In this document: piece after piece, positions 1 through 64,000 of the stretch
Layout: the number at the start of each line of letters is the position of its first letter
How positions within the stretch are numbered: position 1 is the stretch's first letter
Sequence record: OP172784
Strand: one strand, 5' to 3'
DNA: 64,000 nt
Source of the DNA: Escherichia phage ECO07P1
Notes under the pieces: generated by a model
The model's database searches: none
The model's input: the letters and a program-made list of their open reading frames with translations, nothing else
What the model was told of the DNA's origin: nothing
Position numbers and translations under genes: made by a program

Positions 1-2498
1 GAGATTGGATGAAGCGAATGGAAGACATCGGTCTCGAAGCTCTCGGTATGAACGATTTTAAACTCGCTTATATCAGTGATACATATGGTTCAGAAATTGT
101 TTATGACCGAAAATTTGTTCGTGTAGCTAACTGTGATATTGAGGTTACTGGCGATAAATTTCCTGACCCAATGAAAGCAGAATATGAAATTGATGCTATC
201 ACTCATTATGATTCAATTGACGACCGTTTTTACGTCTTTGATTTGTTGAATTCAATGTACGGTTCAGTATCAAAATGGGATGCAAAGTTAGCTGCTAAGC
301 TTGACTGTGAAGGTGGTGATGAAGTTCCTCAAGAAATTCTTGACCGAGTAATTTATATGCCATTTGATAATGAGCGCGATATGCTCATGGAATATATTAA
401 TCTCTGGGAACAGAAACGACCTGCTATTTTTACTGGTTGGAATATTGAGGGATTTGACGTTCCGTATATCATGAATCGTGTTAAAATGGTTCTCGGTGAA
501 CGTAGTATGAAACGTTTCTCTCCAATCGGTCGAGTAAAATCTAAACTAATTCAAAATATGTACGGTAGCAAAGAAATTTATTCTATTGATGGCGTATCTA
601 TTCTTGATTATTTAGATTTGTACAAGAAGTTCGCATTTACTAATTTGCCATCATTCTCTTTGGAATCAGTTGCTCAGCACGAAACCAAAAAAGGTAAATT
701 GCCGTACGATGGTCCTATTAATAAACTTCGTGAGACTAATCATCAACGATACATTAGTTATAACATCATTGACGTAGAATCAGTTCAAGCAATTGATAAA
801 ATTCGTGGGTTTATCGATCTAGTTTTAAGTATGTCTTATTACGCTAAAATGCCTTTTTCTGGTGTAATGAGTCCTATTAAAACTTGGGATGCTATTATTT
901 TTAACTCATTGAAAGGTGAACATAAGGTTATTCCTCAACAAGGTTCGCACGTTAAACAGAGTTTTCCAGGTGCATTTGTATTTGAACCTAAAGCGATTGC
1001 TCGTCGATACATTATGAGTTTTGACTTGACGTCTCTGTATCCGAGTATTATTCGTCAGGTTAACATTAGTCCTGAAACTATTCGTGGTCAGTTTAAAGTT
1101 CATCCAATTCATGAATATATCGCAGGAACAGCTCCTAAACCGAGTGATGAATATTCTTGTTCTCCGAATGGATGGATGTATGATAAGCATCAAGAAGGTA
1201 TCATTCCAAAGGAAATCGCTAAAGTATTTTTCCAGCGTAAAGATTGGAAAAAGAAAATGTTCGCCGAAGAAATGAATGCCGAAGCTATTAAAAAGATTAT
1301 TATGAAAGGTGCAGGGTCTTGTTCAACTAAACCAGAAGTTGAACGATATGTTAAGTTCAATGATGATTTCTTAAATGAATTATCGAATTACACCGAATCT
1401 GTTCTTAATAGTCTGATCGAAGAATGTGAAAAAGCAGCTACACTTGCTAACACAAATCAGCTGAACCGTAAAATTCTTATTAACAGTCTTTATGGTGCTC
1501 TTGGTAATATTCATTTCCGCTACTATGATTTGCGAAATGCTACTGCTATCACAATTTTTGGTCAAGTTGGTATTCAGTGGATTGCTCGTAAAATTAATGA
1601 ATACCTAAATAAAGTATGTGGAACTGATGGTGAAGATTTCATCGCGGCGGGTGATACTGATTCGGTATATGTTTGTGTAGATAAAGTTATTGAAAAAGTA
1701 GGTCTTGACCGCTTTAAAGAACAAAATGATTTAGTTGAATTCATGAATCAGTTCGGTAAGAAAAAGATGGAACCTATGATTGATGTTGCATATCGTGAGT
1801 TATGTGATTATATGAATAACCGCGAGCATCTGATGCATATGGACCGTGAAGCTATTTCTTGTCCTCCGCTTGGTTCAAAGGGTGTTGGTGGATTTTGGAA
1901 AGCGAAAAAACGTTATGCTCTGAATGTTTATGATATGGAAGATAAGCGATTTGCTGAACCACATCTAAAAATCATGGGTATGGAAACTCAACAGAGTTCA
2001 ACACCAAAAGCAGTACAAGAAGCTCTCGAAGAAAGTATTCGTCGTATTCTTCAGGAAGGCGAAGAGTCTGTCCAAGAATACTATAAGAACTTTGAGAAAG
2101 AATATCGTCAACTTGACTATAAAGTTATTGCTGAAGTAAAAACCGCGAACGATATAGCGAAATATGACGATAAAGGTTGGCCAGGATTTAAATGCCCGTT
2201 CCATATTCGTGGTGTGCTAACTTATCGTCGAGCTGTTAGTGGTTTAGGTGTAGCTCCAATTTTGGATGGAAATAAGGTAATGGTTCTTCCATTGCGTGAA
2301 GGAAATCCATTTGGTGACAAGTGCATTGCTTGGCCATCGGGTACGGAACTTCCAAAAGAAATTCGTTCTGATGTACTGTCTTGGATTGACTACTCAACTT
2401 TGTTCCAAAAATCGTTTGTTAAACCGCTTGCGGGCATGTGTGAATCGGCTGGCATGGACTATGAAGAAAAAGCTTCGTTAGACTTCCTGTTTGGCTGA
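1..2498 (+). CDS. 43: DNA polymerase gp43, 5'-truncated at window edge (C-terminal ~830 aa)
   Basis: Open frame from window start to TGA 2496-2498; family-B polymerase motifs (SFDLTSLYPSII, KILINSLYGALG, AAGDTDSVYV); recognisably T4 gp43. Confidence 0.95.
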   Translation, partial: DWMKRMEDIGLEALGMNDFKLAYISDTYGSEIVYDRKFVRVANCDIEVTGDKFPDPMKAEYEIDAITHYDSIDDRFYVFDLLNSMYGSVSKWDAKLAAKLDCEGGDEVPQEILDRVIYMPFDNERDMLMEYINLWEQKRPAIFTGWNIEGFDVPYIMNRVKMVLGERSMKRFSPIGRVKSKLIQNMYGSKEIYSIDGVSILDYLDLYKKFAFTNLPSFSLESVAQHETKKGKLPYDGPINKLRETNHQRYISYNIIDVESVQAIDKIRGFIDLVLSMSYYAKMPFSGVMSPIKTWDAIIFNSLKGEHKVIPQQGSHVKQSFPGAFVFEPKAIARRYIMSFDLTSLYPSIIRQVNISPETIRGQFKVHPIHEYIAGTAPKPSDEYSCSPNGWMYDKHQEGIIPKEIAKVFFQRKDWKKKMFAEEMNAEAIKKIIMKGAGSCSTKPEVERYVKFNDDFLNELSNYTESVLNSLIEECEKAATLANTNQLNRKILINSLYGALGNIHFRYYDLRNATAITIFGQVGIQWIARKINEYLNKVCGTDGEDFIAAGDTDSVYVCVDKVIEKVGLDRFKEQNDLVEFMNQFGKKKMEPMIDVAYRELCDYMNNREHLMHMDREAISCPPLGSKGVGGFWKAKKRYALNVYDMEDKRFAEPHLKIMGMETQQSSTPKAVQEALEESIRRILQEGEESVQEYYKNFEKEYRQLDYKVIAEVKTANDIAKYDDKGWPGFKCPFHIRGVLTYRRAVSGLGVAPILDGNKVMVLPLREGNPFGDKCIAWPSGTELPKEIRSDVLSWIDYSTLFQKSFVKPLAGMCESAGMDYEEKASLDFLFG

Positions 2499-2511
2499 TA
2501 GAATAAATCTA

Positions 2512-2531
2512 GGGACCTCCAGGTCCCTTTT
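2512..2531 (+). terminator. GC hairpin (gggacct/aggtccc) plus T-run after gene 43
   Basis: Inverted repeat followed by TTTTT directly after stop codon. Confidence 0.5.
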
Positions 2532-2615
2532 TCATACAAGTAATATAAATCTATACTTATGAAAAAGAGATGATTCTGGACCCTTTGGATTCCCTAAAAA
2601 TTTTTTCACAAAACT

Positions 2616-2645
2616 GTTTACAAGACCGTTACTCTGTGGTACTAT
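2616..2645 (+). promoter_or_regulatory. T4-type early promoter (GTTTAC, 18-bp spacer, TACTAT)
   Basis: GTTTAC at 2616-2621, -10 TACTAT after TGTGG; A/T-rich upstream tract. Confidence 0.45.
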
Positions 2646-2679
2646 ACAACTATCAACTAATACGGATTTGGAGAATGAA

Positions 2680-3060
2680 ATGAAAATCGCTATTTTGGTT
2701 ATTGCATTAGGTCTTACTGGTTGTGTAGCTCAAGGACCAGTAGTAAATCAGTCTGATGCAGGAAAAATTGTAAACTGTTCAAGCAAATTTTATAATCCTA
2801 ACGTCAAGTGTTATAAAGAGGCTCCAAAACAGACAGTAGAACAAATGCAGGCGAATTTTGACGAAGCTATTCGTCCAGATGAATCTGCTCAAGCATATCG
2901 TAATTCAGATGTAATTACACGCGAAGAAAAAATTGAAAGCTACTGCGCTGAACTTTGGGCTAATTGGGCTAATAATTATCAATGGCGTACTGGTAAAAAT
3001 GCTCCAATGGAGTATGTAGTGAATTCTTATAATTCATGTGTAAAAAATTTGACTAAGTGA
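2680..3060 (+). CDS. Putative lipoprotein (signal peptide with LTGC lipobox), conserved T4-like small ORF
   Basis: ATG at 2680 with GGAG SD (track ORF starts at upstream TTG 2668); N-terminal MKIAILVIALGLTGC. Confidence 0.5.
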   Translation: MKIAILVIALGLTGCVAQGPVVNQSDAGKIVNCSSKFYNPNVKCYKEAPKQTVEQMQANFDEAIRPDESAQAYRNSDVITREEKIESYCAELWANWANNYQWRTGKNAPMEYVVNSYNSCVKNLTK

Positions 3061-3067
3061 GGAAAAC

Positions 3068-3319
3068 ATGGAAACTTTAGTAGCAGGTTCAATTTTTATG
3101 GTTTTAGTTTCAGGCGTGTTGGCTATTATTATATACATGCTTCCATGGTTCATCGCCTTGATGCGTGGGTCAAAATCGACAGTAGGAATCTTTTTCACAT
3201 CTTTACTGTTTAACTGGTCAATTATTGGTTGGTTTATTACATTTATTTGGTCAATTGCAGGTGAAACTAAAAAGTCTGCGCAGCCAAATCAGGTAATTAT
3301 CATCAGAGAGAAGGAATGA
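3068..3319 (+). CDS. imm: Imm, superinfection immunity membrane protein (83 aa)
   Basis: 83-aa two-TM protein matching T4 Imm in length and position between 43 and 42. Confidence 0.8.
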   Translation: METLVAGSIFMVLVSGVLAIIIYMLPWFIALMRGSKSTVGIFFTSLLFNWSIIGWFITFIWSIAGETKKSAQPNQVIIIREKE

Positions 3320-3465
3320 AAAGCAAAATTATAGCAGCATTGCTTTTAATCTTGATGATTATAATAAGTATATACTATAGTGTAACGGTTCCTTGTATGA
3401 TTCCAACTATTATTTTAGGTTGGGGTTTATTACTGTTACAAGTTAAATATGAATGTATCAATTGA
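3316..3465 (+). CDS. Small hydrophobic membrane peptide (49 aa)
   Basis: ATG overlaps imm stop (ATGA); below the ORF-track size cutoff; hydrophobic throughout. Confidence 0.3.
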   Translation: MKSKIIAALLLILMIIISIYYSVTVPCMIPTIILGWGLLLLQVKYECIN

Positions 3466-3472
3466 GGTTTAA

Positions 3473-4213
3473 ATGATTAGTGACTCTATGACAGTTGAAG
3501 AAATCCGTCTTCATTTGGGAACTGCATTAAAGGAAAAAGATTTCGTAGTTGATAAAACTGGTGTTAAAACTATTGAAATTATTGGCGCATCATTTGTAGC
3601 AGATGAACCGTTTATTTTTGGCGCTCTTAATGATGAATACATTCAGCGTGAACTTGAATGGTATAAATCTAAGAGCTTGTTCGTTAAAGATATTCCGGGT
3701 GAAACACCGAAGATTTGGCAACAAGTAGCATCTTCTAAAGGTGAAATTAACTCAAATTATGGTTGGGCTATCTGGTCAGAAGATAACTATGCCCAGTATG
3801 ATATGTGTTTAGCTGAACTTGGTCAAAATCCTGATTCTCGACGTGGTATCATGATTTATACTCGTCCATCTATGCAGTTTGACTACAATAAAGATGGCAT
3901 GTCAGATTTCATGTGTACTAATACAGTACAGTACCTGATTCGTGATAAGAAAGTCAATGCAGTAGTAAGCATGCGCTCAAATGACGTGGTCTTCGGATTC
4001 CGTAATGATTATGCATGGCAAAAATACGTATTAGATAAATTAGTATCTGATTTGAATGCCGGCGATTCAACTCGTCAGTATAAAGCAGGTTCTATTATAT
4101 GGAATGTTGGAAGTCTTCATGTATATTCTCGTCATTTTTACTTGGTTGATCATTGGTGGAATACTGGCGAAACTCATATTGTGAAAAAAGATTATAATGG
4201 TGAGTGGAAATGA
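3473..4213 (+). CDS. 42: dCMP hydroxymethylase gp42 (246 aa)
   Basis: 246 aa, near-identical to remembered T4 gp42 (MISDSMTVEEIRLHLG...). Confidence 0.95.
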   Translation: MISDSMTVEEIRLHLGTALKEKDFVVDKTGVKTIEIIGASFVADEPFIFGALNDEYIQRELEWYKSKSLFVKDIPGETPKIWQQVASSKGEINSNYGWAIWSEDNYAQYDMCLAELGQNPDSRRGIMIYTRPSMQFDYNKDGMSDFMCTNTVQYLIRDKKVNAVVSMRSNDVVFGFRNDYAWQKYVLDKLVSDLNAGDSTRQYKAGSIIWNVGSLHVYSRHFYLVDHWWNTGETHIVKKDYNGEWK

Positions 4214-5052
4214 TTCAATTCGTAATTCCAAGTTATCAGCGTGTCGGGGCAGTTTCTGCCCTTAATATGTTTCCGACTGATTATGAACCCCATATTGTAG
4301 TGCGTGAACATGAAGAAAAAGCTTATTATGATGCTTATGGGTCTAGAGCTAAAATTATAGCTATTCCTGATGATGTTAATGGAATTGCCGGTACTCGTAA
4401 AGCAATTACTGATATGTATGCAGGTCAACGAATCTGGATGATTGATGATGATACTACTATTCGTATGAGTTCAATACGAAAGAGAGACGATAAACGGCGC
4501 GTAGATAAAATTAATCAATTAACTCGTGAACAGTTCTATGAATTGATTCAATACGTTGAGGATGCCATGGATTGCGGGTATTATCATGGCCATGCTCGTC
4601 TACCAATTTTTAAAATTACTTCATCTTGGGGTAATTATCGTGAAAACTCATATGGATTCACGAATACATGGTATGACCTCGGAAAACTTACGACAGAACA
4701 AATTGGGTATGGAAAAATTGATTTATGCGAAGATATGTATGCATTTCTCAATTTAATTAATCAAGGTTATCCGCATTTGGCCTTGTTCAAATATCTAGTT
4801 GTATCTGGAAAATCACACGCTCCCGGTGGGTGTAGTTCAATTCGTAGTAATTCTAAACATAATAGAGCGCTTGAGCAAATCAATAGAGAGTTTCCAGAGC
4901 AAGCTCGTTGGAAAACATCGAATATTGAAAAACGAAAATCGTTGGGTGAAGAAGATGAGCCATTAAAAGTTCTTCGCATGTGTGTTTCGCGTAAAGAAAA
5001 ATCAGAAGCGTTTCATAAGTTTAATGCTATTCATCCAATAGCAGTTGATTAA
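4210..5052 (+). CDS. Putative hydroxymethylcytosine glucosyltransferase, T2/T6 beta-glucosyl-HMC-alpha-glucosyltransferase type (280 aa)
   Basis: ATG at 4210 overlaps gene 42 stop (track ORF uses GTG at 4204); occupies the T4 beta-gt locus between 42 and uvsX; IWMIDDDTT acidic motif; 280 aa is the size I recall for T2/T6 beta-alpha-gt. Confidence 0.55.
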   Translation: MIQFVIPSYQRVGAVSALNMFPTDYEPHIVVREHEEKAYYDAYGSRAKIIAIPDDVNGIAGTRKAITDMYAGQRIWMIDDDTTIRMSSIRKRDDKRRVDKINQLTREQFYELIQYVEDAMDCGYYHGHARLPIFKITSSWGNYRENSYGFTNTWYDLGKLTTEQIGYGKIDLCEDMYAFLNLINQGYPHLALFKYLVVSGKSHAPGGCSSIRSNSKHNRALEQINREFPEQARWKTSNIEKRKSLGEEDEPLKVLRMCVSRKEKSEAFHKFNAIHPIAVD

Positions 5053-5129
5053 TGCCTAAATTTATTGTGTTATAATTACCCTATCTTTAACCAGTGAGGA
5101 AAATATAATGATGCCTATGGAAAAAATGA

Positions 5130-6311
5130 ATGTCTATTGCAGATTTAAAATCCCGTTTGATTAAAGCTTCCACTTCTAAAATGACTGCTGAACTGACTAC
5201 ATCTAAATTCTTTAATGAAAAGGATGTAATCCGTACAAAAATCCCAATGCTTAATATCGCTATTTCCGGTGCGATTGATGGCGGTATGCAGTCTGGTTTA
5301 ACTATTTTTGCAGGTCCTTCTAAACACTTTAAATCAAATATGTCTTTGACTATGGTTGCGGCGTATTTGAACAAATATCCGGACGCGGTTTGTCTATTTT
5401 ATGATAGCGAATTTGGTATTACTCCAGCTTATTTGCGATCCATGGGAGTTGACCCGGAACGAGTAATTCATACACCAATTCAGTCAGTTGAACAACTGAA
5501 AATTGATATGGTGAATCAGCTTGAAGCGATTGAGCGTGGTGAAAAAGTTATTGTATTCATCGACTCAATTGGTAATATGGCTTCCAAGAAAGAAACGGAA
5601 GATGCCTTGAATGAAAAATCTGTGGCAGATATGACTCGTGCTAAATCACTGAAGTCATTATTCCGTATTGTTACTCCTTATTTTAGTATTAAAAACATTC
5701 CATGCGTTGCGGTTAACCATACAATTGAAACAATTGAAATGTTTAGTAAAACCGTGATGACAGGTGGTACAGGCGTAATGTATTCGGCTGATACTGTATT
5801 CATTATCGGTAAGCGCCAGATTAAAGATGGTTCTGATCTTCAGGGGTATCAATTTGTTCTAAATGTAGAAAAATCTCGTACCGTCAAAGAAAAAAGTAAA
5901 TTCTTTATTGATGTTAAATTTGACGGTGGTATCGATCCTTATTCTGGATTATTAGATATGGCTCTTGAATTAGGATTTGTAGTAAAACCTAAAAATGGCT
6001 GGTATGCTCGTGAATTTCTTGATGAAGAAACCGGCGAGATGATTCGCGAAGAAAAATCTTGGCGTGCAAAAGATACCAATTGCACTACATTCTGGGGTCC
6101 TTTATTTAAACATCAGCCATTCCGAGATGCTATTAAACGTGCTTATCAGTTAGGTGCTATTGATAGCAATGAAATTGTTGAAGCTGAAGTTGATGAATTA
6201 ATTAACTCAAAGGTTGAAAAATTTAAATCTCCAGAAAGTAAAAGTAAATCAGCAGCTGATTTAGAAACTGACCTAGAACAGTTAAGTGATATGGAAGAAT
6301 TTAATGAATAA
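5130..6311 (+). CDS. uvsX: UvsX recombinase (RecA-like)
   Basis: 393 aa, near-identical to remembered T4 UvsX. Confidence 0.95.
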   Translation: MSIADLKSRLIKASTSKMTAELTTSKFFNEKDVIRTKIPMLNIAISGAIDGGMQSGLTIFAGPSKHFKSNMSLTMVAAYLNKYPDAVCLFYDSEFGITPAYLRSMGVDPERVIHTPIQSVEQLKIDMVNQLEAIERGEKVIVFIDSIGNMASKKETEDALNEKSVADMTRAKSLKSLFRIVTPYFSIKNIPCVAVNHTIETIEMFSKTVMTGGTGVMYSADTVFIIGKRQIKDGSDLQGYQFVLNVEKSRTVKEKSKFFIDVKFDGGIDPYSGLLDMALELGFVVKPKNGWYAREFLDEETGEMIREEKSWRAKDTNCTTFWGPLFKHQPFRDAIKRAYQLGAIDSNEIVEAEVDELINSKVEKFKSPESKSKSAADLETDLEQLSDMEEFNE

Positions 6312-6648
6312 AGATGATTTAGATTTAGATCTAGAAATTATCGACGAATCCCCCTCTTCGGAGGGGGAAGAAGAAAGAAAAGAACGCCTTTTTAATGAAT
6401 CTCTTAAGATAATTAAATCTGCCATGGAAAATGTTATCCAGGAGATTGTCATTAAACTAGAAGACGGTTCTACACACATTGTGTATGTGACAAAATTAGA
6501 TTGGGTTGATGGAAAAGTCGTAATGGACTTTGCTGTTCTTGACCAAGAAAGAAAAGCTGAGTTAGCTCCTCATGTAGAAAAATGTATTACAATGCAACTA
6601 CAAGATGCATTTAATAAAAGGTCAAAGAAAAAATTTAAATTCTTTTAA
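6304..6648 (+). CDS. 40: gp40 head assembly protein
   Basis: ATG at 6304 overlapping uvsX stop; alternative upstream ATG at 6286; position between uvsX and 41. Confidence 0.6.
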   Translation: MNKDDLDLDLEIIDESPSSEGEEERKERLFNESLKIIKSAMENVIQEIVIKLEDGSTHIVYVTKLDWVDGKVVMDFAVLDQERKAELAPHVEKCITMQLQDAFNKRSKKKFKFF

Positions 6649-6657
6649 GGAGTAAGT

Positions 6658-8085
6658 GTGGTAGAAATTATTCTTTCTCATCTCATATTTGATCAAGCTT
6701 ATTTTTCAAAAGTTTGGCCATATATGGATTCAGAATATTTTGAAAGTGGTCCAGCTAAAAATACATTCAAATTAATTAAATCTCATGTTAATGAGTACCA
6801 TAGCGTTCCATCTATTAATGCGTTAAATGTTGCATTAGAAAATAGTTCATTTACTGAAACAGAATATTCTGGTGTAAAAACACTTATTTCAAAACTAGCT
6901 GATTCTCCAGAAGACCATAGCTGGTTAGTAAAAGAAACAGAAAAATACGTTCAGCAAAGGGCGATGTTTAATGCTACGTCTAAAATAATTGAAATTCAAA
7001 CTAATGCTGAGCTTCCTCCGGAAAAACGAAATAAGAAAATGCCAGATGTAGGTGCTATTCCTGACATCATGCGTCAAGCATTATCAATTTCATTTGATAG
7101 CTACGTTGGCCATGATTGGATGGATGACTACGAAGCACGTTGGCTATCTTATATGAATAAAGCTCGTAAGGTTCCATTTAAACTCAAAATTCTAAATAAA
7201 ATTACTAAAGGCGGAGCTGAGACTGGAACACTGAACGTTTTAATGGCTGGTGTTAACGTTGGTAAGTCATTAGGATTATGTTCATTAGCAGCAGATTATT
7301 TACAGCTCGGACATAATGTTCTTTACATTTCCATGGAAATGGCAGAAGAAGTCTGTGCTAAGCGTATTGATGCTAATATGCTTGATGTTTCTCTTGATGA
7401 CATTGATGATGGACATATTTCTTACGCTGAATATAAAGGAAAAATGGAAAAATGGCGTGAGAAATCTACTCTCGGTCGTTTAATCGTTAAACAGTATCCT
7501 ACTGGTGGAGCAGACGCTAATACATTTCGATCGCTTTTAAACGAATTAAAGCTCAAGAAGAATTTTGTTCCAACAATCATTATTGTCGACTATCTAGGTA
7601 TTTGTAAATCTTGTCGCATCAGAGTTTATTCAGAAAATAGTTACACAACTGTTAAAGCTATCGCAGAGGAATTGCGTGCTCTGGCTGTTGAAACCGAAAC
7701 TGTTCTTTGGACCGCAGCACAAGTTGGTAAGCAAGCTTGGGATTCTTCTGATGTTAACATGAGCGATATTGCAGAATCTGCCGGTCTTCCAGCAACAGCC
7801 GATTTTATGCTTGCGGTCATTGAAACCGAGGAGTTAGCAGCGGCTGAACAGCAACTCATTAAGCAAATCAAATCACGATATGGCGATAAGAATAAATGGA
7901 ATAAGTTTTTGATGGGTGTTCAAAAAGGAAATCAAAAATGGGTAGAAATTGAGCAAGATTCTACTCCAACCGAAGTGAACGAAGTAGCAGGTTCACAGCA
8001 GATTCAGGCTGAACAGAATCGCTATCAAAGAAATGAATCTACTCGAGCCCAGTTAGATGCTTTAGCAAATGAATTAAAATTTTAG
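6658..8085 (+). CDS. 41: gp41 replicative DNA helicase (DnaB-like), GTG start
   Basis: 475 aa; Walker A GVNVGKS; GTG start with GGAG SD; matches T4 gp41. Confidence 0.95.
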   Translation: MVEIILSHLIFDQAYFSKVWPYMDSEYFESGPAKNTFKLIKSHVNEYHSVPSINALNVALENSSFTETEYSGVKTLISKLADSPEDHSWLVKETEKYVQQRAMFNATSKIIEIQTNAELPPEKRNKKMPDVGAIPDIMRQALSISFDSYVGHDWMDDYEARWLSYMNKARKVPFKLKILNKITKGGAETGTLNVLMAGVNVGKSLGLCSLAADYLQLGHNVLYISMEMAEEVCAKRIDANMLDVSLDDIDDGHISYAEYKGKMEKWREKSTLGRLIVKQYPTGGADANTFRSLLNELKLKKNFVPTIIIVDYLGICKSCRIRVYSENSYTTVKAIAEELRALAVETETVLWTAAQVGKQAWDSSDVNMSDIAESAGLPATADFMLAVIETEELAAAEQQLIKQIKSRYGDKNKWNKFLMGVQKGNQKWVEIEQDSTPTEVNEVAGSQQIQAEQNRYQRNESTRAQLDALANELKF

Positions 8086-8114
8086 TTTACAAGCTGACAA
8101 GACTATGGTATAGT
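8085..8114 (+). promoter_or_regulatory. T4-type early promoter upstream of dmd
   Basis: GTTTAC 8085-8090, 18-bp spacer, TATAGT 8109-8114. Confidence 0.45.
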
Positions 8115-8142
8115 AGTCTTGTTGGTTAAATGAGGAGATGTT

Positions 8143-8325
8143 ATGGAATTGGTAAAGGTAGTTTTTATGGGGTGGTTTAAGAATAAAAGCATGTTTACTA
8201 AAGAAATCACAATGATGAAAGATGACGTTCAATGGGCTACTACTCAATATGCTGAAGTTAATAAAGCATTAGTTAAAGCTTTCATTGATGGCAAGAAAGT
8301 ATGTGAAGTTGATTGTCGAGGGTAA
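8143..8325 (+). CDS. dmd: Dmd, antitoxin against host RnlA/LsoA (60 aa)
   Basis: 60 aa matching remembered T4 Dmd (MELVKVVFMGWFKN...). Confidence 0.85.
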   Translation: MELVKVVFMGWFKNKSMFTKEITMMKDDVQWATTQYAEVNKALVKAFIDGKKVCEVDCRG

Positions 8326-8326
8326 T

Positions 8327-8563
8327 ATGCATATTGTTTTATTTAAACCTACTCCGTATAATGTCAGGAAAAATACTCAATTCAAAGCACTTGTTGCAGA
8401 TACGTGGGAATTGGTGTTAGATATTCCACCAGAAGAAAGTCCTCCATCTGGTCGAGTGGAATTTATTAAGTTTGCTGTGCGCCCTACGAAGCGACAGATT
8501 CGCCAATGCAAAAGATACTTTCGTAAAATCGTCAAGTTAGAGAAACAGTTATTGATGCAGTAA
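8327..8563 (+). CDS. Hypothetical protein (T4 61.4 region)
   Basis: ATG at 8327 with GAGGG SD right after dmd stop; track ORF starts at 8285. Confidence 0.45.
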   Translation: MHIVLFKPTPYNVRKNTQFKALVADTWELVLDIPPEESPPSGRVEFIKFAVRPTKRQIRQCKRYFRKIVKLEKQLLMQ

Positions 8564-8570
8564 AATAGTA

Positions 8571-8600
8571 GTTTACAAGCTGATAGAGTTGTGTTATAGT
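8571..8600 (+). promoter_or_regulatory. T4-type early promoter
   Basis: GTTTAC 8571-8576, 18-bp spacer, TATAGT 8595-8600. Confidence 0.45.
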
Positions 8601-8631
8601 AATTCTATCAGCTAATCGCGGAGAAAAGAAA

Positions 8632-8886
8632 ATGATGCTAGTTAATAGAGAATATCAGTTTAAATCAGAAGAAGATTTGGAAAAATTCGCAAGTGGTTGT
8701 GAACTGAATAGACGCACAGCTAAAGTCATAGGATTAAAACCCTTTACAGTTCTAGATTGTGAAGTTTCTAAATTCCGCAGAGGGTGTTCTATTAGCGGTC
8801 ATGCTCTGGTTGATGGGAACACATTTTTCTTTGTTTTTAGCGTCAGAGAACTTTTATTGATTAACGAACTTGAGGAAATAAAATAG
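8632..8886 (+). CDS. Hypothetical protein
   Basis: 84-aa ORF with GGAG SD. Confidence 0.45.
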   Translation: MMLVNREYQFKSEEDLEKFASGCELNRRTAKVIGLKPFTVLDCEVSKFRRGCSISGHALVDGNTFFFVFSVRELLLINELEEIK

Positions 8887-8943
8887 TTTACTTTTGCTGG
8901 AAATTGAGATACTATATAAACATAAACTACTGAGGAGATTATC

Positions 8944-9237
8944 ATGAAAAAATTTGTTTTTGCTGCAATTTTTGCTTTGGCTTCTTGTGCTGCTCAGCCT
9001 GCTATGGCGGGTTATGATAAAGATTTGTGTGAATGGTCTATGACCGCAGATCAGACTGAGGTTGAAACTCAGATTGAAGCAGATATTATGAATATCGTTG
9101 AGCGTGATCGCCCTGAAATGAAAGCTGAAGTACAAAAACAGCTTAAATCGGGTGGTGTAATGCAGTATAATTATGTTCTGTATTGCGATAAAAACTTCAA
9201 TAATAAAAATATCATCGCTGAAGTGGTAGGTGAATAA
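8944..9237 (+). CDS. sp: Spackle (Sp), periplasmic protein with signal peptide (97 aa)
   Basis: 97 aa; N-terminal signal peptide MKKFVFAAIFALASCAAQPAMA; position between 41 and 61 as in T4. Confidence 0.7.
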   Translation: MKKFVFAAIFALASCAAQPAMAGYDKDLCEWSMTADQTEVETQIEADIMNIVERDRPEMKAEVQKQLKSGGVMQYNYVLYCDKNFNNKNIIAEVVGE

Positions 9238-9863
9238 TGCTTTATCAAATGCACAAGTGCAAAGACACGTACAAATATAAAGGTGCCCAGTGTTATATCA
9301 TTAATCGTGAAAACGCAGGTCCAGGTCATTCGCATCAATCGCGGTTTGTATTCGTTAAAAACAACGAAATTATAGCAGTTGCTAATTACATGCTTGCGAC
9401 TAGTGATGTTAATCCGGTGCCTTTTACATATTATAATCTAATGGACTTGGCGTACGATTATAATTGGTTTAATCATGATAATTTGGCTCATATTGAAGGC
9501 GTAGGATTTGACATCTCTTATTCTAGTTACTCGTTGTGTCCTATGAGCCGAGCTCATAAAGAGCCTGAATATTTTTCATTTCATCGGCGTGTAGACTTTA
9601 AACGCAGCACAGAGTATATCGGTGGAATCTTTGTTAAAGATAATCGAATTACTCGCATTATTTATCCTTTGGGCTGTGGTCAAAAAGATATTGATGTTGA
9701 TTTAGACTTTACTGAAAACATCATTAATCATATTGCTTCTGTGTATTTTGATATTGATCATAAAATTGTAATATGTGGATATGAATTACCATCAGAAAAA
9801 CAGTCTAAAGTGAATGTTTCTATTGATGACCAAATTTTTAATGCTTTTATGAATAGAGGTTAA
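9237..9863 (+). CDS. Hypothetical protein (T4 61.2 position)
   Basis: 208-aa ORF; TAATG overlap with sp. Confidence 0.55.
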   Translation: MLYQMHKCKDTYKYKGAQCYIINRENAGPGHSHQSRFVFVKNNEIIAVANYMLATSDVNPVPFTYYNLMDLAYDYNWFNHDNLAHIEGVGFDISYSSYSLCPMSRAHKEPEYFSFHRRVDFKRSTEYIGGIFVKDNRITRIIYPLGCGQKDIDVDLDFTENIINHIASVYFDIDHKIVICGYELPSEKQSKVNVSIDDQIFNAFMNRG

Positions 9864-9864
9864 T

Positions 9865-10029
9865 ATGAAAACATATAAAGAATTTATCAAAGAAGATATG
9901 GTAGCTGGAGATTCGGGTGGTAATCCTGAAAATATCTCTACTGGAACAACGTCAGGCGCTGTAGTAAATAAAGGCCCTGAACAGATTCCTAAAAAGAAAA
10001 AAGAGGAATCTAAAGAAAAAGAAGAGTAA
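9865..10029 (+). CDS. Small hypothetical protein (54 aa, T4 61.1 position)
   Basis: ATG at 9865, acidic/lysine-rich; below track cutoff. Confidence 0.4.
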   Translation: MKTYKEFIKEDMVAGDSGGNPENISTGTTSGAVVNKGPEQIPKKKKEESKEKEE

Positions 10030-10031
10030 AA

Positions 10032-11060
10032 ATGTCATCAATACCTTGGATTGATAATGAGTTTGCATATCGTGCATTAGCTCATTTACCTAAATTTACA
10101 CAAGTAAATAATAGTTCAACTTTTAAATTGCGGTTTAGATGCCCTGTTTGTGGAGATTCAAAAACCGACCAAAATAAAGCTCGTGGATGGTATTATGGCG
10201 ATAATAATGAAGGAAATATTCATTGTTATAACTGTAACTATCATGCACCAATCGGAATATATTTAAAGGAGTTTGAACCCGATTTATATCGTGAGTATAT
10301 CTTTGAAATAAGAAAAGAAAAAGGTAAAAGTCGTCCAGTAGAAAAACCTAAAGAACTTCCTAAACAACCTGAGAAGAAAATAATTAAATCTCTTCCGTCA
10401 TGTGTTAGATTAGATAAACTGGCGGAAGACCATCCAATTATAAAATATGTAAAAGCTCGTTGTATTCCAAAGGATAAATGGAAATATCTTTGGTTTACAA
10501 CCGAATGGCCTAAATTAGTTAATAGTATAGCACCAGGAACATACAAAAAGGAAATACCTGAGCCTCGTCTTGTTATTCCAATTTATAATGCTAATGGAAA
10601 AGCTGAGTCTTTTCAAGGACGTGCATTAAAGAAAGATGCTCCCCAAAAATATATCACCATCAAAGCTTATCCTGAAGCAACAAAAATCTATGGCGTTGAA
10701 CGAGTTAAAGATGGTGATGTATATGTTCTAGAAGGACCTATAGATTCACTTTTTATTGAAAATGGTATAGCTATTACAGGTGGTCAATTAGACCTAGAAA
10801 TTGTTCCATTTAAAGATAGACGTGTATGGGTTTTAGATAATGAACCTCGTCATCCTGACACTATTAAACGAATGACTAAATTGGTTGATGCAGGAGAAAG
10901 GGTTATGTTTTGGGACAAATCTCCCTGGAAATCAAAAGATGTTAATGATATGATTAGAAAGGAAGGTGCAACCCCTGAACAAATTATGGAATATATGAAA
11001 AATAATATTGCGCAGGGGTTGATGGCTAAAATGCGGCTATCTAAATATGCTAAGATTTAA
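10032..11060 (+). CDS. 61: gp61 DNA primase
   Basis: 342 aa; N-terminal zinc ribbon CPVCGDS...CYNCNYH; matches T4 gp61. Confidence 0.95.
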   Translation: MSSIPWIDNEFAYRALAHLPKFTQVNNSSTFKLRFRCPVCGDSKTDQNKARGWYYGDNNEGNIHCYNCNYHAPIGIYLKEFEPDLYREYIFEIRKEKGKSRPVEKPKELPKQPEKKIIKSLPSCVRLDKLAEDHPIIKYVKARCIPKDKWKYLWFTTEWPKLVNSIAPGTYKKEIPEPRLVIPIYNANGKAESFQGRALKKDAPQKYITIKAYPEATKIYGVERVKDGDVYVLEGPIDSLFIENGIAITGGQLDLEIVPFKDRRVWVLDNEPRHPDTIKRMTKLVDAGERVMFWDKSPWKSKDVNDMIRKEGATPEQIMEYMKNNIAQGLMAKMRLSKYAKI

Positions 11061-11257
11061 ATTAACCCAACTAAAGCAAATGCTAAATCTACGAATGTAT
11101 CAAGAGTAATTACTGGAATATTAACGCCATGAGCAATAGCAATTGGCGATAAAACAAAATTCCAAAGTAAAATTCCTACCATAGCAGAAATAGTAAAAGC
11201 TATACGTTTTTTATTACCTTTTATGGCATTAACAAGTGCCATTAATTTTTGTACCAT
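11057..11257 (-). CDS. Small two-TM membrane protein (66 aa), antisense to the surrounding early genes
   Basis: GGAGGA SD 3 nt upstream of ATG on - strand; late-promoter-like AATAAATA about 22 nt upstream; stop overlaps gene 61 stop. Confidence 0.4.
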   Translation of the reverse strand: MVQKLMALVNAIKGNKKRIAFTISAMVGILLWNFVLSPIAIAHGVNIPVITLDTFVDLAFALVGLI

Positions 11258-11327
11258 ATGTCCTCCTTATTGCTTTATATATTTATTGTATAATTAATCT
11301 ACTAATCCATGAATTGAAAGGATATAT

Positions 11328-11978
11328 GTGAATTACCAAAAAATTTACTCGGCTTTAATTACAAAAGCTAAATGCCGGCATCTTGGTGGATATAAAGAAC
11401 GCCATCATATAATTCCTAGATGTATGGGAGGAGCAGATGACAAAAACAATCTTGTTGAGTTAACTGCGCGTGAGCATTTTATAGCTCATAGATTATTAAC
11501 CAAAATATATCCAGATGTGAGAGGATTGCATTATGCTGTAAATTTAATGCGATATAATAAAGGTGTTAAATTAACAAGTAGATTAATAGAAACCCTTAAA
11601 ATTCAAAACTCTGTTCTTTTCTCGGGTGAAAATAATCCTAGATATGGCAAGCCGTCATGGATTAAAGGCAAAAAGACCCCAGAAGAAACTAAAGCCAAAA
11701 TGCGTCTAGCTCATAAAGGTAAAATTATATCCGATGAAGCCAAGGCTAATATGAGTAAAGCCCGAAAAGGAAGATTTAGCGGTAAAAATTCACCTCGATA
11801 TGGTTTACCGAATCCAAGACGTGGTGAGATATGGAATTCGTATGATTCGCTTTACGAGTTGTGGGTTTATAATAATAGACCTAAGCGCACAAAATTTAAT
11901 AAAATAGCTGTCAAGGCAGGTTATCCTAATATCTGCTATAGACATATGATAGAAAACTTCATAAGAAAGGAAAAATAA
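11328..11978 (+). CDS. Free-standing HNH homing endonuclease (216 aa), GTG start
   Basis: HNH motif ERHHIIPRCMGGADDKNNLVELTAREHFIAH; repeated NPRYG-type DNA-binding repeats; AAGGA SD before GTG. Confidence 0.8.
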   Translation: MNYQKIYSALITKAKCRHLGGYKERHHIIPRCMGGADDKNNLVELTAREHFIAHRLLTKIYPDVRGLHYAVNLMRYNKGVKLTSRLIETLKIQNSVLFSGENNPRYGKPSWIKGKKTPEETKAKMRLAHKGKIISDEAKANMSKARKGRFSGKNSPRYGLPNPRRGEIWNSYDSLYELWVYNNRPKRTKFNKIAVKAGYPNICYRHMIENFIRKEK

Positions 11979-11979
11979 C

Positions 11980-12498
11980 ATGCCACATTTCAACGAATGT
12001 AGTCATCTGATCGAAGGCGCTGATAAAGCTCAAAATGAATACTGGGATATTCTCGGTGATGAAAAAGACCCGCTGCAAGTTATGCTTGATATGCAGAAAT
12101 CTCTGCAGGTTCGTTTAGCTAAAGATAAACCTGAATATAACCGTCATCCTGATGATTTGGCTACTGCAGGTGAAGTTGTCGATTGGCTGCGTAATCAGAA
12201 AGATTACATTGATGATGAATTCCGCGAACTTCTGACTTCTCTTGGTGGTATGAGCAATGGTGAAAAAGATGCATCTGCTGTATGGAAGCCTTGGAAGTCG
12301 CAGCATGGTGAACGCCGTGAAACTCTAATTACTGATTTGTCTCCTCAAGACCAGTTGGAAATTAAATTCGAAATGATTGATATTCTTCATTTCGTTCTGA
12401 ACATGTTCCAAGGTCTCGGTCTTACGGCTGAAGAAATCTTTAAACTTTATTATCTGAAAAATGCTGAAAACTTTGCTCGTCAAGACCGAGGTTATTAA
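11980..12498 (+). CDS. 56: gp56 dCTPase/dUTPase (MazG-like)
   Basis: 172 aa matching T4 gp56. Confidence 0.9.
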   Translation: MPHFNECSHLIEGADKAQNEYWDILGDEKDPLQVMLDMQKSLQVRLAKDKPEYNRHPDDLATAGEVVDWLRNQKDYIDDEFRELLTSLGGMSNGEKDASAVWKPWKSQHGERRETLITDLSPQDQLEIKFEMIDILHFVLNMFQGLGLTAEEIFKLYYLKNAENFARQDRGY

Positions 12499-12532
12499 TA
12501 TAAATGACGGCTTAAAAGCTGTGAGAATTTAT

Positions 12533-12540
12533 TATAAATA
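12533..12540 (+). promoter_or_regulatory. T4 late promoter TATAAATA upstream of soc
   Basis: Exact TATAAATA about 30 nt upstream of soc ATG. Confidence 0.5.
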
Positions 12541-12570
12541 GTCATGTAATTTAAATAAAAGGAGAATTAC

Positions 12571-12816
12571 ATGGCTAGTACTCGCGGTTATGTTAATATT
12601 AAAACATTTGAGCAAAAATTAGATGGAAATAAGAAAATTGAAGGAAAGGAAATTTCTGTAGCTTTCCCTCTTTATTCTGACGTTCACAAAATTTCTGGTG
12701 CTCATTACCAGATATTCCCTTCAGAAAAAGCAGCATATACTACTGTATACGAAGAAAATCAACGTGATGCATGGATTGCTGCAAACGAAGATCTGTGGAA
12801 AGTAACTGGTGGTTAA
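12571..12816 (+). CDS. soc: Soc, small outer capsid protein
   Basis: 81-aa ORF near-identical to T4 Soc (MASTRGYVNIKTFEQ...). Confidence 0.9.
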   Translation: MASTRGYVNIKTFEQKLDGNKKIEGKEISVAFPLYSDVHKISGAHYQIFPSEKAAYTTVYEENQRDAWIAANEDLWKVTGG

Positions 12817-12824
12817 TAATTCAA

Positions 12825-12847
12825 GGACTCCTTCGGGAGTCCTTTTT
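12825..12847 (+). terminator. Rho-independent terminator with UUCG loop after soc
   Basis: ggactcc-ttcg-ggagtcc followed by TTTTT. Confidence 0.55.
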
Positions 12848-12857
12848 CATTTTGCCA

Positions 12858-12888
12858 GTTTACTTTCCAAAATGAGTATGGTATAATA
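12858..12888 (+). promoter_or_regulatory. T4-type early promoter
   Basis: GTTTAC 12858-12863, TATAAT 12883-12888. Confidence 0.45.
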
Positions 12889-12913
12889 AAACTATCTTAT
12901 AGAGGAGAGCACT

Positions 12914-13126
12914 ATGTTAAATCGCTGGATTAAACCAAATGAAGACCTTCAGAAGGTTCTTGATAAAGCTATCTCTGATAAATGGGGTATGAAAAGCTGG
13001 GATTGTGATATCGTCACGCATTCATTCATGATGCATGCAGATGGTTCAGTCGAGTTCAATGCTGAAATGCGATACACTGACTGGGGTGGATTTCAAAGAG
13101 TCGAATTTCAAAGAGGCTTTTTGTAA
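12914..13126 (+). CDS. Hypothetical protein
   Basis: 70-aa ORF with AGGAG SD. Confidence 0.45.
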   Translation: MLNRWIKPNEDLQKVLDKAISDKWGMKSWDCDIVTHSFMMHADGSVEFNAEMRYTDWGGFQRVEFQRGFL

Positions 13127-13467
13127 TGTTTATCTTTAATTGGTTTAAAAGCTTCTTTACAGATTTTTTCTCTACAACTCCTGGAGAAGGTGTAGTTCCT
13201 ATTTCAAACGACTACCTTCCTTTAACTGTAGTTGAATATGTTTATATGGGAGATGGAACAGTAGAAGCAGTTACTATGACTTATGAAGAAGCCCAAGAAT
13301 ATTATAAAAATCCTTGGCGCTGGTCAACACCTACTGCATCATCTAATACACAGAATACACAGTCTAGTTCTGATTCATATGACACTAATGTTCCTGTTCA
13401 TGTATGGACGGGCGATTCGTGTGGAAGTTCTTGCGATTCTAGTTGTTCATCTACATCTTGTGATTGA
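13126..13467 (+). CDS. Hypothetical protein with Ser/Cys-rich C-terminal tail
   Basis: 113-aa ORF, ATGA-type coupling; tail [18 protein letters not shown]. Confidence 0.45.
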
Positions 13468-13475
13468 GGAAAATT

Positions 13476-13961
13476 ATGGAAGCGATTTTGTTTGAAATGT
13501 ATATTAGCAGTAATAGTATGTCGTTTGCTAAAGACGTTCCAATTACCGTAGCAGTAATGATTGATAAGGGTTATTGTGACCCAATGTATCTCGTAGAAAA
13601 TTTTGTTTCAATGCCAGTTCCAGAAGATGCTGAAATAAAACTTAAAAAGATTGGTATTATTGAAACTGTACCAAATATTCCATTTAGAGCAATTGAAGCA
13701 TTTACTAAATCCGAATACATTAATGTTAGTGCAGAACAATATAATGATAAACCTTTATCTTTTTATTCGTACGATTCAGTATATAACTGGAAAATAGATA
13801 AAGGAAACAAATTTATAATTGCGAGTGAAGATGCTTTATCATATTTTATTTCTTCTATATGGAATAGTTTACATCCAAATTTGCTAAAAATTCATAAATT
13901 TGATGATGCTCCTACTGTTGTTTTAGGTAAAACAAATGAAAGTTCTGAAGAAAATGCTTGA
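13476..13961 (+). CDS. Hypothetical protein (161 aa; possibly Mrh-like by size and position)
   Basis: ATG at 13476 with GAGGA SD (track ORF begins at TTG 13464). Confidence 0.45.
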
Positions 13962-14139
13962 ATGGTTCAATAGACCAAACTCAATGTACATTGACGATGG
14001 TTGGGTTGAACAGGCAAATAAAGAAATGCAGAACGAATCGGAAGAATGGATGAAATCAATGATTAGTGCTGAGAAAGAAAAGAAATTAGAACGCTCAGCG
14101 CTTAAATTGATGAGAGACATCTATGGGGATAAATCGTGA
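13936..14139 (+). CDS. Hypothetical protein
   Basis: 67-aa ORF overlapping previous gene end; alternative ATG at 13954. Confidence 0.35.
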
Positions 14140-14147
14140 ACAGAGAT

Positions 14148-14300
14148 ATGACGTTAGAAGAGGCCAAGGCTAAAGCAAATGAAGCATTGGATTTGCTTCT
14201 TAAAATTGGCAGTAAAATGATGGAAGAAAATGAGAAATACATTCAGGAAAACAAAATTCCTGACGGCCCATTAGTAGGCAAGAGGAAATCACATGATTGA
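14148..14300 (+). CDS. Small hypothetical protein (50 aa)
   Basis: ATG at 14148, ends overlapping next ORF start; below track cutoff. Confidence 0.3.
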
Positions 14301-14763
14301 AGTAGCAAAACTATATTCAATAGAATTTATGTCTAAAGAAGGTAAATCGGTAAATACACTTGACAAAAAGTGCTCATTAATTATTTCTTTAGCAGAAAAT
14401 CCGGATATTTTAATTAAAGATATAAAAGAAAGAAAATATCCAGAAGATGTTATTCTAATTATAAAGCATACTGAAGATATTTTGCAGCATACTGATTCAC
14501 CATTTTCTTCTTCTGAGGCTTTAACTATCAAAGGCTATAAAAGAGCTCATGAATATGGTCTTTTTGACCTGTTTGAAGATGATAAAGTTAAATTAGCGAG
14601 TCAACCTTCTAAAAGTAAAACATTCATTATTGAAGATATTAAAGATATAAATGCATTTGTTAAGATGGTCTGGGCTCATTTTGATGTTGGACTGCGCTGG
14701 AGAATGTCCGAAGAAGAAAGAAAAATTATTGAAGCTAATCGTTATTTTGGTTTTTATCGCTAG
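14293..14763 (+). CDS. Hypothetical protein
   Basis: 156-aa ORF. Confidence 0.45.
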
Positions 14764-14771
14764 GAATTAAT

Positions 14772-14954
14772 ATGGATTTATTTGAGATGTTAGAAGATAA
14801 TCATTCTACGAATATCCAGAATGATTCTAGTGATTATAAGAAAGAGTACCGTATAGTATTACAGAATTATGGAATTGAAGCCCCAGATGCTCTTCTAGAA
14901 GAACTAGCTTCATACCATCTTGACCCTCCGCCCTGGGCTCCCTGGGCAAAATAA
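14772..14954 (+). CDS. Hypothetical protein with proline-rich C-terminus
   Basis: 60-aa ORF ending PPPWAPWAK. Confidence 0.4.
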   Translation: MDLFEMLEDNHSTNIQNDSSDYKKEYRIVLQNYGIEAPDALLEELASYHLDPPPWAPWAK

Positions 14955-14965
14955 TTCAAAAAGTT

Positions 14966-14995
14966 GTTTACTTTCCTTCCTAACAATGATATGAT
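14966..14995 (+). promoter_or_regulatory. T4-type early promoter upstream of modB
   Basis: GTTTAC 14966-14971, 18-bp spacer, TATGAT. Confidence 0.45.
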
Positions 14996-15021
14996 AGCTT
15001 CTGAAGTATATGGAGGCTATC

Positions 15022-15645
15022 ATGATTATTAATCTTGCAGATGTTGAACAGTTATCTATAAAAGCTGAAAGCGTTGATTTTCAATATGATATGTATAAAA
15101 AGGTCTGTGAAAAATTTACTGACTTTGAACAGTCAGTTCTTTGGCAATGTATGGAAGCCAAAAAGAATGAAGCTCTTCATCGGCAGTTGAATAAAATCAT
15201 TAAAAAGCATTTAACTAAATCGCCTTATCAGCTATATCGTGGTATATCAAAATCGACAAAAGAACTCATTAAAGATTTACAAGTTGGAGAAGTGTTTTCA
15301 ACGAACAGAGTAGATTCATTTACTACTAGTTTGCATACAGCGTGTTCTTTTTCTTATGCTGAATATTTCACTGAAATAGTACTTCGCTTAAAAACTGATA
15401 AAGCTTTTAATTACTCTGACCATATCAGCGATATTATACTTTCTTCTCCTAATACTGAGTTTAAGTATACATATGAAGATACTGATGGATTAGATTCAGA
15501 ACGTACTGATAACTTAATGATGATTGTACATGAACAAGAATGGATGATTCCAATTGGAAAGTATAAAATAACTTCTATTTCAAAAGAAAAATTACACGAT
15601 TCGTTTGGAACATTTAAAGTGTATGATATTGAGGTAGTTGAATGA
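15022..15645 (+). CDS. modB: ModB ADP-ribosyltransferase (207 aa)
   Basis: R-S-E ART signature (YRGIS, FTTSL, EQEWMIP); ATG at 15022 with GGAGG SD; size and order as T4 ModB. Confidence 0.7.
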   Translation: MIINLADVEQLSIKAESVDFQYDMYKKVCEKFTDFEQSVLWQCMEAKKNEALHRQLNKIIKKHLTKSPYQLYRGISKSTKELIKDLQVGEVFSTNRVDSFTTSLHTACSFSYAEYFTEIVLRLKTDKAFNYSDHISDIILSSPNTEFKYTYEDTDGLDSERTDNLMMIVHEQEWMIPIGKYKITSISKEKLHDSFGTFKVYDIEVVE

Positions 15646-16244
15646 AATATTCAGCAATGCAATTAAAAGATTTTAAAATCAAATCAATGGATGCATCGGT
15701 GCGTGCTTCTATTCGTGAAGAATTACTTTCTGAAGGATTTAATTTATCCGAAATTGAACTTTTAATTCATTGTATTACTAATAAGCCAGACGATCATTCT
15801 TGGTTAAATGAAATAATCAAATCTCGTTTGGAACCAAACGATAAACCTCTTTGGAGAGGTGTTCCAGTTGAGACTAAGCAGGTGTTAAATCAAGGAATTG
15901 ATATTATTACATTTGATAAAGTAGTATCAGCTTCATATGATAAAAATATAGCTCTACATTTTGCTTCTGGATTAGAATACAATACACAAGTTATTTTTGA
16001 ATTCAAAGCTCCTATGGTATTTAATTTCCAGGAGTATGCTATAAAAGCTCTACGTTGTAAAGAATATAGTCCAAGTTTTAAGTTTCCAGATAGCCATCGC
16101 TATCGTAATATGGAATTAGTTTCAGATGAACAAGAAGTAATGATACCAGCTGGAAGTGTATTTAGAATTGCGGATAGATATGAGTATAAAAAGTATTCAA
16201 CATACACTATCTATACTCTTGACTTTGAAGGATTTAATCTATAA
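15642..16244 (+). CDS. modA: ModA ADP-ribosyltransferase (200 aa)
   Basis: R-S-E ART signature (LWRGV, SASYD, EQEVMIP); paralogue of the upstream gene. Confidence 0.7.
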   Translation: MKYSAMQLKDFKIKSMDASVRASIREELLSEGFNLSEIELLIHCITNKPDDHSWLNEIIKSRLEPNDKPLWRGVPVETKQVLNQGIDIITFDKVVSASYDKNIALHFASGLEYNTQVIFEFKAPMVFNFQEYAIKALRCKEYSPSFKFPDSHRYRNMELVSDEQEVMIPAGSVFRIADRYEYKKYSTYTIYTLDFEGFNL

Positions 16245-16300
16245 TGGAAGGACTTAGATTCATTATACCATGAAAGTTTTAAAGCATTTTTCATAAAGTT

Positions 16301-16330
16301 GTTTACAATCTGAAGTAAAAATGTTATAGT
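16301..16330 (+). promoter_or_regulatory. T4-type early promoter upstream of srd
   Basis: GTTTAC 16301-16306, 18-bp spacer, TATAGT. Confidence 0.45.
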
Positions 16331-16359
16331 ATAAGTAGTTAACCGTCCGTGAGAAAAAT

Positions 16360-17106
16360 ATGAAACTGTCTAATAATCAAATTCGTAAAATTACACGTCG
16401 TTTAGAGCACACTCAGGCATCTGCCAAAAGACGTTCTAAAGATTTTAACTTAGACTTCAATTACATTAAGAACATTTTAGATCAGAAAGTTTGCGCTTAC
16501 TCAGGAGAACCTTTTGATAATCGTATTGAAGGAGAGAAATTATCATTAGAACGTTTTGATAATAACGTTGGATACATTAAAGGGAATGTTATTGCAGTAA
16601 AGAAAAAGTATAATACATTTCGTTCTGATTATACTTTAGAAGAGTTGATTGAAAAGCGTGATTTATTTGCTTTGCGAATTGGTCGTTCATCTGCGAAAAA
16701 AGTTCATAAACTAAATTTAGATGAAAAGAAATGGGCTAAAATCAAAAAGACTTATAATCAAATTAAAGCTATACAGAAAAAACGTGAAAACCGAATTGAG
16801 CACATTTCTCAGCTTTCTAAATCAAAACAAACTTCTGACGTTAAGCTAACGATTATAGCACTCAAAGCTCGTATTGATGGTTCTCGTATAGCAGAAGGCG
16901 CTGAAGTTGTTAAATTGAACGTTCTTCTTAAAGGCTCTGATTGGAAAACCGTGAAAAAGTTGTCAGAAGCAGAAATGCAATATGATATGTGTGATAAAAT
17001 TATTCAAGGTGTAGAGCGGTATCAAAACTTGTCTTTTATTGATAAACTTAAACTGAAAAGAGGATACCCGCTAAATTGTTCAATTTTTAAACTTATCCGA
17101 GGATAA
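16360..17106 (+). CDS. srd: Srd-like protein (248 aa), basic/lysine-rich
   Basis: Position between modA and dda as in T4; size consistent with Srd. Confidence 0.55.
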   Translation: MKLSNNQIRKITRRLEHTQASAKRRSKDFNLDFNYIKNILDQKVCAYSGEPFDNRIEGEKLSLERFDNNVGYIKGNVIAVKKKYNTFRSDYTLEELIEKRDLFALRIGRSSAKKVHKLNLDEKKWAKIKKTYNQIKAIQKKRENRIEHISQLSKSKQTSDVKLTIIALKARIDGSRIAEGAEVVKLNVLLKGSDWKTVKKLSEAEMQYDMCDKIIQGVERYQNLSFIDKLKLKRGYPLNCSIFKLIRG

Positions 17107-17107
17107 T

Positions 17108-17419
17108 ATGTTTTATGTATATGCGATAGTGTATAGAGATAAAGATGGATTTGCGGTGCCTGTTCCGCTTGATGAACATCGTCCTGCTGTATTTTTTGAA
17201 AGGGAGATTGCTGATAAAGTTTTTACAACTCTTAAAGAGCAGTATCGACTAGCTTTAGGTATGGGAATTCCGAGATTAGTTGAGACTCCACGAAAGTTTT
17301 GGTTTAATAAAATAGAAGTTAAACACGTTAAGCCTGATGTAGACACGCAAAGATTATATCGGCGAATTTTAGATACTGGGCGTATTGTTAGTATACCAAT
17401 TGCAGGGAATTTACGATGA
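17108..17419 (+). CDS. Hypothetical protein (T4 dda.1 position)
   Basis: 103-aa ORF immediately upstream of dda. Confidence 0.5.
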   Translation: MFYVYAIVYRDKDGFAVPVPLDEHRPAVFFEREIADKVFTTLKEQYRLALGMGIPRLVETPRKFWFNKIEVKHVKPDVDTQRLYRRILDTGRIVSIPIAGNLR

Positions 17420-18735
17420 CATTTGATGATTTGACAGAAGGCCAGAAAAATGCCTTTAACATCGTTATGAGGGCTATTAAAGAAAAGAAACATCATGTAA
17501 CTATTAATGGACCTGCTGGTACTGGTAAGACTACTCTTACTAAGTTCATCATTGAAGCCTTAATATCTACGGGCGAAACTGGCATTATTTTAGCAGCTCC
17601 TACTCATGCAGCTAAAAAGATTCTTTCAAAACTGTCAGGGAAAGAAGCGAGTACTATTCACAGTATTCTCAAAATTAACCCAGTAACATATGAAGAAAAC
17701 GTTCTTTTTGAGCAAAAAGAAGTACCGGATTTGGCTAAATGCAGAGTATTAATCTGCGACGAAGTGTCAATGTATGATAGAAAGCTATTTAAAATTTTGC
17801 TTTCAACTATTCCCCCATGGTGTACTATAATTGGAATAGGCGATAATAAGCAAATTAGACCTGTTGACCCAGGAGAAAACACTGCTTATATCAGTCCATT
17901 CTTTACACATAAAGATTTTTATCAGTGTGAACTCACTGAAGTTAAACGCAGTAATGCTCCTATTATTGATGTAGCTACTGATGTTCGTAATGGTAAGTGG
18001 ATTTATGATAAAATTGTTGACGGGCATGGAGTACGTGGATTTACTGGTGATACCGCTTTACGCGATTTTATGGTAAATTATTTTTCAATCGTAAAATCAC
18101 TAGATGATTTGTTTGAAAATCGCGTAATGGCATTTACGAATAAATCTGTTGATAAGTTAAATAGCATTATTCGCAAAAAGATTTTTGAAACTGATAAAGA
18201 TTTTATCGTTGGTGAAATTATTGTAATGCAGGAACCATTAATTAAAACATATAAAATTGATGGAAAGCCTGTGTCAGAAATTATTTTTAATAACGGACAA
18301 TTAGTTCGTATTATAGAAGCAGAGTATACATCAACGTTTGTTAAAGCTCGTGGTGTTTCTGGAGAATATCTAATTCGTCATTGGGATTTAACAGTAGAAA
18401 CTTACGGCGATGATGAATATTATCGTGAAAAGATTAAAATAATTTCATCTGATGAAGAGCTGTATAAGTTTAACTTATTTTTAGGTAAAACGGCGGAAAC
18501 TTATAAAAATTGGAATAAAGGTGGAAAAGCTCCATGGAGTGATTTTTGGGATGCTAAATCGCAGTTTAGTAAAGTGAAAGCACTTCCTGCATCAACATTC
18601 CATAAAGCTCAGGGCATGTCTGTAGACCGTGCTTTTATCTATACGCCTTGTATTCATTATGCAGATGCTGAACTAGCTCAGCAGCTTCTTTATGTTGGTG
18701 TAACACGTGGTCGTTATGATGTGTTTTACGTATGA
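17416..18735 (+). CDS. dda: Dda DNA helicase (SF1B)
   Basis: 439 aa, Walker A GPAGTGKTT; near-identical to T4 Dda. Confidence 0.95.
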   Translation: MTFDDLTEGQKNAFNIVMRAIKEKKHHVTINGPAGTGKTTLTKFIIEALISTGETGIILAAPTHAAKKILSKLSGKEASTIHSILKINPVTYEENVLFEQKEVPDLAKCRVLICDEVSMYDRKLFKILLSTIPPWCTIIGIGDNKQIRPVDPGENTAYISPFFTHKDFYQCELTEVKRSNAPIIDVATDVRNGKWIYDKIVDGHGVRGFTGDTALRDFMVNYFSIVKSLDDLFENRVMAFTNKSVDKLNSIIRKKIFETDKDFIVGEIIVMQEPLIKTYKIDGKPVSEIIFNNGQLVRIIEAEYTSTFVKARGVSGEYLIRHWDLTVETYGDDEYYREKIKIISSDEELYKFNLFLGKTAETYKNWNKGGKAPWSDFWDAKSQFSKVKALPASTFHKAQGMSVDRAFIYTPCIHYADAELAQQLLYVGVTRGRYDVFYV

Positions 18736-18756
18736 TTAAATTCGAGGAAGCTATTC

Positions 18757-19002
18757 GTGGAAATAACTAAAGATCAGTTTTATCTGCTCCAAGATAAAGT
18801 AAGCGAAATTTATGAAATAGCTTATAGTAAAAATCGCAAAAACGTGAAAATTGAATCAGGCAAGTTAATGCTTCAATTGGAAGAAATTGAACGAGATTTG
18901 ATTGCGTTAGAATTCTTTTGCGGTGAAGTGAAAACTGTTACAATCAGTGATTATGTTTTAGGTGAAATTAGCCATCTTTATAAGGCGGTTATTAATGATT
19001 GA
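18757..19002 (+). CDS. Hypothetical protein (T4 dexA.2 position), GTG start
   Basis: First in-frame start is GTG at 18757 with GAGGAAG SD. Confidence 0.45.
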   Translation: MEITKDQFYLLQDKVSEIYEIAYSKNRKNVKIESGKLMLQLEEIERDLIALEFFCGEVKTVTISDYVLGEISHLYKAVIND

Positions 19003-19237
19003 ATTAAGTTTGCATCAGTTTAAATCTCTTATGGCAAATGTTAAAGCTGTCATTCAAGAAAATTCAGGACCTGATAATGTTACTATTCGCGAAAAAGCTT
19101 TAAAGATAGTATACAGTCTTGAAGAGATACAAAAAGATATTGAATCTATGGCAAAATTTATTGATGAGCCCATTAATAAAGTTTATATCCAAGATTATAC
19201 TGTAGGTCAAATTCGCGATTTAGCGAGGAAAATTTAA
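18995..19237 (+). CDS. Hypothetical protein (T4 dexA.1 position)
   Basis: ATG at 18995 in ATGA overlap with previous stop; track ORF begins 18962. Confidence 0.45.
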   Translation: MIELSLHQFKSLMANVKAVIQENSGPDNVTIREKALKIVYSLEEIQKDIESMAKFIDEPINKVYIQDYTVGQIRDLARKI

Positions 19238-19920
19238 TGTTTGATTTTATTATAGATTTTGAAACAATGGGAAGTGGTGAAAAAGCAGCTGTTATTGATT
19301 TGGCTGTTATTGCCTTTGACCCTAATCCAGAAGTAGTTGAATCATTTGATGAATTAGTTTCACGCGGCATTAAAATCAAATTTGATTTAAAAAGTCAAAA
19401 AGGACATCGTCTTTTTACTAAAAGCACTATCGAATGGTGGAAAAATCAATCTCCTGAAGCTCGAAAAAATATTGCACCATCAGATGAAGATGTAAGCACT
19501 ATCGATGGTATTGCAAAATTTAATGATTACATCAATGCACATAACATCGATCCTTGGAAATCTCAAGGCTGGTGCCGTGGAATGTCGTTTGATTTTCCAA
19601 TTTTAGTCGATCTCATTCGCGATATTCAACGTCTTAATGGCGTTTCTGAGAATGAACTTGACACATTTAAGTTAGAACCATGTAAATTCTGGAATCAGCG
19701 TGATATTCGTACCAGAATTGAAGCACTTCTTCTTGTTCGTGATATGACCACGTGTCCTCTTCCAAAGGGAACTTTAGATGGATTCGTTGCACATGATTCT
19801 ATTCATGACTGTGCGAAAGACATCCTGATGATGAAGTATGCTTTACGATATGCTATGGGTCTTGAAGATGCTCCGTCAAAGGAAGATTGCGATCCTCTAT
19901 CCCTTCCAACAAAACGATAA
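19237..19920 (+). CDS. dexA: DexA exonuclease A
   Basis: 227 aa; DEDD-type exonuclease features; matches T4 DexA size and position. Confidence 0.8.
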   Translation: MFDFIIDFETMGSGEKAAVIDLAVIAFDPNPEVVESFDELVSRGIKIKFDLKSQKGHRLFTKSTIEWWKNQSPEARKNIAPSDEDVSTIDGIAKFNDYINAHNIDPWKSQGWCRGMSFDFPILVDLIRDIQRLNGVSENELDTFKLEPCKFWNQRDIRTRIEALLLVRDMTTCPLPKGTLDGFVAHDSIHDCAKDILMMKYALRYAMGLEDAPSKEDCDPLSLPTKR

Positions 19921-19926
19921 AAAGTT

Positions 19927-19956
19927 GTTTACTTCCTCGGTTAGTTGTGGTATTAT
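19927..19956 (+). promoter_or_regulatory. T4-type early promoter
   Basis: GTTTAC 19927-19932, 18-bp spacer, TATTAT. Confidence 0.45.
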
Positions 19957-19983
19957 AACACCATAGCTACTGAGGATAATAAA

Positions 19984-20484
19984 ATGAAAATTTATCGTGT
20001 TGAATCATCTTTTAGTATTCTTAATTATGAAGATGCTATAACAATACGTCGAAATCTTTGTGTTCAAATAACGCCGTACAGGAGTATAATAGATTCATGG
20101 AGCGAAGAGTGGTTATTACACGTAGGTTATGATAGACCTAATTTTATGCATCATAGCGATAATAATAAAAGAATTCCTTTACCACACGAAGATAAACTAT
20201 TAGTTAAAAACGCTAATATAGTAATTAATACTAAGTTCAAGAAAGATTATGTTGGAGTAGAATATCATATTCCCGGATGGTTTATAGGTCTTTATCATTT
20301 TGCTTTCGCTAGTGAATATGATATGATGAGATGGTTCACACGAGAAGAGCGTGAAGAATTAGCTTCTAAAGGATTTTATCTTGCTGTATACGAAGTTCCT
20401 GAAGATGAAGTTATAATTGGCGGACACCAAGTAATGTTCCGTAAATCGCATGCTGAATTAAAAGGCTTTATTACTTTAGGCTAA
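19984..20484 (+). CDS. Hypothetical protein (166 aa; possibly MotB-like by position)
   Basis: ATG at 19984 with GAGGA SD; track ORF starts at TTG inside the promoter. Confidence 0.45.
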   Translation: MKIYRVESSFSILNYEDAITIRRNLCVQITPYRSIIDSWSEEWLLHVGYDRPNFMHHSDNNKRIPLPHEDKLLVKNANIVINTKFKKDYVGVEYHIPGWFIGLYHFAFASEYDMMRWFTREEREELASKGFYLAVYEVPEDEVIIGGHQVMFRKSHAELKGFITLG

Positions 20485-20494
20485 AGAGAAAATC

Positions 20495-20929
20495 ATGATT
20501 AAAATTAATACTGTTTACAAATTGAAAAAATCCCCTAAAATTGATTTATCAACAATGTCTAATACGACTTATGGTAAGTTTTGGGACCTTCTTGGTGTAA
20601 CTTATGGGTATCCTTTTACTGTTATTAGCGTTAATAGCGGAATTCTTATTGGTACAGTGTACATGGAAATTAGAAACTATCATGGAACAGTATCATCATT
20701 TATCATCTATGAAGAAGATTTTAATCTATTGACAGAAATTGAAAAACCTGAAGATCCGACTGATTTGTTGTGTAAGGCGGTTTACATTCGTCGTCCATTT
20801 GCGAATCCGATTGGTGGTTGGGTAACTGACCAATGGATTGAAGATGGCGTTGAACTTCTTAATGTAGTTCATGCTGGAGAATACTCTGTAGTTCCTCGCA
20901 GCGCAGTGATTAATGTTCGTGTAAGCTAG
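20495..20929 (+). CDS. Hypothetical protein, paralogue A (C-terminal TDQWIEDGV domain)
   Basis: 144-aa ORF; C-terminus shares a roughly 35-aa motif with the next gene. Confidence 0.5.
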   Translation: MIKINTVYKLKKSPKIDLSTMSNTTYGKFWDLLGVTYGYPFTVISVNSGILIGTVYMEIRNYHGTVSSFIIYEEDFNLLTEIEKPEDPTDLLCKAVYIRRPFANPIGGWVTDQWIEDGVELLNVVHAGEYSVVPRSAVINVRVS

Positions 20930-20958
20930 TTTACAAACTCTTGGGACCAGAGTATAAT
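20929..20958 (+). promoter_or_regulatory. T4-type early promoter
   Basis: GTTTAC 20929-20934, 18-bp spacer, TATAAT 20953-20958. Confidence 0.5.
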
Positions 20959-21002
20959 GGTCCTGTGGAGTATAAAATCTTTTTAACAAGTGAGAGATAA
21001 CT

Positions 21003-21500
21003 ATGATTATTAATATTGGTGAATTAGCTCGTGTATCTGATAAATCCCGTTCTAAAGCAGCAGGAAAATTGGTCGAAATTGTAAGCATTCAGCTTAAACA
21101 TGGCGTTAAAGATGAAGATTCTGAAGTAAAAGTGCGTATCATTCCTAAAGATGGAAAGTCTAAACCTCAGTTTGGCTATGTTCGTGCGAAATTTCTTGAA
21201 TCTGCATTTTTGAAAGCTGTTCCTGCTAAAGGAATTGAAACGATTGATACTTCGCATGTAGGTGTAGACTTTAAGTGGAAACTCGGTCAAGCTATTAAGT
21301 TCGTTGCTCCTTATGAATTCGAATTTACTGAAGATGAGGAAGGGGTTGTTCAAAAACACCGTACTCGTGCTATGTGCGCATACATTACCGATCAGTGGGT
21401 AGAAGATGGTGTTAAGCTGTACAACGCGGTATTTTTAGGAACATACAAAGTCATTCCTGAAAGTTGGATTAAACACTACAGCAAAGCTCGTTGTGCATAA
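21003..21500 (+). CDS. Hypothetical protein, paralogue B (C-terminal TDQWVEDGV domain)
   Basis: 165-aa ORF; shares C-terminal motif with 20495..20929. Confidence 0.5.
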   Translation: MIINIGELARVSDKSRSKAAGKLVEIVSIQLKHGVKDEDSEVKVRIIPKDGKSKPQFGYVRAKFLESAFLKAVPAKGIETIDTSHVGVDFKWKLGQAIKFVAPYEFEFTEDEEGVVQKHRTRAMCAYITDQWVEDGVKLYNAVFLGTYKVIPESWIKHYSKARCA

Positions 21501-21596
21501 AGTTTAAATTTTTTCATAAAACTATATACATCAGTAGTTGATTATGGTACTATATCAATATCAACTACTGATACAGAAAACAACTTGGAGAATAAA

Positions 21597-21866
21597 ATGG
21601 AAAACTTAATTATCATCGAACAATCTTTCAACGATTATGGTATGGCTTATGGTTATCGTGCGATAATGGAAGATTCTCGTGGATGTGTTATCGATATTGC
21701 TGAATGTAAAGATTTACTGCAGCTTTTGAAGATTGTTCGCAAAAATTGGGATTGTGAAAACATTAAAGTTCGTGTTGTAACGGAAGAAGAAACTGTTTTT
21801 CATGATGTAAAATTTGCCAAAGGTGCTGCTACTCTTCTGAAACGCATCGCTCCACTGTTCAATTAA
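21597..21866 (+). CDS. Hypothetical protein
   Basis: ATG at 21597 with GGAG SD; track ORF begins at TTG 21585. Confidence 0.45.
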   Translation: MENLIIIEQSFNDYGMAYGYRAIMEDSRGCVIDIAECKDLLQLLKIVRKNWDCENIKVRVVTEEETVFHDVKFAKGAATLLKRIAPLFN

Positions 21867-21879
21867 TGAGGAAATTGTA

Positions 21880-22095
21880 ATGAAACATAAAATTGTTCAG
21901 AATTGCACTAATGACGAATTTGAAGATGTATTATTCGATCCAGATTTGGTAGTAGTTCAAAAGGAACACACCGTTAAGTTTACTCACTTGACTTCGGTTT
22001 ATGTGTATGAAAAGGTTGGTGATAAACAACCGATTTATGGTGTATTCCGTGAAATCACTGAAGACGGTACAACTTACTGGAAGGAAATTTATTAA
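21880..22095 (+). CDS. Hypothetical protein (71 aa)
   Basis: ORF with GAGGA SD. Confidence 0.45.
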
Positions 22096-22499
22096 TGGCT
22101 ATTAGATTTGAAGTTAATAAATGGTATCAATTTAAAAATAAACAAGCTCAAGAAGCTTTTATTAAAGACCATACTGATAACGGAATCTACGCACGACGTT
22201 TAGGTATGGAACCTTTTAAAATTTTAGATGTTGACCATCTCAGTCGTCCTACTAAAATTGTGACATCCACAGGTGTACTCAAACGTTGTGCCGGAGCTGA
22301 TATCCTTGACGAAAACTTTATTTGGCTCTCTACTAACGAAGCTGAGTTCTTTGATGAAGTGGAAAATCCATACCAAGCTTCTGAAGAGCAAGAACAGATA
22401 GAAGATTTCACAGAATTCCCGGTAATGAAAGTTACTATTGAAAATAATGAACATGCATGGTCCTTGTATCAGATGTTGAAAGCACATTTTAAGGAATAA
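22095..22499 (+). CDS. Hypothetical acidic protein
   Basis: 134-aa ORF, TAATG coupling. Confidence 0.45.
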
Positions 22500-22501
22500 T
22501 T

Positions 22502-22678
22502 ATGCCAATGTATGATTATAAATGCCAATCCGAAGATTGCGGGCATGAATATGAAAAAATTAAAAAGATTTCTGAACGAGAAAATGATGTTTGCCCTAAA
22601 TGTCATCGTCTGTCTATTCGTCGGCCTTCTGCTCCTAAGCATGTGAATGGCGGTTTTTACGACTTACTTAAAGGGTAA
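22502..22678 (+). CDS. Small zinc-ribbon protein (58 aa, CxxC...CxxC)
   Basis: MPMYDYKCQSEDCGHEY...CPKCHRL; below track cutoff. Confidence 0.4.
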   Translation: MPMYDYKCQSEDCGHEYEKIKKISERENDVCPKCHRLSIRRPSAPKHVNGGFYDLLKG

Positions 22679-22680
22679 TT

Positions 22681-23052
22681 ATGTTTAAAATCAGTAAGAA
22701 GTATCGTATTCGCGAAGGCGAAGAAAAGAAATATCTATTTTCTGCTATTTATAGGAATGGTTCTATTAGTAATGTAATATCTACAAGCGAATTTATCGTT
22801 GAAGATATGAAGGGTAATAATGTTACAATGATTAGTACAGCATCTGGAAATGATGGAAAAATTCTTCACAGTTTTCAGAGTAATGTTCTAATTTATGATG
22901 AAGAGTTTGACCTATTCGAAGAAGTTACAGAAGATTTTGATTTTGGATGCACCATCACTATGAAATCTGGTGACCCTCTTTCTTTTACAGTTAAAGATGA
23001 AAGAAGTCGCTTGAGAATTATTAGTCTCCTTCAAGCCATTAAATTTGAGTGA
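22681..23052 (+). CDS. Hypothetical protein
   Basis: 123-aa ORF. Confidence 0.45.
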   Translation: MFKISKKYRIREGEEKKYLFSAIYRNGSISNVISTSEFIVEDMKGNNVTMISTASGNDGKILHSFQSNVLIYDEEFDLFEEVTEDFDFGCTITMKSGDPLSFTVKDERSRLRIISLLQAIKFE

Positions 23053-23056
23053 AATT

Positions 23057-23317
23057 ATGAAATATGTTAATCGTTCTATCGCGGCAATAGTATTAGCAGT
23101 ATCTTTAGTAGGATGTACTGATGCTGATAATGCAACCAAAGTTTTGTCTTCAAGTGGTTTTACTAATATTGAAATCACTGGATATAATTGGTTCGGTTGC
23201 TCTGAAAATGATTTCCAACATACTGGATTTCGTGCTATTGGACCTACCGGGCAGAAAGTAGAAGGAACCGTATGTTCTGGTCTATTCTTCAAGGATTCGA
23301 CTATCCGTTTTAAATAA
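23057..23317 (+). CDS. Putative lipoprotein (86 aa)
   Basis: ATG at 23057; signal peptide with LVGC lipobox. Confidence 0.5.
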   Translation: MKYVNRSIAAIVLAVSLVGCTDADNATKVLSSSGFTNIEITGYNWFGCSENDFQHTGFRAIGPTGQKVEGTVCSGLFFKDSTIRFK

Positions 23318-23334
23318 AAGGCCTTCGGGCCTTT
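23317..23334 (+). terminator. CUUCGG-type hairpin after lipoprotein gene
   Basis: aaaggcc-ttcg-ggccttt. Confidence 0.45.
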
Positions 23335-23386
23335 AGCTTTATGATTACCGGAGTATAATATTCCCGAAACCAAACGAGGATAAGTG

Positions 23387-25204
23387 ATGATTAAGAATGA
23401 AATTAAAATTCTGAGCGATATTGAACATATCAAAAAGCGTAGCGGCATGTATATTGGCTCTTCTGCTAATGAAATGCATGAGCGCTTTCTGTTTGGTAAA
23501 TGGGAAAGTGTTCAGTATGTACCTGGTCTTGTTAAGCTTATTGATGAAATTATCGATAACTCAGTAGATGAAGGTATTCGTACTAAGTTTAAATTCGCGA
23601 ATAAAATTAATGTTACTATTAAAAACAATCAAGTAACAGTTGAAGATAACGGTCGTGGTATTCCACAGGCGATGGTTAAAACACCTACCGGTGAAGAAAT
23701 TCCTGGTCCTGTTGCTGCATGGACTATTCCAAAAGCAGGTGGTAACTTCGGTGATGACAAAGAACGCGTCACTGGCGGTATGAACGGTGTTGGTTCTAGT
23801 TTAACTAACATTTTTTCTGTGATGTTTGTCGGTGAAACTGGCGACGGTCAAAATAATATTGTAGTTCGTTGTTCAAACGGCATGGAAAATAAATCATGGG
23901 AAACTATTCCTGGAAAATGGAAAGGAACTCGCGTTACTTTCATTCCTGATTTTATGTCATTTGAAACTAATGAGCTATCTCAAGTTTATCTTGACATTAC
24001 ACTAGATCGTCTCCAGACACTTGCAGTAGTTTATCCTGATATTCAATTTACCTTTAATGGTAAAAAGGTTCAGGGCAATTTTAAGAAGTATGCACGCCAG
24101 TATGATGAGCATGCTATCGTTCAAGAACAGGAAAATTGCTCTATTGCGGTTGGTCGTTCACCTGATGGTTTTCGTCAATTAACATACGTCAATAACATTC
24201 ATACTAAGAATGGTGGTCATCACATTGACTGTGTTATGGATGATATTTGTGAAGACCTTATTCCACAAATCAAACGTAAATTTAAAATTGATGTAACTAA
24301 AGCACGTGTTAAAGAATGTTTGACTATCGTTATGTTTGTTCGTGATATGAAAAACATGCGATTTGATTCTCAAACTAAAGAGCGTTTGACTTCTCCATTT
24401 GGTGAAATTCGTAGTCATATTCAGCTTGATGCTAAAAAGATTTCACGTGCTATTTTAAATAATGAAGCAATTTTAATGCCAATTATTGAAGCTGCTTTGG
24501 CTCGTAAATTGGCGGCAGAAAAAGCGGCAGAAACTAAAGCAGCTAAAAAGGCTTCTAAAGCTAAGGTTCATAAACATATTAAAGCGAATCTTTGTGGTAA
24601 AGATGCTGACACTACTCTTTTCTTGACTGAGGGTGATTCCGCTATCGGATATCTTATTGATGTTCGTGATAAAGAACTTCATGGTGGTTATCCATTACGT
24701 GGTAAAGTTCTCAACAGTTGGGGTATGTCATATGCTGATATGCTTAAAAACAAAGAACTGTTTGATATTTGCGCAATCACTGGATTAGTTCTTGGTGAAA
24801 AAGCCGAAAACTTGAATTATCATAATATTGCTATTATGACCGATGCTGACCATGATGGTCTAGGAAGCATTTATCCTTCTCTGCTCGGATTTTTTAGTAA
24901 TTGGCCAGAACTGTTTGAACAAGGAAGAATTCGCTTTGTCAAAACTCCTGTAATCATCGCTCAGGTCGGTAAAAAACAAGAATGGTTTTATACAGTCGCT
25001 GAATATGAGAGTGCTAAAGATGCTCTACCTAAACATAGCATCCGTTATATTAAGGGACTTGGCTCTTTGGAAAAATCTGAATATCGTGAGATGATTCAAA
25101 ATCCAGTATATGATGTTGTTAAACTTCCTGAGAACTGGAAAGAGCTTTTTGAAATGCTCATGGGAGATAATGCTGACCTTCGTAAAGAATGGATGAGTCA
25201 GTAG
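23387..25204 (+). CDS. 39: Topoisomerase II large subunit gp39, uninterrupted (contains the region encoded by T4 gene 60)
   Basis: 605 aa; GyrB-like ATPase N-terminus; C-terminal third is continuous with the sequence I recall for T4 gp60 (NIAIMTDADHDGLGSIYPSLLGFF...). Confidence 0.9.
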   Translation: MIKNEIKILSDIEHIKKRSGMYIGSSANEMHERFLFGKWESVQYVPGLVKLIDEIIDNSVDEGIRTKFKFANKINVTIKNNQVTVEDNGRGIPQAMVKTPTGEEIPGPVAAWTIPKAGGNFGDDKERVTGGMNGVGSSLTNIFSVMFVGETGDGQNNIVVRCSNGMENKSWETIPGKWKGTRVTFIPDFMSFETNELSQVYLDITLDRLQTLAVVYPDIQFTFNGKKVQGNFKKYARQYDEHAIVQEQENCSIAVGRSPDGFRQLTYVNNIHTKNGGHHIDCVMDDICEDLIPQIKRKFKIDVTKARVKECLTIVMFVRDMKNMRFDSQTKERLTSPFGEIRSHIQLDAKKISRAILNNEAILMPIIEAALARKLAAEKAAETKAAKKASKAKVHKHIKANLCGKDADTTLFLTEGDSAIGYLIDVRDKELHGGYPLRGKVLNSWGMSYADMLKNKELFDICAITGLVLGEKAENLNYHNIAIMTDADHDGLGSIYPSLLGFFSNWPELFEQGRIRFVKTPVIIAQVGKKQEWFYTVAEYESAKDALPKHSIRYIKGLGSLEKSEYREMIQNPVYDVVKLPENWKELFEMLMGDNADLRKEWMSQ

Positions 25205-25233
25205 TTTACTTTACCACAAGGATGTGGTATAAT
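25204..25233 (+). promoter_or_regulatory. T4-type early promoter upstream of rIIA.1/rIIA
   Basis: GTTTAC 25204-25209, 18-bp spacer, TATAAT 25228-25233. Confidence 0.5.
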
Positions 25234-25258
25234 TAATTGGGCAAATGAGGATATTGAA

Positions 25259-25462
25259 ATGAAATCATATAAAGTAAATTTAGAACTTTTTGATAAAGCA
25301 GTTCATCGAGAATATAGAATCATTCAACGCTTTTTCGATATGGGAGAAGCCGAAGAGTTTAAAAACCGCTTTAAGGATATTAGAGATAAAATTCAATCCG
25401 ACACCGCAACTAAAGATGAATTACTAGAAGTTGCTGAAGTTATTAAACGCAATATGAATTAA
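25259..25462 (+). CDS. Hypothetical protein (rIIA.1 position)
   Basis: 67-aa ORF with GAGGA SD. Confidence 0.5.
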
Positions 25463-25472
25463 TGAGGAAATT

Positions 25473-27650
25473 ATGATTATCACCACTGAAAAAGAAACAA
25501 TTCTTGGTAATGGTGCTAAATCAAAAGCATTTAGCATCACAGCATCTCCTAAAGTATTCAAAATTCTGTCATCTGATTTGTATACAAACAAGATTCGCGC
25601 TGTAGTCCGTGAATTGATTACCAACATGATTGATGCCCATGCTCTTAATGGAAATCCTGAAAAATTTATCATTCAAGTTCCAGGACGATTAGATCCGCGA
25701 TTTGTTTGTCGAGATTTTGGTCCAGGTATGAGCGATTTTGATATTCAAGGTGATGATAATTCTCCTGGTTTGTATAATTCATACTTCAGTTCATCTAAGG
25801 CTGAATCTAATGATTTCATTGGTGGATTTGGTTTAGGTTCTAAATCTCCGTTTAGTTATACTGATACATTTAGTATTACTTCATATCATAAAGGTGAAAT
25901 TCGTGGTTATGTAGCTTACATGGATGGTGATGGTCCACAGATTAAACCTACATTCGTAAAAGAAATGGGTCCAGATGATAAAACTGGTATTGAAATCGTA
26001 GTTCCAGTTGAAGAAAAAGACTTTAGAAACTTTGCTTATGAAGTTTCTTATATCATGCGACCATTCAAAGATTTGGCTATCATTAATGGTCTTGACCGTG
26101 AAATTGATTATTTTCCGGATTTTGATGACTATTACGGTGTAAATCCAGAAAGATACTGGCCAGATCGTGGTGGATTGTATGCTATCTATGGCGGCATTGT
26201 TTATCCTATCGAAGGTGTTATTAGAGAACGTAACTGGTTAAGCATTCGCAATGAAGTGAATTATATTAAGTTTCCAATGGGTTCACTTGATATTGCTCCA
26301 TCGCGTGAGGCTCTTTCGCTGGATGATCGTACTCGTAAAAATATTATTGAGCGTGTTAAAGAGCTTAGTGAGAAGGCATTCAATGAAGATGTAAAACGAT
26401 TTAAAGAATCTACATCTCCTCGTCATACATACCGTGAATTGATGAAGATGGGATATTCTGCTCGAGATTATATGATTAGTAATTCGGTCAAATTCACGAC
26501 TAAAAATCTGTCATATAAGAAGATGCAAAGCATGTTTGAACCTGACAGTAAGTTATGCAATGCAGGGGTTGTGTATGAAGTAAATCTTGACCCTCGACTG
26601 AAACGCATTAAGCAAAGCCATGAAACTTCAGCCGTTGCGTCAAGCTATCGTCTGTTTGGTATTAATACGACAAAAATTAATATTGTTATTGATAATACTA
26701 AAAATCGTGTTAATATTGTCCGTGGATTAGCACGCGCGTTAGATGATAGTGAATTTAATAACACCTTAAATATTCATCACAATGAGCGGCTTCTGTTTAT
26801 TAATCCGGAAGTAGAATCGCAGATTGATTTGCTTCCTGATATTATGGCAATGTTTGAAAGTGATGAAGTTAACATTCATTATTTGTCAGAAATTGAAGCT
26901 TTAGTTAAAAGTTATATTCCAAAGGCAGTAAAAAGTACAGCTCCTCGTCCTAAAGCTGCTGCTGCATTTAAGTTTGAAATTAAAGACGGGCGCTGGGAAA
27001 AAGAGGAACTATTTACGCTCACATCAGAAGCAGATGAAATTACTGGTTATGTAGCATACATGCATCGTTCTGATATTTTCTCTATGGATGGTACTACATC
27101 GCTTTGTCATCCATCTATGAATATTTTGATTCGTATGGCTAATCTTATTGGCATTAATGAATTTTATGTTATTCGTCCGCTTTTGCAGAAAAAGGTAAAA
27201 GAACTCGGTCAGTGCCAATGTATTTTTGAAGCTTTGCGTGATTTATATGTAGATGCTTTTGATGATGTAGATTATGATAAGTATGTAGGTTATTCAAGTT
27301 CAGCTAAACGATATATTGATAAAATTATCAAGTATCCTGAACTAGATTTTATGATGAAGTACTTCAGTGTAGATGAAGTTTCTGAAGAATATACACGACT
27401 CGCTAATATGGTTAGTTCATTACAGGGTGTATATTTTAATGGTGGAAAAGATACCATTGGTCATGACATCTGGACAGTAACTAATCTTTTTGATGAATTA
27501 TCACGTAATGCTTCAAAAAACAGTGATAAAATGGTTGCTGAGTTTACCAAGAAATTCCGTATTGTTTCCGACTTCATCGGTTATCGCAACTCTTTAAGTG
27601 ATGATGAAGTTTCCCAAATCGCTAAAACTATGAAGGCCCTTGCGGCCTAA
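25473..27650 (+). CDS. rIIA: rIIA protein
   Basis: 725 aa, matches T4 rIIA size; GHKL-like ATPase N-terminus. Confidence 0.95.
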
Positions 27651-27661
27651 TAAGGAAAATT

Positions 27662-28600
27662 ATGTACAATATTAAATGCCTGACCAAAAACGAACAAGCT
27701 GAAATTGTTAAACTGTATTCAAGTGGTAATTACACTCAGCAGGAATTGGCTGATTGGCAAGGTGTATCGGTTGATACAATCCGTCGTGTTTTGAAAAATG
27801 CTGAAGAAGCTGAACGCTCCAAAGTTACTATTAGCGGTGACATTACAGTTAAAGTTAAGAGCGATGCAGTTATTGCTCCAGTTGCTAAATCTGACATTAT
27901 TTGGAATGCATCTAAAAAATTCATTTCAATTACTGTTGATGGCGTAACTTATAACGCAACTCCTAATACTCATTCAAACTTCCAGGAAATTCTTAACCTG
28001 CTTGTTGCAGATAAATTGGAAGAAGCGGCACAAAAAATTAACGTTCGTCGCGCTGTTGAAAAATATATTTCGGGTGATGTTCGAATTGAAGGTGGAAGCC
28101 TGTTCTATCAAAATATTGAATTACGGTCTGGTTTAGTTGATCGTATTCTCGATTCGATGGAAAAAGGCGAAAACTTTGAATTTTATTTTCCGTTCCTGGA
28201 AAATCTGTTGGAAAACCCGAGCCAAAAAGCAGTATCTCGACTCTTTGATTTCTTGGTAGCAAACGATATTGAAATTACAGAAGATGGCTACTTCTATGCT
28301 TGGAAAGTAGTTCGCAGTAATTACTTTGACTGCCATTCAAATACTTTTGATAACAGTCCTGGTAAAGTAGTTAAAATGCCACGTACTCGTGTGAATGACG
28401 ATGATACACAAACTTGTTCTCGTGGTCTGCATGTGTGTTCTAAATCTTATATTCGTCACTTTGGTAGTTCAACTAGCCGAGTTGTAAAAGTTAAAGTACA
28501 TCCTCGCGATGTAGTATCAATTCCGATTGATTACAACGATGCTAAAATGCGTACCTGCCAATACGAAGTAGTTGAAGACGTTACTGAACAATTTAAATAA
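27662..28600 (+). CDS. rIIB: rIIB protein
   Basis: 312 aa, matches T4 rIIB size and position. Confidence 0.95.
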   Translation: MYNIKCLTKNEQAEIVKLYSSGNYTQQELADWQGVSVDTIRRVLKNAEEAERSKVTISGDITVKVKSDAVIAPVAKSDIIWNASKKFISITVDGVTYNATPNTHSNFQEILNLLVADKLEEAAQKINVRRAVEKYISGDVRIEGGSLFYQNIELRSGLVDRILDSMEKGENFEFYFPFLENLLENPSQKAVSRLFDFLVANDIEITEDGYFYAWKVVRSNYFDCHSNTFDNSPGKVVKMPRTRVNDDDTQTCSRGLHVCSKSYIRHFGSSTSRVVKVKVHPRDVVSIPIDYNDAKMRTCQYEVVEDVTEQFK

Positions 28601-28614
28601 GGGCTTCGGCCCTT
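28599..28614 (+). terminator. CUUCGG-type hairpin after rIIB
   Basis: aagggc-ttcg-gccctt; no strong T-run. Confidence 0.35.
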
Positions 28615-28628
28615 AACTAAGGAAAATT

Positions 28629-28823
28629 ATGTTAGGTTATCAAGCACGAGTAAAAGAAGAATACGATCAATTAATGCTCAAAATTAATGCGCTGAGCAAA
28701 TTTTTAGAAAGCACAAAGTTTATAACGATTAATGAAGTTGAGCAAGAATTACTGCTTTCACAATTCATCTCAATGAAATCTTACGCAGATTGTTTAGAGA
28801 AAAGAATTGCACAGTTCAAATAA
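28629..28823 (+). CDS. Hypothetical protein (64 aa)
   Basis: ORF with AAGGA SD. Confidence 0.45.
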   Translation: MLGYQARVKEEYDQLMLKINALSKFLESTKFITINEVEQELLLSQFISMKSYADCLEKRIAQFK

Positions 28824-28827
28824 AATA

Positions 28828-28850
28828 AAGGGCTTCGGCCCTTTTGTTTT
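28828..28850 (+). terminator. Rho-independent terminator (UUCG loop plus T-run)
   Basis: aagggc-ttcg-gccctt followed by TTTTGTTTT. Confidence 0.55.
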
Positions 28851-28909
28851 AAGGGAAACTATGATTTATTGTATGAATATCAGTGATTCCGACGTAAAAG
28901 GAAAGTTTA

Positions 28910-29467
28910 ATGCAGAAAACGAATCCGGGTTTACAGAGACTATTTCAGATTCCGACATTTACCCTATCGAACAATGACTTGACTAGTGAAATGAAGGTCA
29001 AAATTGCTGATACAGCAAGATACTCTTTAAAACAAAATCCTAATCAGGATAAAGCAGAAGTCATCGAAAGATGCCGTATCGCTGTGTATGCAGAGTTTTT
29101 TGTAGCAGATTGGCTGAGCGGGTATGTTAACAAAGGCCAAGAGGATGTTAATGACCCGTATACATATGCATGGGATGTATTGGCTCATCCAAGATATTGC
29201 GGGCTTCGTGTAGAAGTCAAAACACACCAAACTGACTCACGTTGGATTTCTGTAACAACAGGATGCAGCGGAGAGTATCCATACGGTTCTGGAATAAATC
29301 TAGGGCCCATTCTGAATCATCAGGTCGCTGACTGTATAATTATATTCAACACTAAAGAAATTCATCCAGGTGTCATCCAGTACACTCCGAAGTTCATTGG
29401 TGATAGAGAAGACCTTCGTAAAGTTGTAAGAAAAAGCAACTACAACGGATGGTATCTTTCCATTTAA
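28910..29467 (+). CDS. denB: DenB endonuclease IV
   Basis: 185 aa, matching T4 DenB size and position next to rIIB. Confidence 0.8.
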   Translation: MQKTNPGLQRLFQIPTFTLSNNDLTSEMKVKIADTARYSLKQNPNQDKAEVIERCRIAVYAEFFVADWLSGYVNKGQEDVNDPYTYAWDVLAHPRYCGLRVEVKTHQTDSRWISVTTGCSGEYPYGSGINLGPILNHQVADCIIIFNTKEIHPGVIQYTPKFIGDREDLRKVVRKSNYNGWYLSI

Positions 29468-29483
29468 AAATTTTCACAAAACG

Positions 29484-29513
29484 GTTTACATACCACAAGG
29501 ACTGTGGTACTAT
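29484..29513 (+). promoter_or_regulatory. T4-type early promoter (inside the denB 3' region)
   Basis: GTTTAC 29484-29489, 18-bp spacer, TACTAT. Confidence 0.45.
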
Positions 29514-29547
29514 ACAACTATCAACTGATACGGATTTGGAGAATAAA

Positions 29548-29754
29548 ATGTTTACTACAGCTGAATTAAAACGAGCAAAAGCTAAGAAAGGGCAAGGAAA
29601 ATATAAAGCTGAATTAGTTAAAGAACTTCAGTTTGCTGAGGCTGAATTGAATTCAATGATTATTCAAAATGCTCCAGAAACTGAAATTGCTCTTAAGCGT
29701 ATTGCGAATAAGTGTCTTCGTGATGCAATCGTCGATCTTTTAGCGGATTATTGA
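29548..29754 (+). CDS. Hypothetical protein (68 aa)
   Basis: ATG at 29548 with GGAG SD; track ORF begins 29449 inside the promoter. Confidence 0.4.
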   Translation: MFTTAELKRAKAKKGQGKYKAELVKELQFAEAELNSMIIQNAPETEIALKRIANKCLRDAIVDLLADY

Positions 29755-30023
29755 GTAAAATGAAATTTAAATTTTATTACGCTAAACATAAAATAACTGA
29801 TGAGTTTGTGTCAGTTGAATATTCTAGCGATGATGAAGGTATGATTTATACTCGCTTGGGACTATCGCACTGGGAGTCTGATACGCCTTATTTTTCAACT
29901 CCTGAAGAAATTACACGCTTAGTTAATGGTCATATGAATGACCACTGGGATGTAATTCTTTCAGATAGTCTTAAAGCGGCTATTAATAGTAATGAAATGA
30001 AAATCGCTGAGATTGAACTATGA
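29751..30023 (+). CDS. Hypothetical protein (90 aa)
   Basis: ATGA coupling to previous ORF. Confidence 0.45.
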   Translation: MSKMKFKFYYAKHKITDEFVSVEYSSDDEGMIYTRLGLSHWESDTPYFSTPEEITRLVNGHMNDHWDVILSDSLKAAINSNEMKIAEIEL

Positions 30024-30106
30024 GTTCATTGTGGTGGTGTTTTGTTTGGTTAATTAGTATTCCATTGATTTGTTTAGTATTTACTTTTGTGATGAGGTTA
30101 TTATGA
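30020..30106 (+). CDS. Tiny hydrophobic peptide (28 aa)
   Basis: ATG overlapping previous stop; MSSLWWCFVWLISIPLICLVFTFVMRLL. Confidence 0.3.
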   Translation: MSSLWWCFVWLISIPLICLVFTFVMRLL

Positions 30107-30201
30107 AAATTTTGAATTCTGTACTTATTGCTTGTGCGTGGTGGGTTGCACAAGTTTCAGCGGTAGTAGTTGGTATTCACATTTATTACGAATATTTTTA
30201 A
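30103..30201 (+). CDS. Tiny hydrophobic peptide (32 aa)
   Basis: ATGA coupling; MKILNSVLIACAWWVAQVSAVVVGIHIYYEYF. Confidence 0.3.
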   Translation: MKILNSVLIACAWWVAQVSAVVVGIHIYYEYF

Positions 30202-30208
30202 AAAAGTT

Positions 30209-30238
30209 GTTTACAAGACTGTTCCTCTGTGGTATTAT
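30209..30238 (+). promoter_or_regulatory. T4-type early promoter
   Basis: GTTTAC 30209-30214, 18-bp spacer, TATTAT. Confidence 0.45.
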
Positions 30239-30266
30239 TACCCTATCAACTACGGAGGAACAGAAA

Positions 30267-30380
30267 ATGAAAAAGATTGTTAAAGCTATATGGAATGTAG
30301 TTATAATATTAGTAGTTTTGAGTATATTCTCAATCGTTTTAATGATTGATGTATTAAACGCTTACTTTGGATTTATGTGA
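30267..30380 (+). CDS. Tiny single-TM peptide (37 aa)
   Basis: ATG at 30267 with GGAGG SD; MKKIVKAIWNVVIILVVLSIFSIVLMIDVLNAYFGFM. Confidence 0.35.
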   Translation: MKKIVKAIWNVVIILVVLSIFSIVLMIDVLNAYFGFM

Positions 30381-30387
30381 GGAAAAT

Positions 30388-30585
30388 ATGAAGCGTAAAC
30401 GCAGTGCTTTTACATTTATTGAATGGTTTTTCGATAATATTTTTCCAGCTTTATTCATTTTCATGCTGATTTTTGCCTTAGGTTCAGTTGTAGTTGGAAT
30501 CTATTTGATGGCAGTTGTCGGAATGGATATTCACCAAAATGGCTTAAAATCTGTGGTTGAAACAATTTGGAATGGTGTAAAATAA
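30388..30585 (+). CDS. Small membrane protein (65 aa)
   Basis: ATG at 30388 with GAGGA SD; hydrophobic core FPALFIFMLIFALGSVVVGIYLMAVVG. Confidence 0.4.
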   Translation: MKRKRSAFTFIEWFFDNIFPALFIFMLIFALGSVVVGIYLMAVVGMDIHQNGLKSVVETIWNGVK

Positions 30586-30693
30586 TGAATTTACTAAGCA
30601 TTTGGTTTTATATTCTTATGTTTTACATTGGTGCAAATTTCCCATATTGGATGGGATGGTCAACAACTGCATTTGGATTTTATACTCCTTGAG
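30586..30693 (+). CDS. Tiny hydrophobic peptide (35 aa)
   Basis: ATG at 30586; MNLLSIWFYILMFYIGANFPYWMGW. Confidence 0.3.
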
Positions 30694-30700
30694 GTGAATT

Positions 30701-30916
30701 ATGAAAATCTTTAAAGATGTAAAAGTTGGTGAAATTTTTTGCTTAGATAATGGTGATCAGTTAATTCGTATTTCGCCTCTTAAAAGCACTAGCGAGAAAA
30801 TGACAGTTAACGCTACTTTAGCAAATAACAGCAATGAACGTTTCTGTATTGAAAATGATACTGAAACTTATACTGTAGAAGAGTTCTGGGAATTAAGCGT
30901 CGACTGCGATGATTAA
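30701..30916 (+). CDS. Hypothetical acidic protein (71 aa)
   Basis: ORF with GAGG SD. Confidence 0.4.
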   Translation: MKIFKDVKVGEIFCLDNGDQLIRISPLKSTSEKMTVNATLANNSNERFCIENDTETYTVEEFWELSVDCDD

Positions 30917-30976
30917 TTTAATGGCCGTGTGTATTCATGCGGCCTTGGAGTAGAAAATAATTTAGAGGAAATTAAT

Positions 30977-31432
30977 ATGAAATACATGACTGTTACTGAT
31001 CTGAATAATGCAGGCGCTACTGTTATTGGTACAATCAAGGGCGGTGAATGGGTTTTTGGAACTCCGCATAAAGACATTTTGTCTAACCCTGGATTTTACT
31101 TTTTAGTGAGCAAATTTGGTGGTCCATTTGATAGTCCGTGTGTATCTGCACGATTTTGTGTAGGTAATCAGCGTTCTAAGCAAGGATTCAGTGCAGTTCT
31201 AAGTCATATTCGTCAGCGTCGGTCTCAGCTTGCACGTACTATTGCAAATAACAATGTTCCATACGCGGTATTTTATCTACCTGCTTCTAAGATGAAACCT
31301 CTGACGACGGGATTTGGAAAAGGTCAGTTAGCTTTAGCGTTTACCCGTAATCATCGTTCTGAGTATCAAACACTTGAAGAAATGAATCGTATGTTGGCTG
31401 ATAACTTTAAATTTGTTTTGCAGGCGTATTAA
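30977..31432 (+). CDS. ndd: Ndd, nucleoid disruption protein (151 aa)
   Basis: ATG at 30977 gives 151 aa matching remembered T4 Ndd ([18 protein letters not shown]...). Confidence 0.85.
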
Positions 31433-31512
31433 TGAGTAATTTCCATAACGAACACGTGATGCAGTTCTATCGTAACAATCTTAAAACTAAAGGCGTCTTC
31501 GGACGCCAGTGA
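31432..31512 (+). CDS. stp: Stp, 26-aa suppressor-of-pnk peptide
   Basis: 26-aa ORF overlapping ndd stop (TAATG); size and position match T4 Stp; CUUCGG hairpin at its 3' end. Confidence 0.6.
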
Positions 31513-31519
31513 GGAAAAT

Positions 31520-31678
31520 ATGAATATTGCAAAATTATTAGGAGTTATTTCATTTATTTGTTGGATAGTAGCATGTGTTTTAACTATCTATATTGATGCC
31601 AGCAGCGTGTTTTCACAAGCTTTAGCTCAGGGTATGTGTGCATATTTAACATTTGTGTTGTTATCTACTAATGATTAA
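31520..31678 (+). CDS. ac: Ac-like small membrane protein (52 aa)
   Basis: GAGGA SD; hydrophobic; position between stp and 52 as T4 ac. Confidence 0.5.
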   Translation: MNIAKLLGVISFICWIVACVLTIYIDASSVFSQALAQGMCAYLTFVLLSTND

Positions 31679-31815
31679 GAAAATCTTGGGCTACTCAGTA
31701 GCCCTTGCTACTTTATTGGTAGCACTATATTATGGAGTAATGTTCGGATTAATTCAAGTCGTGCTTTTCATTTCTGATGTTATTATGGCACTACATTCAC
31801 TAGTATGGTAAATTT

Positions 31816-33144
31816 ATGCAACTGAATAATCGCGATTTAAAAAGTATCATTGATAATGAAGCATTGGCTTATGCTATGTACACGGTTGAAAATCGTGCTA
31901 TCCCAAATATGATTGATGGATTTAAGCCAGTTCAACGATTTGTTATTGCTCGAGCTCTTGATTTGGCACGGGGAAATAAAGATAAGTTTCACAAACTCGC
32001 TTCTATTGCAGGTGGTGTAGCTGACCTTGGATATCATCATGGTGAAAACTCTGCGCAAGACGCGGGGGCTTTGATGGCTAATACTTGGAATAATAACTTT
32101 CCTTTGTTAGATGGTCAAGGAAACTTTGGTTCTCGTACTGTTCAAAAAGCAGCGGCAAGTCGTTATATTTTTGCTCGTGTAAGTAAAAATTTCTATAACG
32201 TATATAAAGATACTGAATATGCTCCGGTACATCAAGATAAAGAACACATTCCGCCTGCTTTTTATTTGCCTATTATTCCTACCGTTCTTCTTAATGGTGT
32301 TTCCGGTATTGCAACTGGTTATGCAACTTACATTCTTCCTCATAGCGTTTCTTCTGTCAAGAAAGCTGTATTACAAGCTCTTCAAGGAAAGAAAGTAACT
32401 AAACCGAAGGTAGAATTCCCAGAATTTCGTGGTGAAGTCGTTGAAATTGACGGTCAATATGAAATTCGTGGAACGTACAAGTTTACTTCACGAACTCAAA
32501 TGAATATCACTGAGATTCCGTATAAGTATGATCGTGAAACTTATGTGAGTAAAATCTTAGACCCGCTTGAAGATAAAGGCTTCATTACGTGGGATGATGC
32601 TTGTGGTGAGCATGGTTTTGGATTTAAAATTAAATTCCGCAAAGAATACTCTTTGAGCGATAACGAAGAAGAACGCCATGCAAAAATCATGAAAGACTTC
32701 GGGTTGATTGAGCGTCGTTCCCAGAATATTACCGTTATTAATGAGAAAGGAAAACTACAAGTTTACGATAACGTAGTTGATTTAATTAAAGACTTCGTTG
32801 AAGTTCGTAAAACTTATGTCCAAAAACGAATTGATAACAAAATCAAAGAAACTGAATCAGCATTTCGTTTAGCCTTTGCCAAGGCGCATTTCATTAAGAA
32901 AGTAATTTCAGGTGAAATTGTTGTACAAGATAAAACTCGCAAAGAACTGACCGAAGAACTTTCTAAAATTGATATGTATTCTTCTTATGTTGATAAACTA
33001 GTTGGAATGAACATTTTTCATATGACTTCCGACGAAGCAAAGAAACTTGCTGAAGAAGCTAAAGCCAAAAAAGAAGAAAACGAATATTGGAAAACTACTG
33101 ATGTAGTTACAGAATACACCAAAGATTTAGAGGAAATCAAATGA
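31816..33144 (+). CDS. 52: Topoisomerase II medium subunit gp52 (GyrA-like)
   Basis: 442 aa, matches T4 gp52. Confidence 0.95.
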   Translation: MQLNNRDLKSIIDNEALAYAMYTVENRAIPNMIDGFKPVQRFVIARALDLARGNKDKFHKLASIAGGVADLGYHHGENSAQDAGALMANTWNNNFPLLDGQGNFGSRTVQKAAASRYIFARVSKNFYNVYKDTEYAPVHQDKEHIPPAFYLPIIPTVLLNGVSGIATGYATYILPHSVSSVKKAVLQALQGKKVTKPKVEFPEFRGEVVEIDGQYEIRGTYKFTSRTQMNITEIPYKYDRETYVSKILDPLEDKGFITWDDACGEHGFGFKIKFRKEYSLSDNEEERHAKIMKDFGLIERRSQNITVINEKGKLQVYDNVVDLIKDFVEVRKTYVQKRIDNKIKETESAFRLAFAKAHFIKKVISGEIVVQDKTRKELTEELSKIDMYSSYVDKLVGMNIFHMTSDEAKKLAEEAKAKKEENEYWKTTDVVTEYTKDLEEIK

Positions 33145-33290
33145 GTCCATTCATAGGTATTACAAGCGCTGCATTAGTATCCGGTGGCATTTTACTGGCG
33201 GGTTTAGGTGTTGTTCCTGCCGTAGCAGGAGGTCTTCTTGCGTTCGGAATTCAACGTGTTATCATGACAGTTATCACAGTCATGCAGTAA
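33141..33290 (+). CDS. Small Gly/Ala-rich membrane peptide (49 aa)
   Basis: ATGA coupling with gene 52 stop; hydrophobic. Confidence 0.35.
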   Translation: MSPFIGITSAALVSGGILLAGLGVVPAVAGGLLAFGIQRVIMTVITVMQ

Positions 33291-33295
33291 TTTTA

Positions 33296-33322
33296 GGGAG
33301 AGCCGAGGCTCTCCCTTTTTTA
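33296..33322 (+). terminator. Rho-independent terminator
   Basis: gggagagcc-gaggctctccc followed by TTTTTT. Confidence 0.6.
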
Positions 33323-33346
33323 TTTCAAAAATTTTTTCACAAAATG

Positions 33347-33376
33347 GTTTACAACCAAAGCATACTGTGGTACTAT
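33347..33376 (+). promoter_or_regulatory. T4-type early promoter upstream of motA
   Basis: GTTTAC 33347-33352, 18-bp spacer, TACTAT. Confidence 0.5.
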
Positions 33377-33417
33377 ACAACTATCAACTGCTGATACAGA
33401 ATTACGGAGATTAGAAA

Positions 33418-34053
33418 ATGTCTAAAGTAACTTACATCATCAAAGCTTCTAACGATGTTCTGAATGAAAAAACTGCTGCGATTTTAATTACCATTGCTAA
33501 GAAAGATTTCATTACAGCTGCAGAAGTTCGTGAGGTGCATCCAGATTTAGGTAACGCAGTAGTTAACAGTAATATTGGGGTATTGATTAAAAAAGGCCTG
33601 GTGGAGAAATCTGGCGATGGATTAATCATTACAGGTGAAGCTCAGGATATTATTTCAAATGCAGCAACTTTATATGCACAGGAAAACGCTCCTGAACTGC
33701 TGAAAAAACGAGCAACTCGTAAAGCTCGTGAGATTACTTCCGATATGGAAGAAGATAAAGACTTCATGTTAAAACTTTTAGATGAAAATGGATTTGTTCT
33801 TAAAAAGGTTGAAACTTACCGCAGTAACTATCTTGCTATTTTAGAAAAACGCACTCACGGAATTCGTAATTTTGAAATTAACAACAATGGAAATATGCGA
33901 ATTTTTGGATACAAAATGATGGAACATCATATTCAGAAATTTACTGATATCGGAATGTCATGCAAAATCGCTAAAAATGGTAATGTGTATCTTGACATTA
34001 AACGCTCGGCAGAAAACATTGAAGCAGTAATCACCGTAGCATCTGAACTGTGA
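33418..34053 (+). CDS. motA: MotA, middle-transcription activator
   Basis: 211 aa, near-identical to remembered T4 MotA. Confidence 0.95.
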   Translation: MSKVTYIIKASNDVLNEKTAAILITIAKKDFITAAEVREVHPDLGNAVVNSNIGVLIKKGLVEKSGDGLIITGEAQDIISNAATLYAQENAPELLKKRATRKAREITSDMEEDKDFMLKLLDENGFVLKKVETYRSNYLAILEKRTHGIRNFEINNNGNMRIFGYKMMEHHIQKFTDIGMSCKIAKNGNVYLDIKRSAENIEAVITVASEL

Positions 34054-34063
34054 GGAATAAATA

Positions 34064-34393
34064 ATGAACAAGTTAGAAATTGTTAATGAACTTCGTCGTT
34101 GTGCAGAACCCACTCAAGAGGGGTGGGATATCTGGTACCATGGAGCTTATCTTGGAACTATTGTAAAGATTAAGACTGGTAAATACATGATTATTCGTGA
34201 AAGTAAAGATGCTCCAGTAGGTATTCGCAATAATTTCATGGCAGCTATAAGTTCCTTTACGGATGCAGCTTACGAAATTTACCTTGATGATTATAAAGAA
34301 TTCCAGGAATCTCAACCAGTTATTCGCTCAATTGGTGTTAACAAAGCTCAACAGAAAACTTTGTGGCAACGTATTAAAGGATGGTTTAAATGA
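34064..34393 (+). CDS. Hypothetical protein
   Basis: 109-aa ORF. Confidence 0.45.
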
Positions 34394-34851
34394 AAACTTT
34401 TAAAGAACGTTTAGCTCTGTTAGATAAAGCTTTGTCACGTGAGACTCCAGAAAGTCTGGCTGCTAAATTAGCTTCTTACAGCGGTGAATATACAGAAGAA
34501 GATATTTTAAAAGAAGTTCCTGAAATCTGTTGGCAGACCGCGTATTGGGACGAAAATCAAAAATATCAACGAAGAATTGTTTGCGCAGCCAACCGTTTTA
34601 AATTAAAAGATGGACGAACTCTTATTATTCCGGGTGCTCGTCATTATTCTAAAGATATGGCAGAAGTTTTAGATGTAGTTAAATCTCAATTAGTTACTCA
34701 GCAAGTTTGTGATGATGACCAAGGGTTTATTGACCAATATAGTAATTATTGGACACGTGAAGAAGCAATGATTATTGCAACTTACGCTGGACAAGTACGT
34801 ATTGAACGTGGTGGTAGTGAAAAAGAACTTTACTCTGAGGACCTTTACTAA
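34390..34851 (+). CDS. Hypothetical protein
   Basis: 153-aa ORF, ATGA coupling. Confidence 0.45.
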
Positions 34852-35147
34852 TGAATATTAAAAAGTTTCAAATTGATGGAATTATGAATCAAATCCAGGC
34901 ATTGGAATATGCCAATAAAATGATGTCAACCAAATGGGGAATTTATGCCAATGAACCGGCATTTCAGTTCTGTAATATGGAATTCGCTAAAAAGCTCGTA
35001 GGAAAAGATTATGTATGTCCATTTAGTTCTCCAGTAAATGGAATGTTAAAACCTGCTTTACGCGATCTTTATATTGTGATGAACGAAGAGATGATAAAAG
35101 AGCTAAAACGTCAACTGAAGGTGATTCAATTTGGCCAGGGAAATTAA
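34851..35147 (+). CDS. Hypothetical protein
   Basis: 98-aa ORF. Confidence 0.45.
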   Translation: MNIKKFQIDGIMNQIQALEYANKMMSTKWGIYANEPAFQFCNMEFAKKLVGKDYVCPFSSPVNGMLKPALRDLYIVMNEEMIKELKRQLKVIQFGQGN

Positions 35148-35349
35148 TTCAAAATCCGATTATTTTAATTCTCTCAATGATAAAGATAAAAATCTAATAC
35201 GGCATTTTATCGTTGAGATGGGATATACTGACACACGTGATTTAAGAGAACATATATTTGAATGTGGTGTAGCTAAAAAGTTTTCATTCACATGCAAATG
35301 TTTAAGAGAGGTAATTCAACACTATGAACAATTTAGTCGCAAAACATAA
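35131..35349 (+). CDS. Hypothetical protein
   Basis: 72-aa ORF overlapping previous by 17 nt. Confidence 0.4.
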   Translation: MAREINSKSDYFNSLNDKDKNLIRHFIVEMGYTDTRDLREHIFECGVAKKFSFTCKCLREVIQHYEQFSRKT

Positions 35350-35432
35350 TTTTAATAAAGCTTCTGTCCATAAGGATAAGAAGAAAGCGTTTAAAGAATC
35401 TAATCGCAAACAGAAACATAAGGGGAAGGTCT

Positions 35433-35711
35433 ATGATTATTGATTCTCAATCTGTGGTTCAATATACAATCAAAATTGATATTCTAGAAAAGCTATATAA
35501 GTTTCTACCAAATTTATACCACTCAATTGTTAATGAATTAGTTGAAGAACTACATCTTGAGAATAATGATTTCTTGGTTGGAACTTATAAAGATAACTTA
35601 AAGGCGGGATATTTTTACGTAATTCCAGCTCCAGGAAAAAGTATTGATGATGTATTAAAAACTATAATGTTTTATGTCCATGATTACGAAATTGAAGATT
35701 ATTTCGAATGA
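35433..35711 (+). CDS. arn: Arn, anti-restriction (anti-McrBC) protein
   Basis: 92 aa, acidic; size and position (between motA and asiA) match T4 Arn. Confidence 0.65.
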   Translation: MIIDSQSVVQYTIKIDILEKLYKFLPNLYHSIVNELVEELHLENNDFLVGTYKDNLKAGYFYVIPAPGKSIDDVLKTIMFYVHDYEIEDYFE

Positions 35712-35860
35712 GTCATAATCTTGAAAAGGTAATCGAGCATAATGTAGCTCAGGAACGTGAGTCGTTCAAGGAATTCGTAGAAAAAATTTTTGAAGAAAAT
35801 AACACAGACCAGTTTACAAATAAAGCGTCTGATGATATTATAATAAAGTCAACTAATTGA
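35708..35860 (+). CDS. Small hypothetical acidic protein (50 aa)
   Basis: ATGA coupling with arn stop; below track cutoff. Confidence 0.3.
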   Translation: MSHNLEKVIEHNVAQERESFKEFVEKIFEENNTDQFTNKASDDIIIKSTN

Positions 35861-35872
35861 GTGGTATAGTTA

Positions 35873-36145
35873 ATGAATAAAAACATTGATACAGTTCGTG
35901 AAATTATTACTGTTGCGTCTATTTTGATTAAATTTTCCAGAGAAGATATTGTTGAGAATCGTGCTAATTTTATTGCATTTCTGAATGAGATTGGAGTAAC
36001 GCATGAAGGTAGAAAGTTAAATCAGAATTCATTCCGTAAAATTGTTTCTGAATTAACCCAAGAAGATAAGAAAACCCTCATCGACGAATTCAACGAGGGT
36101 TTTGAGAGTGTATATCGATATCTAGAGATGTATACGAACAAATAA
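35873..36145 (+). CDS. asiA: AsiA anti-sigma-70 factor
   Basis: 90 aa, near-identical to remembered T4 AsiA. Confidence 0.9.
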   Translation: MNKNIDTVREIITVASILIKFSREDIVENRANFIAFLNEIGVTHEGRKLNQNSFRKIVSELTQEDKKTLIDEFNEGFESVYRYLEMYTNK

Positions 36146-36802
36146 TTATTTAGCCCTTCCTAATATTCTGGCCGCCTGAGAACATATTGATTCAAGGCGG
36201 TCATTACTTATATGATCATTTCTATACCAGTACATGGTTATTGTTCCAGCATAGATGTTATCCAAATTAAAATATGGACAACTGTACATGTAATTTATTT
36301 CGGGAGTAGGCTTTTTAGTTGGTAAAAAAGCAAATTTTGAGTTGGAATAATAATGACGTCCATTTAAATGAACTGTATATTCATCCATAGTTTTATCAAC
36401 AGGATATCCTCCAAGTGATTTTTCACTTATTGTTGAAGGTAATTTTCCTTCATATGCTATAATATCAACAAAATAGTTTAAGTTTTTAGGGCGGAAAGAA
36501 TACACCGCACTAAAGTCTGCCTCAGATGATATGTGAACTATCTGGAGTTGTTCCAGGGCGACAGATTCAAAGCGTGCGTTTCTTTCCTTTTCAATAATTT
36601 CACGGTATGTTTCATACTTTGATTGCTTATAGTACTCAAAGAAACTATCTCCCCTATACCAAACAATCGCCATCATAAATAAAAGAATTACGACAGCTAC
36701 TCGGGAAGCAAGAACCTTCCCGGTAGCATTATCTTTGAACAAGCGATCTAGAACACCCAACAGAATATCAGAGGGCGAAAATGATATTCTAGGTGCTGCC
36801 AT
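36146..36802 (-). CDS. t: Holin T
   Basis: 218 aa, single N-terminal TM helix; matches T4 T holin. Confidence 0.95.
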   Translation of the reverse strand: MAAPRISFSPSDILLGVLDRLFKDNATGKVLASRVAVVILLFMMAIVWYRGDSFFEYYKQSKYETYREIIEKERNARFESVALEQLQIVHISSEADFSAVYSFRPKNLNYFVDIIAYEGKLPSTISEKSLGGYPVDKTMDEYTVHLNGRHYYSNSKFAFLPTKKPTPEINYMYSCPYFNLDNIYAGTITMYWYRNDHISNDRLESICSQAARILGRAK

Positions 36803-36820
36803 AGACCCTCCTTTTAAGGA

Positions 36821-36828
36821 TATTTATA
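36821..36828 (-). promoter_or_regulatory. T4 late promoter TATAAATA (- strand) upstream of t
   Basis: Reverse complement of tatttata, overlapping gene 38 stop, about 19 nt upstream of the t ATG. Confidence 0.45.
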
Positions 36829-37375
36829 CGTAATTCCTGAATAAACGCTTATACCAAGGCTTCCATTCTTTTTCAGGCCATTTAGGAAATTCACCACCTA
36901 AATGCTCATGCTTTTCTAAAAGAGCAAAGAACCGTTTAAGGTTTTGATAATAGAATTTTTCCTTTTTATTTGCAACTGAAGCTTCGATCATATTATTCAA
37001 TACTTGGAATTCTTTATATAATTCTTCAATTTTTCTATTACGAATTAAAACGCGTTTATATGTTTCGTCTTCTTTCCAACCATCATCAGTCCATATATCA
37101 AATTCGCCGGGTTCATCAAAAGTTATACCAACCGGGCTTCCTATGTCAGTTATTAAGATTTCTTCTTTATTAAAAGTCCAAGCCCGTTTACCGCGATGGT
37201 CTTCTTCATAAATCCAATCCTGAATACGTTCATCAAATACAACTGCGTATCCTTCTTTAGGTTCTAAAGGTTTTTTAATTGTTGAATGAGCAGGAAGACC
37301 GAGGCCTTTAACCGGTTTGTAATTTTCTTCTTTGTAAAATTCTTTAGTGTCAAAATAATAATGATATATTTTCAT
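36824..37375 (-). CDS. 38: gp38 tail-fibre assembly chaperone (T4-type, 183 aa)
   Basis: Near-identical to remembered T4 gp38 (MKIYHYYFDTKEFYKEENY...). Confidence 0.9.
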   Translation of the reverse strand: MKIYHYYFDTKEFYKEENYKPVKGLGLPAHSTIKKPLEPKEGYAVVFDERIQDWIYEEDHRGKRAWTFNKEEILITDIGSPVGITFDEPGEFDIWTDDGWKEDETYKRVLIRNRKIEELYKEFQVLNNMIEASVANKKEKFYYQNLKRFFALLEKHEHLGGEFPKWPEKEWKPWYKRLFRNYV

Positions 37376-37382
37376 ATTTAGA

Positions 37383-37398
37383 AGGGGCCGAAGCCCCT
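37383..37398 (-). other. CUUCGG-type hairpin between genes 37 and 38
   Basis: aggggc-ttcg-gcccct on the - strand; no T-run. Confidence 0.35.
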
Positions 37399-37402
37399 CT
37401 CC

Positions 37403-40400
37403 TTATGCTAAACGAACGATATAGTTAAAAGCAATGTTTTTAACCGTGTTTTCTGTATTACCTGTACTATTTACAGTGATAGTATGACCATGCGAGCCAA
37501 TTGCTACCGTGTGGGTATGAGCACCGATACCTACAGTATGGGTATGAGCACCAATACCTACTGTGTGAGCATGGTTACCCGTAGCGCTAGTAGTTCCTGA
37601 CCAACTATGGGTGTGGGCACCGTCTGAAGAAGTTTTGGCCATATTCGACGCTGCAGTAGCACCGCTCACGGTTCCAGTGATTTTAGCGTTGCCGTTTGGA
37701 CCTGCACTATTGTATCCATCATAGAATATGCTAGTGGGTATGCCGCCTTGCATCTGAGGGCCTGAACGAGCGTGTTGGTGCGCACCAGCGGAACTAGTAT
37801 TACCACTCACTGTATGGCTATGGTTGCCGGTGGTATTACTGGTCTTAGTACCATAATCAAAGCTTGAAGTCGTTTTGCTACCGTAATCAAAACTTGATGT
37901 GGTTTTAGTACCTAAGTCAGTACTTGAAGCCGATGCACTATGGCTATGAGCCTTAACACCATCTTCTTCTGCGCTCAAAACATCACGACCACTTGGTTTA
38001 CCCTTGATAGTTTGCCCGCGCATATCAGGCAGAGAGCCGGAAGGATACACCGCAGCTAACTTAGGATACAAGCCAACATCAAATGTTTGACCTTCCATTA
38101 TGGCATAACCTTCAGGAGGTGTATCAGTAGGCCAAGGAATCGGAGCTCCAATAGGATAACTTGAAACAATATCAGTTTTAAGTGATTCAATCGTACTGTT
38201 TAAGTTAGCAAAATTACCAGAACCACCAGTAATATTACCATCAGTACCAAGAGTAGCAGCACCGGCAATAATTTTACCAGGTGTGCGGAAGTCACCGGTA
38301 CGACGGAATTCCCAACTTATATCGGTTCCGGTAGTACTAGTACCTTGGTGATAATGGACACGGAAGTCTCCTTGGGCAATTAAGGTACCAATAGAATAAG
38401 TACTATCACCCTTTACATACCGTTGTTTAACAATAGGAATGTATTCAGAAGTAGCAGTACGCTCTATATTCATATAAATTGGAGCTCTTACGTTTACATC
38501 GTTCTGAGATGCAAAGGAACCACAACCCGTTGGGCGAACTCCATCAGAAGCCTCAATATCTATATAAGCATTTTGTCCTAATTGCATTCTAAAGTTGGCA
38601 TTAATGCGAGAGTTACTATTTATAGTAGTTAAAGCATTATTTTGATCTACTATAAAAGAATCTCTTCCTAACCCAACCATGCCATCGTTTAATCCTATTC
38701 TCACAGGTCTCAAAGAGCTGTGAATGTCTCCGCTTTCGCCTTCATTTTGATTGGTTGGAATAATATAGAAGTTGGCTTCTGAACGACGGAAAATAGCGCC
38801 ATATTCGGAATTCCAAATTCTTAATGCATTAGCAGTTCCACCAATTTTTACTTGGCCGGTAATAGAAGAACCACCTTGGACAAACAAACCGTTAGACATA
38901 GTAACATTGCCACCGAAAGAACCTGTACCGGAGGCACTTATATTTCCAAGGCCTATGATATGACCTGTTTCGACAGTTCCGTTAAATTTAAAGTTAACCG
39001 GACCTACCGTTTGACCTGATGCAGGATTAGTACGTTGAGCGTAAAAATAATAACCTTGCCCATCAGCTACTTCAAAAACGGTTTCACGACTACGATCACC
39101 AGATGCGTTAAATGAATTACCCCACACTTTAACTGTAACAGGGCTTTTGTTTTGACCTGAGCGTGTGCCACTATTCCAGTATATGCTTCTAGTACCATCT
39201 ACAGCCGTCGGAGCATTAAATTGGAATCCCTGATTATCAGGTCCATCAATAATTATACCTTTATTAAGACGAAAAGCTAATGTAGAATCAATATTACCTG
39301 TTGCAGCGTTAAAGCTAATACTGTTAGCACCGGTTACTAGTTTAAGAATACCCGGGTTAACTTCCATGCCTTCTTGAGTATTAATATTAGTTTTGCCTTT
39401 ACCACGGAAATAGTGGTTCATTTTACCGCCTGAGTTATAGCCAATATGTGTCTGGCCGTCTCCACCAGTGTTTCCATCAGCTTGTGTTTGAACCGATAAA
39501 AAGGCAACGTTGGTTCCAGGCATAATCCATGTTGTGCCTTGATCTTCTGAGCGTCCAAATAATGCTTTACGTGTACTACGGAAACTGTCAGGAGTAATAG
39601 AAGCAACAGAATATCCACCGCCAACTAGATCAAATACACCGGTTTTTTTGTATGACAAGCCAGTTACAGTGTCACCGAGAACAAGATACTTATCGCCCAT
39701 TACACCGACGTTACCATAATCACTAGACGGGAAATCTGCAGTGAATGTACCTAATGCAAGGCTATTACGCCCAGCCATTCGGCCGTCGTTACGAATACCA
39801 TATTGTTTAGATGATGGAGTATTACCCGTCCACCAAGACATTTCATCTGCTTGGCCAGTCTGAGCTGTACAGATTTCATGCCACATGGTTCCGGCAGCTT
39901 TAGCGCGAACTTTACGAAGATAGTTTATACCGTTTGTTTCACCGGTTCCAGGATAAACATAGTTAACCAAAGATTGAGAATCATATTGCCCAAAGGCTTT
40001 GGCATCGTGAATAACAGTATCAACCGCAATGCGTTTAGTTACTAACGAATCTGATGCTAAAATACGGTTAGCTTGAAATTCACCGCCGTTTATAGAACGG
40101 AAATAGAATTCGCTATTAATAATGCTTCCGGTTCCTTGTCTAACTCTAAGACGTATTTCACCGTCAGTTGTAGTTTGAGGACGAGCATATATAACGCCTC
40201 GTTCAATGCCATCGGCATTTTCAAACCAAAGATGGGCATTGGAAGTATCATTTGAGGCTCTTGTATAAAATGAACCTTGTGTAGATCTGAAAACTTTTGC
40301 AGTTATGCCTTCAGTAGAACCAATAGGTCCATTTACGGTCATTCCACCAGTTTGTACATAATCGCCGTTTAATTTCAAAAGACCATTGATAGTCACATTT

Positions 40401-40579
40401 CCATCAACTTGCCCGCCTTTAGCAAAACCCAGATCAATGATATTTCCTAAATCGTCTTTAGTAAAAATTGTTCTATCTTTTAAGTTTATAGCCAATTCAC
40501 CTTCGGCTAATACTGAAGCAGCAGGACGAGCACCTGCGGTTTTGCTTCTTTTAAATTGTATTTGTTTTAAAGTAGCCAT
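37403..40579 (-). CDS. 37: gp37 long tail fibre distal subunit (receptor-binding), T4-type with His-box tip
   Basis: 1058 aa; C-terminal GAHTHTV His-box repeats and conserved extreme C-terminus [11 protein letters not shown]. Confidence 0.95.
37483..37575 (-). repeat. About three tandem 27-bp coding repeats (His boxes GxHxHTV) in gene 37
   Basis: Near-identical units gtgggtatgagcaccgatacctacagt / atgggtatgagcaccaatacctactgt. Confidence 0.7.
37842..37935 (-). repeat. Tandem ~30-bp coding repeats (TTSSFDYG units) in gene 37
   Basis: Protein shows [22 protein letters not shown]; DNA units accataatcaaagcttgaagt / accgtaatcaaaacttgatgt. Confidence 0.6.
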
Positions 40580-40587
40580 AAGTCCTC

Positions 40588-41253
40588 TTAATAATAGCCG
40601 AAATCTTGAACAGAATCCTTAATTACGATTTGGTCAAATCGTGGAACATGTGAAGGTTGAGATGCGGGATTCTGTGAGAAAAAGTTTGGCGCAGTTAAGT
40701 TACCTGTCATAGTGTCGCCAGATCGTAACACTCTAGAGTTCGCATTTGCCGTAACAGTATTTATTGCTCCATCGACGTAGTCCTTTCTAGTAAGATCACG
40801 AGCTTCTATAGGAGCAGCTGCGTTACTTTTTACTTGACCTACTGCTATCACAATGCCTTTTGTACTAATATCACCATTACGTGCATTAATTACAACAGTT
40901 CGGTCTGCTGAACCTTGTGATGATTTAAAACCAATACCATTCCACGAAACAATATCGATATTTGTTACAGCAAAAGTAGCATTATCACCATTACCTGGAT
41001 AAATACCGCATGGGTTTGTGTTGTTTACAGCATATGGGACTTGAACACCGCCGTTAAATGTTACCTTTGATGCATAAGTACCACCATTAGCTTTAGAAAC
41101 GAAATCGTTATCTGCAGCTTGTGGTTTATTATATTCTGAATATATTTTAAATGATTTATAGAGTACATCGTCACCGGCTGGATTCAATGGAAAATTTCCT
41201 TGATGCCAAATAACAGAGCCTCCAGTTGTTGAACCTACTTTTAAATCAGCCAT
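40588..41253 (-). CDS. 36: gp36 long tail fibre distal connector
   Basis: 221 aa, matches T4 gp36. Confidence 0.9.
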
Positions 41254-41276
41254 TGTATGCCCCTTTATTTTAATAG

Positions 41277-41284
41277 TATTTATA
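41277..41284 (-). promoter_or_regulatory. T4 late promoter TATAAATA (- strand) upstream of gene 36
   Basis: Reverse complement of tatttata about 24 nt upstream of the gene 36 ATG. Confidence 0.5.
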
Positions 41285-41315
41285 AAGAAAAGGGGAACCC
41301 GAAGGCTCCCTCAGT

Positions 41316-42431
41316 TTAAACTTCTCTAAATTCTTGCCCAAACACTTTACCAGTTTTAGACGATGCTTGTGTAGGAAGTACCATTATATCCGGAGGTGAA
41401 GCAGATTCACAGATATAATTAACACGAATGCCATTGACGCCAAATTCAGCAGGTTTCGAAATACCTCCATTTCTTGACACTTCAGAAAAGCTTAAATTTC
41501 TCATGCCACCTTGACCAGCTTGTGCAGTTCTTTGTGCGTATATCGTAAATCCCACAGCGTTTTCTGGAACAACTACATAATCTTCCTTTAATTCCCAAGA
41601 CCCAGCTTGTCCGGTGAACTCAGCTTGTGTTGAAGAAATATATCCATTAGATGCATTATAAAAACGGATGGATATATTTGTGGTTCCAAGCGCAAGTAAA
41701 TCCGCATCAGCATATAACTGAGCTTTAAGATAAAGAACATCACCAGGAACTAAATTATAATCAGAGAGTTTACTTATCGCGGATGAAGTTGGAAAACGTG
41801 CAATTTCGTTATTGGTTCCACCGACCGCTGACATGAATTGCTCGACACTTTCATATGTTCTTTTAGGAAATCCCGTAGCTCCAACGTCTTCTAAACTATC
41901 AAATACAACATCTAAAATAGTTTGATAGTCATCTGTGCTTTTTCTATTACTTAATTTAACATGCTCTAATGCAATAGCTCTTTTAGAAGAAGTATAAAAA
42001 GCAGCATATGATACGTCGAATCTTGACAATATAGAGTCAGATGGAAAAGCAGACGTTCCGGCGGTTCTTAACCAAGATACTACTTCAGGAGGAAAATTAA
42101 CCTTTCCGTTAGTTAATATAGCAACAAGTCTATTATTCGTCAAAGAATTCATGAAGCTAACAAAGGCAGCTGATGTAGTGTCATTTGAAGTCGAAAAAGC
42201 ATATGACTTACTATCAACTAATGCTCCGGTGGAAGGGTCAAAAACTCTTAAATGAAGTCCTGCGCTAAATGTTTGGCTTCCAACAGGATTATCTTGAAAT
42301 TTAACATACGGTCCTGCTGTAGAAAGCGGGCAAGAACCCGCTATGCTTATTTTGTATCTTACTGAATTACTTTCCGATAAAAATGGCGTTTGGACATATC
42401 CTTGTCCAAACTCTGCCATAAATTTTTCCAT
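41316..42431 (-). CDS. 35: gp35 tail fibre hinge protein
   Basis: 371 aa, position and size as T4 gp35. Confidence 0.9.
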   Translation of the reverse strand: MEKFMAEFGQGYVQTPFLSESNSVRYKISIAGSCPLSTAGPYVKFQDNPVGSQTFSAGLHLRVFDPSTGALVDSKSYAFSTSNDTTSAAFVSFMNSLTNNRLVAILTNGKVNFPPEVVSWLRTAGTSAFPSDSILSRFDVSYAAFYTSSKRAIALEHVKLSNRKSTDDYQTILDVVFDSLEDVGATGFPKRTYESVEQFMSAVGGTNNEIARFPTSSAISKLSDYNLVPGDVLYLKAQLYADADLLALGTTNISIRFYNASNGYISSTQAEFTGQAGSWELKEDYVVVPENAVGFTIYAQRTAQAGQGGMRNLSFSEVSRNGGISKPAEFGVNGIRVNYICESASPPDIMVLPTQASSKTGKVFGQEFREV

Positions 42432-42439
42432 AATACCTC

Positions 42440-45400
42440 CTATTCAATCCATTCAAATTTAACAGATTTATTCACTGGGTCAGGAATAATGCGAACATTA
42501 CCAATTCGTAAGAAATCACGAATAGTAAGATTCCCCATTGTAGCATTATCAGATGGTAAAGCACCGATATCAGACGGCTGAGGAGGGTTACCTCCATCAA
42601 ATACCTGAACAAAACTCGACCAAGAGTTTTTGGTTTTCTGCCATGTACGCGTCCAGCGAGTGGTACGTGCTTCTGGAGTCGTTGGATAAGTAATCCAATC
42701 TTGGTAAAGCGAATCAAGTGTGTTACCAAACTGAGTCAATGTACCAGGAGATTTAACTTCTTCACCACGTTCTAAGTATGGAAGTCCAGTCACTTCATTA
42801 GTTTTTTCAACCATTTTAAAATAACCTGGGAACTGGTTATAAGTGGCTGAATCGTTGATGTCTATAGACCAAAAACCAACATTATCCATTGTAGGTTTTC
42901 TGCTATAGATGTCAGAAGTCTTATCTCCTGTAACCCTTGCATATTTCTGAACATCTAAGCCGTTGTTAATGGTAGCTTTGTTGCTTACCGTAAGGAAGTT
43001 GTTAATAGTAACGGCACCTTCGAATCTAGATTCGCTATTAGCAACTAGACTGGTGGTTGTAATACCTGAAGCTTTAGTAACATTAAGCCCGCCATTAATT
43101 ACAGCAGTCCCATTACCAAGAACGAAATTACCTGCCGATATTTCTAAATCACCGTTCCGTCTAAAGGACCATTTGCGCTGGGTTTTTACTGCATCTATAT
43201 AATGAAGAATAAAAGCACCTTCATCATTTGAGGTAGGTTCATTTGTCAATGTACCAAAGGTAAATGTTCCATCTTTATAACGTTGCTTAATTAAAGGAAC
43301 GTATCTAGATGCGCCAGCTAGAGTAGTTATATTTAAAAATACAGGAGCTTTAACATTGCTATCATGTTGAGAGGTCCAAGTACCCGAGCCTTGCGAAAGT
43401 GAAGTGAACTCAATGTAATTCTGAGCACCTACAGTAGAATTGCTATTGATTGCAGTAGCACCGGTTAATGTGGTATTATTTGAAGTAACAGAACCACTCA
43501 AATTAACCACACCTGTAGCGGTTAAAGTACTTTCAATTCTTGCAGGCTGTTTAAATGTCATAGTAGCATTAATATCCTGGGCTACATCACGACGAATAAA
43601 CTGTGTACTATCCAGGTTATCCAGTTTATCCGAGTCTGCTGCTTTAGCCAAACGCGGCAGGAAGTTACCAAGAGTTTTGTTTAACTCGTACGGAGAGATA
43701 GCATAGCTATTTTTCTCGTACAGGTCAAGAGCCTGGGTCGAACCTGCAGTTGCATTACCGACAAAAGTAATTGCGCCTTCAGACATTTTAACAAAACCTC
43801 TTATCGCAGTAGTAGCTGCCCAAGTAGGTTCACTCTGCACAATCCATTTTAAATTTTTTGGAGATACAGCAGTATTTGCTGACGTTCCAGCCACAGTTTC
43901 AGACTGAGTTGCAACTTTAATAACACCTTCCTGCGATTCGGTAGATTTAGTACCTAAAAGCTTTTTAGGAGTTATTAAAACATTATCCAATGTTCCTGCA
44001 GCAGCTTCAACTTGTGTAGCTACACGAAGTGTACCACGCTGTGTCTCATTTGCTTCAAGAATATTAAGTGTATAATGGTCCCAGAGAGTTCCTGATTCAA
44101 CTAATCCAGATAGAGCAACAACAGAAGTACGATCAGTACTATTAAATCTGGTTTTAATTTTTAATGGTGTAGAGATACGAGTATCGTCGACGCCTGCGTC
44201 GAATTCAACTTGTGTAGCAATTTCAGCTATACCACTTAAACTTTCAGTTGCTCTACGGTCATTTAAAGTTTTAGGAGTGACTGCACGAGTATAATCAGTT
44301 CCTGTATTAACTTCACTTTGTGTAGCAATTTCAATTAAACCAATTCTTGCATCAGTTGATGTCTTTTTATGTAACGTTTCTGGCGTTACAACAGCATTTG
44401 CCCATCCTTCTTGACTCTGTCCAGCAATTACTTCACTTTCAACTGCTAAAATTACTGCACCTTGTTGCGTTGGAGTAGCTTTATACTGATCCAAAGCTTT
44501 AGGCGAAACGACTAAATTATTAGTGTTTTTATTATAAACGTTTGTACCATTTAATTCACGACTAGAAGCTGGAGTAGCTCCTGCGGTAGATACAAAGGTT
44601 ACAATACCAGATAATGATTCAGAACCTTGACGAGCTTGAAGCTTTTTAGGAGTGATGATTGTAGTATCATCAGTACCTGCATTAGTTTCCTGTTGCGTAG
44701 CAATTTCAGCAACACCTCTACGAGTTTCTGTAGCAGTTCTTTCATTCAGCTTTTTAGGAGTGATGATAATATCATCAGCAAAAGAGAATGTAGTGTTCTG
44801 ATTCACTTGAGCAGTAGTTGCTATTCTTGCGATACCTCTGCGAGTTTCTGTAGCAGTACGATTAGCTAATGTTTCCGGAGTAATTGCTAATTCTTTTTGT
44901 GGAGAATTTTCTAAATCGACGTTAGCTTGAGCTTGTGTAGCTAAAGCAATTACGCCTAATCTTGCTCTAGTAGAATCATTTAAAGAATCAACTCTTTCTA
45001 CGGTTGGAACGTTTTGCTGTACAACCCAATATTTTCCATCAGAATCTTCTATATAAGCAAGCTCTAAAACTGGAACATAATTAGTTTCACCGTTAAAAAC
45101 TAATTCTTGAACAGTTACCCATTCAGCTTCAGGTGGATATTCTGAACGTTTTGGGAATTGCAGCAATTGAACTGAAGAAGCAATTTTATCTTCACCGGCA
45201 GCTTTGATTTTAACTGTTTGTCCTTTTCTCATGTAATTCATGGAAATTTTAACAGTATCACCAACAGAAATATTAGTTGGAAGCTTAAGCTCAATTGTCT
45301 GAGCTGTTCCGTTATTCGCACCAAATACCATAACTTCTTCATTTGGACGAATATTTGAATTAGTTGTTATAATACGTAAACGTGCTTTATTATCCCCGTC

Positions 45401-46285
45401 AAACAATCTCCACAATTTTTCATTATCATCAAACATCAAGAAACCGTCAATCGTTGTACGGCCTTCAATGGAATGAGTTCCAACTTCTTGTACTGAAGTC
45501 GTTTCATCGTATGTAGTAACAATTGTATGATAAAGCGGATTTAGTTTATCTAAATCGACGAAATTAATAATATCGCCATGATTAGCAAATCTCGGAAGTT
45601 TAATATTAATCGGTGCAGCAGAAGTAAATCTACGTACGATAAAATCGTTAGATTGTGCTTGATAAGTATTCGCTGGTGTTACAATTACAGCTTCTCTACT
45701 ATAATCAGCAACATACATTTGCCACAGACGATTACTAAAAATTAAAACTAACTGTGACTTTGGATGAGTCATTAGTACTGAACGTACTTGCTCGCCTCTA
45801 AAGTTTACAATACTTTGCACTGGAGCTACAATTAAAACTTGGTTAACTCCAGGTTTTCCTCCAATATCTTGGAGAACGATAGTATCACCATCAATTGGAG
45901 AAGATGGTAAAGTAAACGTGATGTCATTTCCAGCTGCGGTGTTAACCGAAATAGCTTCACCAGATTTTAATTGATATGAACCAGATGAGACTGTAATCCA
46001 GTTAGCATCAGTACGCAATGCTCTCCAGCGTCCACTATTAAAAGTTCCTGCCGGTTTTGGAATATCATTTATAGCAGCCCAAAAGCGGTTATCATAAATG
46101 ATTACAAAATCTTTTAAATATCCACGAGTTGGATCATATTGTTGAACTGTGTTTTCTTGAATTAGGTAATCAACGTTAACACCGTCAGTTCCTACGGTAC
46201 GATCAGCTAAAGCTACGTTGATTATTTTATCGCCACCTGCGTCCAGACCGTCTTCTGCTCTGAACTTTCTTTTAATCTCGGCCAT
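42440..46285 (-). CDS. 34: gp34 long tail fibre proximal subunit
   Basis: 1281 aa, repeated beta-rich modules; matches T4 gp34. Confidence 0.95.
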   Translation of the reverse strand: MAEIKRKFRAEDGLDAGGDKIINVALADRTVGTDGVNVDYLIQENTVQQYDPTRGYLKDFVIIYDNRFWAAINDIPKPAGTFNSGRWRALRTDANWITVSSGSYQLKSGEAISVNTAAGNDITFTLPSSPIDGDTIVLQDIGGKPGVNQVLIVAPVQSIVNFRGEQVRSVLMTHPKSQLVLIFSNRLWQMYVADYSREAVIVTPANTYQAQSNDFIVRRFTSAAPINIKLPRFANHGDIINFVDLDKLNPLYHTIVTTYDETTSVQEVGTHSIEGRTTIDGFLMFDDNEKLWRLFDGDNKARLRIITTNSNIRPNEEVMVFGANNGTAQTIELKLPTNISVGDTVKISMNYMRKGQTVKIKAAGEDKIASSVQLLQFPKRSEYPPEAEWVTVQELVFNGETNYVPVLELAYIEDSDGKYWVVQQNVPTVERVDSLNDSTRARLGVIALATQAQANVDLENSPQKELAITPETLANRTATETRRGIARIATTAQVNQNTTFSFADDIIITPKKLNERTATETRRGVAEIATQQETNAGTDDTTIITPKKLQARQGSESLSGIVTFVSTAGATPASSRELNGTNVYNKNTNNLVVSPKALDQYKATPTQQGAVILAVESEVIAGQSQEGWANAVVTPETLHKKTSTDARIGLIEIATQSEVNTGTDYTRAVTPKTLNDRRATESLSGIAEIATQVEFDAGVDDTRISTPLKIKTRFNSTDRTSVVALSGLVESGTLWDHYTLNILEANETQRGTLRVATQVEAAAGTLDNVLITPKKLLGTKSTESQEGVIKVATQSETVAGTSANTAVSPKNLKWIVQSEPTWAATTAIRGFVKMSEGAITFVGNATAGSTQALDLYEKNSYAISPYELNKTLGNFLPRLAKAADSDKLDNLDSTQFIRRDVAQDINATMTFKQPARIESTLTATGVVNLSGSVTSNNTTLTGATAINSNSTVGAQNYIEFTSLSQGSGTWTSQHDSNVKAPVFLNITTLAGASRYVPLIKQRYKDGTFTFGTLTNEPTSNDEGAFILHYIDAVKTQRKWSFRRNGDLEISAGNFVLGNGTAVINGGLNVTKASGITTTSLVANSESRFEGAVTINNFLTVSNKATINNGLDVQKYARVTGDKTSDIYSRKPTMDNVGFWSIDINDSATYNQFPGYFKMVEKTNEVTGLPYLERGEEVKSPGTLTQFGNTLDSLYQDWITYPTTPEARTTRWTRTWQKTKNSWSSFVQVFDGGNPPQPSDIGALPSDNATMGNLTIRDFLRIGNVRIIPDPVNKSVKFEWIE

Positions 46286-46319
46286 TCTCCCGGGCTCCTA
46301 TTGTGTTTTCAATAATAAG

Positions 46320-46327
46320 TATTTATA
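46320..46327 (-). promoter_or_regulatory. T4 late promoter TATAAATA (- strand) upstream of gene 34
   Basis: Reverse complement of tatttata about 35 nt upstream of the gene 34 ATG. Confidence 0.55.
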
Positions 46328-46330
46328 CTT

Positions 46331-46360
46331 GTTTACTTTAAGATTCGGATGGTATATAAT
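46331..46360 (+). promoter_or_regulatory. T4-type early promoter upstream of rnh
   Basis: GTTTAC 46331-46336, 18-bp spacer, TATAAT 46355-46360. Confidence 0.5.
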
Positions 46361-46389
46361 AGAAATCTCACTAATTGAACGAGGTTCAT

Positions 46390-47307
46390 ATGGATTTAGA
46401 AATGATGCTGGATGAAGATTACAAAGAAGGAATCTGCTTAATTGACTTTAGTCAAATTGCGCTTTCAACTGCTCTAGTAAACTTCCCAGATAAAGAAAAA
46501 ATTAATTTATCAATGGTTCGTCATTTGATATTGAACTCAATTAAGTTTAATGTCAAAAAAGCAAAAACTCTTGGATACACTAAAATTGTACTGTGTATCG
46601 ATAACGCGAAATCTGGATACTGGCGTCGTGATTTCGCTTATTATTATAAGAAAAACCGTGGAAAAGCACGAGAAGAATCTACTTGGGATTGGGAAGGTTA
46701 TTTTGAATCCAGTCATAAAGTTATAGATGAATTGAAAGCTTATATGCCATACATTGTTATGGATATTGATAAGTATGAAGCAGATGACCACATTGCTGTT
46801 CTTGTTAAAAAGTTCTCTTTAGAAGGACACAAGATTTTAATCATTTCATCGGATGGTGACTTTACTCAACTTCACAAATACCCAAATGTTAAGCAATGGT
46901 CACCGATGCACAAGAAATGGGTTAAAATTAAAAGCGGTTCTGCTGAAATTGACTGTATGACTAAAATCCTTAAAGGTGACAAAAAGGATAACGTTGCTTC
47001 AGTTAAAGTACGATCTGACTTTTGGTTTACCAGAGTTGAAGGTGAACGAACTCCTTCAATGAAAACATCTATTGTTGAAGCTATTGCTAATGACCGTGAG
47101 CAAGCTAAGGTGCTTCTCACCGAATCTGAATATAATCGATACAAAGAAAATTTAGTTCTAATTGATTTTGATTATATTCCTGATAATATTGCTTCAAACA
47201 TCGTGAATTACTATAATTCATATAAATTACCACCGCGTGGCAAAATTTATTCATATTTTGTAAAAGCGGGTCTTTCTAAATTAACTAATAACATTAATGA
47301 ATTTTGA
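46390..47307 (+). CDS. rnh: RNase H (FEN-type 5'-3' exonuclease)
   Basis: ATG at 46390 gives 305 aa (MDLEMMLDEDYKEG...) matching T4 RNase H; track ORF begins 46375. Confidence 0.9.
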   Translation: MDLEMMLDEDYKEGICLIDFSQIALSTALVNFPDKEKINLSMVRHLILNSIKFNVKKAKTLGYTKIVLCIDNAKSGYWRRDFAYYYKKNRGKAREESTWDWEGYFESSHKVIDELKAYMPYIVMDIDKYEADDHIAVLVKKFSLEGHKILIISSDGDFTQLHKYPNVKQWSPMHKKWVKIKSGSAEIDCMTKILKGDKKDNVASVKVRSDFWFTRVEGERTPSMKTSIVEAIANDREQAKVLLTESEYNRYKENLVLIDFDYIPDNIASNIVNYYNSYKLPPRGKIYSYFVKAGLSKLTNNINEF

Positions 47308-47315
47308 GGTGAATA

Positions 47316-47585
47316 ATGGCTAAAAAAGAAATGGTTGAATTTGATGAAGCTATCCATGGCGAAGACTTGGCCAAATTTATCAAAGAAGCATCTGATCATA
47401 AACTGAAAATTTCCGGTTATAATGAATTGATTAAAGATATTCGAATTCGTGCCAAAGATGAACTTGGCGTTGATGGTAAGATGTTTAATCGTCTATTAGC
47501 TTTGTATCATAAAGATAACCGTGATGTGTTTGAAGCTGAAACCGAAGAGGTAGTTGAACTTTATGACACAGTTTTCTCTAAATGA
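47316..47585 (+). CDS. dsbA: DsbA, dsDNA-binding late-transcription protein
   Basis: 89 aa, matches T4 DsbA size and position. Confidence 0.8.
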   Translation: MAKKEMVEFDEAIHGEDLAKFIKEASDHKLKISGYNELIKDIRIRAKDELGVDGKMFNRLLALYHKDNRDVFEAETEEVVELYDTVFSK

Positions 47586-47901
47586 TATTCGTCCGGTCGA
47601 TGAGACCGGTCTTTCAGAAAAAGAACTTTCAATTAAGAAAGAAAAGGATGAAATAGCAAAGCTTCTTGACCGCCAAGAAAATGGATTTATTATTGAAAAA
47701 ATGGTAGAAGAGTTTGGAATGAGTTATCTTGAAGCTACAACAGCATTCTTGGAAGAAAATTCTATTCCTGAAACTCAGTTTGCTAAATTTATTCCTTCGG
47801 GTATAATTGAAAAAATTCAGTCAGAAGCTATTGACGAAAATCTTTTACGTCCTTCTGTTGTTCGTTGTGAAAAAACTAATACATTAGATTTTCTACTATG
47901 A
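47563..47901 (+). CDS. 33: gp33 late transcription co-activator
   Basis: ATG at 47563 gives 112 aa (MTQFSLNDIRPV...) matching T4 gp33. Confidence 0.85.
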   Translation: MTQFSLNDIRPVDETGLSEKELSIKKEKDEIAKLLDRQENGFIIEKMVEEFGMSYLEATTAFLEENSIPETQFAKFIPSGIIEKIQSEAIDENLLRPSVVRCEKTNTLDFLL

Positions 47902-48551
47902 TTAAACTCCGCATGCCTGCTGGTGGTGAAAGATACATTGATGGTAAATCAGTTTATAAATTATACTTAATGATAAAACAACATATGAATGGAAAGTATG
48001 ATGTAATTAAGTATAATTGGTGCATGCGGGTGTCTGATGCCGCTTATCAAAAGCGAAGGGATAAGTATTTTTTCCAGAAGTTATCAGAAAAATATAAATT
48101 AAAGGAACTTGCTTTAATATTTATAAGCAATCTTGTTGCTAACCAAGATGCTTGGATTGGTGACATCTCTGACGCTGATGCACTTGTGTTTTATCGTGAA
48201 TATATCGGACGCTTAAAGCAAATTAAATTTAAGTTTGAAGAAGATATTCGCAACATTTATTATTTTAGTAAAAAAGTTGAAGTTTCTGCTTTTAAAGAAA
48301 TTTTTGAATATAATCCAAAAGTTCAATCAAGTTATATTTTTAAACTACTTCAATCGAATATAATTTCGTTTGAGACGTTTATCTTGCTTGATTCGTTTTT
48401 AAATATAATTGATAAACATGATGAACAGACTGATAATTTAGTCTGGAATAATTATTCTATAAAGTTAAAAGCTTATAGAAAAATTTTAAATATTGATTCA
48501 CAGAAAGCCAAAAGTGTTTTCATTGAAACTGTGAAATCTTGTAAGTATTAA
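47898..48551 (+). CDS. 59: gp59 helicase loader
   Basis: 217 aa, near-identical to remembered T4 gp59. Confidence 0.9.
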   Translation: MIKLRMPAGGERYIDGKSVYKLYLMIKQHMNGKYDVIKYNWCMRVSDAAYQKRRDKYFFQKLSEKYKLKELALIFISNLVANQDAWIGDISDADALVFYREYIGRLKQIKFKFEEDIRNIYYFSKKVEVSAFKEIFEYNPKVQSSYIFKLLQSNIISFETFILLDSFLNIIDKHDEQTDNLVWNNYSIKLKAYRKILNIDSQKAKSVFIETVKSCKY

Positions 48552-48559
48552 TTGCTTAT

Positions 48560-48567
48560 TATAAATA
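48560..48567 (+). promoter_or_regulatory. Late-promoter motif TATAAATA upstream of gene 32
   Basis: Exact TATAAATA about 85 nt upstream of the gene 32 ATG. Confidence 0.4.
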
Positions 48568-48590
48568 GATTATAATTATCTCACTGACCA

Positions 48591-48650
48591 GCTATGAGGT
48601 CATACATCGTCATAGCACCAACTGTTAATTAAATTAAAAAGGAAATAAAA
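48591..48650 (+). promoter_or_regulatory. Gene 32 autoregulatory translational operator (hairpin/pseudoknot plus unstructured A/U-rich tract)
   Basis: gctatga...tcatagc stem followed by an A/U-rich leader up to the ATG. Confidence 0.6.
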
Positions 48651-49559
48651 ATGTTTAAACGTAAATCTACTGCTGAACTCGCTGCACAAATGGCTAAACT
48701 GGCTGGAAATAAAGGTGGTTTTTCTTCTGAAGATAAAGGCGAGTGGAAACTGAAACTCGACAATGCGGGTAACGGTCAAGCAGTAATTCGTTTTCTTCCG
48801 TCTAAAAATGATGAACAAGCACCATTCGCAATTCTTGTAAATCACGGTTTCAAGAAAAATGGTAAATGGTATATTGAAAACTGTTCATCTACCCACGGTG
48901 ATTACGATTCTTGTCCAGTATGTCAGTACATCAGTAAAAATGATTTGTATAACACTGACAATAAAGAGTACGGTCTTGTTAAACGTAAAACTTCTTACTG
49001 GGCTAACATTCTTGTAGTAAAAGACCCAGCTGCTCCAGAAAATGAAGGTAAAGTATTTAAATACCGTTTCGGTAAGAAAATCTGGGATAAAATCAATGCA
49101 ATGATTGCAGTTGATGTTGAAATGGGTGAAACTCCGGTTGATGTAACTTGTCCGTGGGAAGGTGCTAACTTTGTACTGAAAGTTAAACAAGTTTCTGGTT
49201 TTAGTAACTACGACGAATCTAAATTCCTGAATCAATCTGCGATTCCAAACATTGATGATGAATCTTTCCAGAAAGAACTGTTCGAACAAATGGTTGACCT
49301 TTCTGAAATGACTTCTAAAGATAAATTCAAATCGTTTGAAGAACTGAGCACTAAGTTCAGCCAAGTTATGGGAACTGCTGCTATGGGTGGTGCCGCTGCA
49401 ACTGCCGCTAAGAAAGCTGATAAAGTTGCTGATGATTTGGATGCATTCAATGTTGATGACTTCAAAACAAAAACTGAAGATGATTTTATGAGCTCAAGCT
49501 CTGGCAGTTCATCTAGTGCTGATGACACGGACCTGGATGACCTTTTGAATGATCTTTAA
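48651..49559 (+). CDS. 32: gp32 single-stranded DNA-binding protein
   Basis: 302-aa ORF, acidic Ser/Asp-rich C-terminus; matches T4 gp32. Confidence 0.95.
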
Positions 49560-49581
49560 TAGATTATATTACTAATTAATT

Positions 49582-49606
49582 GGGGACCCTAGAGGTCCCC
49601 TTTTTA
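49582..49606 (+). terminator. Rho-independent terminator after gene 32
   Basis: ggggacc-ctaga-ggtcccc followed by TTTTT. Confidence 0.6.
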
Positions 49607-49630
49607 TTTCAAAAATTTTTTCACAAAACT

Positions 49631-49660
49631 GTTTACAAGCATAAAGCTTTGTGGTACTAT
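49631..49660 (+). promoter_or_regulatory. T4-type early promoter
   Basis: GTTTAC 49631-49636, 18-bp spacer, TACTAT. Confidence 0.5.
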
Positions 49661-49703
49661 ACAACTATCGGCAATACTGCTGATAATTAAAGAGGAAAAT
49701 AAC

Positions 49704-49931
49704 ATGGCTAAAATTGATATTGATGTTGTTGATTTTGAATATATTGAAGAAATTATTCGTAATCGTTATCCTGAACTCCGTATTACAAGCGCACTAAATG
49801 ACCCCAATTGCAATGTTTCAGTTGTTATTGAAGGTCCTTTAAATCGTCTTAAACAATTTATGATTAATGAATATTGTGACGGTATGGATGCTGAAGATGT
49901 AGAATTTTACACAGGATTTATTGAGCAGTAA
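49704..49931 (+). CDS. Hypothetical protein (75 aa)
   Basis: ORF with GAGGA SD. Confidence 0.45.
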
Positions 49932-49975
49932 TTATCAAGGGGCTATCAAGCCCCTATTAAAATGAGGAAAAGAAA

Positions 49976-50338
49976 ATGTATATCGGTAAAAAGTATGAAC
50001 TTGTTCCAAGACTTATTGATACATTTATTAATTATCGTCCACGTTCTAATTCAGCAATAGTTAAAATTATTCAAGAAAATGGCGGATGGTTTGAAGTTAA
50101 AGAAGCTTTCTTTGCTGATGGATTTAGAGTAATAAAACACATTGAATGCGCAAATGGAAAGCATTTTTACTTCAACGTCTGTGAAGACGAATTTCATTGT
50201 TTTCGCGAGTATAAAGAACCGACTTTTGAAGATGAAGTCGAAGACAAGGTTTCTGGCGTAACAAAAATTCACTGCATTGTAGACGAAAACAATGTAGATG
50301 AAATCATTGAACTTTTGCGAAAAACTTTCAAAAAGTAG
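49976..50338 (+). CDS. Hypothetical protein (120 aa)
   Basis: ORF with GAGGA SD. Confidence 0.45.
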   Translation: MYIGKKYELVPRLIDTFINYRPRSNSAIVKIIQENGGWFEVKEAFFADGFRVIKHIECANGKHFYFNVCEDEFHCFREYKEPTFEDEVEDKVSGVTKIHCIVDENNVDEIIELLRKTFKK

Positions 50339-50367
50339 TTTACATCAGGGTAGTAGTGTGATACTAT
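50338..50367 (+). promoter_or_regulatory. T4-type early promoter
   Basis: GTTTAC 50338-50343, 18-bp spacer, TACTAT. Confidence 0.45.
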
Positions 50368-50392
50368 TACCCTAACAACTGAGGAGAATAAA

Positions 50393-50635
50393 ATGAGATT
50401 ACAACGCCAGAGCATCAAAGATTCAGAAGTTAGAGGTAAATGGTATTTTAATATCATCGGTAAAGATTCTGAACTTGTTGAAAAAGCTGAACATCTTTTA
50501 CGTGATATGGGATGGGAAGATGAATGCGATGGATGCCCTCTTTATGAGGATGGAGAAAGCGCAGGGTTTTGGATTTACCATTCTGATGTTGAACAGTTTA
50601 AAGCTGATTGGAAAATTGTGAAAAAGTCTGTTTGA
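50393..50635 (+). CDS. Hypothetical protein (80 aa)
   Basis: ORF with GAGGAG SD. Confidence 0.45.
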   Translation: MRLQRQSIKDSEVRGKWYFNIIGKDSELVEKAEHLLRDMGWEDECDGCPLYEDGESAGFWIYHSDVEQFKADWKIVKKSV

Positions 50636-50644
50636 GGAAATATA

Positions 50645-50883
50645 GTGAAAACACTAAATTTGCTTAAGGTTGGGGAAGACATAGATATTGTTGATATCTA
50701 CAAAAATCTAACTTATTATGATAATTTATTTGTCGTTCAAACTTTAAATGGTGATTACTATACGGTTTCTTTAGTGCGAAATAAATTTAAAAACAAATTT
50801 TACTTTTGCATTTATAATTATCATGGCCAACGCTCTAGCAATTATATTGAACCGTCTGACATATTTTATATTGAGGAATTAAA

Positions 50884-50887
<4 letters not shown>
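50645..50887 (+). CDS. Hypothetical protein (80 aa), GTG start
   Basis: GAGGA SD 7 nt before GTG. Confidence 0.4.
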
Positions 50888-52255
<1,368 letters not shown>

Positions 52256-53271
52256 TAATTGAGGCCTGAGTATAAGGTGACTTATACTTGTAATCTATCT
52301 AAACGGGGAACCTCTCTAGTAGACAATCCCGTGCTAAATTGTAGGACTACCCTTTAATAAATACTTCTATATTTAAAGAGGTATTTATGAAAAGTGGAAT
52401 TTATCAGATTAAAAATACTTTAAACAATAAAGTATATGTAGGAAGTGCTAAAGATTTTGAAAAGAGATGGAAGAGGCATTTTAAAGACTTAGAAAAAGGA
52501 TGTCATTCTTCTATAAAACTTCAGAGGTCTTTTAACAAACATGGTAATGTGTTTGAATGTTCTATTTTGGAAGAAATTCCATATGAGAAAGATTTGATTA
52601 TTGAACGAGAAAATTTTTGGATTAAAGAGCTTAATTCTAAAATTAATGGATACAATATTGCTGATGCAACGTTTGGTGATACATGTTCTACGCATCCATT
52701 AAAAGAAGAAATTATTAAGAAACGTTCTGAAACTGTTAAAGCTAAGATGCTTAAACTTGGACCTGATGGTCGGAAAGCTCTTTACAGTAAACCCGGAAGT
52801 AAAAACGGGCGTTGGAATCCAGAAACCCATAAGTTTTGTAAGTGCGGTGTTCGCATACAAACTTCTGCTTATACTTGTAGTAAATGCAGAAATCGTTCAG
52901 GTGAAAATAATTCATTCTTTAATCATAAGCATTCGGACAAAACTAAATCTAAAATATCAGAAAAGATGAAAGGCAAAAAGCCTAGTAATATTAAAAAGAT
53001 TTCATGTGATGGGGCTATTTTTGAATGTGCAGTAGATGCAGCTAGACATTTTAAAATTTCGTCTGGATTAGTTACTTATCGTGTAAAATCTGATAAATGG
53101 AATTGGTTCTACATAAATGCCTAACGACTATCCCTTTGGGGAGTAGGGTCAAGTGACTCGAAACGATAGACAACTTGCTTTAACAAGTTGGAGATATAGT
53201 CTGCTCTGCATGGTGACATGCAGCTGGATATAATTCCGGGGTAAGATTAACGACCTTATCTGAACATAATG
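52256..53271 (+). mobile_element. td group I self-splicing intron (1016 nt) containing I-TevI
   Basis: Interrupts td between ...FLG and LPFNIASYA...; exon 1 ends in U, intron ends in G; 1016 nt as I recall for the T4 td intron. Confidence 0.85.
52387..53124 (+). CDS. I-TevI: I-TevI GIY-YIG homing endonuclease (intron-encoded)
   Basis: 245 aa; GIY-YIG N-terminus (SGIYQIKNTLNNKVYVGS), zinc finger and C-terminal DNA-binding domain. Confidence 0.9.
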   Translation: MKSGIYQIKNTLNNKVYVGSAKDFEKRWKRHFKDLEKGCHSSIKLQRSFNKHGNVFECSILEEIPYEKDLIIERENFWIKELNSKINGYNIADATFGDTCSTHPLKEEIIKKRSETVKAKMLKLGPDGRKALYSKPGSKNGRWNPETHKFCKCGVRIQTSAYTCSKCRNRSGENNSFFNHKHSDKTKSKISEKMKGKKPSNIKKISCDGAIFECAVDAARHFKISSGLVTYRVKSDKWNWFYINA

Positions 53272-53583
53272 CTTCCATTTAATATTGCATCATATGCTGC
53301 GTTAGTTCATATTGTAGCTAAGATGTGTAATCTTATTCCTGGAGATTTGATATTTTCTGGCGGTAATACTCATATCTATATGAATCACGTAGAACAATGT
53401 AAAGAAATTTTGCGTCGTGAACCTAAAGAGCTTTGTGAACTGGTAATAGGCGGATTGCCTTATAAATTCCGTTATCTTTCTACTAAAGAACAATTGGAAT
53501 ACATTCTTAAACTCAGGCCTAAAGATTTCGTTCTCAAAGATTATCAGTCCCACGGTGTCTTGAAAGGAAAAATGGCGGTGTAA
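53272..53583 (+). CDS. td: Thymidylate synthase, exon 2
   Basis: LPFNIASYAALVHIV... continues the TS frame; joined CDS gives 286 aa. Confidence 0.9.
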   Translation, partial: LPFNIASYAALVHIVAKMCNLIPGDLIFSGGNTHIYMNHVEQCKEILRREPKELCELVIGGLPYKFRYLSTKEQLEYILKLRPKDFVLKDYQSHGVLKGKMAV

Positions 53584-53606
53584 TTTTAATTTAATTGAGA
53601 GGATAT

Positions 53607-53870
53607 ATGATTTTACGATTTAAGGATACTTCTGGTGTCGTTCTTTTTACACTTCCTAATCCAAGCGAGTTAGAAGTTCCAGGACCAGAACAACCTATTA
53701 TCATTTATGGTAAAAAGTATTATACTCATAAAATGACTCGTGAGTATTTTGATAATAAAATTTCCACAGTTAAAACTTCTTCTGATTGCTACTATGATAT
53801 TACTGTTTTAACGGAACAACAATATGACGAATTATTACCGCGCGGGCCGTCTATGCCAGGTAGTGAATAA
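53607..53870 (+). CDS. Hypothetical protein (T4 nrdA.1 position)
   Basis: ATG at 53607 with GAGAGGA SD; track ORF starts at TTG 53595. Confidence 0.45.
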
Positions 53871-54150
53871 ATATAAATCCGACTTTGATGTTAATATTCA
53901 CCGTGGTACATTTTGGGGAAATTACGTCGGTAAAGATGCTGGCAGCCGGGAGGCTGCCATTGAATTATTCAAAAAAGATTTTATACGTCGAATTAAATCC
54001 GGAGAAATAACTAAAGCACATTTAGAGCCTTTACGTGGAATGAGGCTAGGATGCACATGTAAACCAAAGCCGTGTCATGGTGATATAATAGCTCATATAG
54101 TTAACCGATTGTTTAAAGACGATTTTCAAGTTGAGGACTTATGCAATTAA
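53824..54150 (+). CDS. Hypothetical protein (T4 nrdA.2 position)
   Basis: 108-aa ORF overlapping neighbours at both ends. Confidence 0.45.
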
Positions 54151-56405
54151 TTAATGTTATCAAAAGTAGTGGTGTTTCTCAGAGCTTTGACCCGCAAAAA
54201 ATTATTAAAGTTTTATCTTGGGCAGCTGAAGGAACATCTGTAGATCCTTATGAATTATATGAAAATATTAAATCATATCTCCGTGATGGAATGACCACTG
54301 ATGACATTCAAACCATTGTAATTAAGGCTGCTGCGAATTCTATTTCAGTTGAAGAGCCTGATTATCAATACGTAGCCGCTCGTTGTTTAATGTTTGCTCT
54401 TCGTAAGCATGTTTACGGGCAGTATGAGCCCCGTTCATTTATTGACCATATTTCTTACTGTGTAAATGAAGGTAAATACGACCCTGAATTGTTGTCAAAA
54501 TATTCTGCAGAAGAAATTACATTTTTAGAATCAAAAATTAAGCACGAGCGGGATATGGAATTTACTTATTCCGGGGCGATGCAATTAAAAGAAAAATATC
54601 TAGTTAAAGATAAAACCACTGGTCAAATTTATGAAACTCCACAGTTTGCATTTATGACTATTGGAATGGCATTGCATCAAGATGAACCTGTTGATAGATT
54701 AAAACACGTTATCCGTTTTTATGAAGCAGTATCTACTCGACAGATTTCATTGCCAACTCCTATTATGGCTGGATGTCGTACTCCAACTCGGCAGTTTAGT
54801 TCATGTGTTGTTATTGAGGCAGGTGATTCGCTGAAGTCTATCAATAAAGCTTCTGCTTCAATTGTTGAGTATATTTCTAAACGAGCCGGAATCGGTATTA
54901 ACGTTGGTATGATTCGTGCCGAAGGTTCTAAGATTGGCACAGGTGAAGTACGCCATACTGGTGTTATTCCTTTTTGGAAACATTTTCAGACTGCTGTTAA
55001 ATCATGTTCACAGGGCGGAATTCGTGGCGGCGCTGCTACTGCTTATTATCCTATTTGGCATTTGGAAGTTGAAAATCTTCTCGTTTTGAAAAATAACAAA
55101 GGTGTAGAAGAAAACCGTATCCGTCATATGGATTATGGCGTCCAGCTGAATGATTTGATGATGGAACGTTTTGGAAAGAACGACTACATTACTTTGTTCA
55201 GTCCGCATGAAATGGGTGGCGAGCTTTATTATTCTTATTTTAAAGACCAAGACCGTTTCCGCGAATTATACGAAGCAGCAGAAAAAGACCCTAATATTCG
55301 CAAAAAGCGTATTAAAGCACGTGAACTGTTTGAATTGCTCATGACTGAACGATCAGGAACAGCAAGGATTTATGTGCAGTTCATTGATAATACGAATAAC
55401 TATACTCCATTTATTCGTGAAAAGGCACCTATTCGTCAGAGTAACTTGTGTTGTGAAATTGCTATTCCAACAAATGATGTGAATAGTCCTGATGCTGAAA
55501 TTGGATTGTGCACGTTATCTGCATTTGTGTTGGATAACTTCGATTGGCAAGACCAAGATAAAATTAATGAATTAGCAGAAGTTCAAGTTCGTGCTCTTGA
55601 TAATCTTTTGGATTACCAAGGATATCCAGTTCCTGAAGCAGAAAAAGCTAAAAAGCGTCGAAATCTTGGTGTAGGTGTTACTAACTATGCAGCTTGGCTG
55701 GCAAGTAACTTTGCTTCTTATGAAGATGCTAACGATTTAACACATGAACTATTTGAGAGATTACAGTATGGGCTCATTAAAGCATCCATTAAGCTCGCCA
55801 AAGAAAAAGGACCTTGCGAATATTATTCAGACACTCGTTGGTCTCGAGGCGAATTACCTATCGACTGGTACAATAAAAAGATTGACCAAATCGCAGCTCC
55901 AAAATACGTTTGTGACTGGTCGTCGCTGCGGGAAGACCTTAAGCTCTTTGGCATCCGTAATAGCACATTATCAGCACTTATGCCATGTGAGTCATCTTCC
56001 CAAGTTTCTAACAGTACAAACGGTATCGAGCCTCCACGTGGACCAGTCTCTGTTAAAGAATCAAAAGAGGGTTCCTTTAATCAAGTCGTGCCCAATATTG
56101 AACATAACATAGACCTGTATGATTATACGTGGAAATTAGCTAAGAAAGGTAATAAACCTTATCTTACACAGGTAGCTATTATGCTGAAATGGGTATGTCA
56201 ATCAGCTTCAGCGAATACATATTATGACCCGCAGATTTTTCCAAAAGGAAAGGTTCCAATGTCAATAATGATTGATGACCTTTTGTATTTTTGGTATTTT
56301 GGCGGAAAAAATTTCTATTATCATAATACCCGCGATGGTTCTGGTACTGATGATTATGAAATAGAAACTCCAAAAGCTGAAGATTGTTCATCCTGTAAAT
56401 TATGA
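54141..56405 (+). CDS. nrdA: Ribonucleotide reductase large subunit (aerobic class I)
   Basis: 754 aa; C-terminal CxxC...CSSCKL; matches T4 NrdA. Confidence 0.95.
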   Translation: MQLINVIKSSGVSQSFDPQKIIKVLSWAAEGTSVDPYELYENIKSYLRDGMTTDDIQTIVIKAAANSISVEEPDYQYVAARCLMFALRKHVYGQYEPRSFIDHISYCVNEGKYDPELLSKYSAEEITFLESKIKHERDMEFTYSGAMQLKEKYLVKDKTTGQIYETPQFAFMTIGMALHQDEPVDRLKHVIRFYEAVSTRQISLPTPIMAGCRTPTRQFSSCVVIEAGDSLKSINKASASIVEYISKRAGIGINVGMIRAEGSKIGTGEVRHTGVIPFWKHFQTAVKSCSQGGIRGGAATAYYPIWHLEVENLLVLKNNKGVEENRIRHMDYGVQLNDLMMERFGKNDYITLFSPHEMGGELYYSYFKDQDRFRELYEAAEKDPNIRKKRIKARELFELLMTERSGTARIYVQFIDNTNNYTPFIREKAPIRQSNLCCEIAIPTNDVNSPDAEIGLCTLSAFVLDNFDWQDQDKINELAEVQVRALDNLLDYQGYPVPEAEKAKKRRNLGVGVTNYAAWLASNFASYEDANDLTHELFERLQYGLIKASIKLAKEKGPCEYYSDTRWSRGELPIDWYNKKIDQIAAPKYVCDWSSLREDLKLFGIRNSTLSALMPCESSSQVSNSTNGIEPPRGPVSVKESKEGSFNQVVPNIEHNIDLYDYTWKLAKKGNKPYLTQVAIMLKWVCQSASANTYYDPQIFPKGKVPMSIMIDDLLYFWYFGGKNFYYHNTRDGSGTDDYEIETPKAEDCSSCKL

Positions 56406-56456
56406 TATAATTTGACTCACGGACGAGTCACTATCTATTAACTAAGCGGAAAATTT

Positions 56457-57132
56457 ATGAGCACAGTTTTTAATACAAATCCAGTTGATGTTTTAAAAGA
56501 ACCTATGTTCTTCGGTTCAGGTCTTGGTATTGCGCGTTATGATATTCAACGCCATAAAGTTTTTGAAGATTTAACCGAAAAGCAATTATCATTTTTCTGG
56601 CGTCCTGAAGAAGTAAACTTAATGATGGATGCTGCACAATTTAACAAGCTTCCTCAATATCAGCAAGATATTTTTACTAATAACCTGAAGTATCAATCAC
56701 TTCTAGATAGCATTCAGGGTCGTGCACCGTCTGCTGTACTTATGTCGTTAATTTCAGACCCAAGTCTTGATACATGGGTTGCTACATGGACTTTTAGTGA
56801 AACTATTCACAGTCGTTCATATACTCATATCATGCGAAATCTTTATACTGATCCATCGAAGGTATTTGATGAGATTGTACTAGATGAAGCTATCATGAAA
56901 CGTGCTGAATCTATCGGTCGCTATTATGATGATGTTCTGACTAAAACCCGTGAATGGGAAAATGCTAAAGAATTTACAGAACTAGCTAAAGAATCTCCTG
57001 ATGCTGTTTTTCGTTTAAATCGAGCTATTAAACAAGAAGCCGAAGCTAAACGAGCACTAATGAAATCTCTTTACCTCTGTTTGCACGTTATTAATGCCTT
57101 AGAAGCTATTCGTTTTTATGTATCTTTTGCGT
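56457..57132 (+). CDS. nrdB: Ribonucleotide reductase small subunit, exon 1
   Basis: R2 frame runs to ...RFYVSFA(C) then is interrupted; 3' boundary inferred from reading-frame continuity. Confidence 0.8.
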
Positions 57133-58223
57133 AAAATGCGCCTTTAAACGGTAACGTTTATCGAAAACTCCTTTAATTGCTGGAAAGTCCTTTATAGGAA
57201 AACTAGCAGCCAAGGTTTTGCTTGCACCTTTAATTAGTATAATATAAATATGATTATACTTTTAAGAGGATGCACAATTGAACTATAGAAAAATTTGGAT
57301 AGATGCGAACGGACCTATACCTAAAGATTCTGATGGAAGAACATACGAAATCCATCATAAAGACGGTAACCGTGAAAATAATGATTTAGATAATTTGATG
57401 TGCCTTTCTATACAGGAACATTATGATATACATTTAGCTCAAAAAGATTACCAGGCTTGTCATGCTATAAAGCTTAGAATGAAATATTCTCCTGAAGAAA
57501 TTTCTGAATTAGCTTCTAAAGCCGCAAAATCTAGAGAAATCCAGATTTTTAATATTCCTGAAGTACGAGCTAAAAATATTGCCTCTATTAAATCTAAGAT
57601 AGAAAATGGTACATTTCATCTTTTAGACGGTGAAATACAGCGTAAATCTAATTTAAATAGAGTTGCATTAGGTATACATAATTTTCAACAAGCTGAGCAT
57701 ATTGCAAAAGTTAAAGAACGCAATATTGCAGCTATAAAAGAAGGTACTCATGTATTTTGCGGTGGTAAAATGCAGTCAGAAACTCAATCAAAACGGGTAA
57801 ATGACGGTTCACATCATTTCTTGTCAGAAGACCATAAGAAAAGAACATCAGCAAAAACATTAGAAATGGTTAAGAACGGGACCCATCCTGCACAAAAAGA
57901 AATCACATGTGATTTCTGCGGTCACATTGGTAAAGGTCCTGGATTTTATCTAAAACATAATGACAGATGTAAATTAAATCCAAATAGAATTCAATTGAAT
58001 TGTCCATATTGTGATAAGAAAGATTTATCACCATCAACATATAAACGATGGCACGGCGACAATTGCAAAGCAAGGTTCAACGACTAGTCTTCGGACGTAG
58101 GGTCAAGCGACTCGAAATGGGGAGAATCCCTCTGGGATTGTGATATAGTCTGGTCTGCATAGTAATATGTAGCAGTTCATAAGAGAACGGGTTGAGAATT
58201 AGCGAGCTCAATCGAACATAACG
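57133..58223 (+). mobile_element. nrdB group I intron (~1.09 kb) containing a full-length HNH endonuclease ORF
   Basis: Interrupts the R2 frame between VSFAC and TFNFHKNMEIMEGNAK; boundaries inferred (exon 1 ends in U, intron ends in G). Confidence 0.7.
57278..58087 (+). CDS. I-TevIII: I-TevIII-like HNH homing endonuclease (269 aa), apparent TTG start
   Basis: HNH motif (YEIHHKDGNRENNDLDNLMCLSIQEHYDIH), C-terminal Cys-rich zinc finger; AAGAGGA SD 7 nt before TTG; no in-frame ATG upstream. Confidence 0.75.
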   Translation: MNYRKIWIDANGPIPKDSDGRTYEIHHKDGNRENNDLDNLMCLSIQEHYDIHLAQKDYQACHAIKLRMKYSPEEISELASKAAKSREIQIFNIPEVRAKNIASIKSKIENGTFHLLDGEIQRKSNLNRVALGIHNFQQAEHIAKVKERNIAAIKEGTHVFCGGKMQSETQSKRVNDGSHHFLSEDHKKRTSAKTLEMVKNGTHPAQKEITCDFCGHIGKGPGFYLKHNDRCKLNPNRIQLNCPYCDKKDLSPSTYKRWHGDNCKARFND

Positions 58224-58726
58224 GTACCTTTAACTTCCATAAGAACATGGAAATCATGGAAGGTAATGCCAAGATTATGAAGTTCATTGCACGTGATGAG
58301 CAGCTTCACCTTAAAGGCACTCAATATATTATTCGTCAACTTCAATCCGGTACTGATGGTGATGAATGGGTTAAAATTGCTCAAGAGTGTGAACAAGAAG
58401 CAGTTGATATTTTCATGGAAGTTAACCGCCAAGAAAAAGATTGGGCAGTTCATTTATTTAAAGATGGCGATGTTCCTGGATTAAATACAAATAGCATGTG
58501 GAGCTTTATTGATTACTTAACTGTATCTCGTATGAAACAGTGCGGTCTTCCATGCCCAATTACCGATGCTCCGGTTAAACATCCATATCCTTGGATTCGT
58601 GAATATCTTAATTCTGATAATGTTCAATCCGCGCCACAAGAAGTAGAACTGTCATCTTACCTTGTTGCACAGATTGATAATGATGTTGATGATAAAGTTA
58701 TGATGAGTTTTAAAAAATACTTTTAA
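58224..58726 (+). CDS. nrdB: Ribonucleotide reductase small subunit, exon 2
   Basis: Frame continues TFNFHKNMEIMEGNAKIMKF... to stop at 58724-58726. Confidence 0.8.
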
Positions 58727-58730
58727 GGAG

Positions 58731-58750
58731 TGGGCCGCAAGGCCCATTTT
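58731..58750 (+). terminator. Rho-independent terminator after nrdB
   Basis: tgggcc-gcaa-ggccca followed by TTTT. Confidence 0.55.
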
Positions 58751-58753
58751 ATT

Positions 58754-60341
<1,588 letters not shown>

Positions 60342-60344
60342 GCT

Positions 60345-60374
60345 GTTTACAAGTCCCTCGTGTTGTGTTATAGT
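60345..60374 (+). promoter_or_regulatory. T4-type early promoter upstream of alc
   Basis: GTTTAC 60345-60350, 18-bp spacer, TATAGT. Confidence 0.45.
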
Positions 60375-60402
60375 AGACTTACTGACATAACATGAGGACT
60401 TT

Positions 60403-60909
60403 ATGATGGATTTACAGCTTATTACTACTGAGATGGTCGTTGAAGCATACGGTGATACTACAGATGGGATTTCTGTATTTAAAGGAAATCGTCGAGTTGG
60501 ATATATCACCGATCTTAAGAAAGATTTAGCTAAGCAAGTCAAGCGGAAAACGACCATTAAAGAATATCGAAATCGTCGTCTTGAGCAAGCCCGTGATATG
60601 CTTCCCGATGCGGTTGAGGAGATGAAAGTCTTTTTAGAAAATCAGCTTGCGAAATATGATTGTGATGTGTTCATTAATCAGACTCAACCTAATGTTCATA
60701 TTAATAACTGTAAATGCTATATCATCGTTAATCCTTTGACGGGAAAACATCGTCTTGGAATTAGTAATCCAAATCGTAGCGCATCGGATATGGCAGAAGA
60801 TGTTGAGGCATGCTTTAAAATTTCTAAATCTCCTGCTGAACATCATATTTTAATTAACGGTCTTTCTCAAGACGATATTATAGAGGTTATTAAAACTTTA
60901 TGCAATTAA
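60403..60909 (+). CDS. alc: Alc, inhibitor of host transcription on cytosine-containing DNA
   Basis: 168-aa ORF (alternative ATG at 60406); size and position (after rnlA) as T4 Alc. Confidence 0.7.
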   Translation: MMDLQLITTEMVVEAYGDTTDGISVFKGNRRVGYITDLKKDLAKQVKRKTTIKEYRNRRLEQARDMLPDAVEEMKVFLENQLAKYDCDVFINQTQPNVHINNCKCYIIVNPLTGKHRLGISNPNRSASDMAEDVEACFKISKSPAEHHILINGLSQDDIIEVIKTLCN

Positions 60910-61253
60910 GTAATACGACAGCAGGCTTGTTATTAATTGTAATTGCATTGGGCGGAACTTCTTTAATTTTAAAAAGTAAAATTGAAAGATTAGAAACGTC
61001 TGTTGTAGAAATTACAAAAACGGCCAATGAAAACGCTTTAGCATTAGATAATTTGCGAATTCAGTATAATTATATTGATGCGATGAATAATAAAAATCGT
61101 GAGGCAATTGCTGCTATTGAGCGTGAAAATGAAAAACTGCGCAAAGACGCAAAGAAGGCGGATGTGGTGGCTCATAAGCCAGGATTGGTTGAAAAACAAA
61201 TCAACAACTCCTTCAACAAGTTCGCAGAAGACATCCAGGACCTTTCTAAATGA
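60900..61253 (+). CDS. Hypothetical membrane-anchored coiled-coil protein (T4 pseT.3 position)
   Basis: N-terminal TM helix LLLIVIALGGTSLIL followed by a charged helical region. Confidence 0.5.
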   Translation: MQLSNTTAGLLLIVIALGGTSLILKSKIERLETSVVEITKTANENALALDNLRIQYNYIDAMNNKNREAIAAIERENEKLRKDAKKADVVAHKPGLVEKQINNSFNKFAEDIQDLSK

Positions 61254-61549
61254 TTAAACTATCAGCAGTAATATTATCTATTGGTCTTCTAGTTGGTTGT
61301 TCGACAAAGCCTCTAGAAGTAAAGAAAGAAACAGTTCATCCTAATTGGCCTGTGCAAATAAAGTCATATGACGAAGCTAAACTATCTTGGCAAGTTAAAG
61401 TTATTGATGGTAAAGCTTGGGTCGGTATGCCATTTGAAGATTCCCAGGAATTTCGTATTTGGCTTAATGATGTAAAACGATATGTACATGACCAAAAAAC
61501 TATGATATGTTATTATCGTCAAGAGCTAAAAGAGGATAAATGTAAATGA
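61250..61549 (+). CDS. Putative lipoprotein (T4 pseT.2 position)
   Basis: Signal peptide with LVGC lipobox. Confidence 0.5.
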   Translation: MIKLSAVILSIGLLVGCSTKPLEVKKETVHPNWPVQIKSYDEAKLSWQVKVIDGKAWVGMPFEDSQEFRIWLNDVKRYVHDQKTMICYYRQELKEDKCK

Positions 61550-61772
61550 TTTCATGGCATCAATTTGAACATCTCAAAGGATTGATTTATGAATCCGAGA
61601 TGGCTGCAATGATTTATGGACGCCAGATTCAACGATTAGAATCTTTGCCTCCAACTAATGATGTTTTATTAGCTCAATCACGTGCTAATCTTAAAAATGA
61701 ATACCAAAATAAGTGGGGTAAAGCATCTAAAGACCTGCATGATTATATTCAATCATTGGTTGAGAAAAATAA

Positions 61773-61776
<4 letters not shown>
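61546..61776 (+). CDS. Hypothetical protein
   Basis: 76-aa ORF, ATGA coupling. Confidence 0.45.
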
Positions 61777-62980
<1,204 letters not shown>

Positions 62981-63044
62981 TTGCTTGTCACCATGAAACT
63001 TGGACTATTATTAATTGGCTCGAAGAAAATTATGTGAGGTAAAT

Positions 63045-63320
63045 ATGTTTCCGACTTATTCTAAAATCGTAGAAGTAGTGTTTAGTCAAATTATAGCTAA
63101 TAATATGTTTGAAAAGCTTGATAACGCAGCTGAGCTTCGAATTCATGCTCAAGTGACTCATGTATTGAACACTTTGCTTCCAGACCAGGTTGATTCTATC
63201 GCCATTACGCTGTATCCAGGTTCCGCGCATATCATTGTCGTATTCGGTCTTGATGCTGAGCTAGTCATCAAAGGCGATATTCGTTTTGAATCGCAGACAT
63301 CAGAATTCAAAGCAATTTAA
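63045..63320 (+). CDS. Hypothetical protein
   Basis: ATG at 63045 with GAGG SD; track ORF starts at TTG 63015. Confidence 0.4.
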   Translation: MFPTYSKIVEVVFSQIIANNMFEKLDNAAELRIHAQVTHVLNTLLPDQVDSIAITLYPGSAHIIVVFGLDAELVIKGDIRFESQTSEFKAI

Positions 63321-63322
63321 TA

Positions 63323-63352
63323 GTTTACTTTACGGTAGAGTTGTGATATTAT
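63323..63352 (+). promoter_or_regulatory. T4-type early promoter
   Basis: GTTTAC 63323-63328, 18-bp spacer, TATTAT. Confidence 0.45.
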
Positions 63353-63382
63353 AGCTCTACCAAAATAAATGAGGAAATTGAA

Positions 63383-63619
63383 ATGCTAAGTGAAAAACCA
63401 ATTACTGTTAAAGAATTTCAAGAAAAAGTTAAACTATTTGCTCAGGAATTGGTAAATAAGGTTTCTGAACGATTTCCTGAAACATCGGTTCGTGTTATTA
63501 CCGAAACTCCTCGTTCAGTATTAGTAATTGTGAATCCAGGTGATGGTGACCAAATAACACATCTCAAATTGGATTTTGATGGATTAGTTGAAGCACAAAG
63601 GGTGTATGGCGTACTATGA
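63383..63619 (+). CDS. Hypothetical protein
   Basis: 78-aa ORF with GAGGA SD. Confidence 0.45.
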   Translation: MLSEKPITVKEFQEKVKLFAQELVNKVSERFPETSVRVITETPRSVLVIVNPGDGDQITHLKLDFDGLVEAQRVYGVL

Positions 63620-63954
63620 TGAATTTAACTGATATAATTGATAATTGTCTTGAAAATGATACTGGCGATCATAGAGCGCTTGATTCTGAAACAGCACAGT
63701 TCATTAGAATAACTTTAATGAACGATACTCTAGTGAATAGTATTCATCCTTCTGTGTATGATGCTATTATTGTGACGAAGTATCCAGTTGAGCTTCACAA
63801 AAAGATGGCTGGTGCAATTTTCATTGATAAGAAAAACCGCTTTAAAGATGGGCAGAATATAATTAGTTCTGTTATTAAAAGTATAACTAAACTTCGTCAT
63901 GAAATTTATCGTGTTGAAACTGCTAAATCTGCTTATCTGGTGATTATGAAATGA
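63616..63954 (+). CDS. Hypothetical protein
   Basis: 112-aa ORF, ATGA coupling. Confidence 0.45.
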   Translation: MMNLTDIIDNCLENDTGDHRALDSETAQFIRITLMNDTLVNSIHPSVYDAIIVTKYPVELHKKMAGAIFIDKKNRFKDGQNIISSVIKSITKLRHEIYRVETAKSAYLVIMK

Positions 63955-64000
63955 AAGCGAGTACAGTACTTCAAATTGCATATTTAGTATCACAAGAATC
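63951..64000 (+). CDS. Hypothetical protein, 3'-truncated at window edge
   Basis: ATG at 63951 in ATGA overlap; frame open to end of window. Confidence 0.3.
   Translation, partial: MKASTVLQIAYLVSQE

Follow-up and report, generated by a model that had tools for sequence, protein, structure and literature searches.

The early promoters of bacteriophage T4 (Pe) have been described as 'uber UP/-35/TGn/-10' promoters with extra consensus regions (PMC2988021), in which GTTTAC occupies positions -36 to -31, an A-rich stretch lies at -40 to -44, and a GT-rich stretch is found before -12 (PMC1524935). Recombination at PeSL (promoter-early stem-loop) cassettes built around such promoters has been proposed for T4-type phages, with the denB-ndd region and the pair T4 and PST among the cases described (Arbiol et al. 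2010, PMC2839356; Comeau et al. 2014, PMC4122927). In RB49 and phi1, PeSL mini-circles were detected by inverse PCR, and a protein that recognises the stem-loop was put forward as a speculation (PMC2839356). A second comparison is offered by deletion between short repeats in T4, where small patches of homology (<50 bp) reportedly suffice for recombination (Singer et al. 1982, as cited in PMC2839356) and about half of 13 deletion mutants involve a GGGC motif (Mosig et al. 1998, as cited in PMC2839356).

We analyzed 64,000 nucleotides of Escherichia phage ECO07P1 (OP172784; hereafter, the window), in which the early genes lie on the + strand in the order 43, imm.1, imm, 42 ... uvsX, 41 ... dda ... 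motB ... 39, rIIA, rIIB, denB, ndd, 52, motA ... asiA, followed by tail fibre genes on the other strand and then by rnh ... 32, frd, td, nrdA .... Positions 2000-5000 are 100% identical to Escherichia phage ECO07P3 (OP172786.1, Tequatrovirus; reverse strand) and match hundreds of T4-like phages at 92-98% identity; by local blastn, the entire window corresponds to OP172786.1 read across the record ends, with an end overlap of 55 bp. These 55 bp are identical at both ends of that record (window 33217-33271), so that the record breaks a short distance upstream of the motA promoter; the record leaves unannotated a motA.1-like ORF whose end is at 33290. The five dispersed cassettes described below are T4-type early promoters with leaders, orthologous to those of T4 and partly in the PeSL arrangement. 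We assign a probability of about 0.85 to the reading that they form one descent-related promoter subfamily that also serves as a set of crossover points for small ORFs.

Anatomy and positional orthology of the cassettes

The initial annotation had listed five copies of a dispersed promoter-leader repeat. All five are present where it placed them, on the + strand, and a repeat search groups them into one family (2602-2659, 21510-21567, 29470-29527, 33333-33390, and 49617-49674), together with two further, more diverged relatives at 30195-30252 and 50324-50381 (Table 1). The 20-mer TGTGGTACTATACAACTATC occurs exactly four times in the window, at 2635, 29503, 33366, and 49650; zero occurrences are expected, and none of 100 dinucleotide-preserving shuffles contained a match. 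The closer of the two additional promoters, P30210, is 81% identical to copy 1 over 58 nt and has a 17-nt spacer of the copy-1 class.

Table 1. Promoter cassettes and upstream stem-loops in the window (64,000 nt; +1 positions are predicted)
Feature	Positions	Strand	Elements or basis
Copy 1, early promoter cassette before imm.1	2595-2682	+	UP ~2595-2615; GTTTACA 2616-2622; TG, then -10 TACTAT 2640-2645; predicted +1 A2652; GGAG 2670-2673; ATG 2680 (sequence, promoter scan)
Copy 2, cassette directly 3' of denB	29463-29550	+	-35 29485-29490; -10 29508-29513; predicted +1 29520; ATG 29548
Copy 3, motA early promoter cassette	33318-33420	+	-35 33348-33353; -10 33371-33376; predicted +1 33383; SD CGGAG; ATG 33418
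Copy 4, cassette before frd.3	49601-49706	+	-35 49632-49637; -10 49655-49660; predicted +1 49667; ATG 49704
Copy 5 (diverged), after motB-like gene, before 89-aa ORF	21505-21599	+	-35-like TATACA 21525-21530; -10 TACTAT 21548-21553; predicted +1 21560; ATG 21597
P30210, related early promoter before ndd.4-like ORF MKKIVKAIW	30195-30269	+	-35 30210-30215; -10 TATTAT 30233-30238; ATG 30267
P50339, more distant related early promoter	50324-50395	+	-35 50339-50344; -10 50362-50367; ATG 50393
Terminator-like stem-loop and T-run after gene 43	2511-2528	+	89 nt upstream of copy-1 -35
Terminator-like stem-loop (9 bp, T-run) after gene 52 and motA.1-like ORF	33295-33316	+	abuts copy-3 UP element
Gene 32 terminator-like stem-loop	49582-49600	+	abuts copy-4 UP element

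The cassettes share a common layout. An A/T-rich tract, AAAAATTTTTTCACAAAAC(T/G)G in copies 1-4 and TTTAAATTTTTTCATAAAACTA in copy 5, directly precedes the -35 region. The heptamer GTTTACA, which had been assigned to every copy, is found with a 17-nt spacer and TACTAT in copies 1-4 but not in copy 5, which has ATATACA, a weaker -35, and TATGGTACTATATCAATATCAACT. TGTGG stands directly before TACTAT (TATGG in copy 5), forming an extended -10, and a simple promoter scan picks out the copies with this TG. The +1 region reads ACAACT-A-TCAACT; the start is predicted at the middle A, seven nt past the -10, and the leader runs for 28-37 nt from there to the ATG, with GGAG as the Shine-Dalgarno (SD) site in copies 1, 2, 3, and 5. 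A similar leader had been claimed for all copies; that of copy 4 is unlike those of the other copies and diverges after ...CAACTATC (GGCA instead of AACT). The leader said to be common to copies 1 and 2 is indeed common over ATACGGATTTGGAGAAT, preceded by A in copy 1 and by G in copy 2. We found no support for a conserved RNA element in the leader: predicted folding is no better than that of shuffled sequence (z ~0), and a whole-window scan returned no Rfam family match for the leaders. The scan, run at Rfam gathering thresholds, returned zero matches anywhere in the window and thus no group I intron either, although td (~52259-53268) is annotated as split by an intron carrying I-TevI.

These features suggest how the cassettes would work. 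As sigma-70 promoters, Pe would be used by host RNA polymerase without phage factors, the A/T-rich UP element serving the alpha C-terminal domains, followed by the -35 GTTTACA, the 17-nt spacer, and the extended -10 (TGn and TACTAT); the ATG after the leader would begin the first early gene of a transcription unit. Gene orientation is matched throughout, with the copies preceding imm.1, the ORF after denB, motA, frd.3, and the ORF after motB. GGAG in early mRNAs is a known target of RegB. The GGAG sites of the cassettes fit this target, and RegB may cleave them.

A promoter-leader reading of these repeats had been proposed and is borne out by the order UP, GTTTACA, 17 nt, TGn-TACTAT, leader, SD, and ATG before early genes, and by the presence of these cassettes at the corresponding loci in T4. 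We compared the window with three stretches of T4 and with KarlGJung, Sf24, teqhal, and EO1 by blastn chaining followed by reading of the junction sequences. The five cassettes are found at the same loci in all of these relatives, each with its own spacer (Sf24 for copies 2, 3, and 5 only, since the stretch compared stops short of copies 1 and 4), with the upstream half of copy 4 lost in EO1. This distribution marks them as early promoters that are old and conserved in position, not as recent insertions. The T4 cassette upstream of imm.1 has a predicted +1 that we count as T4 map unit 27,044, the start of a region described as downstream of Pe26.4, Pe20.3, and Pe19.8 (PMC6024815); as the T4 GenBank record carries no promoter features, this is the one copy to which a T4 promoter name can be tied. 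This promoter of the Pe26.4 region and the motA early promoter of T4 share with the window the same elements and spacing (UP, GTTTAC(A/T), 17 nt, TGn, TA(Y)(W)AT) and the same downstream genes, and each of the five copies has an orthologue of nearly identical sequence in T4 itself (for Pe features, PMC2988021, PMC1524935, PMC6024815). Nothing substantial separates the promoters of the window from those of T4 beyond a few spacer substitutions and a 3-nt leader indel, although the small ORFs behind copy 2 are different. By analogy with T4, we predict that the cassettes are active as promoters in ECO07P1.

Terminator-like stem-loops are found upstream of three copies, after genes 43, 52, and 32 (Table 1), and a terminator downstream of gene 32 is reported to be conserved in 5/6 T4-like genomes (PMC1524935). 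These copies would restart transcription just past an intrinsic terminator, which is the PeSL layout, and the early region of the window thus appears organized like that of T4, with units that restart at very strong host-type promoters just past terminators. A PeSL comprises a stem-loop terminator, an AT-rich region, a sigma-70-like early promoter, an SD site, and an ATG, and adjoins small variable ORFs; the window cassettes resemble this arrangement in part and fit the PST/T4 PeSL consensus TTTACW-N17-TAYWAT. The likeness is incomplete in that the stem-loop lies directly upstream only in copies 3 and 4, whereas that of copy 1 is set well apart and a scan of the copy-2 region reported none. 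At copy 5, the annotated upstream gene ends at ~21500, inside the A/T-rich tract.

Block-wise similarity and mosaic spacers

A pattern scan of the + strand (GTTTAC(A/T), 17 nt, TGn, TAnnnT; intergenic) finds ~20 early-promoter-like sites in the window, and the five copies are one subfamily of this larger class. Within the four exact copies, the UP/-35 block (37 nt) is 76% identical versus 47% among the other promoters, and the block from -10 to ~+12 (29 nt) is 82% identical versus 49%; the spacer core (11 nt) is 27% identical in both groups, which is the chance level. The similarity thus reaches far beyond the -35 and -10 hexamers, to which it might have been confined, with identity spanning a UP block of ~19-27 nt and a -10/+1 block of 20-24 nt. 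It is real, but it comes in blocks and not as a continuous 90-bp repeat; the copies had been called near-identical over ~90 bp, and they are not, because their spacers are unrelated. A recent duplication or copy-paste repeat is ruled out by spacer cores at chance identity and by the retention of a particular spacer at each locus in six genomes. We infer a subfamily of ~7 copies per Tequatrovirus genome, related by descent, in which the blocks that contact RNA polymerase would be kept almost identical while the spacer core would drift or be exchanged. Subfamily cassettes are also present outside the window: seven places in ECO07P3 match the motA cassette by blastn and four are found in the window at comparable sensitivity, and therefore about three more lie outside it.

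A second early-promoter subfamily, GTTTACAAG...TATAGTA, is found at 8069-8138, 8555-8624, 16301-16331, and 60345-60375; the pair at 8069 and 8555, 486 bp apart, is 70% identical over 70 nt.

The strongest sequence evidence that exchange has taken place is the mosaicism of spacers and leaders. Among 4,804 non-orthologous promoter pairs, background spacer identity has its mode at 3-4/13, versus 13/13 between the spacer of the imm.1 promoter and that of P30210 in both T4 and KarlGJung; in the window, the imm.1 spacer differs at two positions from that of P30210 and at five from its own T4 orthologue. The frd.3 promoter occurs with two spacer alleles, AGCATAAAGCTTT in the window and T4 and TCCTTGTTCTTCC in KarlGJung, teqhal, and EO1, and the 3' half of the latter is the imm.1 spacer. 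When all subfamily cassettes in the sequences collected are classified, spacer classes a and b are found with leader classes L1 and L5 in all four combinations, and spacer classes d and e are combined with leader classes L1, L3, L4, and L8. Such mixing implies exchange within the invariant -10/+1 block, the same block to which the mini-circle crossovers of RB49 and phi1 were mapped (PMC2839356).

Sharing extends to other genera. A stretch of Citrobacter phage CF1 (Moonvirus) contains, at positions 384-473 of that stretch, a unit of terminator, UP, -35, spacer, and -10 that is 92% identical to window 49582-49669; the unit follows an ADP-ribosylase gene at a non-orthologous site and is flanked by sequence without similarity to the window. 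In a Mosigvirus, a subfamily cassette precedes the orthologue of a Tequatrovirus ORF. A scan of viral contigs for the exact 20-mer yielded nine stretches, too few for a population analysis.

A Tequatrovirus-type cassette is also found in PV654520.1 (Pseudomonas phage vB_PSGBLB0006, 142 kb), which is labelled as a Pseudomonas aeruginosa phage and carries no taxonomy line. Because the ORF downstream of this cassette matches one from E. coli T4-like contigs at 100% identity, the label may name the wrong host.

Small-ORF junctions in related phages

Cassette junctions at which ORFs are inserted, deleted, or replaced between the relatives lie at 2680-2693, 8550/8879, 29526-29550, 33368-33387, 49652, and 50327-50378. 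At copy 2, the variable stretch runs from 29526/29550 to 29753/29991 behind one and the same core: the window has ORF68, ORF87, and ndd.6, teqhal starts at ORF87, and T4 and EO1 start at ndd.6, such that three different ORFs stand directly behind the same promoter and leader in different phages. The two small ORFs of the window (68 and 87 aa; 29548-30023) are thus absent in T4 and EO1, and ORF87 is found without ORF68 in KarlGJung, Sf24, and teqhal; in KarlGJung, it stands behind the leader that normally belongs to P30210. The T4/PST exchange of ndd.4/.5 described in the PeSL papers concerns this same denB-ndd region, which holds copy 2 and P30210. At copy 3 (33368-33387), KarlGJung has an additional ORF and a second promoter flanked by a ~23-nt repeat, CTATCAAATAAATGAACTGAAAC, of the +1/leader sequence, and the match to the motA cassette stops at 33387, as in KarlGJung, in 8/40 evenly sampled Tequatrovirus rows. 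At 8550-8879, a window-specific ORF (8632-8886) with its own promoter lies between the TAAAATAGT(AG)TTTAC sequences that form the -35 regions of promoters 8572 and 8887.

Other junctions fall elsewhere in the cassette. In KarlGJung, teqhal, and EO1, a 78-aa ORF lies between the copy-1 leader and the imm.1 ATG (2680-2693); here, as at several junctions, only ~8-14 nt are shared, at the SD/ATG rather than at the promoter. The leader of P50339 (50327-50378) contains an 84-bp micro-ORF in T4 and KarlGJung; in EO1, a 258-bp ORF is found at the UP element of this promoter. EO1 (~48346-48360) also lacks 117 bp of window 49534-49652, comprising the 3' end of gene 32, the terminator, and the UP and -35 of copy 4, and the gp32 annotated in EO1 is accordingly longer; the loss may be genuine or may stem from misassembly. 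T4 lacks 200 bp (21604-21805) inside the ORF after copy 5, which is an internal deletion of that ORF and was not promoter-mediated. Crossovers between the -10 and the ATG, reported for PeSL (PMC2839356), are thus seen here too.

A further motA promoter, on the reverse strand of IMG/VR UViG 2974787500 (~2080-2140), lacks ~42 bp (UP and -35) in a phage that also has the KarlGJung-type insertion of an ORF plus promoter; it resembles the 'degraded half-PeSL' of Comeau et al. 2014 (PMC4122927).

The copies had further been described as known recombination substrates that shuffle or delete the modules between them, and relatives were expected to show breakpoints there. The first part is favored by the PeSL papers, by the local gain, loss, and swap of ORFs with junctions inside the cassettes, and by the mosaic spacers and leaders, but there is no excess of breakpoints over other spacers. 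Larger events are not seen: the 4-27 kb modules between copies are neither shuffled nor deleted in any relative examined, several of the large ones contain essential genes, and the six genomes are all collinear, without a rearrangement between any of the five distant copies. What the relatives do show is small-ORF junctions inside the cassettes. Two apparent exceptions were discarded. Megablast coverage suggested a 725-bp promoter-to-promoter deletion in KarlGJung (29485 to 30210), which blastn shows to be a 231-bp difference at 29526-29757, and two exact 20-mers 3137 nt apart in an IMG/VR locus (L006), first taken as copies 2 and 3 with a deletion between them, belong to another part of the genome.

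Counting junctions with an indel end in any of the five relatives gives 8/18 for early-promoter junctions versus 13/56 for all others (p=0.13), and 8/18 versus 7/13 when the comparison is made with other spacers of at least 40 nt, relative to which there is no enrichment. The five subfamily copies alone stand out from all other junctions (5/5 versus 16/69, p=0.0013), in a post hoc comparison based on few events. Breakpoint association in this six-genome sample is accordingly no stronger than at other intergenic spacers, unlike what the PeSL model describes, and survivorship could therefore explain much of it, because only indels that end at gene boundaries would be viable.

Recombination and alternative explanations

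The cassettes may act as crossover points because they provide 20-25-nt patches of identity, in the same orientation, before many small non-essential ORFs. We infer that the crossovers would be made by the general recombination system of the phage, and that they would add, remove, or swap single small ORFs and move spacers and leaders between cassettes. A role in recombination is partly supported, namely by the mosaicism and several of the junctions, for local small-ORF events only and without a clean statistical excess. The setting resembles short-homology deletion in T4 in that small dispensable segments lie between dispersed direct repeats of ~20-25 nt with a common orientation, and short shared sequence is found at the junctions; those studies concerned laboratory deletions at arbitrary repeats, whereas the repeats here are functional regulatory signals conserved across genomes.

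It is conceivable that the likeness of the copies reflects nothing but shared RNA polymerase contacts, with no role in recombination, and that the nearby indels are simply those that survived at gene boundaries. Such an account is in keeping with the chance identity of the spacer cores between the five copies, the conservation of each copy in position and with its own spacer in six genomes, the equal frequency of breakpoints at Pe junctions and at other spacers of at least 40 nt, and the one adjacent deletion (T4, 21604-21805) that is clearly not promoter-mediated. We nevertheless consider it doubtful. The ~13 other early promoters in the window differ in UP, discriminator, and +1 (47-49% versus 76-82% in the subfamily), so function does not demand the identity seen within the subfamily, and contacts with RNA polymerase do not account for non-contact spacers that are 13/13 identical at non-orthologous loci, for the occurrence of all four spacer/leader combinations, for the ~23-nt +1/leader repeat flanking the KarlGJung insertion, or for the 92% identity of a terminator-plus-promoter unit that different genera carry at different loci.

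The last of these observations, like the insertions of a cassette together with its ORF and the mini-circles and postulated stem-loop-recognising protein of RB49 and phi1 (PMC2839356), would also suit cassettes (terminator plus promoter, with or without an ORF) that are moved as units by a dedicated site-specific mechanism, neither as passive patches of homology nor as recent duplications. We hold this to be highly improbable: neither inverted repeats at the termini nor duplicated target sites are apparent in the alignments and junction sequences read, each of the five copies stays at its orthologous site throughout the genomes compared, the crossover points are scattered over UP, -35, +1, leader, and ATG instead of falling at one site, and short patches of homology are reported to suffice in T4 (as cited in PMC2839356). 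The least probable of the explanations weighed here treats the invariant blocks AAAAATTTTTTCACAAAAC and TGGTACTATACAACTATCAACT as recognition sites of an extra regulator, which would define a separately controlled Pe subclass, for example Alt-responsive promoters or targets of early shut-off. Block conservation does exceed that of the other early promoters of the window and extends to the Mosigvirus and Moonvirus examples, and in T4 only some early promoters are Alt-responsive, no one feature being known to decide the response, and what shuts the early promoters off is likewise unknown (PMC2988021). The genes served (imm.1, motA, frd.3, and small ORFs of the ndd region), however, have no obvious common function, and common descent with short-patch exchange explains the identity. 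Overall, it is improbable that the ~7-copy subfamily, with its invariant 24-nt -10/+1 and 19-nt UP blocks, is either a distinct regulatory class under an additional factor or a cassette that is actively moved between loci and even between Tevenvirinae genera, although the latter is hinted at by the 92%-identical CF1 unit at a non-orthologous site.

With the cassettes read as early promoters that double as crossover points, the same regulatory elements mark the sites at which small accessory ORFs come and go. The analysis adds a small independent data set in support of the published PeSL idea and opens no new question; for annotation, it provides the five predicted starts of Table 1 and delimits the variable ORFs at 29548-30023 and 8632-8886. 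Repeats of another kind are found in the tail-fibre genes, where three tandem 27-nt units lie within the distal tail-fibre gene on the minus strand (37490-37570), and more short repeats are found in the same gene region at 40862-41004 and 43959-44780.

Follow-up and report, generated by a model that had tools for sequence, protein, structure and literature searches.

The gene lying between gene 42 and uvsX in the 64,000-nt stretch of Escherichia phage DNA analyzed here (hereafter the window) is identified with high confidence as ba-gt (ggt) from a Tequatrovirus of the T2/T6 kind. Its 280-aa product would add a second glucose to glucosylated hydroxymethylcytosine (hmC), giving gentiobiosyl-hmC, with a mixed ratio of mono- and di-glucosylated bases as the likeliest outcome. 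This is an ordinary T2/T6-type configuration, correctly recognized and already known; the cloning and sequencing of the T2 and T6 ba-gt genes reportedly date from the early 1990s. The identity, position, family and fold of the protein and the gene complement around it come from the present analysis, while the chemistry and the defence phenotypes have been demonstrated by others on close orthologues. The presence of EL-type alleles of both glucosyltransferases in this phage is the sole detail that goes beyond the literature.

Positions 1–25052 of the window match the Escherichia phage ECO07P3 (OP172786.1) with 0 mismatches, and positions 39001–64000 agree with that record at 100% identity, in a match that runs across the ends of the record. 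The record describes ECO07P3 as a Tequatrovirus with E. fergusonii as its host and human faeces as its source. The window together with three further stretches of ECO07P3 was used for whole-genome tblastn searches. The features discussed below are collected in Table 1.

Table 1. Features of the ba-gt locus and the partner glucosyltransferase gene (window positions unless marked as local to ECO07P3).
Feature	Coordinates	Strand	Remarks
gene 43 (DNA polymerase)	9..2498	+	cut off by the window start
gene 42, dCMP hydroxymethylase	3473..4213	+	PF00303, 58 bits; 96.3% identity to T4 gp42
predicted mRNA structure over GGUGAG (4199-4204) and AUG (4210)	4198..4270	+	MFE -26 kcal/mol
ba-gt / ggt, 280-aa beta-glucosyl-HMC-alpha-glucosyltransferase	4210..5052	+	TAGT family; predicted GT-A fold; stop included
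D79-D80-D81, DxD-type motif within IWMIDDDTT	4444..4452	+	follows predicted strand 74-78
E174-D175 within LCEDMYAF, where an inverting GT-A enzyme may have its catalytic base	4729..4734	+	
uvsX, downstream flank marker	5130..6311	+	
alpha-gt, acceptor supplier	ECO07P3 local 7659-8861		full length, 400 aa; PF11440, 839.6 bits

A sequence-only reading of this DNA had placed a 280-aa ORF with an acidic IWMIDDDTT motif between gene 42 and uvsX, and the list of open reading frames and the identities of the neighbours confirm it, with the motif at residues 75–83 (nt 4432–4458). The ORF called by the program begins six nucleotides earlier at a GTG codon (4204..5052, + strand, 282 aa); the ATG at 4210, which public records take as the start (CDS of 843 nt), gives the protein MIQFVIPSYQRVG...IHPIAVD, terminated by TAA at 5050–5052. 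The same reading was also right in placing a 351-aa beta-glucosyltransferase (beta-gt) between genes 42 and uvsX in T4, an interval that in T4 additionally holds the homing endonuclease gene segA. In the window, the 77-bp spacer between ba-gt and uvsX (5053–5129) lacks this insertion. Compared with its relatives, the gene differs synonymously at 20–30 codons and non-synonymously at 3–10; because the differences are mostly synonymous, ba-gt is a real gene under purifying selection.

We did note that the ECO07P3 record (OP172786.1) labels this gene (local coordinates 20001–20843) as a hypothetical protein. Its upstream neighbour, gene 42, encodes a protein of the thymidylate synthase family according to its profile match, and gp42 is called a thymidylate synthase in many records, such errors and omissions having spread through the annotations of T4-like phages.

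The start of ba-gt is closely tied to the end of gene 42, with the TGA stop codon of the latter overlapping the ATG of the former (ATGA, 4210–4213, read from the sequence), and a Shine–Dalgarno-like GGTGAG (4199–4204) lies ahead of this ATG within gene 42. The predicted mRNA structure that covers both signals is considerably more stable than expected by chance (-15.2 ± 3.0 kcal/mol in shuffled sequences, z = -3.6) and is followed by a 7-bp G+C-rich hairpin (4246–4262, within codons 13–18 of ba-gt) that was also flagged by a terminator-like scan. The stop/start overlap and the unusually stable structure at the ribosome-binding site and AUG suggest that translation of ba-gt is coupled to that of gene 42, a coupling that the RNA structure possibly enforces. 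A promoter scan of positions 2400–6500 returned 16 sites, no more than the 17.6 that chance would give, and so carries no information on transcription.

The identity proposed in the sequence-only reading, a beta-glucosyl-HMC-alpha-glucosyltransferase of the T2/T6 type, is supported at the protein level. The product is 96% identical over its entire 280 aa to its counterparts at this locus in T2 (AP018813) and T6 (AP018814; tblastn, 95.7% identity, E = 2e-174), and the order 42-X-uvsX is common to the window, T2, T6, EL and Solly. It matches PHROG 842, annotated as beta-glucosyl-HMC-alpha-glucosyltransferase, at 2.5e-87, and the Pfam family PF20691 (TET-associated glycosyltransferase, TAGT) with 41.3 bits, above the gathering threshold of 27.5. 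The latter match spans residues 3–207 of the protein and positions 2–205 of the 205 in the profile, leaving the C-terminal 70 residues outside the family model. At the DNA level, the gene is present in at least 476 phage records, all but two of these at ≥90% identity; at the protein level, 688 records give a match. Among the latter are more distant homologues from phages of Klebsiella, Enterobacter, Citrobacter and Salmonella (a group at 60–65% identity) and of Serratia (47%).

A search of PDB sequences with the 280-aa protein returned only chance matches, all with E > 1, and hence no solved relative is detectable by sequence. A search of a large protein collection gave 10 clusters of homologues, from which nine full-length sequences were taken into an alignment, and the resulting AlphaFold2 model reached a pLDDT of 74 and a pTM of 0.76. 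Confidence is highest over the N-terminal 120 residues (pLDDT 80–95), with ill-defined loops at residues 131–140 and 192–210. The model predicts a single-domain, Rossmann-like GT-A fold in which the DxD-type acidic motif directly follows a core beta-strand, so that the fold, too, is that of a glycosyltransferase. In this it resembles the GT2-like GT-A enzymes BcsA, TarP, GalNAc-T and GnT-I, which likewise carry an acidic motif after a beta-strand; identity to solved GT-A enzymes is, however, just 9–18%, and the acceptor of the 280-aa enzyme differs in being a sugar on duplex DNA. The three aspartates (D79, D80 and D81) are invariant in the nine homologues, down to 47% identity, and from general knowledge of GT-A enzymes they form a putative site for a divalent metal and the diphosphate of UDP-glucose. 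E174 and D175, which open helix 174–184 of the model, are also invariant in the alignment and may constitute the catalytic base region.

The gene complement of ECO07P3 provides the remaining components of the T2/T6 pathway. Whole-genome tblastn found one alpha-glucosyltransferase gene (alpha-gt) and one TAGT gene, with no homologue of the T4-type beta-gt at E ≤ 0.01 and no Dam homologue. The alpha-gt gene lies outside the window, ~11.1 kb upstream (position 1 of the window corresponds to local position 15792 of ECO07P3). Given the close identity of its gp42 to that of T4, the modified base in this phage is expected to be hmC. As known for T2 and T6, gp42 would make 5-hydroxymethyl-dCMP, such that hmC replaces cytosine in the phage DNA, and alpha-gt would then place an alpha-linked glucose on ~75% of the hmC. 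The 280-aa GT-A enzyme would in turn move a second glucose from UDP-glucose to the 6-OH of the first, forming the beta-1,6 linkage of gentiobiosyl-hmC. For this last step, PMC13216743 cites Lehman & Pratt 1960 and Kuno & Lehman 1962, and PMC11078745 is a further source. A GT-A enzyme that yields a beta linkage from UDP-alpha-glucose would be an inverting transferase, probably metal-dependent through the DDD motif.

In a genome without beta-gt, the DNA is expected to hold 5hmC, alpha-glucosyl-hmC and gentiobiosyl-hmC and no beta-glucosyl-hmC. Observations on close relatives agree with this. Deletion of ba-gt in T6 leaves alpha-glucosyl-hmC only, with gentiobiosyl-hmC gone (PMC11078745), and LC-MS of Durham phages with enzymes 97–99% identical to that of the window detected gentiobiosyl-hmC and found beta-glucosyl-hmC absent (PMC13390438). 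The T2/T6 ba-gt genes occupy the same slot, share the DDD motif and are partnered by alpha-gt without beta-gt; the T2 product is also 280 aa.

What the locus shares with T4 is its map position between gene 42 and uvsX, and on this one might suppose a diverged or truncated T4-type beta-gt. We give this almost no credence. BLASTP between the T4 enzyme and the 280-aa protein returned only chance fragments (best E = 4.1), and PF20691 was found where the beta-gt profile, PF09198, gave no match at E ≤ 1. The T4 enzyme (351 aa, PDB 1JG7) has a two-domain GT-B fold (PMC13216743), whereas the model is of single-domain GT-A type, and the two proteins are unrelated in sequence and fold. Their acceptors and products also differ: T4 beta-gt acts on bare hmC in DNA to give mono-beta-glucosyl-hmC, while ba-gt acts on alpha-glucosyl-hmC. 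Both use UDP-glucose as the donor, and both are inverting enzymes that form a beta linkage. A T4-type identity is thus refuted by profile search, BLASTP and fold model alike, and the sequence-only reading, which had set the protein apart from T4 beta-gt and recommended a fold prediction, stands, since BLASTP gave no similarity to the T4 enzyme and the fold is that of a glycosyltransferase. [quoted passage not shown] This is very improbable here, given that phages with 96–99% identical enzymes hold only 5hmC, alpha-glucosyl-hmC and gentiobiosyl-hmC, that T6 deleted for ba-gt loses nothing but the second glucose, and that the genome has an intact alpha-gt and a gp42 of the T4 type rather than a 5-hydroxy-dCMP synthase. 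The DNA arabinosyltransferases of Mosigvirus (RB69, Bas46/47, NP) are comparable, by description, in that they too catalyse a second glycosylation step, which in these T-even-like phages leaves a modified cytosine carrying a disaccharide; their pathway differs in using 5-hydroxycytosine, arabinose and a cluster of arabinose-precursor genes, where ECO07P3 has a T4-type gp42 and alpha-gt. We discarded the arabinosyl-5-hydroxycytosine pathway for this phage, a Tequatrovirus with a 96.3% T4-like gp42 and alpha-gt present.

A less drastic alternative accepts the T2/T6-type enzyme and has it work at a low, T2-like level, leaving only a few percent of gentiobiosyl-hmC in mainly mono-alpha-glucosylated DNA that would differ from T4 DNA chiefly by its free 5hmC and lack of beta-glucosyl-hmC. 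The precedent is T2 itself, whose enzyme is 96% identical to that of the window, yet whose DNA holds ~5% gentiobiosyl-hmC against ~72% in T6 (PMC13390438). As the T2 and T6 enzymes are themselves near-identical (~96–98%), the presence of the gene does not set the extent of di-glucosylation. We nonetheless consider low-level activity unlikely in this phage. The T2 protein (AP018813, local 3283–4125, - strand) has a histidine at position 11, where arginine is invariant in nine aligned members of the family, along with a P251S substitution, which could underlie the low gentiobiosyl-hmC of T2; the window protein retains both R11 and P251. Moreover, six of the six Durham phages compared, with their 97–99% identical enzymes, have large gentiobiosyl fractions.

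The Durham Tequatroviruses with alpha-gt and TAGT fall into two modification classes by LC-MS in a 2026 study (PMC13390438). EL, BGP and Geo have 5hmC, alpha-glucosyl-hmC and gentiobiosyl-hmC in a ratio of ~1:2:2, while Solly, TB37, CP and others have ~1/3 5hmC and 2/3 gentiobiosyl-hmC. We compared the TAGT proteins of six of these phages (Some and QOTSP were left out, Some contributing its alpha-gt only) and noted that I89, K95, R97, I101, S202 and H203 are common to the window protein, EL, BGP and Geo, where Solly, CP, TB37 and T2 have M89, R95, C97, V101, A202 and Q203. In the model, the first four positions belong to the hairpin that immediately follows the DDD motif, and the last two to the flexible 192–210 loop. 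The window TAGT is 98.9% identical to those of EL, BGP and Geo, with three substitutions; from the T2 record it differs by 10, comprising the six residues above, N19, A51 and the two positions already described. The alpha-gt of ECO07P3 is likewise of the EL type (97.3% identity to EL vs 92.5% to CP, TB37 and Some). As both glucosyltransferases are EL-type, we predict a mixed mono- and di-glucosyl pattern rather than the near-complete one of T6, with a ratio of ~1:2:2 most likely in this phage.

The two alpha-gt alleles differ at ~30 of 400 residues, clustered at 47–60 and 221–298, and co-vary with both the two TAGT haplotypes and the two Durham modification classes. The TAGT haplotype and the LC-MS class correlate perfectly in the six phages, a correlation confounded by these alpha-gt alleles and by shared ancestry; EL, BGP and Geo are close relatives of one another. 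With this in mind, we offer only as a speculative and rather doubtful proposal that the extent of di-glucosylation is a tunable trait encoded by ba-gt alleles, in which the haplotype seen here would reduce conversion, the M89 R95 C97 V101 A202 Q203 haplotype would make it near-complete, and R11H could explain the gap between T2 and T6. A mixed pattern of this kind might hedge against defences directed at a single sugar state.

Two T6 records carry lesions of their own that the window protein does not share. In AP018814 (local 2501–3340, + strand) one aspartate of the DDD motif is lost in frame, leaving 279 aa, and in MH550421 (local 3138–3985, - strand) codon 10 is an amber TAG and the annotated CDS starts only at M20 (261 aa), with the DDD motif kept. 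Laboratory stocks of T6 may thus differ in ba-gt status. We considered whether the DDD motif is dispensable, or whether loss of one aspartate explains the high activity of T6, and dropped both ideas, given MH550421 retains the motif and the variants look specific to a stock or record.

Elsewhere in the window, the slot between the primase gene 61 and the dCTPase gene 56 holds a 216-aa ORF (11328–11978, + strand) that is homing-endonuclease-like, with a NUMOD3 match of 29.3 bits (above the cut-off) and weak HNH matches. EL, BGP and Geo differ in having a restriction-enzyme-like gene and dam in this slot, dam being absent from ECO07P3, and Solly has nothing there.

The sequence-only reading further expected a different sugar pattern to bring a different sensitivity to glucose-dependent restriction, and both are documented for close relatives of this phage (PMC13390438, PMC11078745), from which its own behaviour may be anticipated. 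Loss of ba-gt heightens the sensitivity of T6 to the Brig1 glycosylase, which in vitro degrades the DNA of T2, T4 and the T6 ba-gt deletion mutant and not that of wild-type T6 (PMC11078745). Brig3 restricts T2, T6 and Bas35-45 via the ~25% of hmC left unglucosylated, and GmrSD-type enzymes attack both stereoisomers of glucosyl-hmC as well as gentiobiosyl-hmC. Judging from these relatives, the alpha-glucosyl-hmC of this phage would make it sensitive to Brig1 and its free 5hmC to 5hmC-directed defences such as Brig3, while its gentiobiosyl-hmC would resist degradation by Brig1, as it does in vitro, and be targeted by GmrSD-type enzymes.

In a survey of 753 phage genomes, alpha-gt and beta-gt occurred together in only six, and the majority of sequenced T4-like coliphages had the alpha-gt and TAGT configuration, making T4 the unusual one (PMC13216743). 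The phage studied here thus belongs with the common T-even phages that carry alpha-gt and TAGT, rather than with the rare class of T4, which carries alpha-gt and beta-gt. In practical terms, the gain is a corrected annotation of a "hypothetical protein" and a testable prediction of the hmC sugar pattern, which would help in matching therapeutic phages to hosts whose defence systems are known.

Follow-up and report, generated by a model that had tools for sequence, protein, structure and literature searches.

The short gap that follows the DNA primase gene 61 of Escherichia phage ECO07P1 codes, on the strand opposite to its neighbours, for a hydrophobic protein of 66 amino acids. Judged from its pattern of conservation, this reverse-strand ORF is a genuine small membrane-protein gene of the T-even phages, maintained by purifying selection. 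It is not new to the databases, where hundreds of genomes carry it as a hypothetical protein, grouped as phrog_2024. The best joint reading, which is considered probable, is that of a genuine T-even gene transcribed late during infection whose product has its amino terminus in the cytoplasm and its carboxyl terminus outside (N-in/C-out), with a role in the cell envelope as a weak guess.

The DNA analysed is a stretch of 64,000 nucleotides (the window; sequence record OP172784) from a Tequatrovirus (T4-like) genome, whose + strand corresponds to the early strand of T4. The 551 bp around the ORF match ECO07P3 at 100% identity and hundreds of Tequatrovirus genomes at 96-99%. The local order is sp, 61.2, 61.1, 61, the gap, an HNH endonuclease gene, gene 56 (dCTPase) and soc. 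An earlier note on this DNA had claimed a 66-amino acid ORF on the - strand of the 267-bp gap after gene 61, provided with a Shine-Dalgarno sequence and with an upstream 7/8 match to the late promoter, and sharing stop codon nucleotides with gene 61 in a convergent arrangement. All these elements were located, and the region is organized as follows:

10032..11060, + strand: gene 61 (DNA primase), matching phrog_47 with E=9e-107 and converging on the ORF.
11057..11257, - strand: the 66-amino acid ORF, MVQKLMALVNAIKGNKKRIAFTISAMVGILLWNFVLSPIAIAHGVNIPVITLDTFVDLAFALVGLI, with an ATG start and a TAA stop; a member of phrog_2024.
11223..11252, + strand: terminator-like hairpin ATGGCA-TTAACAAG-TGCCAT followed by a T-run, downstream of gene 61 and within codons 5-12 of the ORF.
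11261..11268, - strand: Shine-Dalgarno sequence AAGGAGGA, 3 nt before the ATG.
11270..11294, + strand: middle-promoter-like sequence TTGCTTTA-N11-TATAAT (MotA box and -10), serving the HNH gene and gene 56.
11280..11287, - strand: T4 late-promoter-like box AATAAATA, to be compared with the consensus TATAAATA at -13..-6, with an A at -13.
11328-11978, + strand: HNH homing endonuclease gene, the next + strand ORF after the gap.

The stop codons of the ORF and of gene 61 overlap by 4 nt (11057-11060), and the sequence directly 5' of the ORF on the - strand reads ...CAATAAATATATAAAGCAATAAGGAGGACAT-ATG. The late-promoter-like box departs from the consensus at position -13. The ORF had also been described as the lone - strand coding candidate of the early block, in agreement with the ECO07P3 annotation, in which all other CDS from gene 43 to asiA (~window positions 1-36,200) are on the early strand. 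The ORF is not near the lysis genes.

The gap could alternatively consist of the gene 61 terminator and a spacer between divergent promoters, the ORF being a chance frame propagated by annotation pipelines. The position of the early-strand terminator-like hairpin inside the ORF and the overlap of the middle promoter with the region upstream of it are compatible with such a spacer. Reference annotations also omit the ORF: the T4 copy, found at NC_000866 17738-17938 (+) in the gap between dam and gene 61, is unannotated in the reference, and the ORF is absent from the T2 and JS98 annotations too. Dinucleotide shuffling of the gap yields an ORF of at least 66 amino acids in 62 of 5000 shuffles (1.2%). 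The length of the ORF alone is thus mildly unusual, and it is conservation that decides its status as a gene.

The protein is found by tblastn in 692 phage records. The earlier note had named breakage of the ORF in close relatives as evidence against it; the ORF is intact (at least 80% of its length covered) in 686 of the 692. Records that carry it at 80% identity or more number 502, to be set against 501 with a primase at least 95% identical, a match which indicates that essentially every Tequatrovirus has the ORF. Substitutions are biased towards synonymous ones, a pattern that the earlier note had proposed to look for. Most pairwise comparisons within Tequatrovirus give dN/dS values of 0.06-0.22, and the pooled pN/pS of 0.146 in the ORF frame is the lowest of the six frames, the other five ranging from 0.25 to 1.69. 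Variable sites fall 12, 7 and 2 times at codon positions 3, 1 and 2, respectively. The same constraint is seen between RB69 and another Mosigvirus (pN/pS 0.11-0.13). Homologues from Mosigvirus (RB69) and Gaprivervirus share ~50% protein identity and keep length and motifs, in comparisons saturated at synonymous sites (pS 0.63-0.81). Except for the 4 nt at the gene 61 stop the opposite strand has no overlapping gene, so that overlap cannot explain the constraint.

These data leave little room for a chance ORF. The + strand hairpin at 11223..11252 is seen in Tequatrovirus loci but was not found when looked for in the RB69 and JS98 loci, where the ORF is conserved. A role of the ORF as mere carrier of the gene 61 terminator hairpin was rejected on the same ground. 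A spacer cannot account for purifying selection specific to one frame, for invariant residues, for a conserved Shine-Dalgarno sequence or for near-universal intactness. The chance-ORF reading is, on these sequence comparisons, essentially refuted and is given hardly any credit.

The family to which the protein belongs is well delimited. The window protein aligns with the phrog_2024 HMM with E=5.4e-31, its residues 2-66 covering profile positions 1-65 of 65; the label of this group is "unknown function". The same gene is annotated as RB32ORF030w (RB51/RB32) and RB69ORF029w (RB69), and the window ORF shows neither a different position, always adjacent to gene 61, nor a difference at the sequence level that would set it apart from these entries or from phrog_2024. 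Deposited proteins are 100% identical to the window protein, and the cluster at 90% has 156 members. Among 33 diverse members that were aligned, W32, N33 and P38 are invariant, A40 and P48 are conserved in at least 90% and G44 is usually conserved. The window protein carries all six residues.

Synteny in which the gene converges with the primase gene is found in at least 10 sampled genera, among them Tequatro-, Mosig-, Gapriver-, Dhaka-, Marfa-, Kanagawa-, Mosuguk-, Gelderland- and Jiaodavirus. The stop codons of homologue and primase overlap or lie a few nt apart in all these loci, and no genus in which the gene was found has it anywhere but tail-to-tail with gene 61. Gaprivervirus VR25 has two tandem copies. 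The second of them defines a subfamily present also in Dhakavirus, Marfavirus, Kanagawavirus, Mosugukvirus and Gelderlandvirus, while Jiaodavirus has a third variant of the family. All subfamilies, B and C included, match phrog_2024 with E values from 5e-31 to 2.5e-15. Inspection of loci from Krischvirus and Aeromonas Biquartavirus did not reveal the gene.

Profile HMM searching among 1.84 billion representative proteins gave only 7 hits, which are fragments of the family or one spurious long protein. Among 5.8 billion proteins there were 117 hits, every one of them on a T4-like contig and either without a name or called "hypothetical". A scan of IMG/VR added only 7 loci. So few hits, with no informative name among them, indicate a family that is both narrow and uncharacterised. 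A literature search on RB32ORF030w and RB69ORF029w returned nothing, and literature on T4 antisense transcription, late promoters, RNA-seq and Ribo-seq gave nothing on the ORF locus. No function, expression class or promoter is assigned to phrog_2024 in any of the sources reached.

Convergence with gene 61 raises the question of whether RNA or protein is the functional product of the locus. A terminator-like site for the - strand was sought in the region 7000-11100 and none was found. The strong hairpin at 10975-11022 was considered as a - strand terminator and discarded, as it lacks a U-run and its conservation is incomplete. With no intrinsic terminator for at least 4 kb on the - strand, a late transcript of the ORF should run antisense into gene 61. 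The main product might then be a late antisense RNA that acts against primase and early-region mRNA by silencing or interference, the peptide being secondary, and the maintenance across genera of a convergent, stop-overlapping layout would be in line with it. Selection, however, acts on amino acids, pN/pS being lowest in the ORF frame, and the W-N-x4-P core persists among homologues that share 20-50% protein identity and whose synonymous sites have reached saturation. The Gaprivervirus tandem copy is a paralogue of the protein, and the strong conserved Shine-Dalgarno sequence would be needless for an RNA acting alone. A locus working mainly through antisense RNA is therefore improbable, and read-through into gene 61 would probably be a by-product of expression of the protein-coding gene.

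The upstream region suggests when this gene is expressed. Flanking sequences are unrelated between lineages, the upstream neighbour being dam in T4, the HNH endonuclease gene in the window and gene 56 or other ORFs elsewhere. A (N)ATAAATA core nonetheless precedes the start codon in 18 of the 19 loci examined (17 of 18 plus Jiaodavirus). Its distance to the ATG is 20-29 nt in 17 of 18 loci, and it is closely followed by a Shine-Dalgarno sequence, GGAG(G), whose position is shared by every homologous locus examined; the exact ATAAATA heptamer is absent from the CGG4-1 locus. The complete consensus TATAAATA is present in Marfa and IME523. The base at -13 is A, G, C or T among homologues, T4 having the candidate box GATAAATA and some genera the candidate box CATAAATA. 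The T4 box occupies NC_000866 17,709-17,716, so that a transcript from it would be expected to start ~6 nt further on, near 17,722 (+).

ATAAATA is depleted in the window, with 19 occurrences observed versus 37.4 +/- 6.6 expected. On the + strand of the early block the only gene with a copy just ahead is soc, a capsid gene, where it is found ~31 nt upstream (12534-12540, +). A list of 50 T4 late promoters contains 32 that match the consensus perfectly and 9 with A(-13), which makes A(-13) the natural variant met most often (Geiduschek and Kassavetis, PMC2988020). Conservation at position -13 is poor among T4-like phages, and the late-promoter HMM built for RB69 by Nolan et al. (2006) called no promoter at this locus (PMC1524935). 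The AATAAATA box of the window sits in the AT-rich spacer of the + strand middle promoter, an organization that makes this an intergenic region with divergent promoters. Conservation of the box could be partly owed, in the window, to the middle promoter.

T4 early and middle transcripts share a single polarity while late ones go either way (PMC2988020). As early and middle transcription takes place only on the other strand, late expression is likely for the ORF. It is thus probably expressed late in infection, to judge from its orientation and its upstream motifs. RNA polymerase modified by gp55, gp33 and gp45 would transcribe it from AATAAATA, with a predicted start near 11274 and a leader of ~17 nt. 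The ORF resembles T4 late genes such as soc, which depend on gp55 and the consensus box, in having a short box ~17 nt ahead of a strong Shine-Dalgarno sequence and no -35 element. It differs from them in lying on the strand opposite to all its neighbours and in the variability of the -13 base among its homologues.

The protein begins with 18 basic and amphipathic residues (K4, K13, K16, K17 and R18). They precede a transmembrane helix at ~residues 19-42, with a 19-residue Kyte-Doolittle mean of ~2.0 and a Hessa sum near 0. A single transmembrane segment at positions 21-41 was predicted for RB69ORF029w (Nolan et al. 2006, PMC1524935). Residues 47-66 have a Kyte-Doolittle value of 1.87, yet contain D53 and D57. 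This second segment has a Hessa sum of +6.2 in the window protein, within a family range of +3 to +12. Subfamilies B and C have values of +5 to +12 there, and their segment is clearly amphipathic. The hydrophobic moment is 0.31-0.45 for the carboxyl-terminal helix versus 0.05-0.13 for the transmembrane one. The AlphaFold2 monomer, computed with the 33-sequence alignment, has a helix at residues 2-42, a loop at 43-51 and a helix of 12 residues at 52-63 (pLDDT 78.7, pTM 0.52). The chain ends in ...DLAFALVGLI and has no basic residue after position 18.

The earlier note had described a protein with two transmembrane segments. One clear transmembrane helix is indeed present, but the second segment is amphipathic, has two aspartates and is predicted as a helix of 12 residues. 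One transmembrane segment followed by an amphipathic carboxyl-terminal helix would fit the whole family better than two transmembrane segments, although a helical hairpin is possible for subfamily A. The basic amino terminus together with the positive-inside rule points to an N-in/C-out orientation, which is likely on the basis of crude hydrophobicity scales and the monomer model. The basic amino-terminal helix, with its K/R cluster, would then stay in the cytoplasm and the protein would reside in the inner membrane. The W-N-x4-P core would be found at the periplasm-proximal end of the transmembrane helix, while the short amphipathic carboxyl-terminal helix, with its usually acidic D/E position, would rest at the periplasmic face of the membrane.

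A small protein of this type invites comparison with class II holins and pinholins, which it resembles in size, hydrophobicity and probable late expression. It might act late as a holin-like or pinholin-like hairpin of two transmembrane segments that permeabilises the inner membrane. Its 66 amino acids would suit such a function, as would the two Kyte-Doolittle hydrophobic stretches at 19-42 and 47-66, and one UniRef100 entry (A0A482MZV5, phage OE5505) is named "Holin". That name is an automatic transfer and was not retained, every other database name being "hypothetical protein" except for the label of a T6 record. The latter, "putative head morphogenesis protein", was likewise set aside as an automatic transfer; the same record calls gene 56 "ferredoxin". 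The protein matches no holin family in Pfam, NCBIfam or PHROG and lacks the charged hydrophilic carboxyl-terminal tail of holins. Its second segment, a helix of only 12 residues in the AlphaFold2 model, carries two conserved acidic residues and is clearly amphipathic in subfamilies B and C. The gene is not part of a lysis cassette: t (~25 kb away), e and the spanin genes are all distant from it, and its neighbours are primase, HNH endonuclease and dCTPase genes. Genetics of T4, where t is the sole holin gene needed for lysis, also argues against a second holin. A holin-like activity is consequently unlikely.

Other searches for function gave no lead. No match was obtained in Pfam and NCBIfam (E<=1-10) or with the PADLOC anti-defence and defence HMMs at E<=10, a profile search of the PDB gave only noise with E>1, and a fold search of BFVD returned only members of the family. 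T4 Imm, the 83-amino acid inner-membrane protein of superinfection immunity, is encoded in the same genome block (window positions 3068-3319, +) and is also a small inner-membrane protein. It differs from the ORF product by its early-strand gene and its two clear transmembrane helices, and comparison of the two profiles showed them to be unrelated (hhalign probability 0.6%).

A late envelope or lysis-related role is the best guess for the protein, and it is held weakly. Tight conservation of a motif predicted at the outer leaflet would suggest a specific envelope partner rather than non-specific membrane damage. The protein may modulate some late event at the envelope, for instance the timing of lysis, lysis inhibition or the integrity of the membrane. 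The T4 antiholin RI has an amino-terminal membrane segment and a periplasmic carboxyl terminus, and acts on the lysis machinery; its periplasmic domain is larger and its signal-anchor is releasable. The predicted periplasmic part of the ORF product comprises only ~24 residues, and its likeness to RI is in the kind of role that is guessed. In its most specific form, the proposal is that the protein is an unrecognised late T-even envelope player, which might for example tune the lysis timing set by holin T and its antiholin or lysis inhibition, or protect membrane integrity, while read-through from its gene might also damp primase. This proposal is speculative and rather doubtful.

T4 is the reference model of lytic phage biology, and yet its annotation omits this gene. 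Screens and omics studies based solely on the reference gene list would consequently miss it. Within ~36 kb of early genes no other gene lies on the reverse strand, and this one has a predicted late-type promoter of its own. Should its product have no phenotype, it would be one more conserved small phage membrane protein. An action of the gene on membrane integrity, on host range or on the time of lysis would close a gap in the knowledge of a classic system, and the envelope or lysis reading, if true, would bring a new gene into a system of lysis and late development that is among the best studied.

The conserved reverse-strand ORF, which codes a 66-amino acid predicted membrane protein of the phrog_2024 family, is missing from the reference annotations of T4 (NC_000866), T2 (NC_054931) and JS98 (NC_010105), and its sequence is intact in all three. 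Its counterparts and other ORFs at homologous loci are listed with locus-internal coordinates unless the record is named:

2239-2439 (+), record 17738-17938: counterpart in T4, NC_000866
1926-2111: counterpart in T6, AP018814, labelled "putative head morphogenesis protein"
1995-2192 and 2201-2401: tandem paralogues VR25_031 and VR25_032 of Gaprivervirus VR25, ahead of the primase stop
1944-2507 (+): unannotated 187-amino acid ORF of Krischvirus KFS-EC with an HNH-like motif (HIDGNPENN)

In the T6 record gene 56 is also labelled "ferredoxin", and a small ORF nearby bears the name "terminase large subunit"; these names, and that given to the counterpart, were discounted as unreliable labels transferred by similarity. 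VR25_031 and VR25_032 represent one member each of two subfamilies that other genera carry singly. The Krischvirus ORF fills the gap between the primase and dUTPase genes, in which no phrog_2024 member was found.

The interval separating the reverse-strand ORF from gene 56 codes in the window for an HNH homing endonuclease, while other lineages carry different ORFs there. The slot of the HNH gene is occupied by dam in T4 and is empty in RB51. From these sequence comparisons the interval looks like an insertion hot spot. The window features in and near this interval are:

11328-11978 (+): HNH homing endonuclease, 216 amino acids, matching phrog_655 (E=4e-60)
11270-11294 (+): canonical-looking T4-type middle promoter, with MotA box TTGCTTTA, an 11-nt spacer and TATAAT
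10975-11022: perfect 9-bp inverted repeat, CAACCCCTG...CAGGGGTTG, within the 3' end of the primase gene 61

The predicted middle promoter overlaps, back to back, the late-promoter-like box upstream of the reverse-strand ORF, so that the 70-bp intergenic region has divergent predicted promoters of different temporal classes.

The inverted repeat in gene 61 yields a fold z-score of -2.9 for the reverse-strand RNA. The hairpin on this strand lacks a U-run, and one base of the stem is altered in two related contigs. The repeat may serve to stabilise the 3' end of the putative late antisense transcript, or it may have arisen by chance.

Over the whole window the ATAAATA core of late promoters is depleted, with 19 copies versus 37.4 +/- 6.6 in shuffled sequences, every one of which had at least 19. 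Two stray reverse-strand copies lie in the early block, at positions 9659 and 22746. The depletion suggests selection against stray late promoters.

What the first reader, a model, noticed from the sequence alone, without database searches (positions are those of the whole stretch)
11328..11978. Free-standing HNH endonuclease between primase 61 and dCTPase 56
A 216-aa protein with a clear HNH motif and repeated NPRYG-like DNA-binding repeats lies between genes 61 and 56 and starts at GTG. My recollection is that T4 carries the dam methyltransferase in this interval. No ORF in the whole window has a DPPY-type methyltransferase motif. This is consistent with a mobile endonuclease replacing or displacing a gene in the interval.
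Basis: partly seen in the sequence, partly recalled or inferred. Interest (0 to 1): 0.6.

Follow-up and report, generated by a model that had tools for sequence, protein, structure and literature searches.

The report
Mob-like HNH homing endonuclease upstream of gene 56
This is an intact, selfish "homing" nuclease gene of a well-known T4 type, wedged between the promoter/ribosome-binding site and the start codon of the essential dCTPase gene 56; it did not replace the dam methylase, whose absence is a separate and common polymorphism.

Summary
Window 11328-11978 (+) is a real 216-aa GTG-start gene with an intact HNH motif and two NUMOD3 (NxPRYG) repeats, lying between primase gene 61 and dCTPase gene 56 of a Tequatrovirus (100% identical to Escherichia phage ECO07P3). 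T4 carries dam in this interval, and ECO07P3 has no Dam homologue anywhere.

The interpretation that the nuclease replaced dam is not supported. The two indels occupy different slots about 60 bp apart, and all four combinations exist:
- neither gene: about 294 database records
- dam only: about 180
- HNH only: about 57

The gene is a free-standing, promoterless Mob-family homing endonuclease cassette; its N-terminus is 65% identical to T4 MobE. It sits between the Shine-Dalgarno sequence and the ATG of gene 56, downstream of the homologue of T4 middle promoter P56/69, and is flanked by a GAAAGGA repeat.

Evidence for mobility:
- patchy distribution
- the same site in four genera
- 92% nucleotide identity to a Klebsiella Jiaodavirus copy whose flanking genes are only 56-77% identical
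- dN/dS of 0.05-0.15
- a linked variant of the first codons of gene 56 that also occurs at some empty sites.

Verdict: an ordinary new member of a known kind, already annotated "homing endonuclease" in relatives but biochemically uncharacterised.

The parts
11328..11978 (+). Free-standing Mob-like HNH homing endonuclease gene (216 aa, GTG start, TAA stop at 11976-11978)
   Evidence: ORF. PHROG 655 E 4e-60. Pfam NUMOD3 above threshold and HNH just below. 65% identical to T4 MobE over aa 1-81. dN/dS 0.05-0.15, and 12 of 12 orthologues intact.
11397..11489 (+). HNH (His-Me finger) catalytic core: E24, H26, H27, N41, E49, H50, H54
   Evidence: These residues are invariant in the 49-sequence alignment A1; coordinates. 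The AF2 model shows strand 24-27, strand 42-45 and helix 47-60 with pLDDT above 90.
11625..11810 (+). Two NUMOD3 DNA-binding repeats (NNPRYG aa 102-107, NSPRYG aa 154-159)
   Evidence: Pfam NUMOD3, 2 stretches, 29.3 bits against a gathering score of 20.4. Motif positions.
11703..11960 (+). C-terminal putative target-recognition region (aa 126-211), shared with the C-terminus of the GIY-YIG endonuclease SegA of T4
   Evidence: BLASTP 32% identity over 87 aa, E 2e-9 (tblastn). It is the most conserved part among orthologues of four genera. Model confidence is low (pLDDT 43-62).
11269..11294 (+). MotA-box middle promoter (ATTGCTTTA, 11-bp spacer, TATAAT), homologue of T4 P56/69; drives the HNH-56 transcript
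   Evidence: The sequence matches the consensus (a/t)(a/t)(a/t)TGCTTtA at 12+/-1 bp from TAtaaT given in PMC2988021. T4 P56/69 has a mapped start at 16813, 28 nt upstream of the gene 56 ATG, and aligns to this position. Coordinates.
11316..11322 (+). Left copy of the GAAAGGA repeat: the original SD of gene 56, now serving the HNH gene; left insertion junction
   Evidence: Empty sites read GAATTGAAAGGAAAAATAATG(56); occupied sites read GAATTGAAAGGA|TATATGTG....
11965..11978 (+). Right copy GAAAGGAAAAATAA inside the last codons of the HNH gene: supplies the SD for gene 56; right insertion junction
   Evidence: It is identical to the SD-spacer of empty sites, so the cassette regenerates the translation signals of gene 56.
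11979..11991 (+). HNH-linked variant of the gene 56 start (C ATG CCA CAT TTC, against ATG GCW TAC TTT at empty sites and ATG GCT CAC TTT in T4)
   Evidence: Apart from the left-junction columns, these are the only positions with no shared allele between 8 HNH+ and 6 HNH- Tequatrovirus loci, among 318 polymorphic columns. The same allele occurs in HNH+ Jiaodavirus and at some empty sites (Sf23, TB004, KPV15).
11980..12498 (+). Gene 56 (dCTPase/dUTPase): downstream cistron and presumed target gene of the endonuclease
   Evidence: PHROG 173 and Pfam dUTPase_2. The HNH gene lies immediately upstream of gene 56 in Tequatrovirus, Jiaodavirus, Kanagawavirus and Dhakavirus, whatever the upstream neighbour.
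11057..11257 (-). Conserved 66-aa hydrophobic ORF on the opposite strand (context; not part of the cassette); dam, when present, is inserted between it and the P56 promoter
   Evidence: PHROG 2024 E 5e-31. Strong SD AAGGAGG. Present in all relatives examined and intact but unannotated in T4.

Best explanation
The gene encodes an active, site-specific HNH homing endonuclease of the T4 Mob family that propagates by intron-less homing at the 5' end of the essential gene 56.

Anatomy (shown). It is a roughly 650-bp promoterless cassette, bounded by a GAAAGGA repeat. It sits between the Shine-Dalgarno sequence and the ATG of gene 56. It uses the pre-existing MotA-dependent middle promoter (the homologue of T4 P56/69) and the original SD for itself. 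It carries a replacement SD for gene 56 in its own last codons, so the essential downstream gene stays expressed.

Mechanism (inferred from the characterised relatives MobE, I-HmuI and I-TevIII). During mixed infection the protein binds a long target in or near the start of gene 56 of a co-infecting phage that lacks the cassette. Binding is through its NUMOD3 repeats and its SegA-like C-terminal module. The HNH centre (H26/H27/N41/H50/H54) then nicks or cuts the DNA. T4-type recombination-dependent repair copies the cassette, plus a short flanking tract that includes the CCA-CAT-TTC variant of the first codons of gene 56, from the donor. Occupied genomes are protected because the insertion, the linked codon changes, or both, alter the site.

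Dam absence is an independent polymorphism of the neighbouring slot.
For: Identity and intactness:
- PHROG 655 E 4e-60.
- 65% identity to T4 MobE, 47% to MobB and 35-54% to MobC over the catalytic domain.
- Invariant HH-N-H-H residues.
- dN/dS of 0.05-0.15 across orthologues from four genera, with 12 of 12 reading frames intact.

Precise, repeated insertion site:
- All occupied Tequatrovirus loci share identical junctions, whether dam is present or not.
- The gene lies directly upstream of gene 56 in four genera, with three different upstream neighbours.

Patchy distribution:
- About 60-69 of several hundred T4-like records carry it.
- 22 of about 137 close Jiaodavirus records carry it.

Horizontal transfer:
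- The window and Klebsiella phage KP1079 share 92% nucleotide identity in the HNH gene (blocks of 96-99%), against 68% in gene 61, 56% in the reverse ORF and 77% in gene 56.

Narrow linked tract:
- The only alleles fixed between 8 HNH+ and 6 HNH- loci lie at the junctions and in codons 2-4 of gene 56.

Expression context:
- A 9/9 MotA-box match with TATAAT at the position of the mapped T4 promoter P56/69.

Precedent:
- MobE is promoterless and makes a strand-specific nick in nrdB of T2, driving its own inheritance (PMC2790892).
- SegF targets gene 56 from the other side (PMC2988022).
Against: No cleavage, nicking or homing has been demonstrated for this protein, and I found no paper describing it.

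The target site is not identified. The divergent orthologues in Kanagawavirus and Dhakavirus coexist with ATG-GCN-type gene 56 starts, so the CCA variant is not a universal immunity determinant.

The CCA allele also occurs at empty sites. The association could therefore be simple linkage or target preference.

Confidence: 0.75

Rival explanations
1. One reading: the endonuclease gene physically replaced dam, for example through a cut-and-repair event that swapped dam for the HEG.
For: T4 has dam in the 61-56 interval and the window does not. HNH is under-represented on dam+ backgrounds: 3/183 against 35/329, odds ratio 0.14.
Against: The slots are different and separated by the P56 promoter. 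ELT1 and IME537 carry dam plus the same HNH gene with identical junctions. 294 records have neither gene, with the same dam-less junction as the window. The association test ignores phylogeny and duplicate records.
Confidence: 0.07
2. It is a domesticated or non-homing nuclease or DNA-binding protein kept for a phage function rather than for its own spread. Possible functions are exclusion of competing phages, stimulation of recombination or replication near oriA, and regulation of gene 56.
For: There is strong purifying selection (dN/dS 0.05-0.15). The position is conserved next to gene 56 and the region of the T4 oriA origin. A recent report shows that a T-even HEG (SegB) can benefit the phage by amplifying anti-defence loci (PMC13096335 abstract).
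Against: It is absent from about 90% of close relatives. The inter-genus transfer signature and the occupied/empty site polymorphism are what a selfish element predicts. Purifying selection is also expected for an actively homing HEG.
Confidence: 0.12
3. It is a defunct HEG remnant persisting by linkage to the essential gene 56, like T4 mobA or I-TevIII.
For: There is no biochemical evidence of activity. The GTG start could mean low expression. PYPS2T has a one-base insertion that changes the last codons.
Against: The catalytic residues are invariant, no frameshifts or stops occur in 12 orthologues, and dN/dS is far below 1. There is recent spread between genera.
Confidence: 0.06

Closest known systems
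T4 MobE (free-standing HNH homing endonuclease between nrdA and nrdB)
   Same: The catalytic N-terminal domain is 65% identical over aa 1-81 (E 1e-33). Both are free-standing, promoterless and dependent on an upstream promoter. Both lie next to an essential nucleotide-metabolism gene and have a patchy distribution among T-even phages (PMC2790892; PMC2988022).
   Different: The locus differs (upstream of gene 56, not nrdA/nrdB). The C-terminal half is different. No internal terminator or RBS-sequestering hairpin was detected here. Its activity is untested, whereas MobE-dependent nicking of T2 nrdB has been mapped.
T4 SegF (GIY-YIG homing endonuclease between 56 and soc, target gene 56)
   Same: Both are intron-less homing elements that flank and, presumably here, target the same essential gene 56 (PMC2988022 Table 1).
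   Different: The catalytic family is unrelated (GIY-YIG against HNH) and the element lies on the opposite side of gene 56. segF is absent from the window. T4's own gene 56 is only 75.5% identical to the window's gene 56, while the flanks are 93-97% identical.
T4 SegA (GIY-YIG homing endonuclease between uvsX and beta-gt)
   Same: The C-terminal roughly 85 residues (a NUMOD3 repeat plus a terminal W..E.W...K.A..AG.PN..Y..M.E.F module) are homologous: 32% identity, E 2e-9.
   Different: The nuclease domains are different. This illustrates module shuffling between HEG families rather than orthology.
I-HmuI / I-TevIII (intron-encoded HNH endonucleases with NUMOD modules)
   Same: The architecture is the same: an N-terminal HNH domain followed by extended DNA-binding repeats. 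Nicking (I-HmuI, from my own knowledge) or dimer-mediated double-strand cleavage (I-TevIII, PMC1865063 abstract) are the likely chemistries.
   Different: Those are intron-encoded. No significant sequence hit to any solved structure was found.

Membership tests
HNH / His-Me finger endonucleases | Catalytic motif: general-base His, structural Asn and metal-ligand His residues in H-N-H(-H) spacing | tested here: met
   H26-H27, N41, H50 and H54 are invariant in 49 homologues. The spacings of 14, 9 and 4 residues resemble the colicin-type HH-N-H-H pattern (resemblance from my own knowledge).
HNH / His-Me finger endonucleases | Match to the curated Pfam HNH model (PF01844) at its gathering score | tested here: not met
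   18.4 bits against a gathering score of 21.4, E 0.0025. This is a near miss, as is common for phage Mob-type HNH domains.
HNH / His-Me finger endonucleases | Beta-beta-alpha-metal fold | tested here: inconclusive
T4 Mob family of free-standing HNH homing endonuclease genes | Sequence similarity of the catalytic domain to MobA-E | tested here: met
   MobE 65% (E 1e-33), MobB 47% (E 3e-21), MobC 35% (E 4e-18) and the MobA fragment 67%. MobD was not compared.
T4 Mob family of free-standing HNH homing endonuclease genes | Free-standing, intergenic and promoterless; co-transcribed from a host-gene promoter | tested here: met
   It lies between the SD and the ATG of gene 56, downstream of the P56/69 homologue. 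The scan found no consensus sigma-70 site between the reverse ORF and the GTG. Transcription itself was not measured.
Homing endonuclease genes (functional definition) | Presence/absence polymorphism at one precise site among close relatives | tested here: met
   The junctions are identical in 8 Tequatrovirus and 2 Jiaodavirus occupied loci. Empty sites occur in 6 Tequatrovirus and 2 Jiaodavirus loci, plus Sf23 and TB004.
Homing endonuclease genes (functional definition) | Evidence of horizontal spread independent of flanking genes | tested here: met
   The HNH gene is 92% identical between Tequatrovirus and Jiaodavirus, against 56-77% for the flanking genes.
Homing endonuclease genes (functional definition) | Site-specific cleavage of the HEG-less allele and endonuclease-dependent unidirectional gene conversion | not testable with these tools
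   This requires biochemistry and phage crosses. No publication on this protein was found.
NUMOD3-containing nuclease DNA-binding modules | Match to Pfam PF07460 above its gathering score | tested here: met
   29.3 bits against 20.4, in two stretches.
   The slots are separate, and dam and HNH coexist in ELT1 and IME537.

The most novel reading that the evidence does not exclude
The three site states are: susceptible-looking empty (ATG GCW TAC TTT); occupied (HNH plus ATG CCA CAT TTC); and empty but carrying the HNH-linked allele, including Sf23, whose site equals a precise excision between the GAAAGGA repeats. Together they would capture a complete homing cycle (invasion, fixation, loss, resistance) at an essential gene. 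That gene is attacked from both ends by unrelated HEGs: this HNH upstream, and SegF or another HNH downstream. Homing from dam-less donors would co-convert away the adjacent dam gene and move the P56/oriA primer promoter about 650 bp from the origin. The HEG would then be actively shaping the methylation status and origin architecture of T-even phages.
Probability: 0.15. Interest if true: 0.5.

Novelty: new member of a known kind. Interest (0 to 1): 0.3.

Why it matters
For phage biology this is mostly bookkeeping. It adds one more Mob-type HEG, at a locus not listed among the fifteen T4 HEGs (PMC2988022). It corrects an appealing but wrong inference about dam.

It has modest value as a clean natural example:
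- Gene 56 is now seen to be flanked by HEGs of two families.
- The cassette shows how a HEG can slip between an SD and a start codon while regenerating the SD.
- There is clear Tequatrovirus-Jiaodavirus transfer.
- The occupied, empty and scar-like alleles give ready-made substrates for mapping the specificity of a new HNH enzyme.

If the enzyme proves specific, it could serve as a marker-exclusion tool in T-even phage engineering.

Tried and rejected
1. I suspected that the 'NTP pyrophosphohydrolase' fragment upstream of the HNH gene in Kosakonia phage 305 was a partial duplicate of gene 56 left by homing. Translation shows it is a different small MazG-like gene, so I rejected this.

3. An RBS-sequestering hairpin like that of mobE: the 5' region folds no better than shuffled sequence (z 0.11).

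4. The generic sigma-70/terminator scan found nothing meaningful upstream of the gene and no more promoter-like sites than shuffled sequence gives. The promoter was recognised only by comparison with the T4 MotA-box consensus and the mapped P56/69 promoter.

5. IMG/VR yielded only 5 related loci, so population counts rest on the GenBank phage collection.

6. 'Perfect' association of the CCA-CAT-TTC allele with the HNH gene: it holds in my first 14 Tequatrovirus loci but is broken by the empty sites of Sf23, TB004 and KPV15. It cannot be claimed as an immunity determinant.

7. A literature search found no description of this specific HEG. Belle et al. 2002 on SegF was not available.

Full report
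**What is there**

Window 11328-11978 (+) is an open reading frame of 216 codons that starts at GTG and ends at TAA. AAAGGA (within GAAAGGA, 11316-11322) lies 5 nt upstream of the GTG. The next in-frame ATG falls inside the catalytic motif, so the GTG is the only sensible start. Orthologues in other genera begin with ATG at the homologous codon, which confirms it.

The whole window is 100% identical to Escherichia phage ECO07P3 (OP172786.1, Tequatrovirus) and runs across the ends of that linear record. The neighbours are:
- primase gene 61 (10032-11060)
- a conserved 66-aa hydrophobic ORF on the opposite strand (11057-11257)
- dCTPase gene 56 (11980-12498).

**What the protein is**

PHROG 655 'homing endonuclease' matches at E 4e-60. 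Pfam NUMOD3 is above threshold (29.3 against 20.4 bits, two stretches). Pfam HNH is just below (18.4 against 21.4 bits).

A database search returned 3037 homologues at E of 1e-5 or better. Most share only the N-terminal ~70% of the protein. In a 49-sequence alignment E24, H26, H27, P30, G35, N41, E49, H50 and H54 are invariant, which is an intact HH-N-H-H centre.

Against T4 proteins, residues 1-81 are 65% identical to MobE, 47% to MobB and 35-54% to MobC. Residues 126-211 are homologous to the C-terminus of the GIY-YIG endonuclease SegA (32% identity, E 2e-9). The protein is therefore a mosaic of known HEG modules.

AlphaFold2 models the first ~150 residues confidently, with a strand-strand-helix at the motif, but not the C-terminus. 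Fold searches were uninformative.

The gene is single-copy in ECO07P3 and is its only Mob-type HNH gene.

**Anatomy of the insertion**

I aligned the 61-56 interval of the window with EC121, T4, ELT1 and IME537, and then with 9 more Tequatrovirus loci. The alignment shows two independent indels.

- Dam, when present, lies between the reverse 66-aa ORF and a promoter.
- The HNH cassette lies downstream of that promoter.

Empty sites read GAATTGAAAGGAAAAATAATG(56). Occupied sites read GAATTGAAAGGA|TATATGTG...HNH...AGAAAGGA|AAAATAACATG(56).

The cassette therefore sits between the SD and the ATG of gene 56. It takes over the original SD. It also carries a copy of GAAAGGAAAAATAA in its own last codons, which restores the SD for gene 56 (GAAAGGA at 11316-11322 and 11965-11971).

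The promoter (ATTGCTTTA at 11269-11277, 11-bp spacer, TATAAT at 11289-11294) matches the T4 MotA-box consensus and spacing given in PMC2988021. It aligns with T4 middle promoter P56/69, whose start is mapped at T4 16813, 28 nt upstream of gene 56. The cassette is thus promoterless and becomes the first cistron of the P56 middle transcript. That is the pattern described for mobA, mobC, mobD, mobE, segC, segF and segG (PMC2988022).

No RBS hairpin was detected, and no plus-strand terminator inside the gene.

**Dam**

T4 has dam at 16846-17625, between 61 and 56. The window, and the whole ECO07P3 genome, have no Dam homologue (tblastn best E 1.1) and no DPPY-type methyltransferase ORF.

Dam absence is nevertheless not linked mechanistically to the HNH gene. 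All four combinations exist:
- neither gene: EC121, P922, ECp13, ECO4, KFS-EC3
- dam only: T4
- HNH only: the window, JE01, Killian, G4498, 235Ecol030PP, PYPS2T
- both: ELT1 and IME537, with the same HNH junctions.

Database counts:

| Arrangement | Records |
|---|---|
| dam (total) | 183 |
| dam-HNH junction | 3 (ELT1, IME537 twice) |
| HNH without dam | about 57, of which 22 Klebsiella phages |
| empty dam-less, HNH-less junction | 294 |

HNH is less frequent on dam+ backgrounds (3/183) than on dam- backgrounds (35/329). The odds ratio is 0.14 and Fisher p is 7e-5. The records are not independent, and clade structure or co-conversion from dam-less donors could both produce this result.

**Evidence for mobility**

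1. Patchiness. Only 69 records hold a full-length copy, among several hundred T4-like records that share the locus. In Jiaodavirus, 22 of about 137 close records hold it.

2. Site fidelity across genera. The gene lies directly upstream of gene 56 in four genera:
   - Tequatrovirus
   - Jiaodavirus (KP1079)
   - Kanagawavirus (Kosakonia phage 305, where the upstream neighbour is a small MazG-like gene)
   - Dhakavirus (ABTNLS3).

3. Horizontal transfer. Identities between the window and KP1079 are 68% (gene 61), 56% (reverse ORF) and 77% (gene 56), but 92% for the HNH gene, with 100-nt blocks at 96-99%.

4. Selection. dN/dS is 0.05-0.15 in nine pairwise comparisons, and 12 of 12 copies are intact with all catalytic residues.

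**The linked allele of gene 56**

Among 318 polymorphic alignment columns from gene 61 to the end of gene 56, few positions share no allele between 8 HNH+ and 6 HNH- Tequatrovirus loci. They are the left-junction columns and 11983, 11988 and 11991, plus 11986 when T4 is excluded.
- HNH+ loci read C ATG CCA CAT TTC.
- HNH- loci read ATG GCW TAC TTT.
- T4 reads ATG GCT CAC TTT.

HNH+ Jiaodavirus phages carry the same CCA allele.

The allele is not confined to occupied sites. It is also found at the empty sites of KPV15 (Jiaodavirus), TB004 (Tequatrovirus, dam+) and Sf23 (Tequatrovirus, dam-). The Sf23 site, GAAAGGAAAAATAACATGCCACATTTC, is exactly what precise deletion between the two GAAAGGA repeats would leave.

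Other empty Jiaodavirus sites (the KpnM6E1/JD18 type) read ATG GCA CAC TTT. The divergent orthologues in Kanagawavirus and Dhakavirus coexist with ATG GCN starts.

Two readings remain open:
- CCA is a co-converted or immunity allele, and CCA-type empties are loss scars.
- CCA marks the allele the enzyme prefers to invade.

Only cleavage assays can decide between them.

**Mechanism proposed**

The closest characterised relative is MobE, which makes a strand-specific nick in T2 nrdB and shows HNH-dependent super-Mendelian inheritance (PMC2790892). SegF homes at the other end of gene 56 (PMC2988022).

By analogy, I infer that the protein nicks or cuts HNH-less genomes in or near the 5' end of gene 56 during co-infection, and is copied in by recombinational repair together with a short flank. 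The anatomy, the distribution and the transfer are shown. The enzymatic activity and the target are inferred.

**Context worth noting**

T4's annotated oriA lies 22 nt inside gene 56. [quoted passage not shown] In HNH+ phages that promoter is ~650 bp further from gene 56. Any effect on origin function is speculation.

**Novelty and verdict**

Relatives' GenBank records already annotate this gene as 'homing endonuclease', 'HNH endonuclease' or 'putative mobile endonuclease D'. The ECO07P3 record itself calls it hypothetical. The family and its way of life are textbook for T-even phages.

I found no experimental or descriptive paper on this particular element. It is a new, uncharacterised member of a known kind. 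Interest is low to moderate.

Noticed in passing
window 11057-11257 (-); T4 NC_000866 about 17700-17900 (+): A conserved 66-aa hydrophobic ORF (PHROG 2024, strong AAGGAGG SD) is encoded on the strand opposite to all its neighbours, overlapping the end of gene 61 by 4 nt. It is intact but unannotated in the T4 reference, and is annotated 'putative holin' or 'membrane protein' in some relatives.
   Followed up: partly
L003 (IME537, NC_054921.1) 3049-3609: IME537 has an extra 186-aa ORF immediately upstream of dam with a weak, sub-threshold Pfam hit to the DpnII (GATC) restriction endonuclease (E 0.0045). A GATC endonuclease next to a GATC methylase would be a restriction-modification pair in a T4-like phage. 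Unverified.
   Followed up: partly
window 11980-12498 against T4 16270-16785: Gene 56 of the window (and of EC121, Sf23 and 235Ecol030PP) is only about 75% identical to T4 gene 56, while neighbouring genes are 93-97% identical. T4's allele is the outlier and is the one linked to segF, which the window lacks.
   Followed up: partly
L020 (Yersinia phage PYPS2T) 2990-3260: PYPS2T carries the HNH gene upstream of gene 56 and a second, different HNH-type endonuclease gene (EAHHILPKC motif, unrelated to SegF) directly downstream, so gene 56 is sandwiched between two HEGs. PYPS2T also has a one-base insertion that extends the upstream HNH ORF into gene 56.
   Followed up: partly
window 4195-5142: T4's beta-gt plus segA (about 1.9 kb) are replaced by a 282-aa ORF (4204-5052) matching Pfam TAGT (TET-associated glycosyltransferase). 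This is probably a T2/T6-type glucosyltransferase. segA is absent.
   Followed up: partly
window 24804-24869 against T4 2793-3911: The T4 segment holding the 5' part of gene 60 with its bypass region, 60.1 and mobA has no blastn counterpart here. This suggests an unsplit topoisomerase large-subunit gene, as in phages lacking the mobA cassette. The window also lacks segF (12498-12533 against T4 15610-16270).
   Followed up: no
window 8550-8879: A roughly 330-bp insertion relative to T4, between the counterparts of 61.4 and sp, holds an 84-aa ORF (8632-8886) with no Pfam match.
   Followed up: no
L031 (Shigella phage Sf23) 1290-1340; L032 (TB004); L028 (KPV15): These are empty 61-56 sites that carry the HNH-linked start of gene 56 (ATGCCACATTTC). 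Sf23 matches exactly the product of a deletion between the two GAAAGGA repeats that flank the cassette.
   Followed up: yes

What the first reader, a model, noticed from the sequence alone, without database searches (positions are those of the whole stretch)
20495..21500. Adjacent paralogous genes sharing a C-terminal TDQW(I/V)EDGV domain
The 144-aa and 165-aa proteins have unrelated N-termini but end in a conserved block: WVTDQWIEDGVELLNVVHAGEYSVVP versus YITDQWVEDGVKLYNAVFLGTYKVIP. The second gene is preceded by its own early promoter, which argues for tandem duplication of a functional module followed by divergence.
Basis: seen in the sequence. Interest (0 to 1): 0.45.

Follow-up and report, generated by a model that had tools for sequence, protein, structure and literature searches.

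The report
Known motB.1–motB shared C-terminal domain
The two neighbouring genes are the T4-type phage early genes motB.1 and motB. They do share a real C-terminal domain, but this was published in 2021, so the finding is correct and ordinary.

Summary
The window is a Tequatrovirus, 100% identical to Escherichia phage ECO07P3. ORF 20495-20929 (144 aa) is MotB.1 and ORF 21003-21500 (165 aa) is MotB. Their C-termini are homologous: BLASTP E 3e-10, and profile-profile probability 98-99% with E 1e-14 to 8e-18. Their N-termini are unrelated in sequence (probability 0.1%).

The shared domain and the duplication idea were already published by Patterson-West et al. 2021 (Viruses 13:84). MotB.1's N-terminal LSm-like domain was described by Kim et al. 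2025.

What I add:
- The shared unit is the whole 59-78 aa, five-strand all-beta domain. MotB carries a ~16-aa hairpin insertion in it.
- Whole-protein models hit SH3-like barrels (Tudor/KOW). I did not see the OB fold proposed earlier.
- The shared domain is acidic, whereas MotB's N-terminal domain is strongly basic. The shared module is therefore more likely a partner-docking unit than the DNA-binding surface. This is inference.
- The copies are old: third-codon-position identity is 36%.
- Rare relatives combine a MotB-type N-terminus with a MotB.1-type C-terminus, so domains were shuffled.
- The module is an orphan of enterobacterial T4-like phages.
- The T4 reference motB.1 carries a +1 G frameshift that removes most of this domain.

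The parts
20495..20929 (+). motB.1 coding sequence (144 aa, full-length form)
   Evidence: ORF. phrog_2333 E 3.7e-65. It lies between motB.2 and motB, as in T4. It is 86-90% identical to the 143/144-aa MotB.1 of T4T, JoYop and FL23.
20495..20746 (+). MotB.1 N-terminal domain (residues 1-84): LSm/SH3-like beta domain of the GoF/MotB.1/Frd.2 family
   Evidence: The AF2 model has strands 7-10, 41-48, 54-60, 66-72 and 79-82 and a helix at 23-36. Published as an LSm-like fold (PMC12152347). hhalign to the GoF-like ORF 22681-23052 gives E 2.6e-4 over 80 columns.
20750..20926 (+). MotB.1 C-terminal domain (residues 86-144): shared five-strand beta module, acidic (pI 4.75)
   Evidence: hhalign. Alignment A5. 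AF2 strands 95-100, 103-116, 119-126, 129-134 and 138-142, with pLDDT 87-93. Charge.
20819..20902 (+). Most conserved core of the module in MotB.1 (WVTDQWIEDGVELLNVVHAGEYSVVPRS)
   Evidence: tblastn reciprocal hit, 57% identity over 28 aa. Invariant columns D, W, E, G, L, N, V.
20930..20958 (+). Promoter-like site in front of motB: TTTACA, 17-nt spacer, TATAAT. The motB.1 stop codon abuts the -35 hexamer.
   Evidence: Consensus scan, 11 of 12 matches, the best site in the region. The 84-nt intergenic stretch differs from T4 at one base. Activity was not tested here.
20937..20971 (+). Hairpin (ACUCU-GGGACCA / UGGUCCU-GGAGU) whose loop holds the -10 hexamer
   Evidence: RNA fold of 20925-21005: -22.3 kcal/mol, z -3.1 against shuffles. 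No Rfam match. Role unknown.
21003..21500 (+). motB coding sequence (165 aa)
   Evidence: Pfam PF17613 E 2.3e-99 over the full length. phrog_1671 E 4.5e-76. Synteny with T4 motB.
21003..21206 (+). MotB N-terminal domain (residues 1-68): basic KOW/SH3-like domain (net +5, pI 9.75)
21207..21251 (+). MotB inter-domain linker (residues 69-83), predicted disordered
   Evidence: pLDDT below 50 for residues 69-83. Length is variable among homologues.
21264..21497 (+). MotB C-terminal domain (residues 88-165): the same module with a ~16-aa insertion in the first hairpin
   Evidence: Alignment A5. hhalign. AF2 strands 97-112, 115-134, 137-144, 147-152 and 156-159, with pLDDT 84-96.
21381..21464 (+). 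Most conserved core of the module in MotB (YITDQWVEDGVKLYNAVFLGTYKVIPES)
   Evidence: 57% nucleotide identity to 20819-20902, and 36% at third codon positions.

Best explanation
Shown:
- These are the early genes motB.1 and motB of a T4-like phage (Tequatrovirus).
- They share one homologous C-terminal domain of about 59 aa in MotB.1 and 78 aa in MotB. MotB has about 16 extra residues in its first beta-hairpin.
- This domain is joined to two different N-terminal domains: an LSm/SH3-like domain of the GoF/Frd.2 family in MotB.1, and a strongly basic KOW-like domain in MotB.
- The two copies are old, and protein-level selection keeps them similar. Third-codon-position identity is near random.
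- The module has been recombined with different N-termini in related phages.
- motB.1 follows motB.2 after a 10-nt gap. motB has its own near-consensus early-type promoter.

Known from the literature:
- MotB binds DNA tightly and without sequence specificity.
- It co-purifies with the host nucleoid proteins H-NS and StpA and changes the H-NS footprint.
- It roughly doubles burst size.

Inferred (my confidence about 0.35):
- The shared C-terminal module is not the DNA-binding surface. It is a small acidic, aromatic-rich SH3-like barrel that docks both proteins onto a common, probably basic, partner or onto each other.
- The N-terminal domains then supply the different nucleic-acid activities: DNA through MotB's basic KOW-like domain, and possibly RNA through MotB.1's LSm-like domain.
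For: Identity:
- 100% match to phage ECO07P3.
- Same gene order as T4: dexA, motB.2, motB.1, motB, cef, goF.
- Pfam and PHROG assignments.

Homology of the C-terminal domains only.

Published precedent for the shared domain and for duplication: PMC7827196. LSm-like N-terminus of MotB.1: PMC12152347.

Fold:
- AF2 models with pLDDT 85 and 80. Both C-terminal domains have five strands with a short helical turn between strands 4 and 5.

Charge:
- The shared domain has pI 4.3-5.4 in 19 of 20 MotB.1-type members and is acidic or neutral in 26 of 30 MotB members.
- MotB's N-terminal domain has pI of about 9-10.8 in 27 of 30 members. The exceptions are P0155 (7.97), P0238 and P0240.
- No basic residue is conserved across both paralogues in alignment A5. 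The columns conserved in at least 90% of sequences are L, F, G, D, Q, W, E, G, L, N, V, G, V and P.

Age.

Shuffling: 6 representatives with a KOW-type N-terminus plus a MotB.1-type C-terminus, 7 with two LSm-type repeats, and 0 with an LSm-type N-terminus plus a MotB-type C-terminus.

Distribution:
- 781 phage records and 1492 places, about two per genome, all enterobacterial T4-likes.
- Only 32 representatives among 1.84 billion proteins, of which 4 are long repeat proteins; the two I inspected look spurious.
Against: - The identification has no serious counter-evidence.
- For the mechanism, nothing here tests binding.
- The 2021 paper assigned the MotB C-terminal domain to an OB/cold-shock DNA-binding fold by HHpred and left open that it binds DNA.
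- The two conserved tryptophans could stack on bases.
- A few MotB C-terminal domains are mildly basic, pI 8.6-9.0.
- EF-P and EfpL also appear among the hits.
Confidence: 0.8

Rival explanations
1. The shared C-terminal domain is itself a nucleic-acid-binding OB-fold or cold-shock-like domain. On this view both MotB and MotB.1 bind DNA or RNA through it, and the N-termini modulate specificity.
Against: - The domain is acidic in most members, and no basic residue is conserved between the paralogues.
- Full-length MotB.1 is acidic overall.
- In the models the helical turn sits between strands 4 and 5, as in SH3-like barrels, not between strands 3 and 4 as in an OB fold.
- A profile search of PDB sequences finds nothing.
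Confidence: 0.25
2. The shared domain is a homo- or hetero-oligomerisation module. MotB and MotB.1 would assemble with themselves or with each other through it, for example to bridge DNA segments.
For: Both genes are adjacent and early. T4 MotB.1 runs as monomer and dimer on non-reducing SDS gels (PMC12152347). A conserved Cys lies in the LLCK motif at the start of the domain.
Against: The dimer was seen with the 13.8-kDa T4 reference form, which lacks most of the domain, and only without reducing agent. That points to a disulfide, not to a domain interface. No multimer prediction could be run here.
Confidence: 0.2
3. The resemblance results from recent gene conversion between neighbouring genes, or from chance or compositional bias, and not from an old conserved module.
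For: The genes are adjacent. The most similar block is short, 28 aa at 57% identity.
Against: - Third-codon-position identity is 36%, and only 7 of 16 identical residues use the same codon.
- Homology extends over the whole domain in profile comparisons.
- Both subtypes are separately conserved across hundreds of phages.
- E-values range from 3e-10 to 8e-18.
Confidence: 0.02

Closest known systems
T4 MotB (Pfam PF17613, 'modifier of transcription'; Patterson-West et al. 2018 and 2021)
   Same: The 165-aa protein is an orthologue: a full-length Pfam match with E 2e-99, the same genome position, and about 90% identity to the Tequatrovirus MotB cluster P0128. It has a basic KOW-like N-terminus followed by the C-terminal domain.
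   Different: It is three residues longer than T4 MotB (162 aa), with a small change in the hairpin insertion (TEDEEGVVQKH versus IKDDGRVVY). Nothing functional was tested.
T4 MotB.1 (NP_049627; phrog_2333; 'Category 2' MotB.1 group of Patterson-West 2021; LSm-like family of Kim et al. 2025)
   Same: Same position between motB.2 and motB. The aligned part is 86-90% identical to close relatives, including the 143-aa MotB.1 of T4T and other T4 strains. It has the LSm-like N-terminus.
   Different: The window protein is the full-length 144-aa form with an intact C-terminal domain. The T4 reference protein stops at residue 119 because of one extra G inside the TDQWI/EDGV codons.
SH3-like beta-barrel domains (Tudor, KOW, PWWP, chromo, BAH core)
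   Different: Sequence identity is only 8-23% and there is no sequence-level relationship. No methyl-lysine cage or other defining site was tested. The per-domain assignment was not resolved.
Other phage proteins that counter H-NS (T7 gp5.5, T4 Arn)
   Same: Like MotB, these are early phage proteins linked to the host nucleoid protein H-NS (literature cited).
   Different: T7 gp5.5 binds the H-NS oligomerisation domain, and Arn is a DNA mimic. MotB associates with H-NS only in the presence of DNA. No homology to either was observed here.

Membership tests
MotB (Pfam PF17613) | Full-length match to the family profile above the gathering score | tested here: met
   The 165-aa protein scores 330.3 bits against a cut-off of 25, with residues 1-163 matching profile positions 1-160 of 162.
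MotB (Pfam PF17613) | The same full-length match, tested on the 144-aa protein | tested here: not met
   Only residues 103-138 match profile positions 118-153 (32.9 bits). The N-terminal profiles are unrelated (hhalign probability 0.1%). It shares a domain with MotB but is not a MotB orthologue.
MotB (Pfam PF17613) | Basic KOW-like N-terminal domain with the conserved VS..S.SK..G motif | tested here: met
   The 165-aa protein has RVSDKSRSKAAGK. Residues G6, V11, S12, S15, S17 and G21 are invariant in 30 homologues. Net charge is +5 and pI 9.75.
MotB (Pfam PF17613) | Sequence-nonspecific DNA binding, H-NS/StpA co-purification, toxicity in E. coli | not testable with these tools
   Known only for T4 MotB (PMC6070864 and PMC7827196).
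MotB.1 (phrog_2333) | Full-length profile match and position between motB.2 and motB | tested here: met
   phrog_2333 E 3.7e-65 over residues 1-143. Gene order as in T4 and T4T.
GoF/MotB.1/Frd.2 LSm-like fold family (Kim et al. 2025) | N-terminal bent five-stranded antiparallel beta-sheet | tested here: met
GoF/MotB.1/Frd.2 LSm-like fold family (Kim et al. 2025) | Detectable sequence relationship to GoF-type proteins | tested here: inconclusive
   hhalign of A2 against the GoF-like ORF 22681-23052 gives E 2.6e-4 and probability 42% over 80 columns. Against GoF 22095-22499 it gives probability 0.5%. phrog_2333 hits the 123-aa ORF at E 0.0011.
OB-fold / cold-shock DNA-binding domain (proposed for the MotB C-terminal domain in 2021) | Five-strand barrel with a helix between strands 3 and 4, and structural neighbours that are OB folds | tested here: inconclusive
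Tudor / 'royal family' methyl-lysine readers | Aromatic cage that binds methylated Lys or Arg | not tested
   The fold resemblance and the conserved W, W, Y/F, D and E residues are only a lead. No cage geometry was examined.

The most novel reading that the evidence does not exclude
The shared acidic, tryptophan-rich SH3/Tudor-like C-terminal barrel could be a dedicated docking module. It would bring two different nucleic-acid-binding heads, the DNA-binding KOW-like head of MotB and the LSm-like head of MotB.1, to the same basic host target, for example H-NS/StpA. In that case motB.1 and motB would act as a two-part system against the host nucleoid or xenogeneic silencing. MotB.1's contribution would have been missed because the experiments followed the T4 reference sequence, which truncates MotB.1 inside this module.
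Probability: 0.15. Interest if true: 0.5.

Novelty: already known. Interest (0 to 1): 0.2.

Why it matters
The core finding matters little. The shared C-terminal domain of MotB and MotB.1, and the duplication hypothesis, are already in the literature.

The side results have modest practical value for T4 biologists:
- The T4 reference motB.1 is frameshifted inside the shared domain. The published negative results for a 13.8-kDa MotB.1 may therefore describe a protein that lacks that domain.
- The charge pattern points to MotB's N-terminal domain, not the shared C-terminal domain, as the likely DNA-binding part. This redirects the obvious domain-dissection experiment.
- Hybrid architectures show that the module is mobile among early genes of T4-like phages.

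Tried and rejected
- Chance or short-motif similarity: rejected by the pairwise and profile statistics.
- Recent gene conversion: rejected by codon-position analysis.
- Further copies of the module in the window: none found by six-frame tblastn.
- Internal duplication, meaning N-terminal and C-terminal domains of one protein being related in sequence: hhalign probabilities are 4% or less.
- Sequence relatives with solved structures: none for MotB, for the C-terminal-domain profile (the best hit is an oxidoreductase at E 1.2) or for MotB.2.
- A structured RNA family in the region: no Rfam match.
- Reading the T4 genome review (PMC150520) for a promoter name: the paper is not held. That the 20930-20958 site is an active early promoter therefore rests on the consensus match and on conservation, not on a citation.
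- The 570-842-aa repeat-protein hits in the representative search (P0259, P0263, P0264, P0266): I inspected P0259 and P0263. They are repeat proteins with 6-7 short matched stretches, and I judged all four spurious.

Full report
**What the window is.** Region 19200-23400 is 100% identical to Escherichia phage ECO07P3 and 94-98% identical to many other Tequatrovirus genomes. Compared with the annotated T4 record, the gene order here is as follows:
- dexA (19237-19920)
- motB.2 (about 19984-20484)
- motB.1 (20495-20929)
- motB (21003-21500)
- an extra ORF (21585-21866)
- cef (21880-22095)
- goF (22095-22499)
- 39.2 (22502-22678)
- an extra goF-like ORF (22681-23052)
- a 39.1-position ORF
- gene 39 (from 23384)

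**Checking the observation.** The ORFs and the quoted peptides are exactly as described.
- BLASTP aligns MotB.1 98-136 with MotB 116-154: 16/39 identical, E 3e-10.
- Pfam's MotB model covers the 165-aa protein end to end (E 2e-99). It covers only residues 103-138 of the 144-aa protein (32.9 bits, cut-off 25).
- PHROGs gives the mirror-image picture.
- I collected homologues of each protein and aligned them (A2 and A3). Profile-profile comparison gives probability 98.3%, E 1.1e-14, over 50 columns, MotB.1 91-140 against MotB 93-158.
- With the domains separated, C-terminus against C-terminus gives probability 99%, E 8e-18. N-terminus against N-terminus gives probability 0.1%. No N-to-C comparison exceeds 4%.
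- A joint alignment of the C-terminal domains (A5) shows that homology runs from the D-x-x-(D/W)-x-L segment at the start of the domain to the V-(V/I)-P-(R/E)-S segment near the end. MotB carries an insertion of about 16 residues in the first hairpin.
- The window holds only these two copies.

**It is already known.** Patterson-West et al. [quoted passage not shown] Kim et al. 2025 (PMC12152347) describe the MotB.1 N-terminal domain as an LSm-like fold shared with GoF and Frd.2. A full-text search finds only these two papers mentioning MotB.1.

**Anatomy and fold.**
- AF2 models built on the family alignments are reasonably confident: MotB.1 mean pLDDT 85.1 and MotB 79.8, with a disordered linker at residues 69-83.
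- Each protein is two small all-beta domains. In all four domains the last two strands are separated by a short helical turn.
- I read both proteins as tandem SH3-like barrels. The OB-fold assignment proposed for the MotB C-terminal domain in 2021 is not what these models suggest.
- Foldseek against viral models recovers MotB.1-type proteins, MotB-type regulators, a KOW-domain protein and, weakly, GoF.

**Charge pattern.**
- MotB's N-terminal domain is strongly basic in 27 of 30 homologues: net +4 to +8 (one at +2), pI roughly 9-10.8.
- The shared C-terminal domain is acidic in 19 of 20 MotB.1-type members (pI 4.3-5.4). It is acidic or neutral in 26 of 30 MotB members.
- No basic residue is conserved across both paralogues. 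The columns conserved in at least 90% of sequences are L, F, G, D, Q, W, E, G, L, N, V, G, V and P.
- MotB binds DNA tightly and without sequence specificity (PMC6070864). The basic KOW-like N-terminus is therefore the more plausible DNA-binding part. The shared module is more plausibly a docking or assembly unit.
- This is inference only, and I put it at about 0.35.

**Origin.**
- The two core blocks are 57% identical in DNA, with 36% identity at third codon positions. Only 7 of 16 identical residues use the same codon. The copies are old and are kept similar by selection on the protein, not by recent gene conversion.
- I classified all 266 proteins retrieved with domain HMMs:
  - 122 have a MotB-type N-terminus with a MotB-type C-terminus.
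  - 124 have an LSm-type N-terminus with a MotB.1-type C-terminus; 7 of these have two LSm-type repeats.
  - 6 have a MotB-type N-terminus with a MotB.1-type C-terminus (P0248, P0249, P0251, P0255, P0256, P0257).
  - 2 are intermediates (P0246, P0250).
  - None has an LSm-type N-terminus with a MotB-type C-terminus.
- This pattern fits domain shuffling. It is compatible with an ancestor of KOW-like N-terminus plus a MotB.1-like C-terminal domain, with the LSm-like head fused on later and the hairpin insertion being derived in MotB.
- "Tandem duplication then divergence" is therefore right for the module and wrong for the N-termini.

**Distribution.**
- tblastn of the MotB.1 C-terminal domain against 50,697 phage records finds 781 records and 1492 places, about two per genome. 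All are T4-like phages of Escherichia, Shigella, Yersinia, Klebsiella, Salmonella, Enterobacter, Citrobacter and Kosakonia.
- A profile of the module searched against 1.84 billion representative proteins finds only 32 hits at E of 0.001 or better. Four of these are long repeat proteins; the two I inspected look spurious.
- No relative has a solved structure.
- The module is a narrow orphan of this phage group.

**Promoter.** TTTACA-17 nt-TATAAT at 20930-20958 is the best sigma-70-type match in the region, 11 of 12. The motB.1 stop codon abuts the -35 hexamer. The 84-nt intergenic stretch differs from T4 at one base only. motB.1 itself starts 10 nt after motB.2, which suggests co-transcription with motB.2. 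The claim of "its own early promoter" is reasonable but was not tested here. The overall count of promoter-like sites in the region is no higher than in shuffled sequence.

**Side observation worth recording.**
- The T4 reference record (NC_000866.4) encodes a 119-aa MotB.1 ending ...TDQWIGRWR*. Relative to the window and to the resequenced strain T4T, it has one extra G (ATTGGAAGAT instead of ATTGAAGAT). The downstream frame still encodes the rest of the domain.
- The 143-aa form is recorded on 256 contigs, including T4T and other T4 strain records. The 119-aa form is recorded on 2.
- The truncation removes about 25 residues, which is three of the five strands of the shared domain.
- Neither paper's main text mentions a frameshift or truncation.
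- Kim et al. report MotB.1 as 13.8 kDa and cite the NC_000866.4 sequence for their T4 constructs. Their null results for MotB.1 may therefore concern a protein without an intact C-terminal domain.

**Verdict.** The finding is already known. Interest is low (0.2). The remaining open question is what the shared module binds.

Noticed in passing
window 20840-20845, compared with L001 (NC_000866.4, record positions about 7304-7305) and L003 (T4T HM137666): The T4 reference motB.1 has one extra G inside the TDQWI/EDGV codons. This gives a 119-aa protein that lacks three of the five strands of the shared domain. T4T, other T4 strain records and nearly all relatives encode 143-144 aa. Published MotB.1 experiments report the 13.8-kDa form, and neither paper's main text mentions the truncation.
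   Followed up: yes
proteins P0248, P0249, P0251, P0255, P0256, P0257 (hybrids); P0246, P0250 (intermediates); P0051, P0055 (two LSm-type repeats): Metagenomic and phage relatives combine a MotB-type KOW-like N-terminus with a MotB.1-type C-terminal domain. Others carry two LSm-type repeats before the C-terminal domain. None combines an LSm-type N-terminus with a MotB-type C-terminal domain. This indicates domain shuffling within the family.
   Followed up: partly
proteins P0015, P0023, P0027, P0031, P0255-P0257 (absent from the window's 144-aa MotB.1; possibly ETIDTSHVGV in MotB, window about 21234-21263): A short conserved linker motif, roughly I-D-x-D-(V/L)-x-S-M-Y-x-T-P-(V/I), precedes the shared C-terminal domain in many members with either kind of N-terminus. 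The window's MotB.1 lacks the 22-aa segment that carries it.
   Followed up: no
window 20937-20971: A stable hairpin (7-bp GGGACCA/UGGUCCU stem extended by ACUCU/GGAGU; fold z-score -3.1) lies directly after the motB.1 stop codon. It holds the -10 hexamer of the motB promoter in its loop. One arm contains a GGAG. There is no Rfam match, and the sequence is almost identical in T4. Its role (a 3' stabiliser of the upstream transcript, attenuation or processing) is unknown.
   Followed up: partly
window 21585-21866, 22502-22678 and 22681-23052: The gene content differs from T4 between motB and gene 39. There is an extra about 90-aa ORF (phrog_3720) between motB and cef. The 39.2 zinc-ribbon ORF is longer, 58 aa against 45. 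There is an extra 123-aa GoF-like paralogue (phrog_622, E 7.5e-26) whose N-terminus weakly matches the MotB.1 N-terminal profile (E 2.6e-4).
   Followed up: partly
window 50645-50887 (+): An 80-aa ORF with no Pfam match shows weak similarity to the MotB.1 N-terminal domain (tblastn E 0.049 over 81 aa; compare ...[24 protein letters not shown] with ...RNYHGTVSSFIIYEEDFNLLTEIEK). By position it may belong to the frd.2 region and to the LSm-like family.
   Followed up: partly
window 19984-20484 (motB.2): MotB.2 has only a sub-threshold Pfam hit to an SRA domain (E 0.09) and no relative in PDB sequences. The hit is probably noise. An SRA-like base-flipping domain would be notable in a phage with modified cytosine, so it might merit a structure prediction.
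   Followed up: partly
proteins P0013, P0018, P0242-P0244: Several MotB.1 sequences are deposited as Enterococcus faecalis proteins on very short contigs (345-3900 bp). Given that the family is otherwise restricted to enterobacterial T4-like phages, this is most likely T4-like phage contamination of those assemblies.
   Followed up: no
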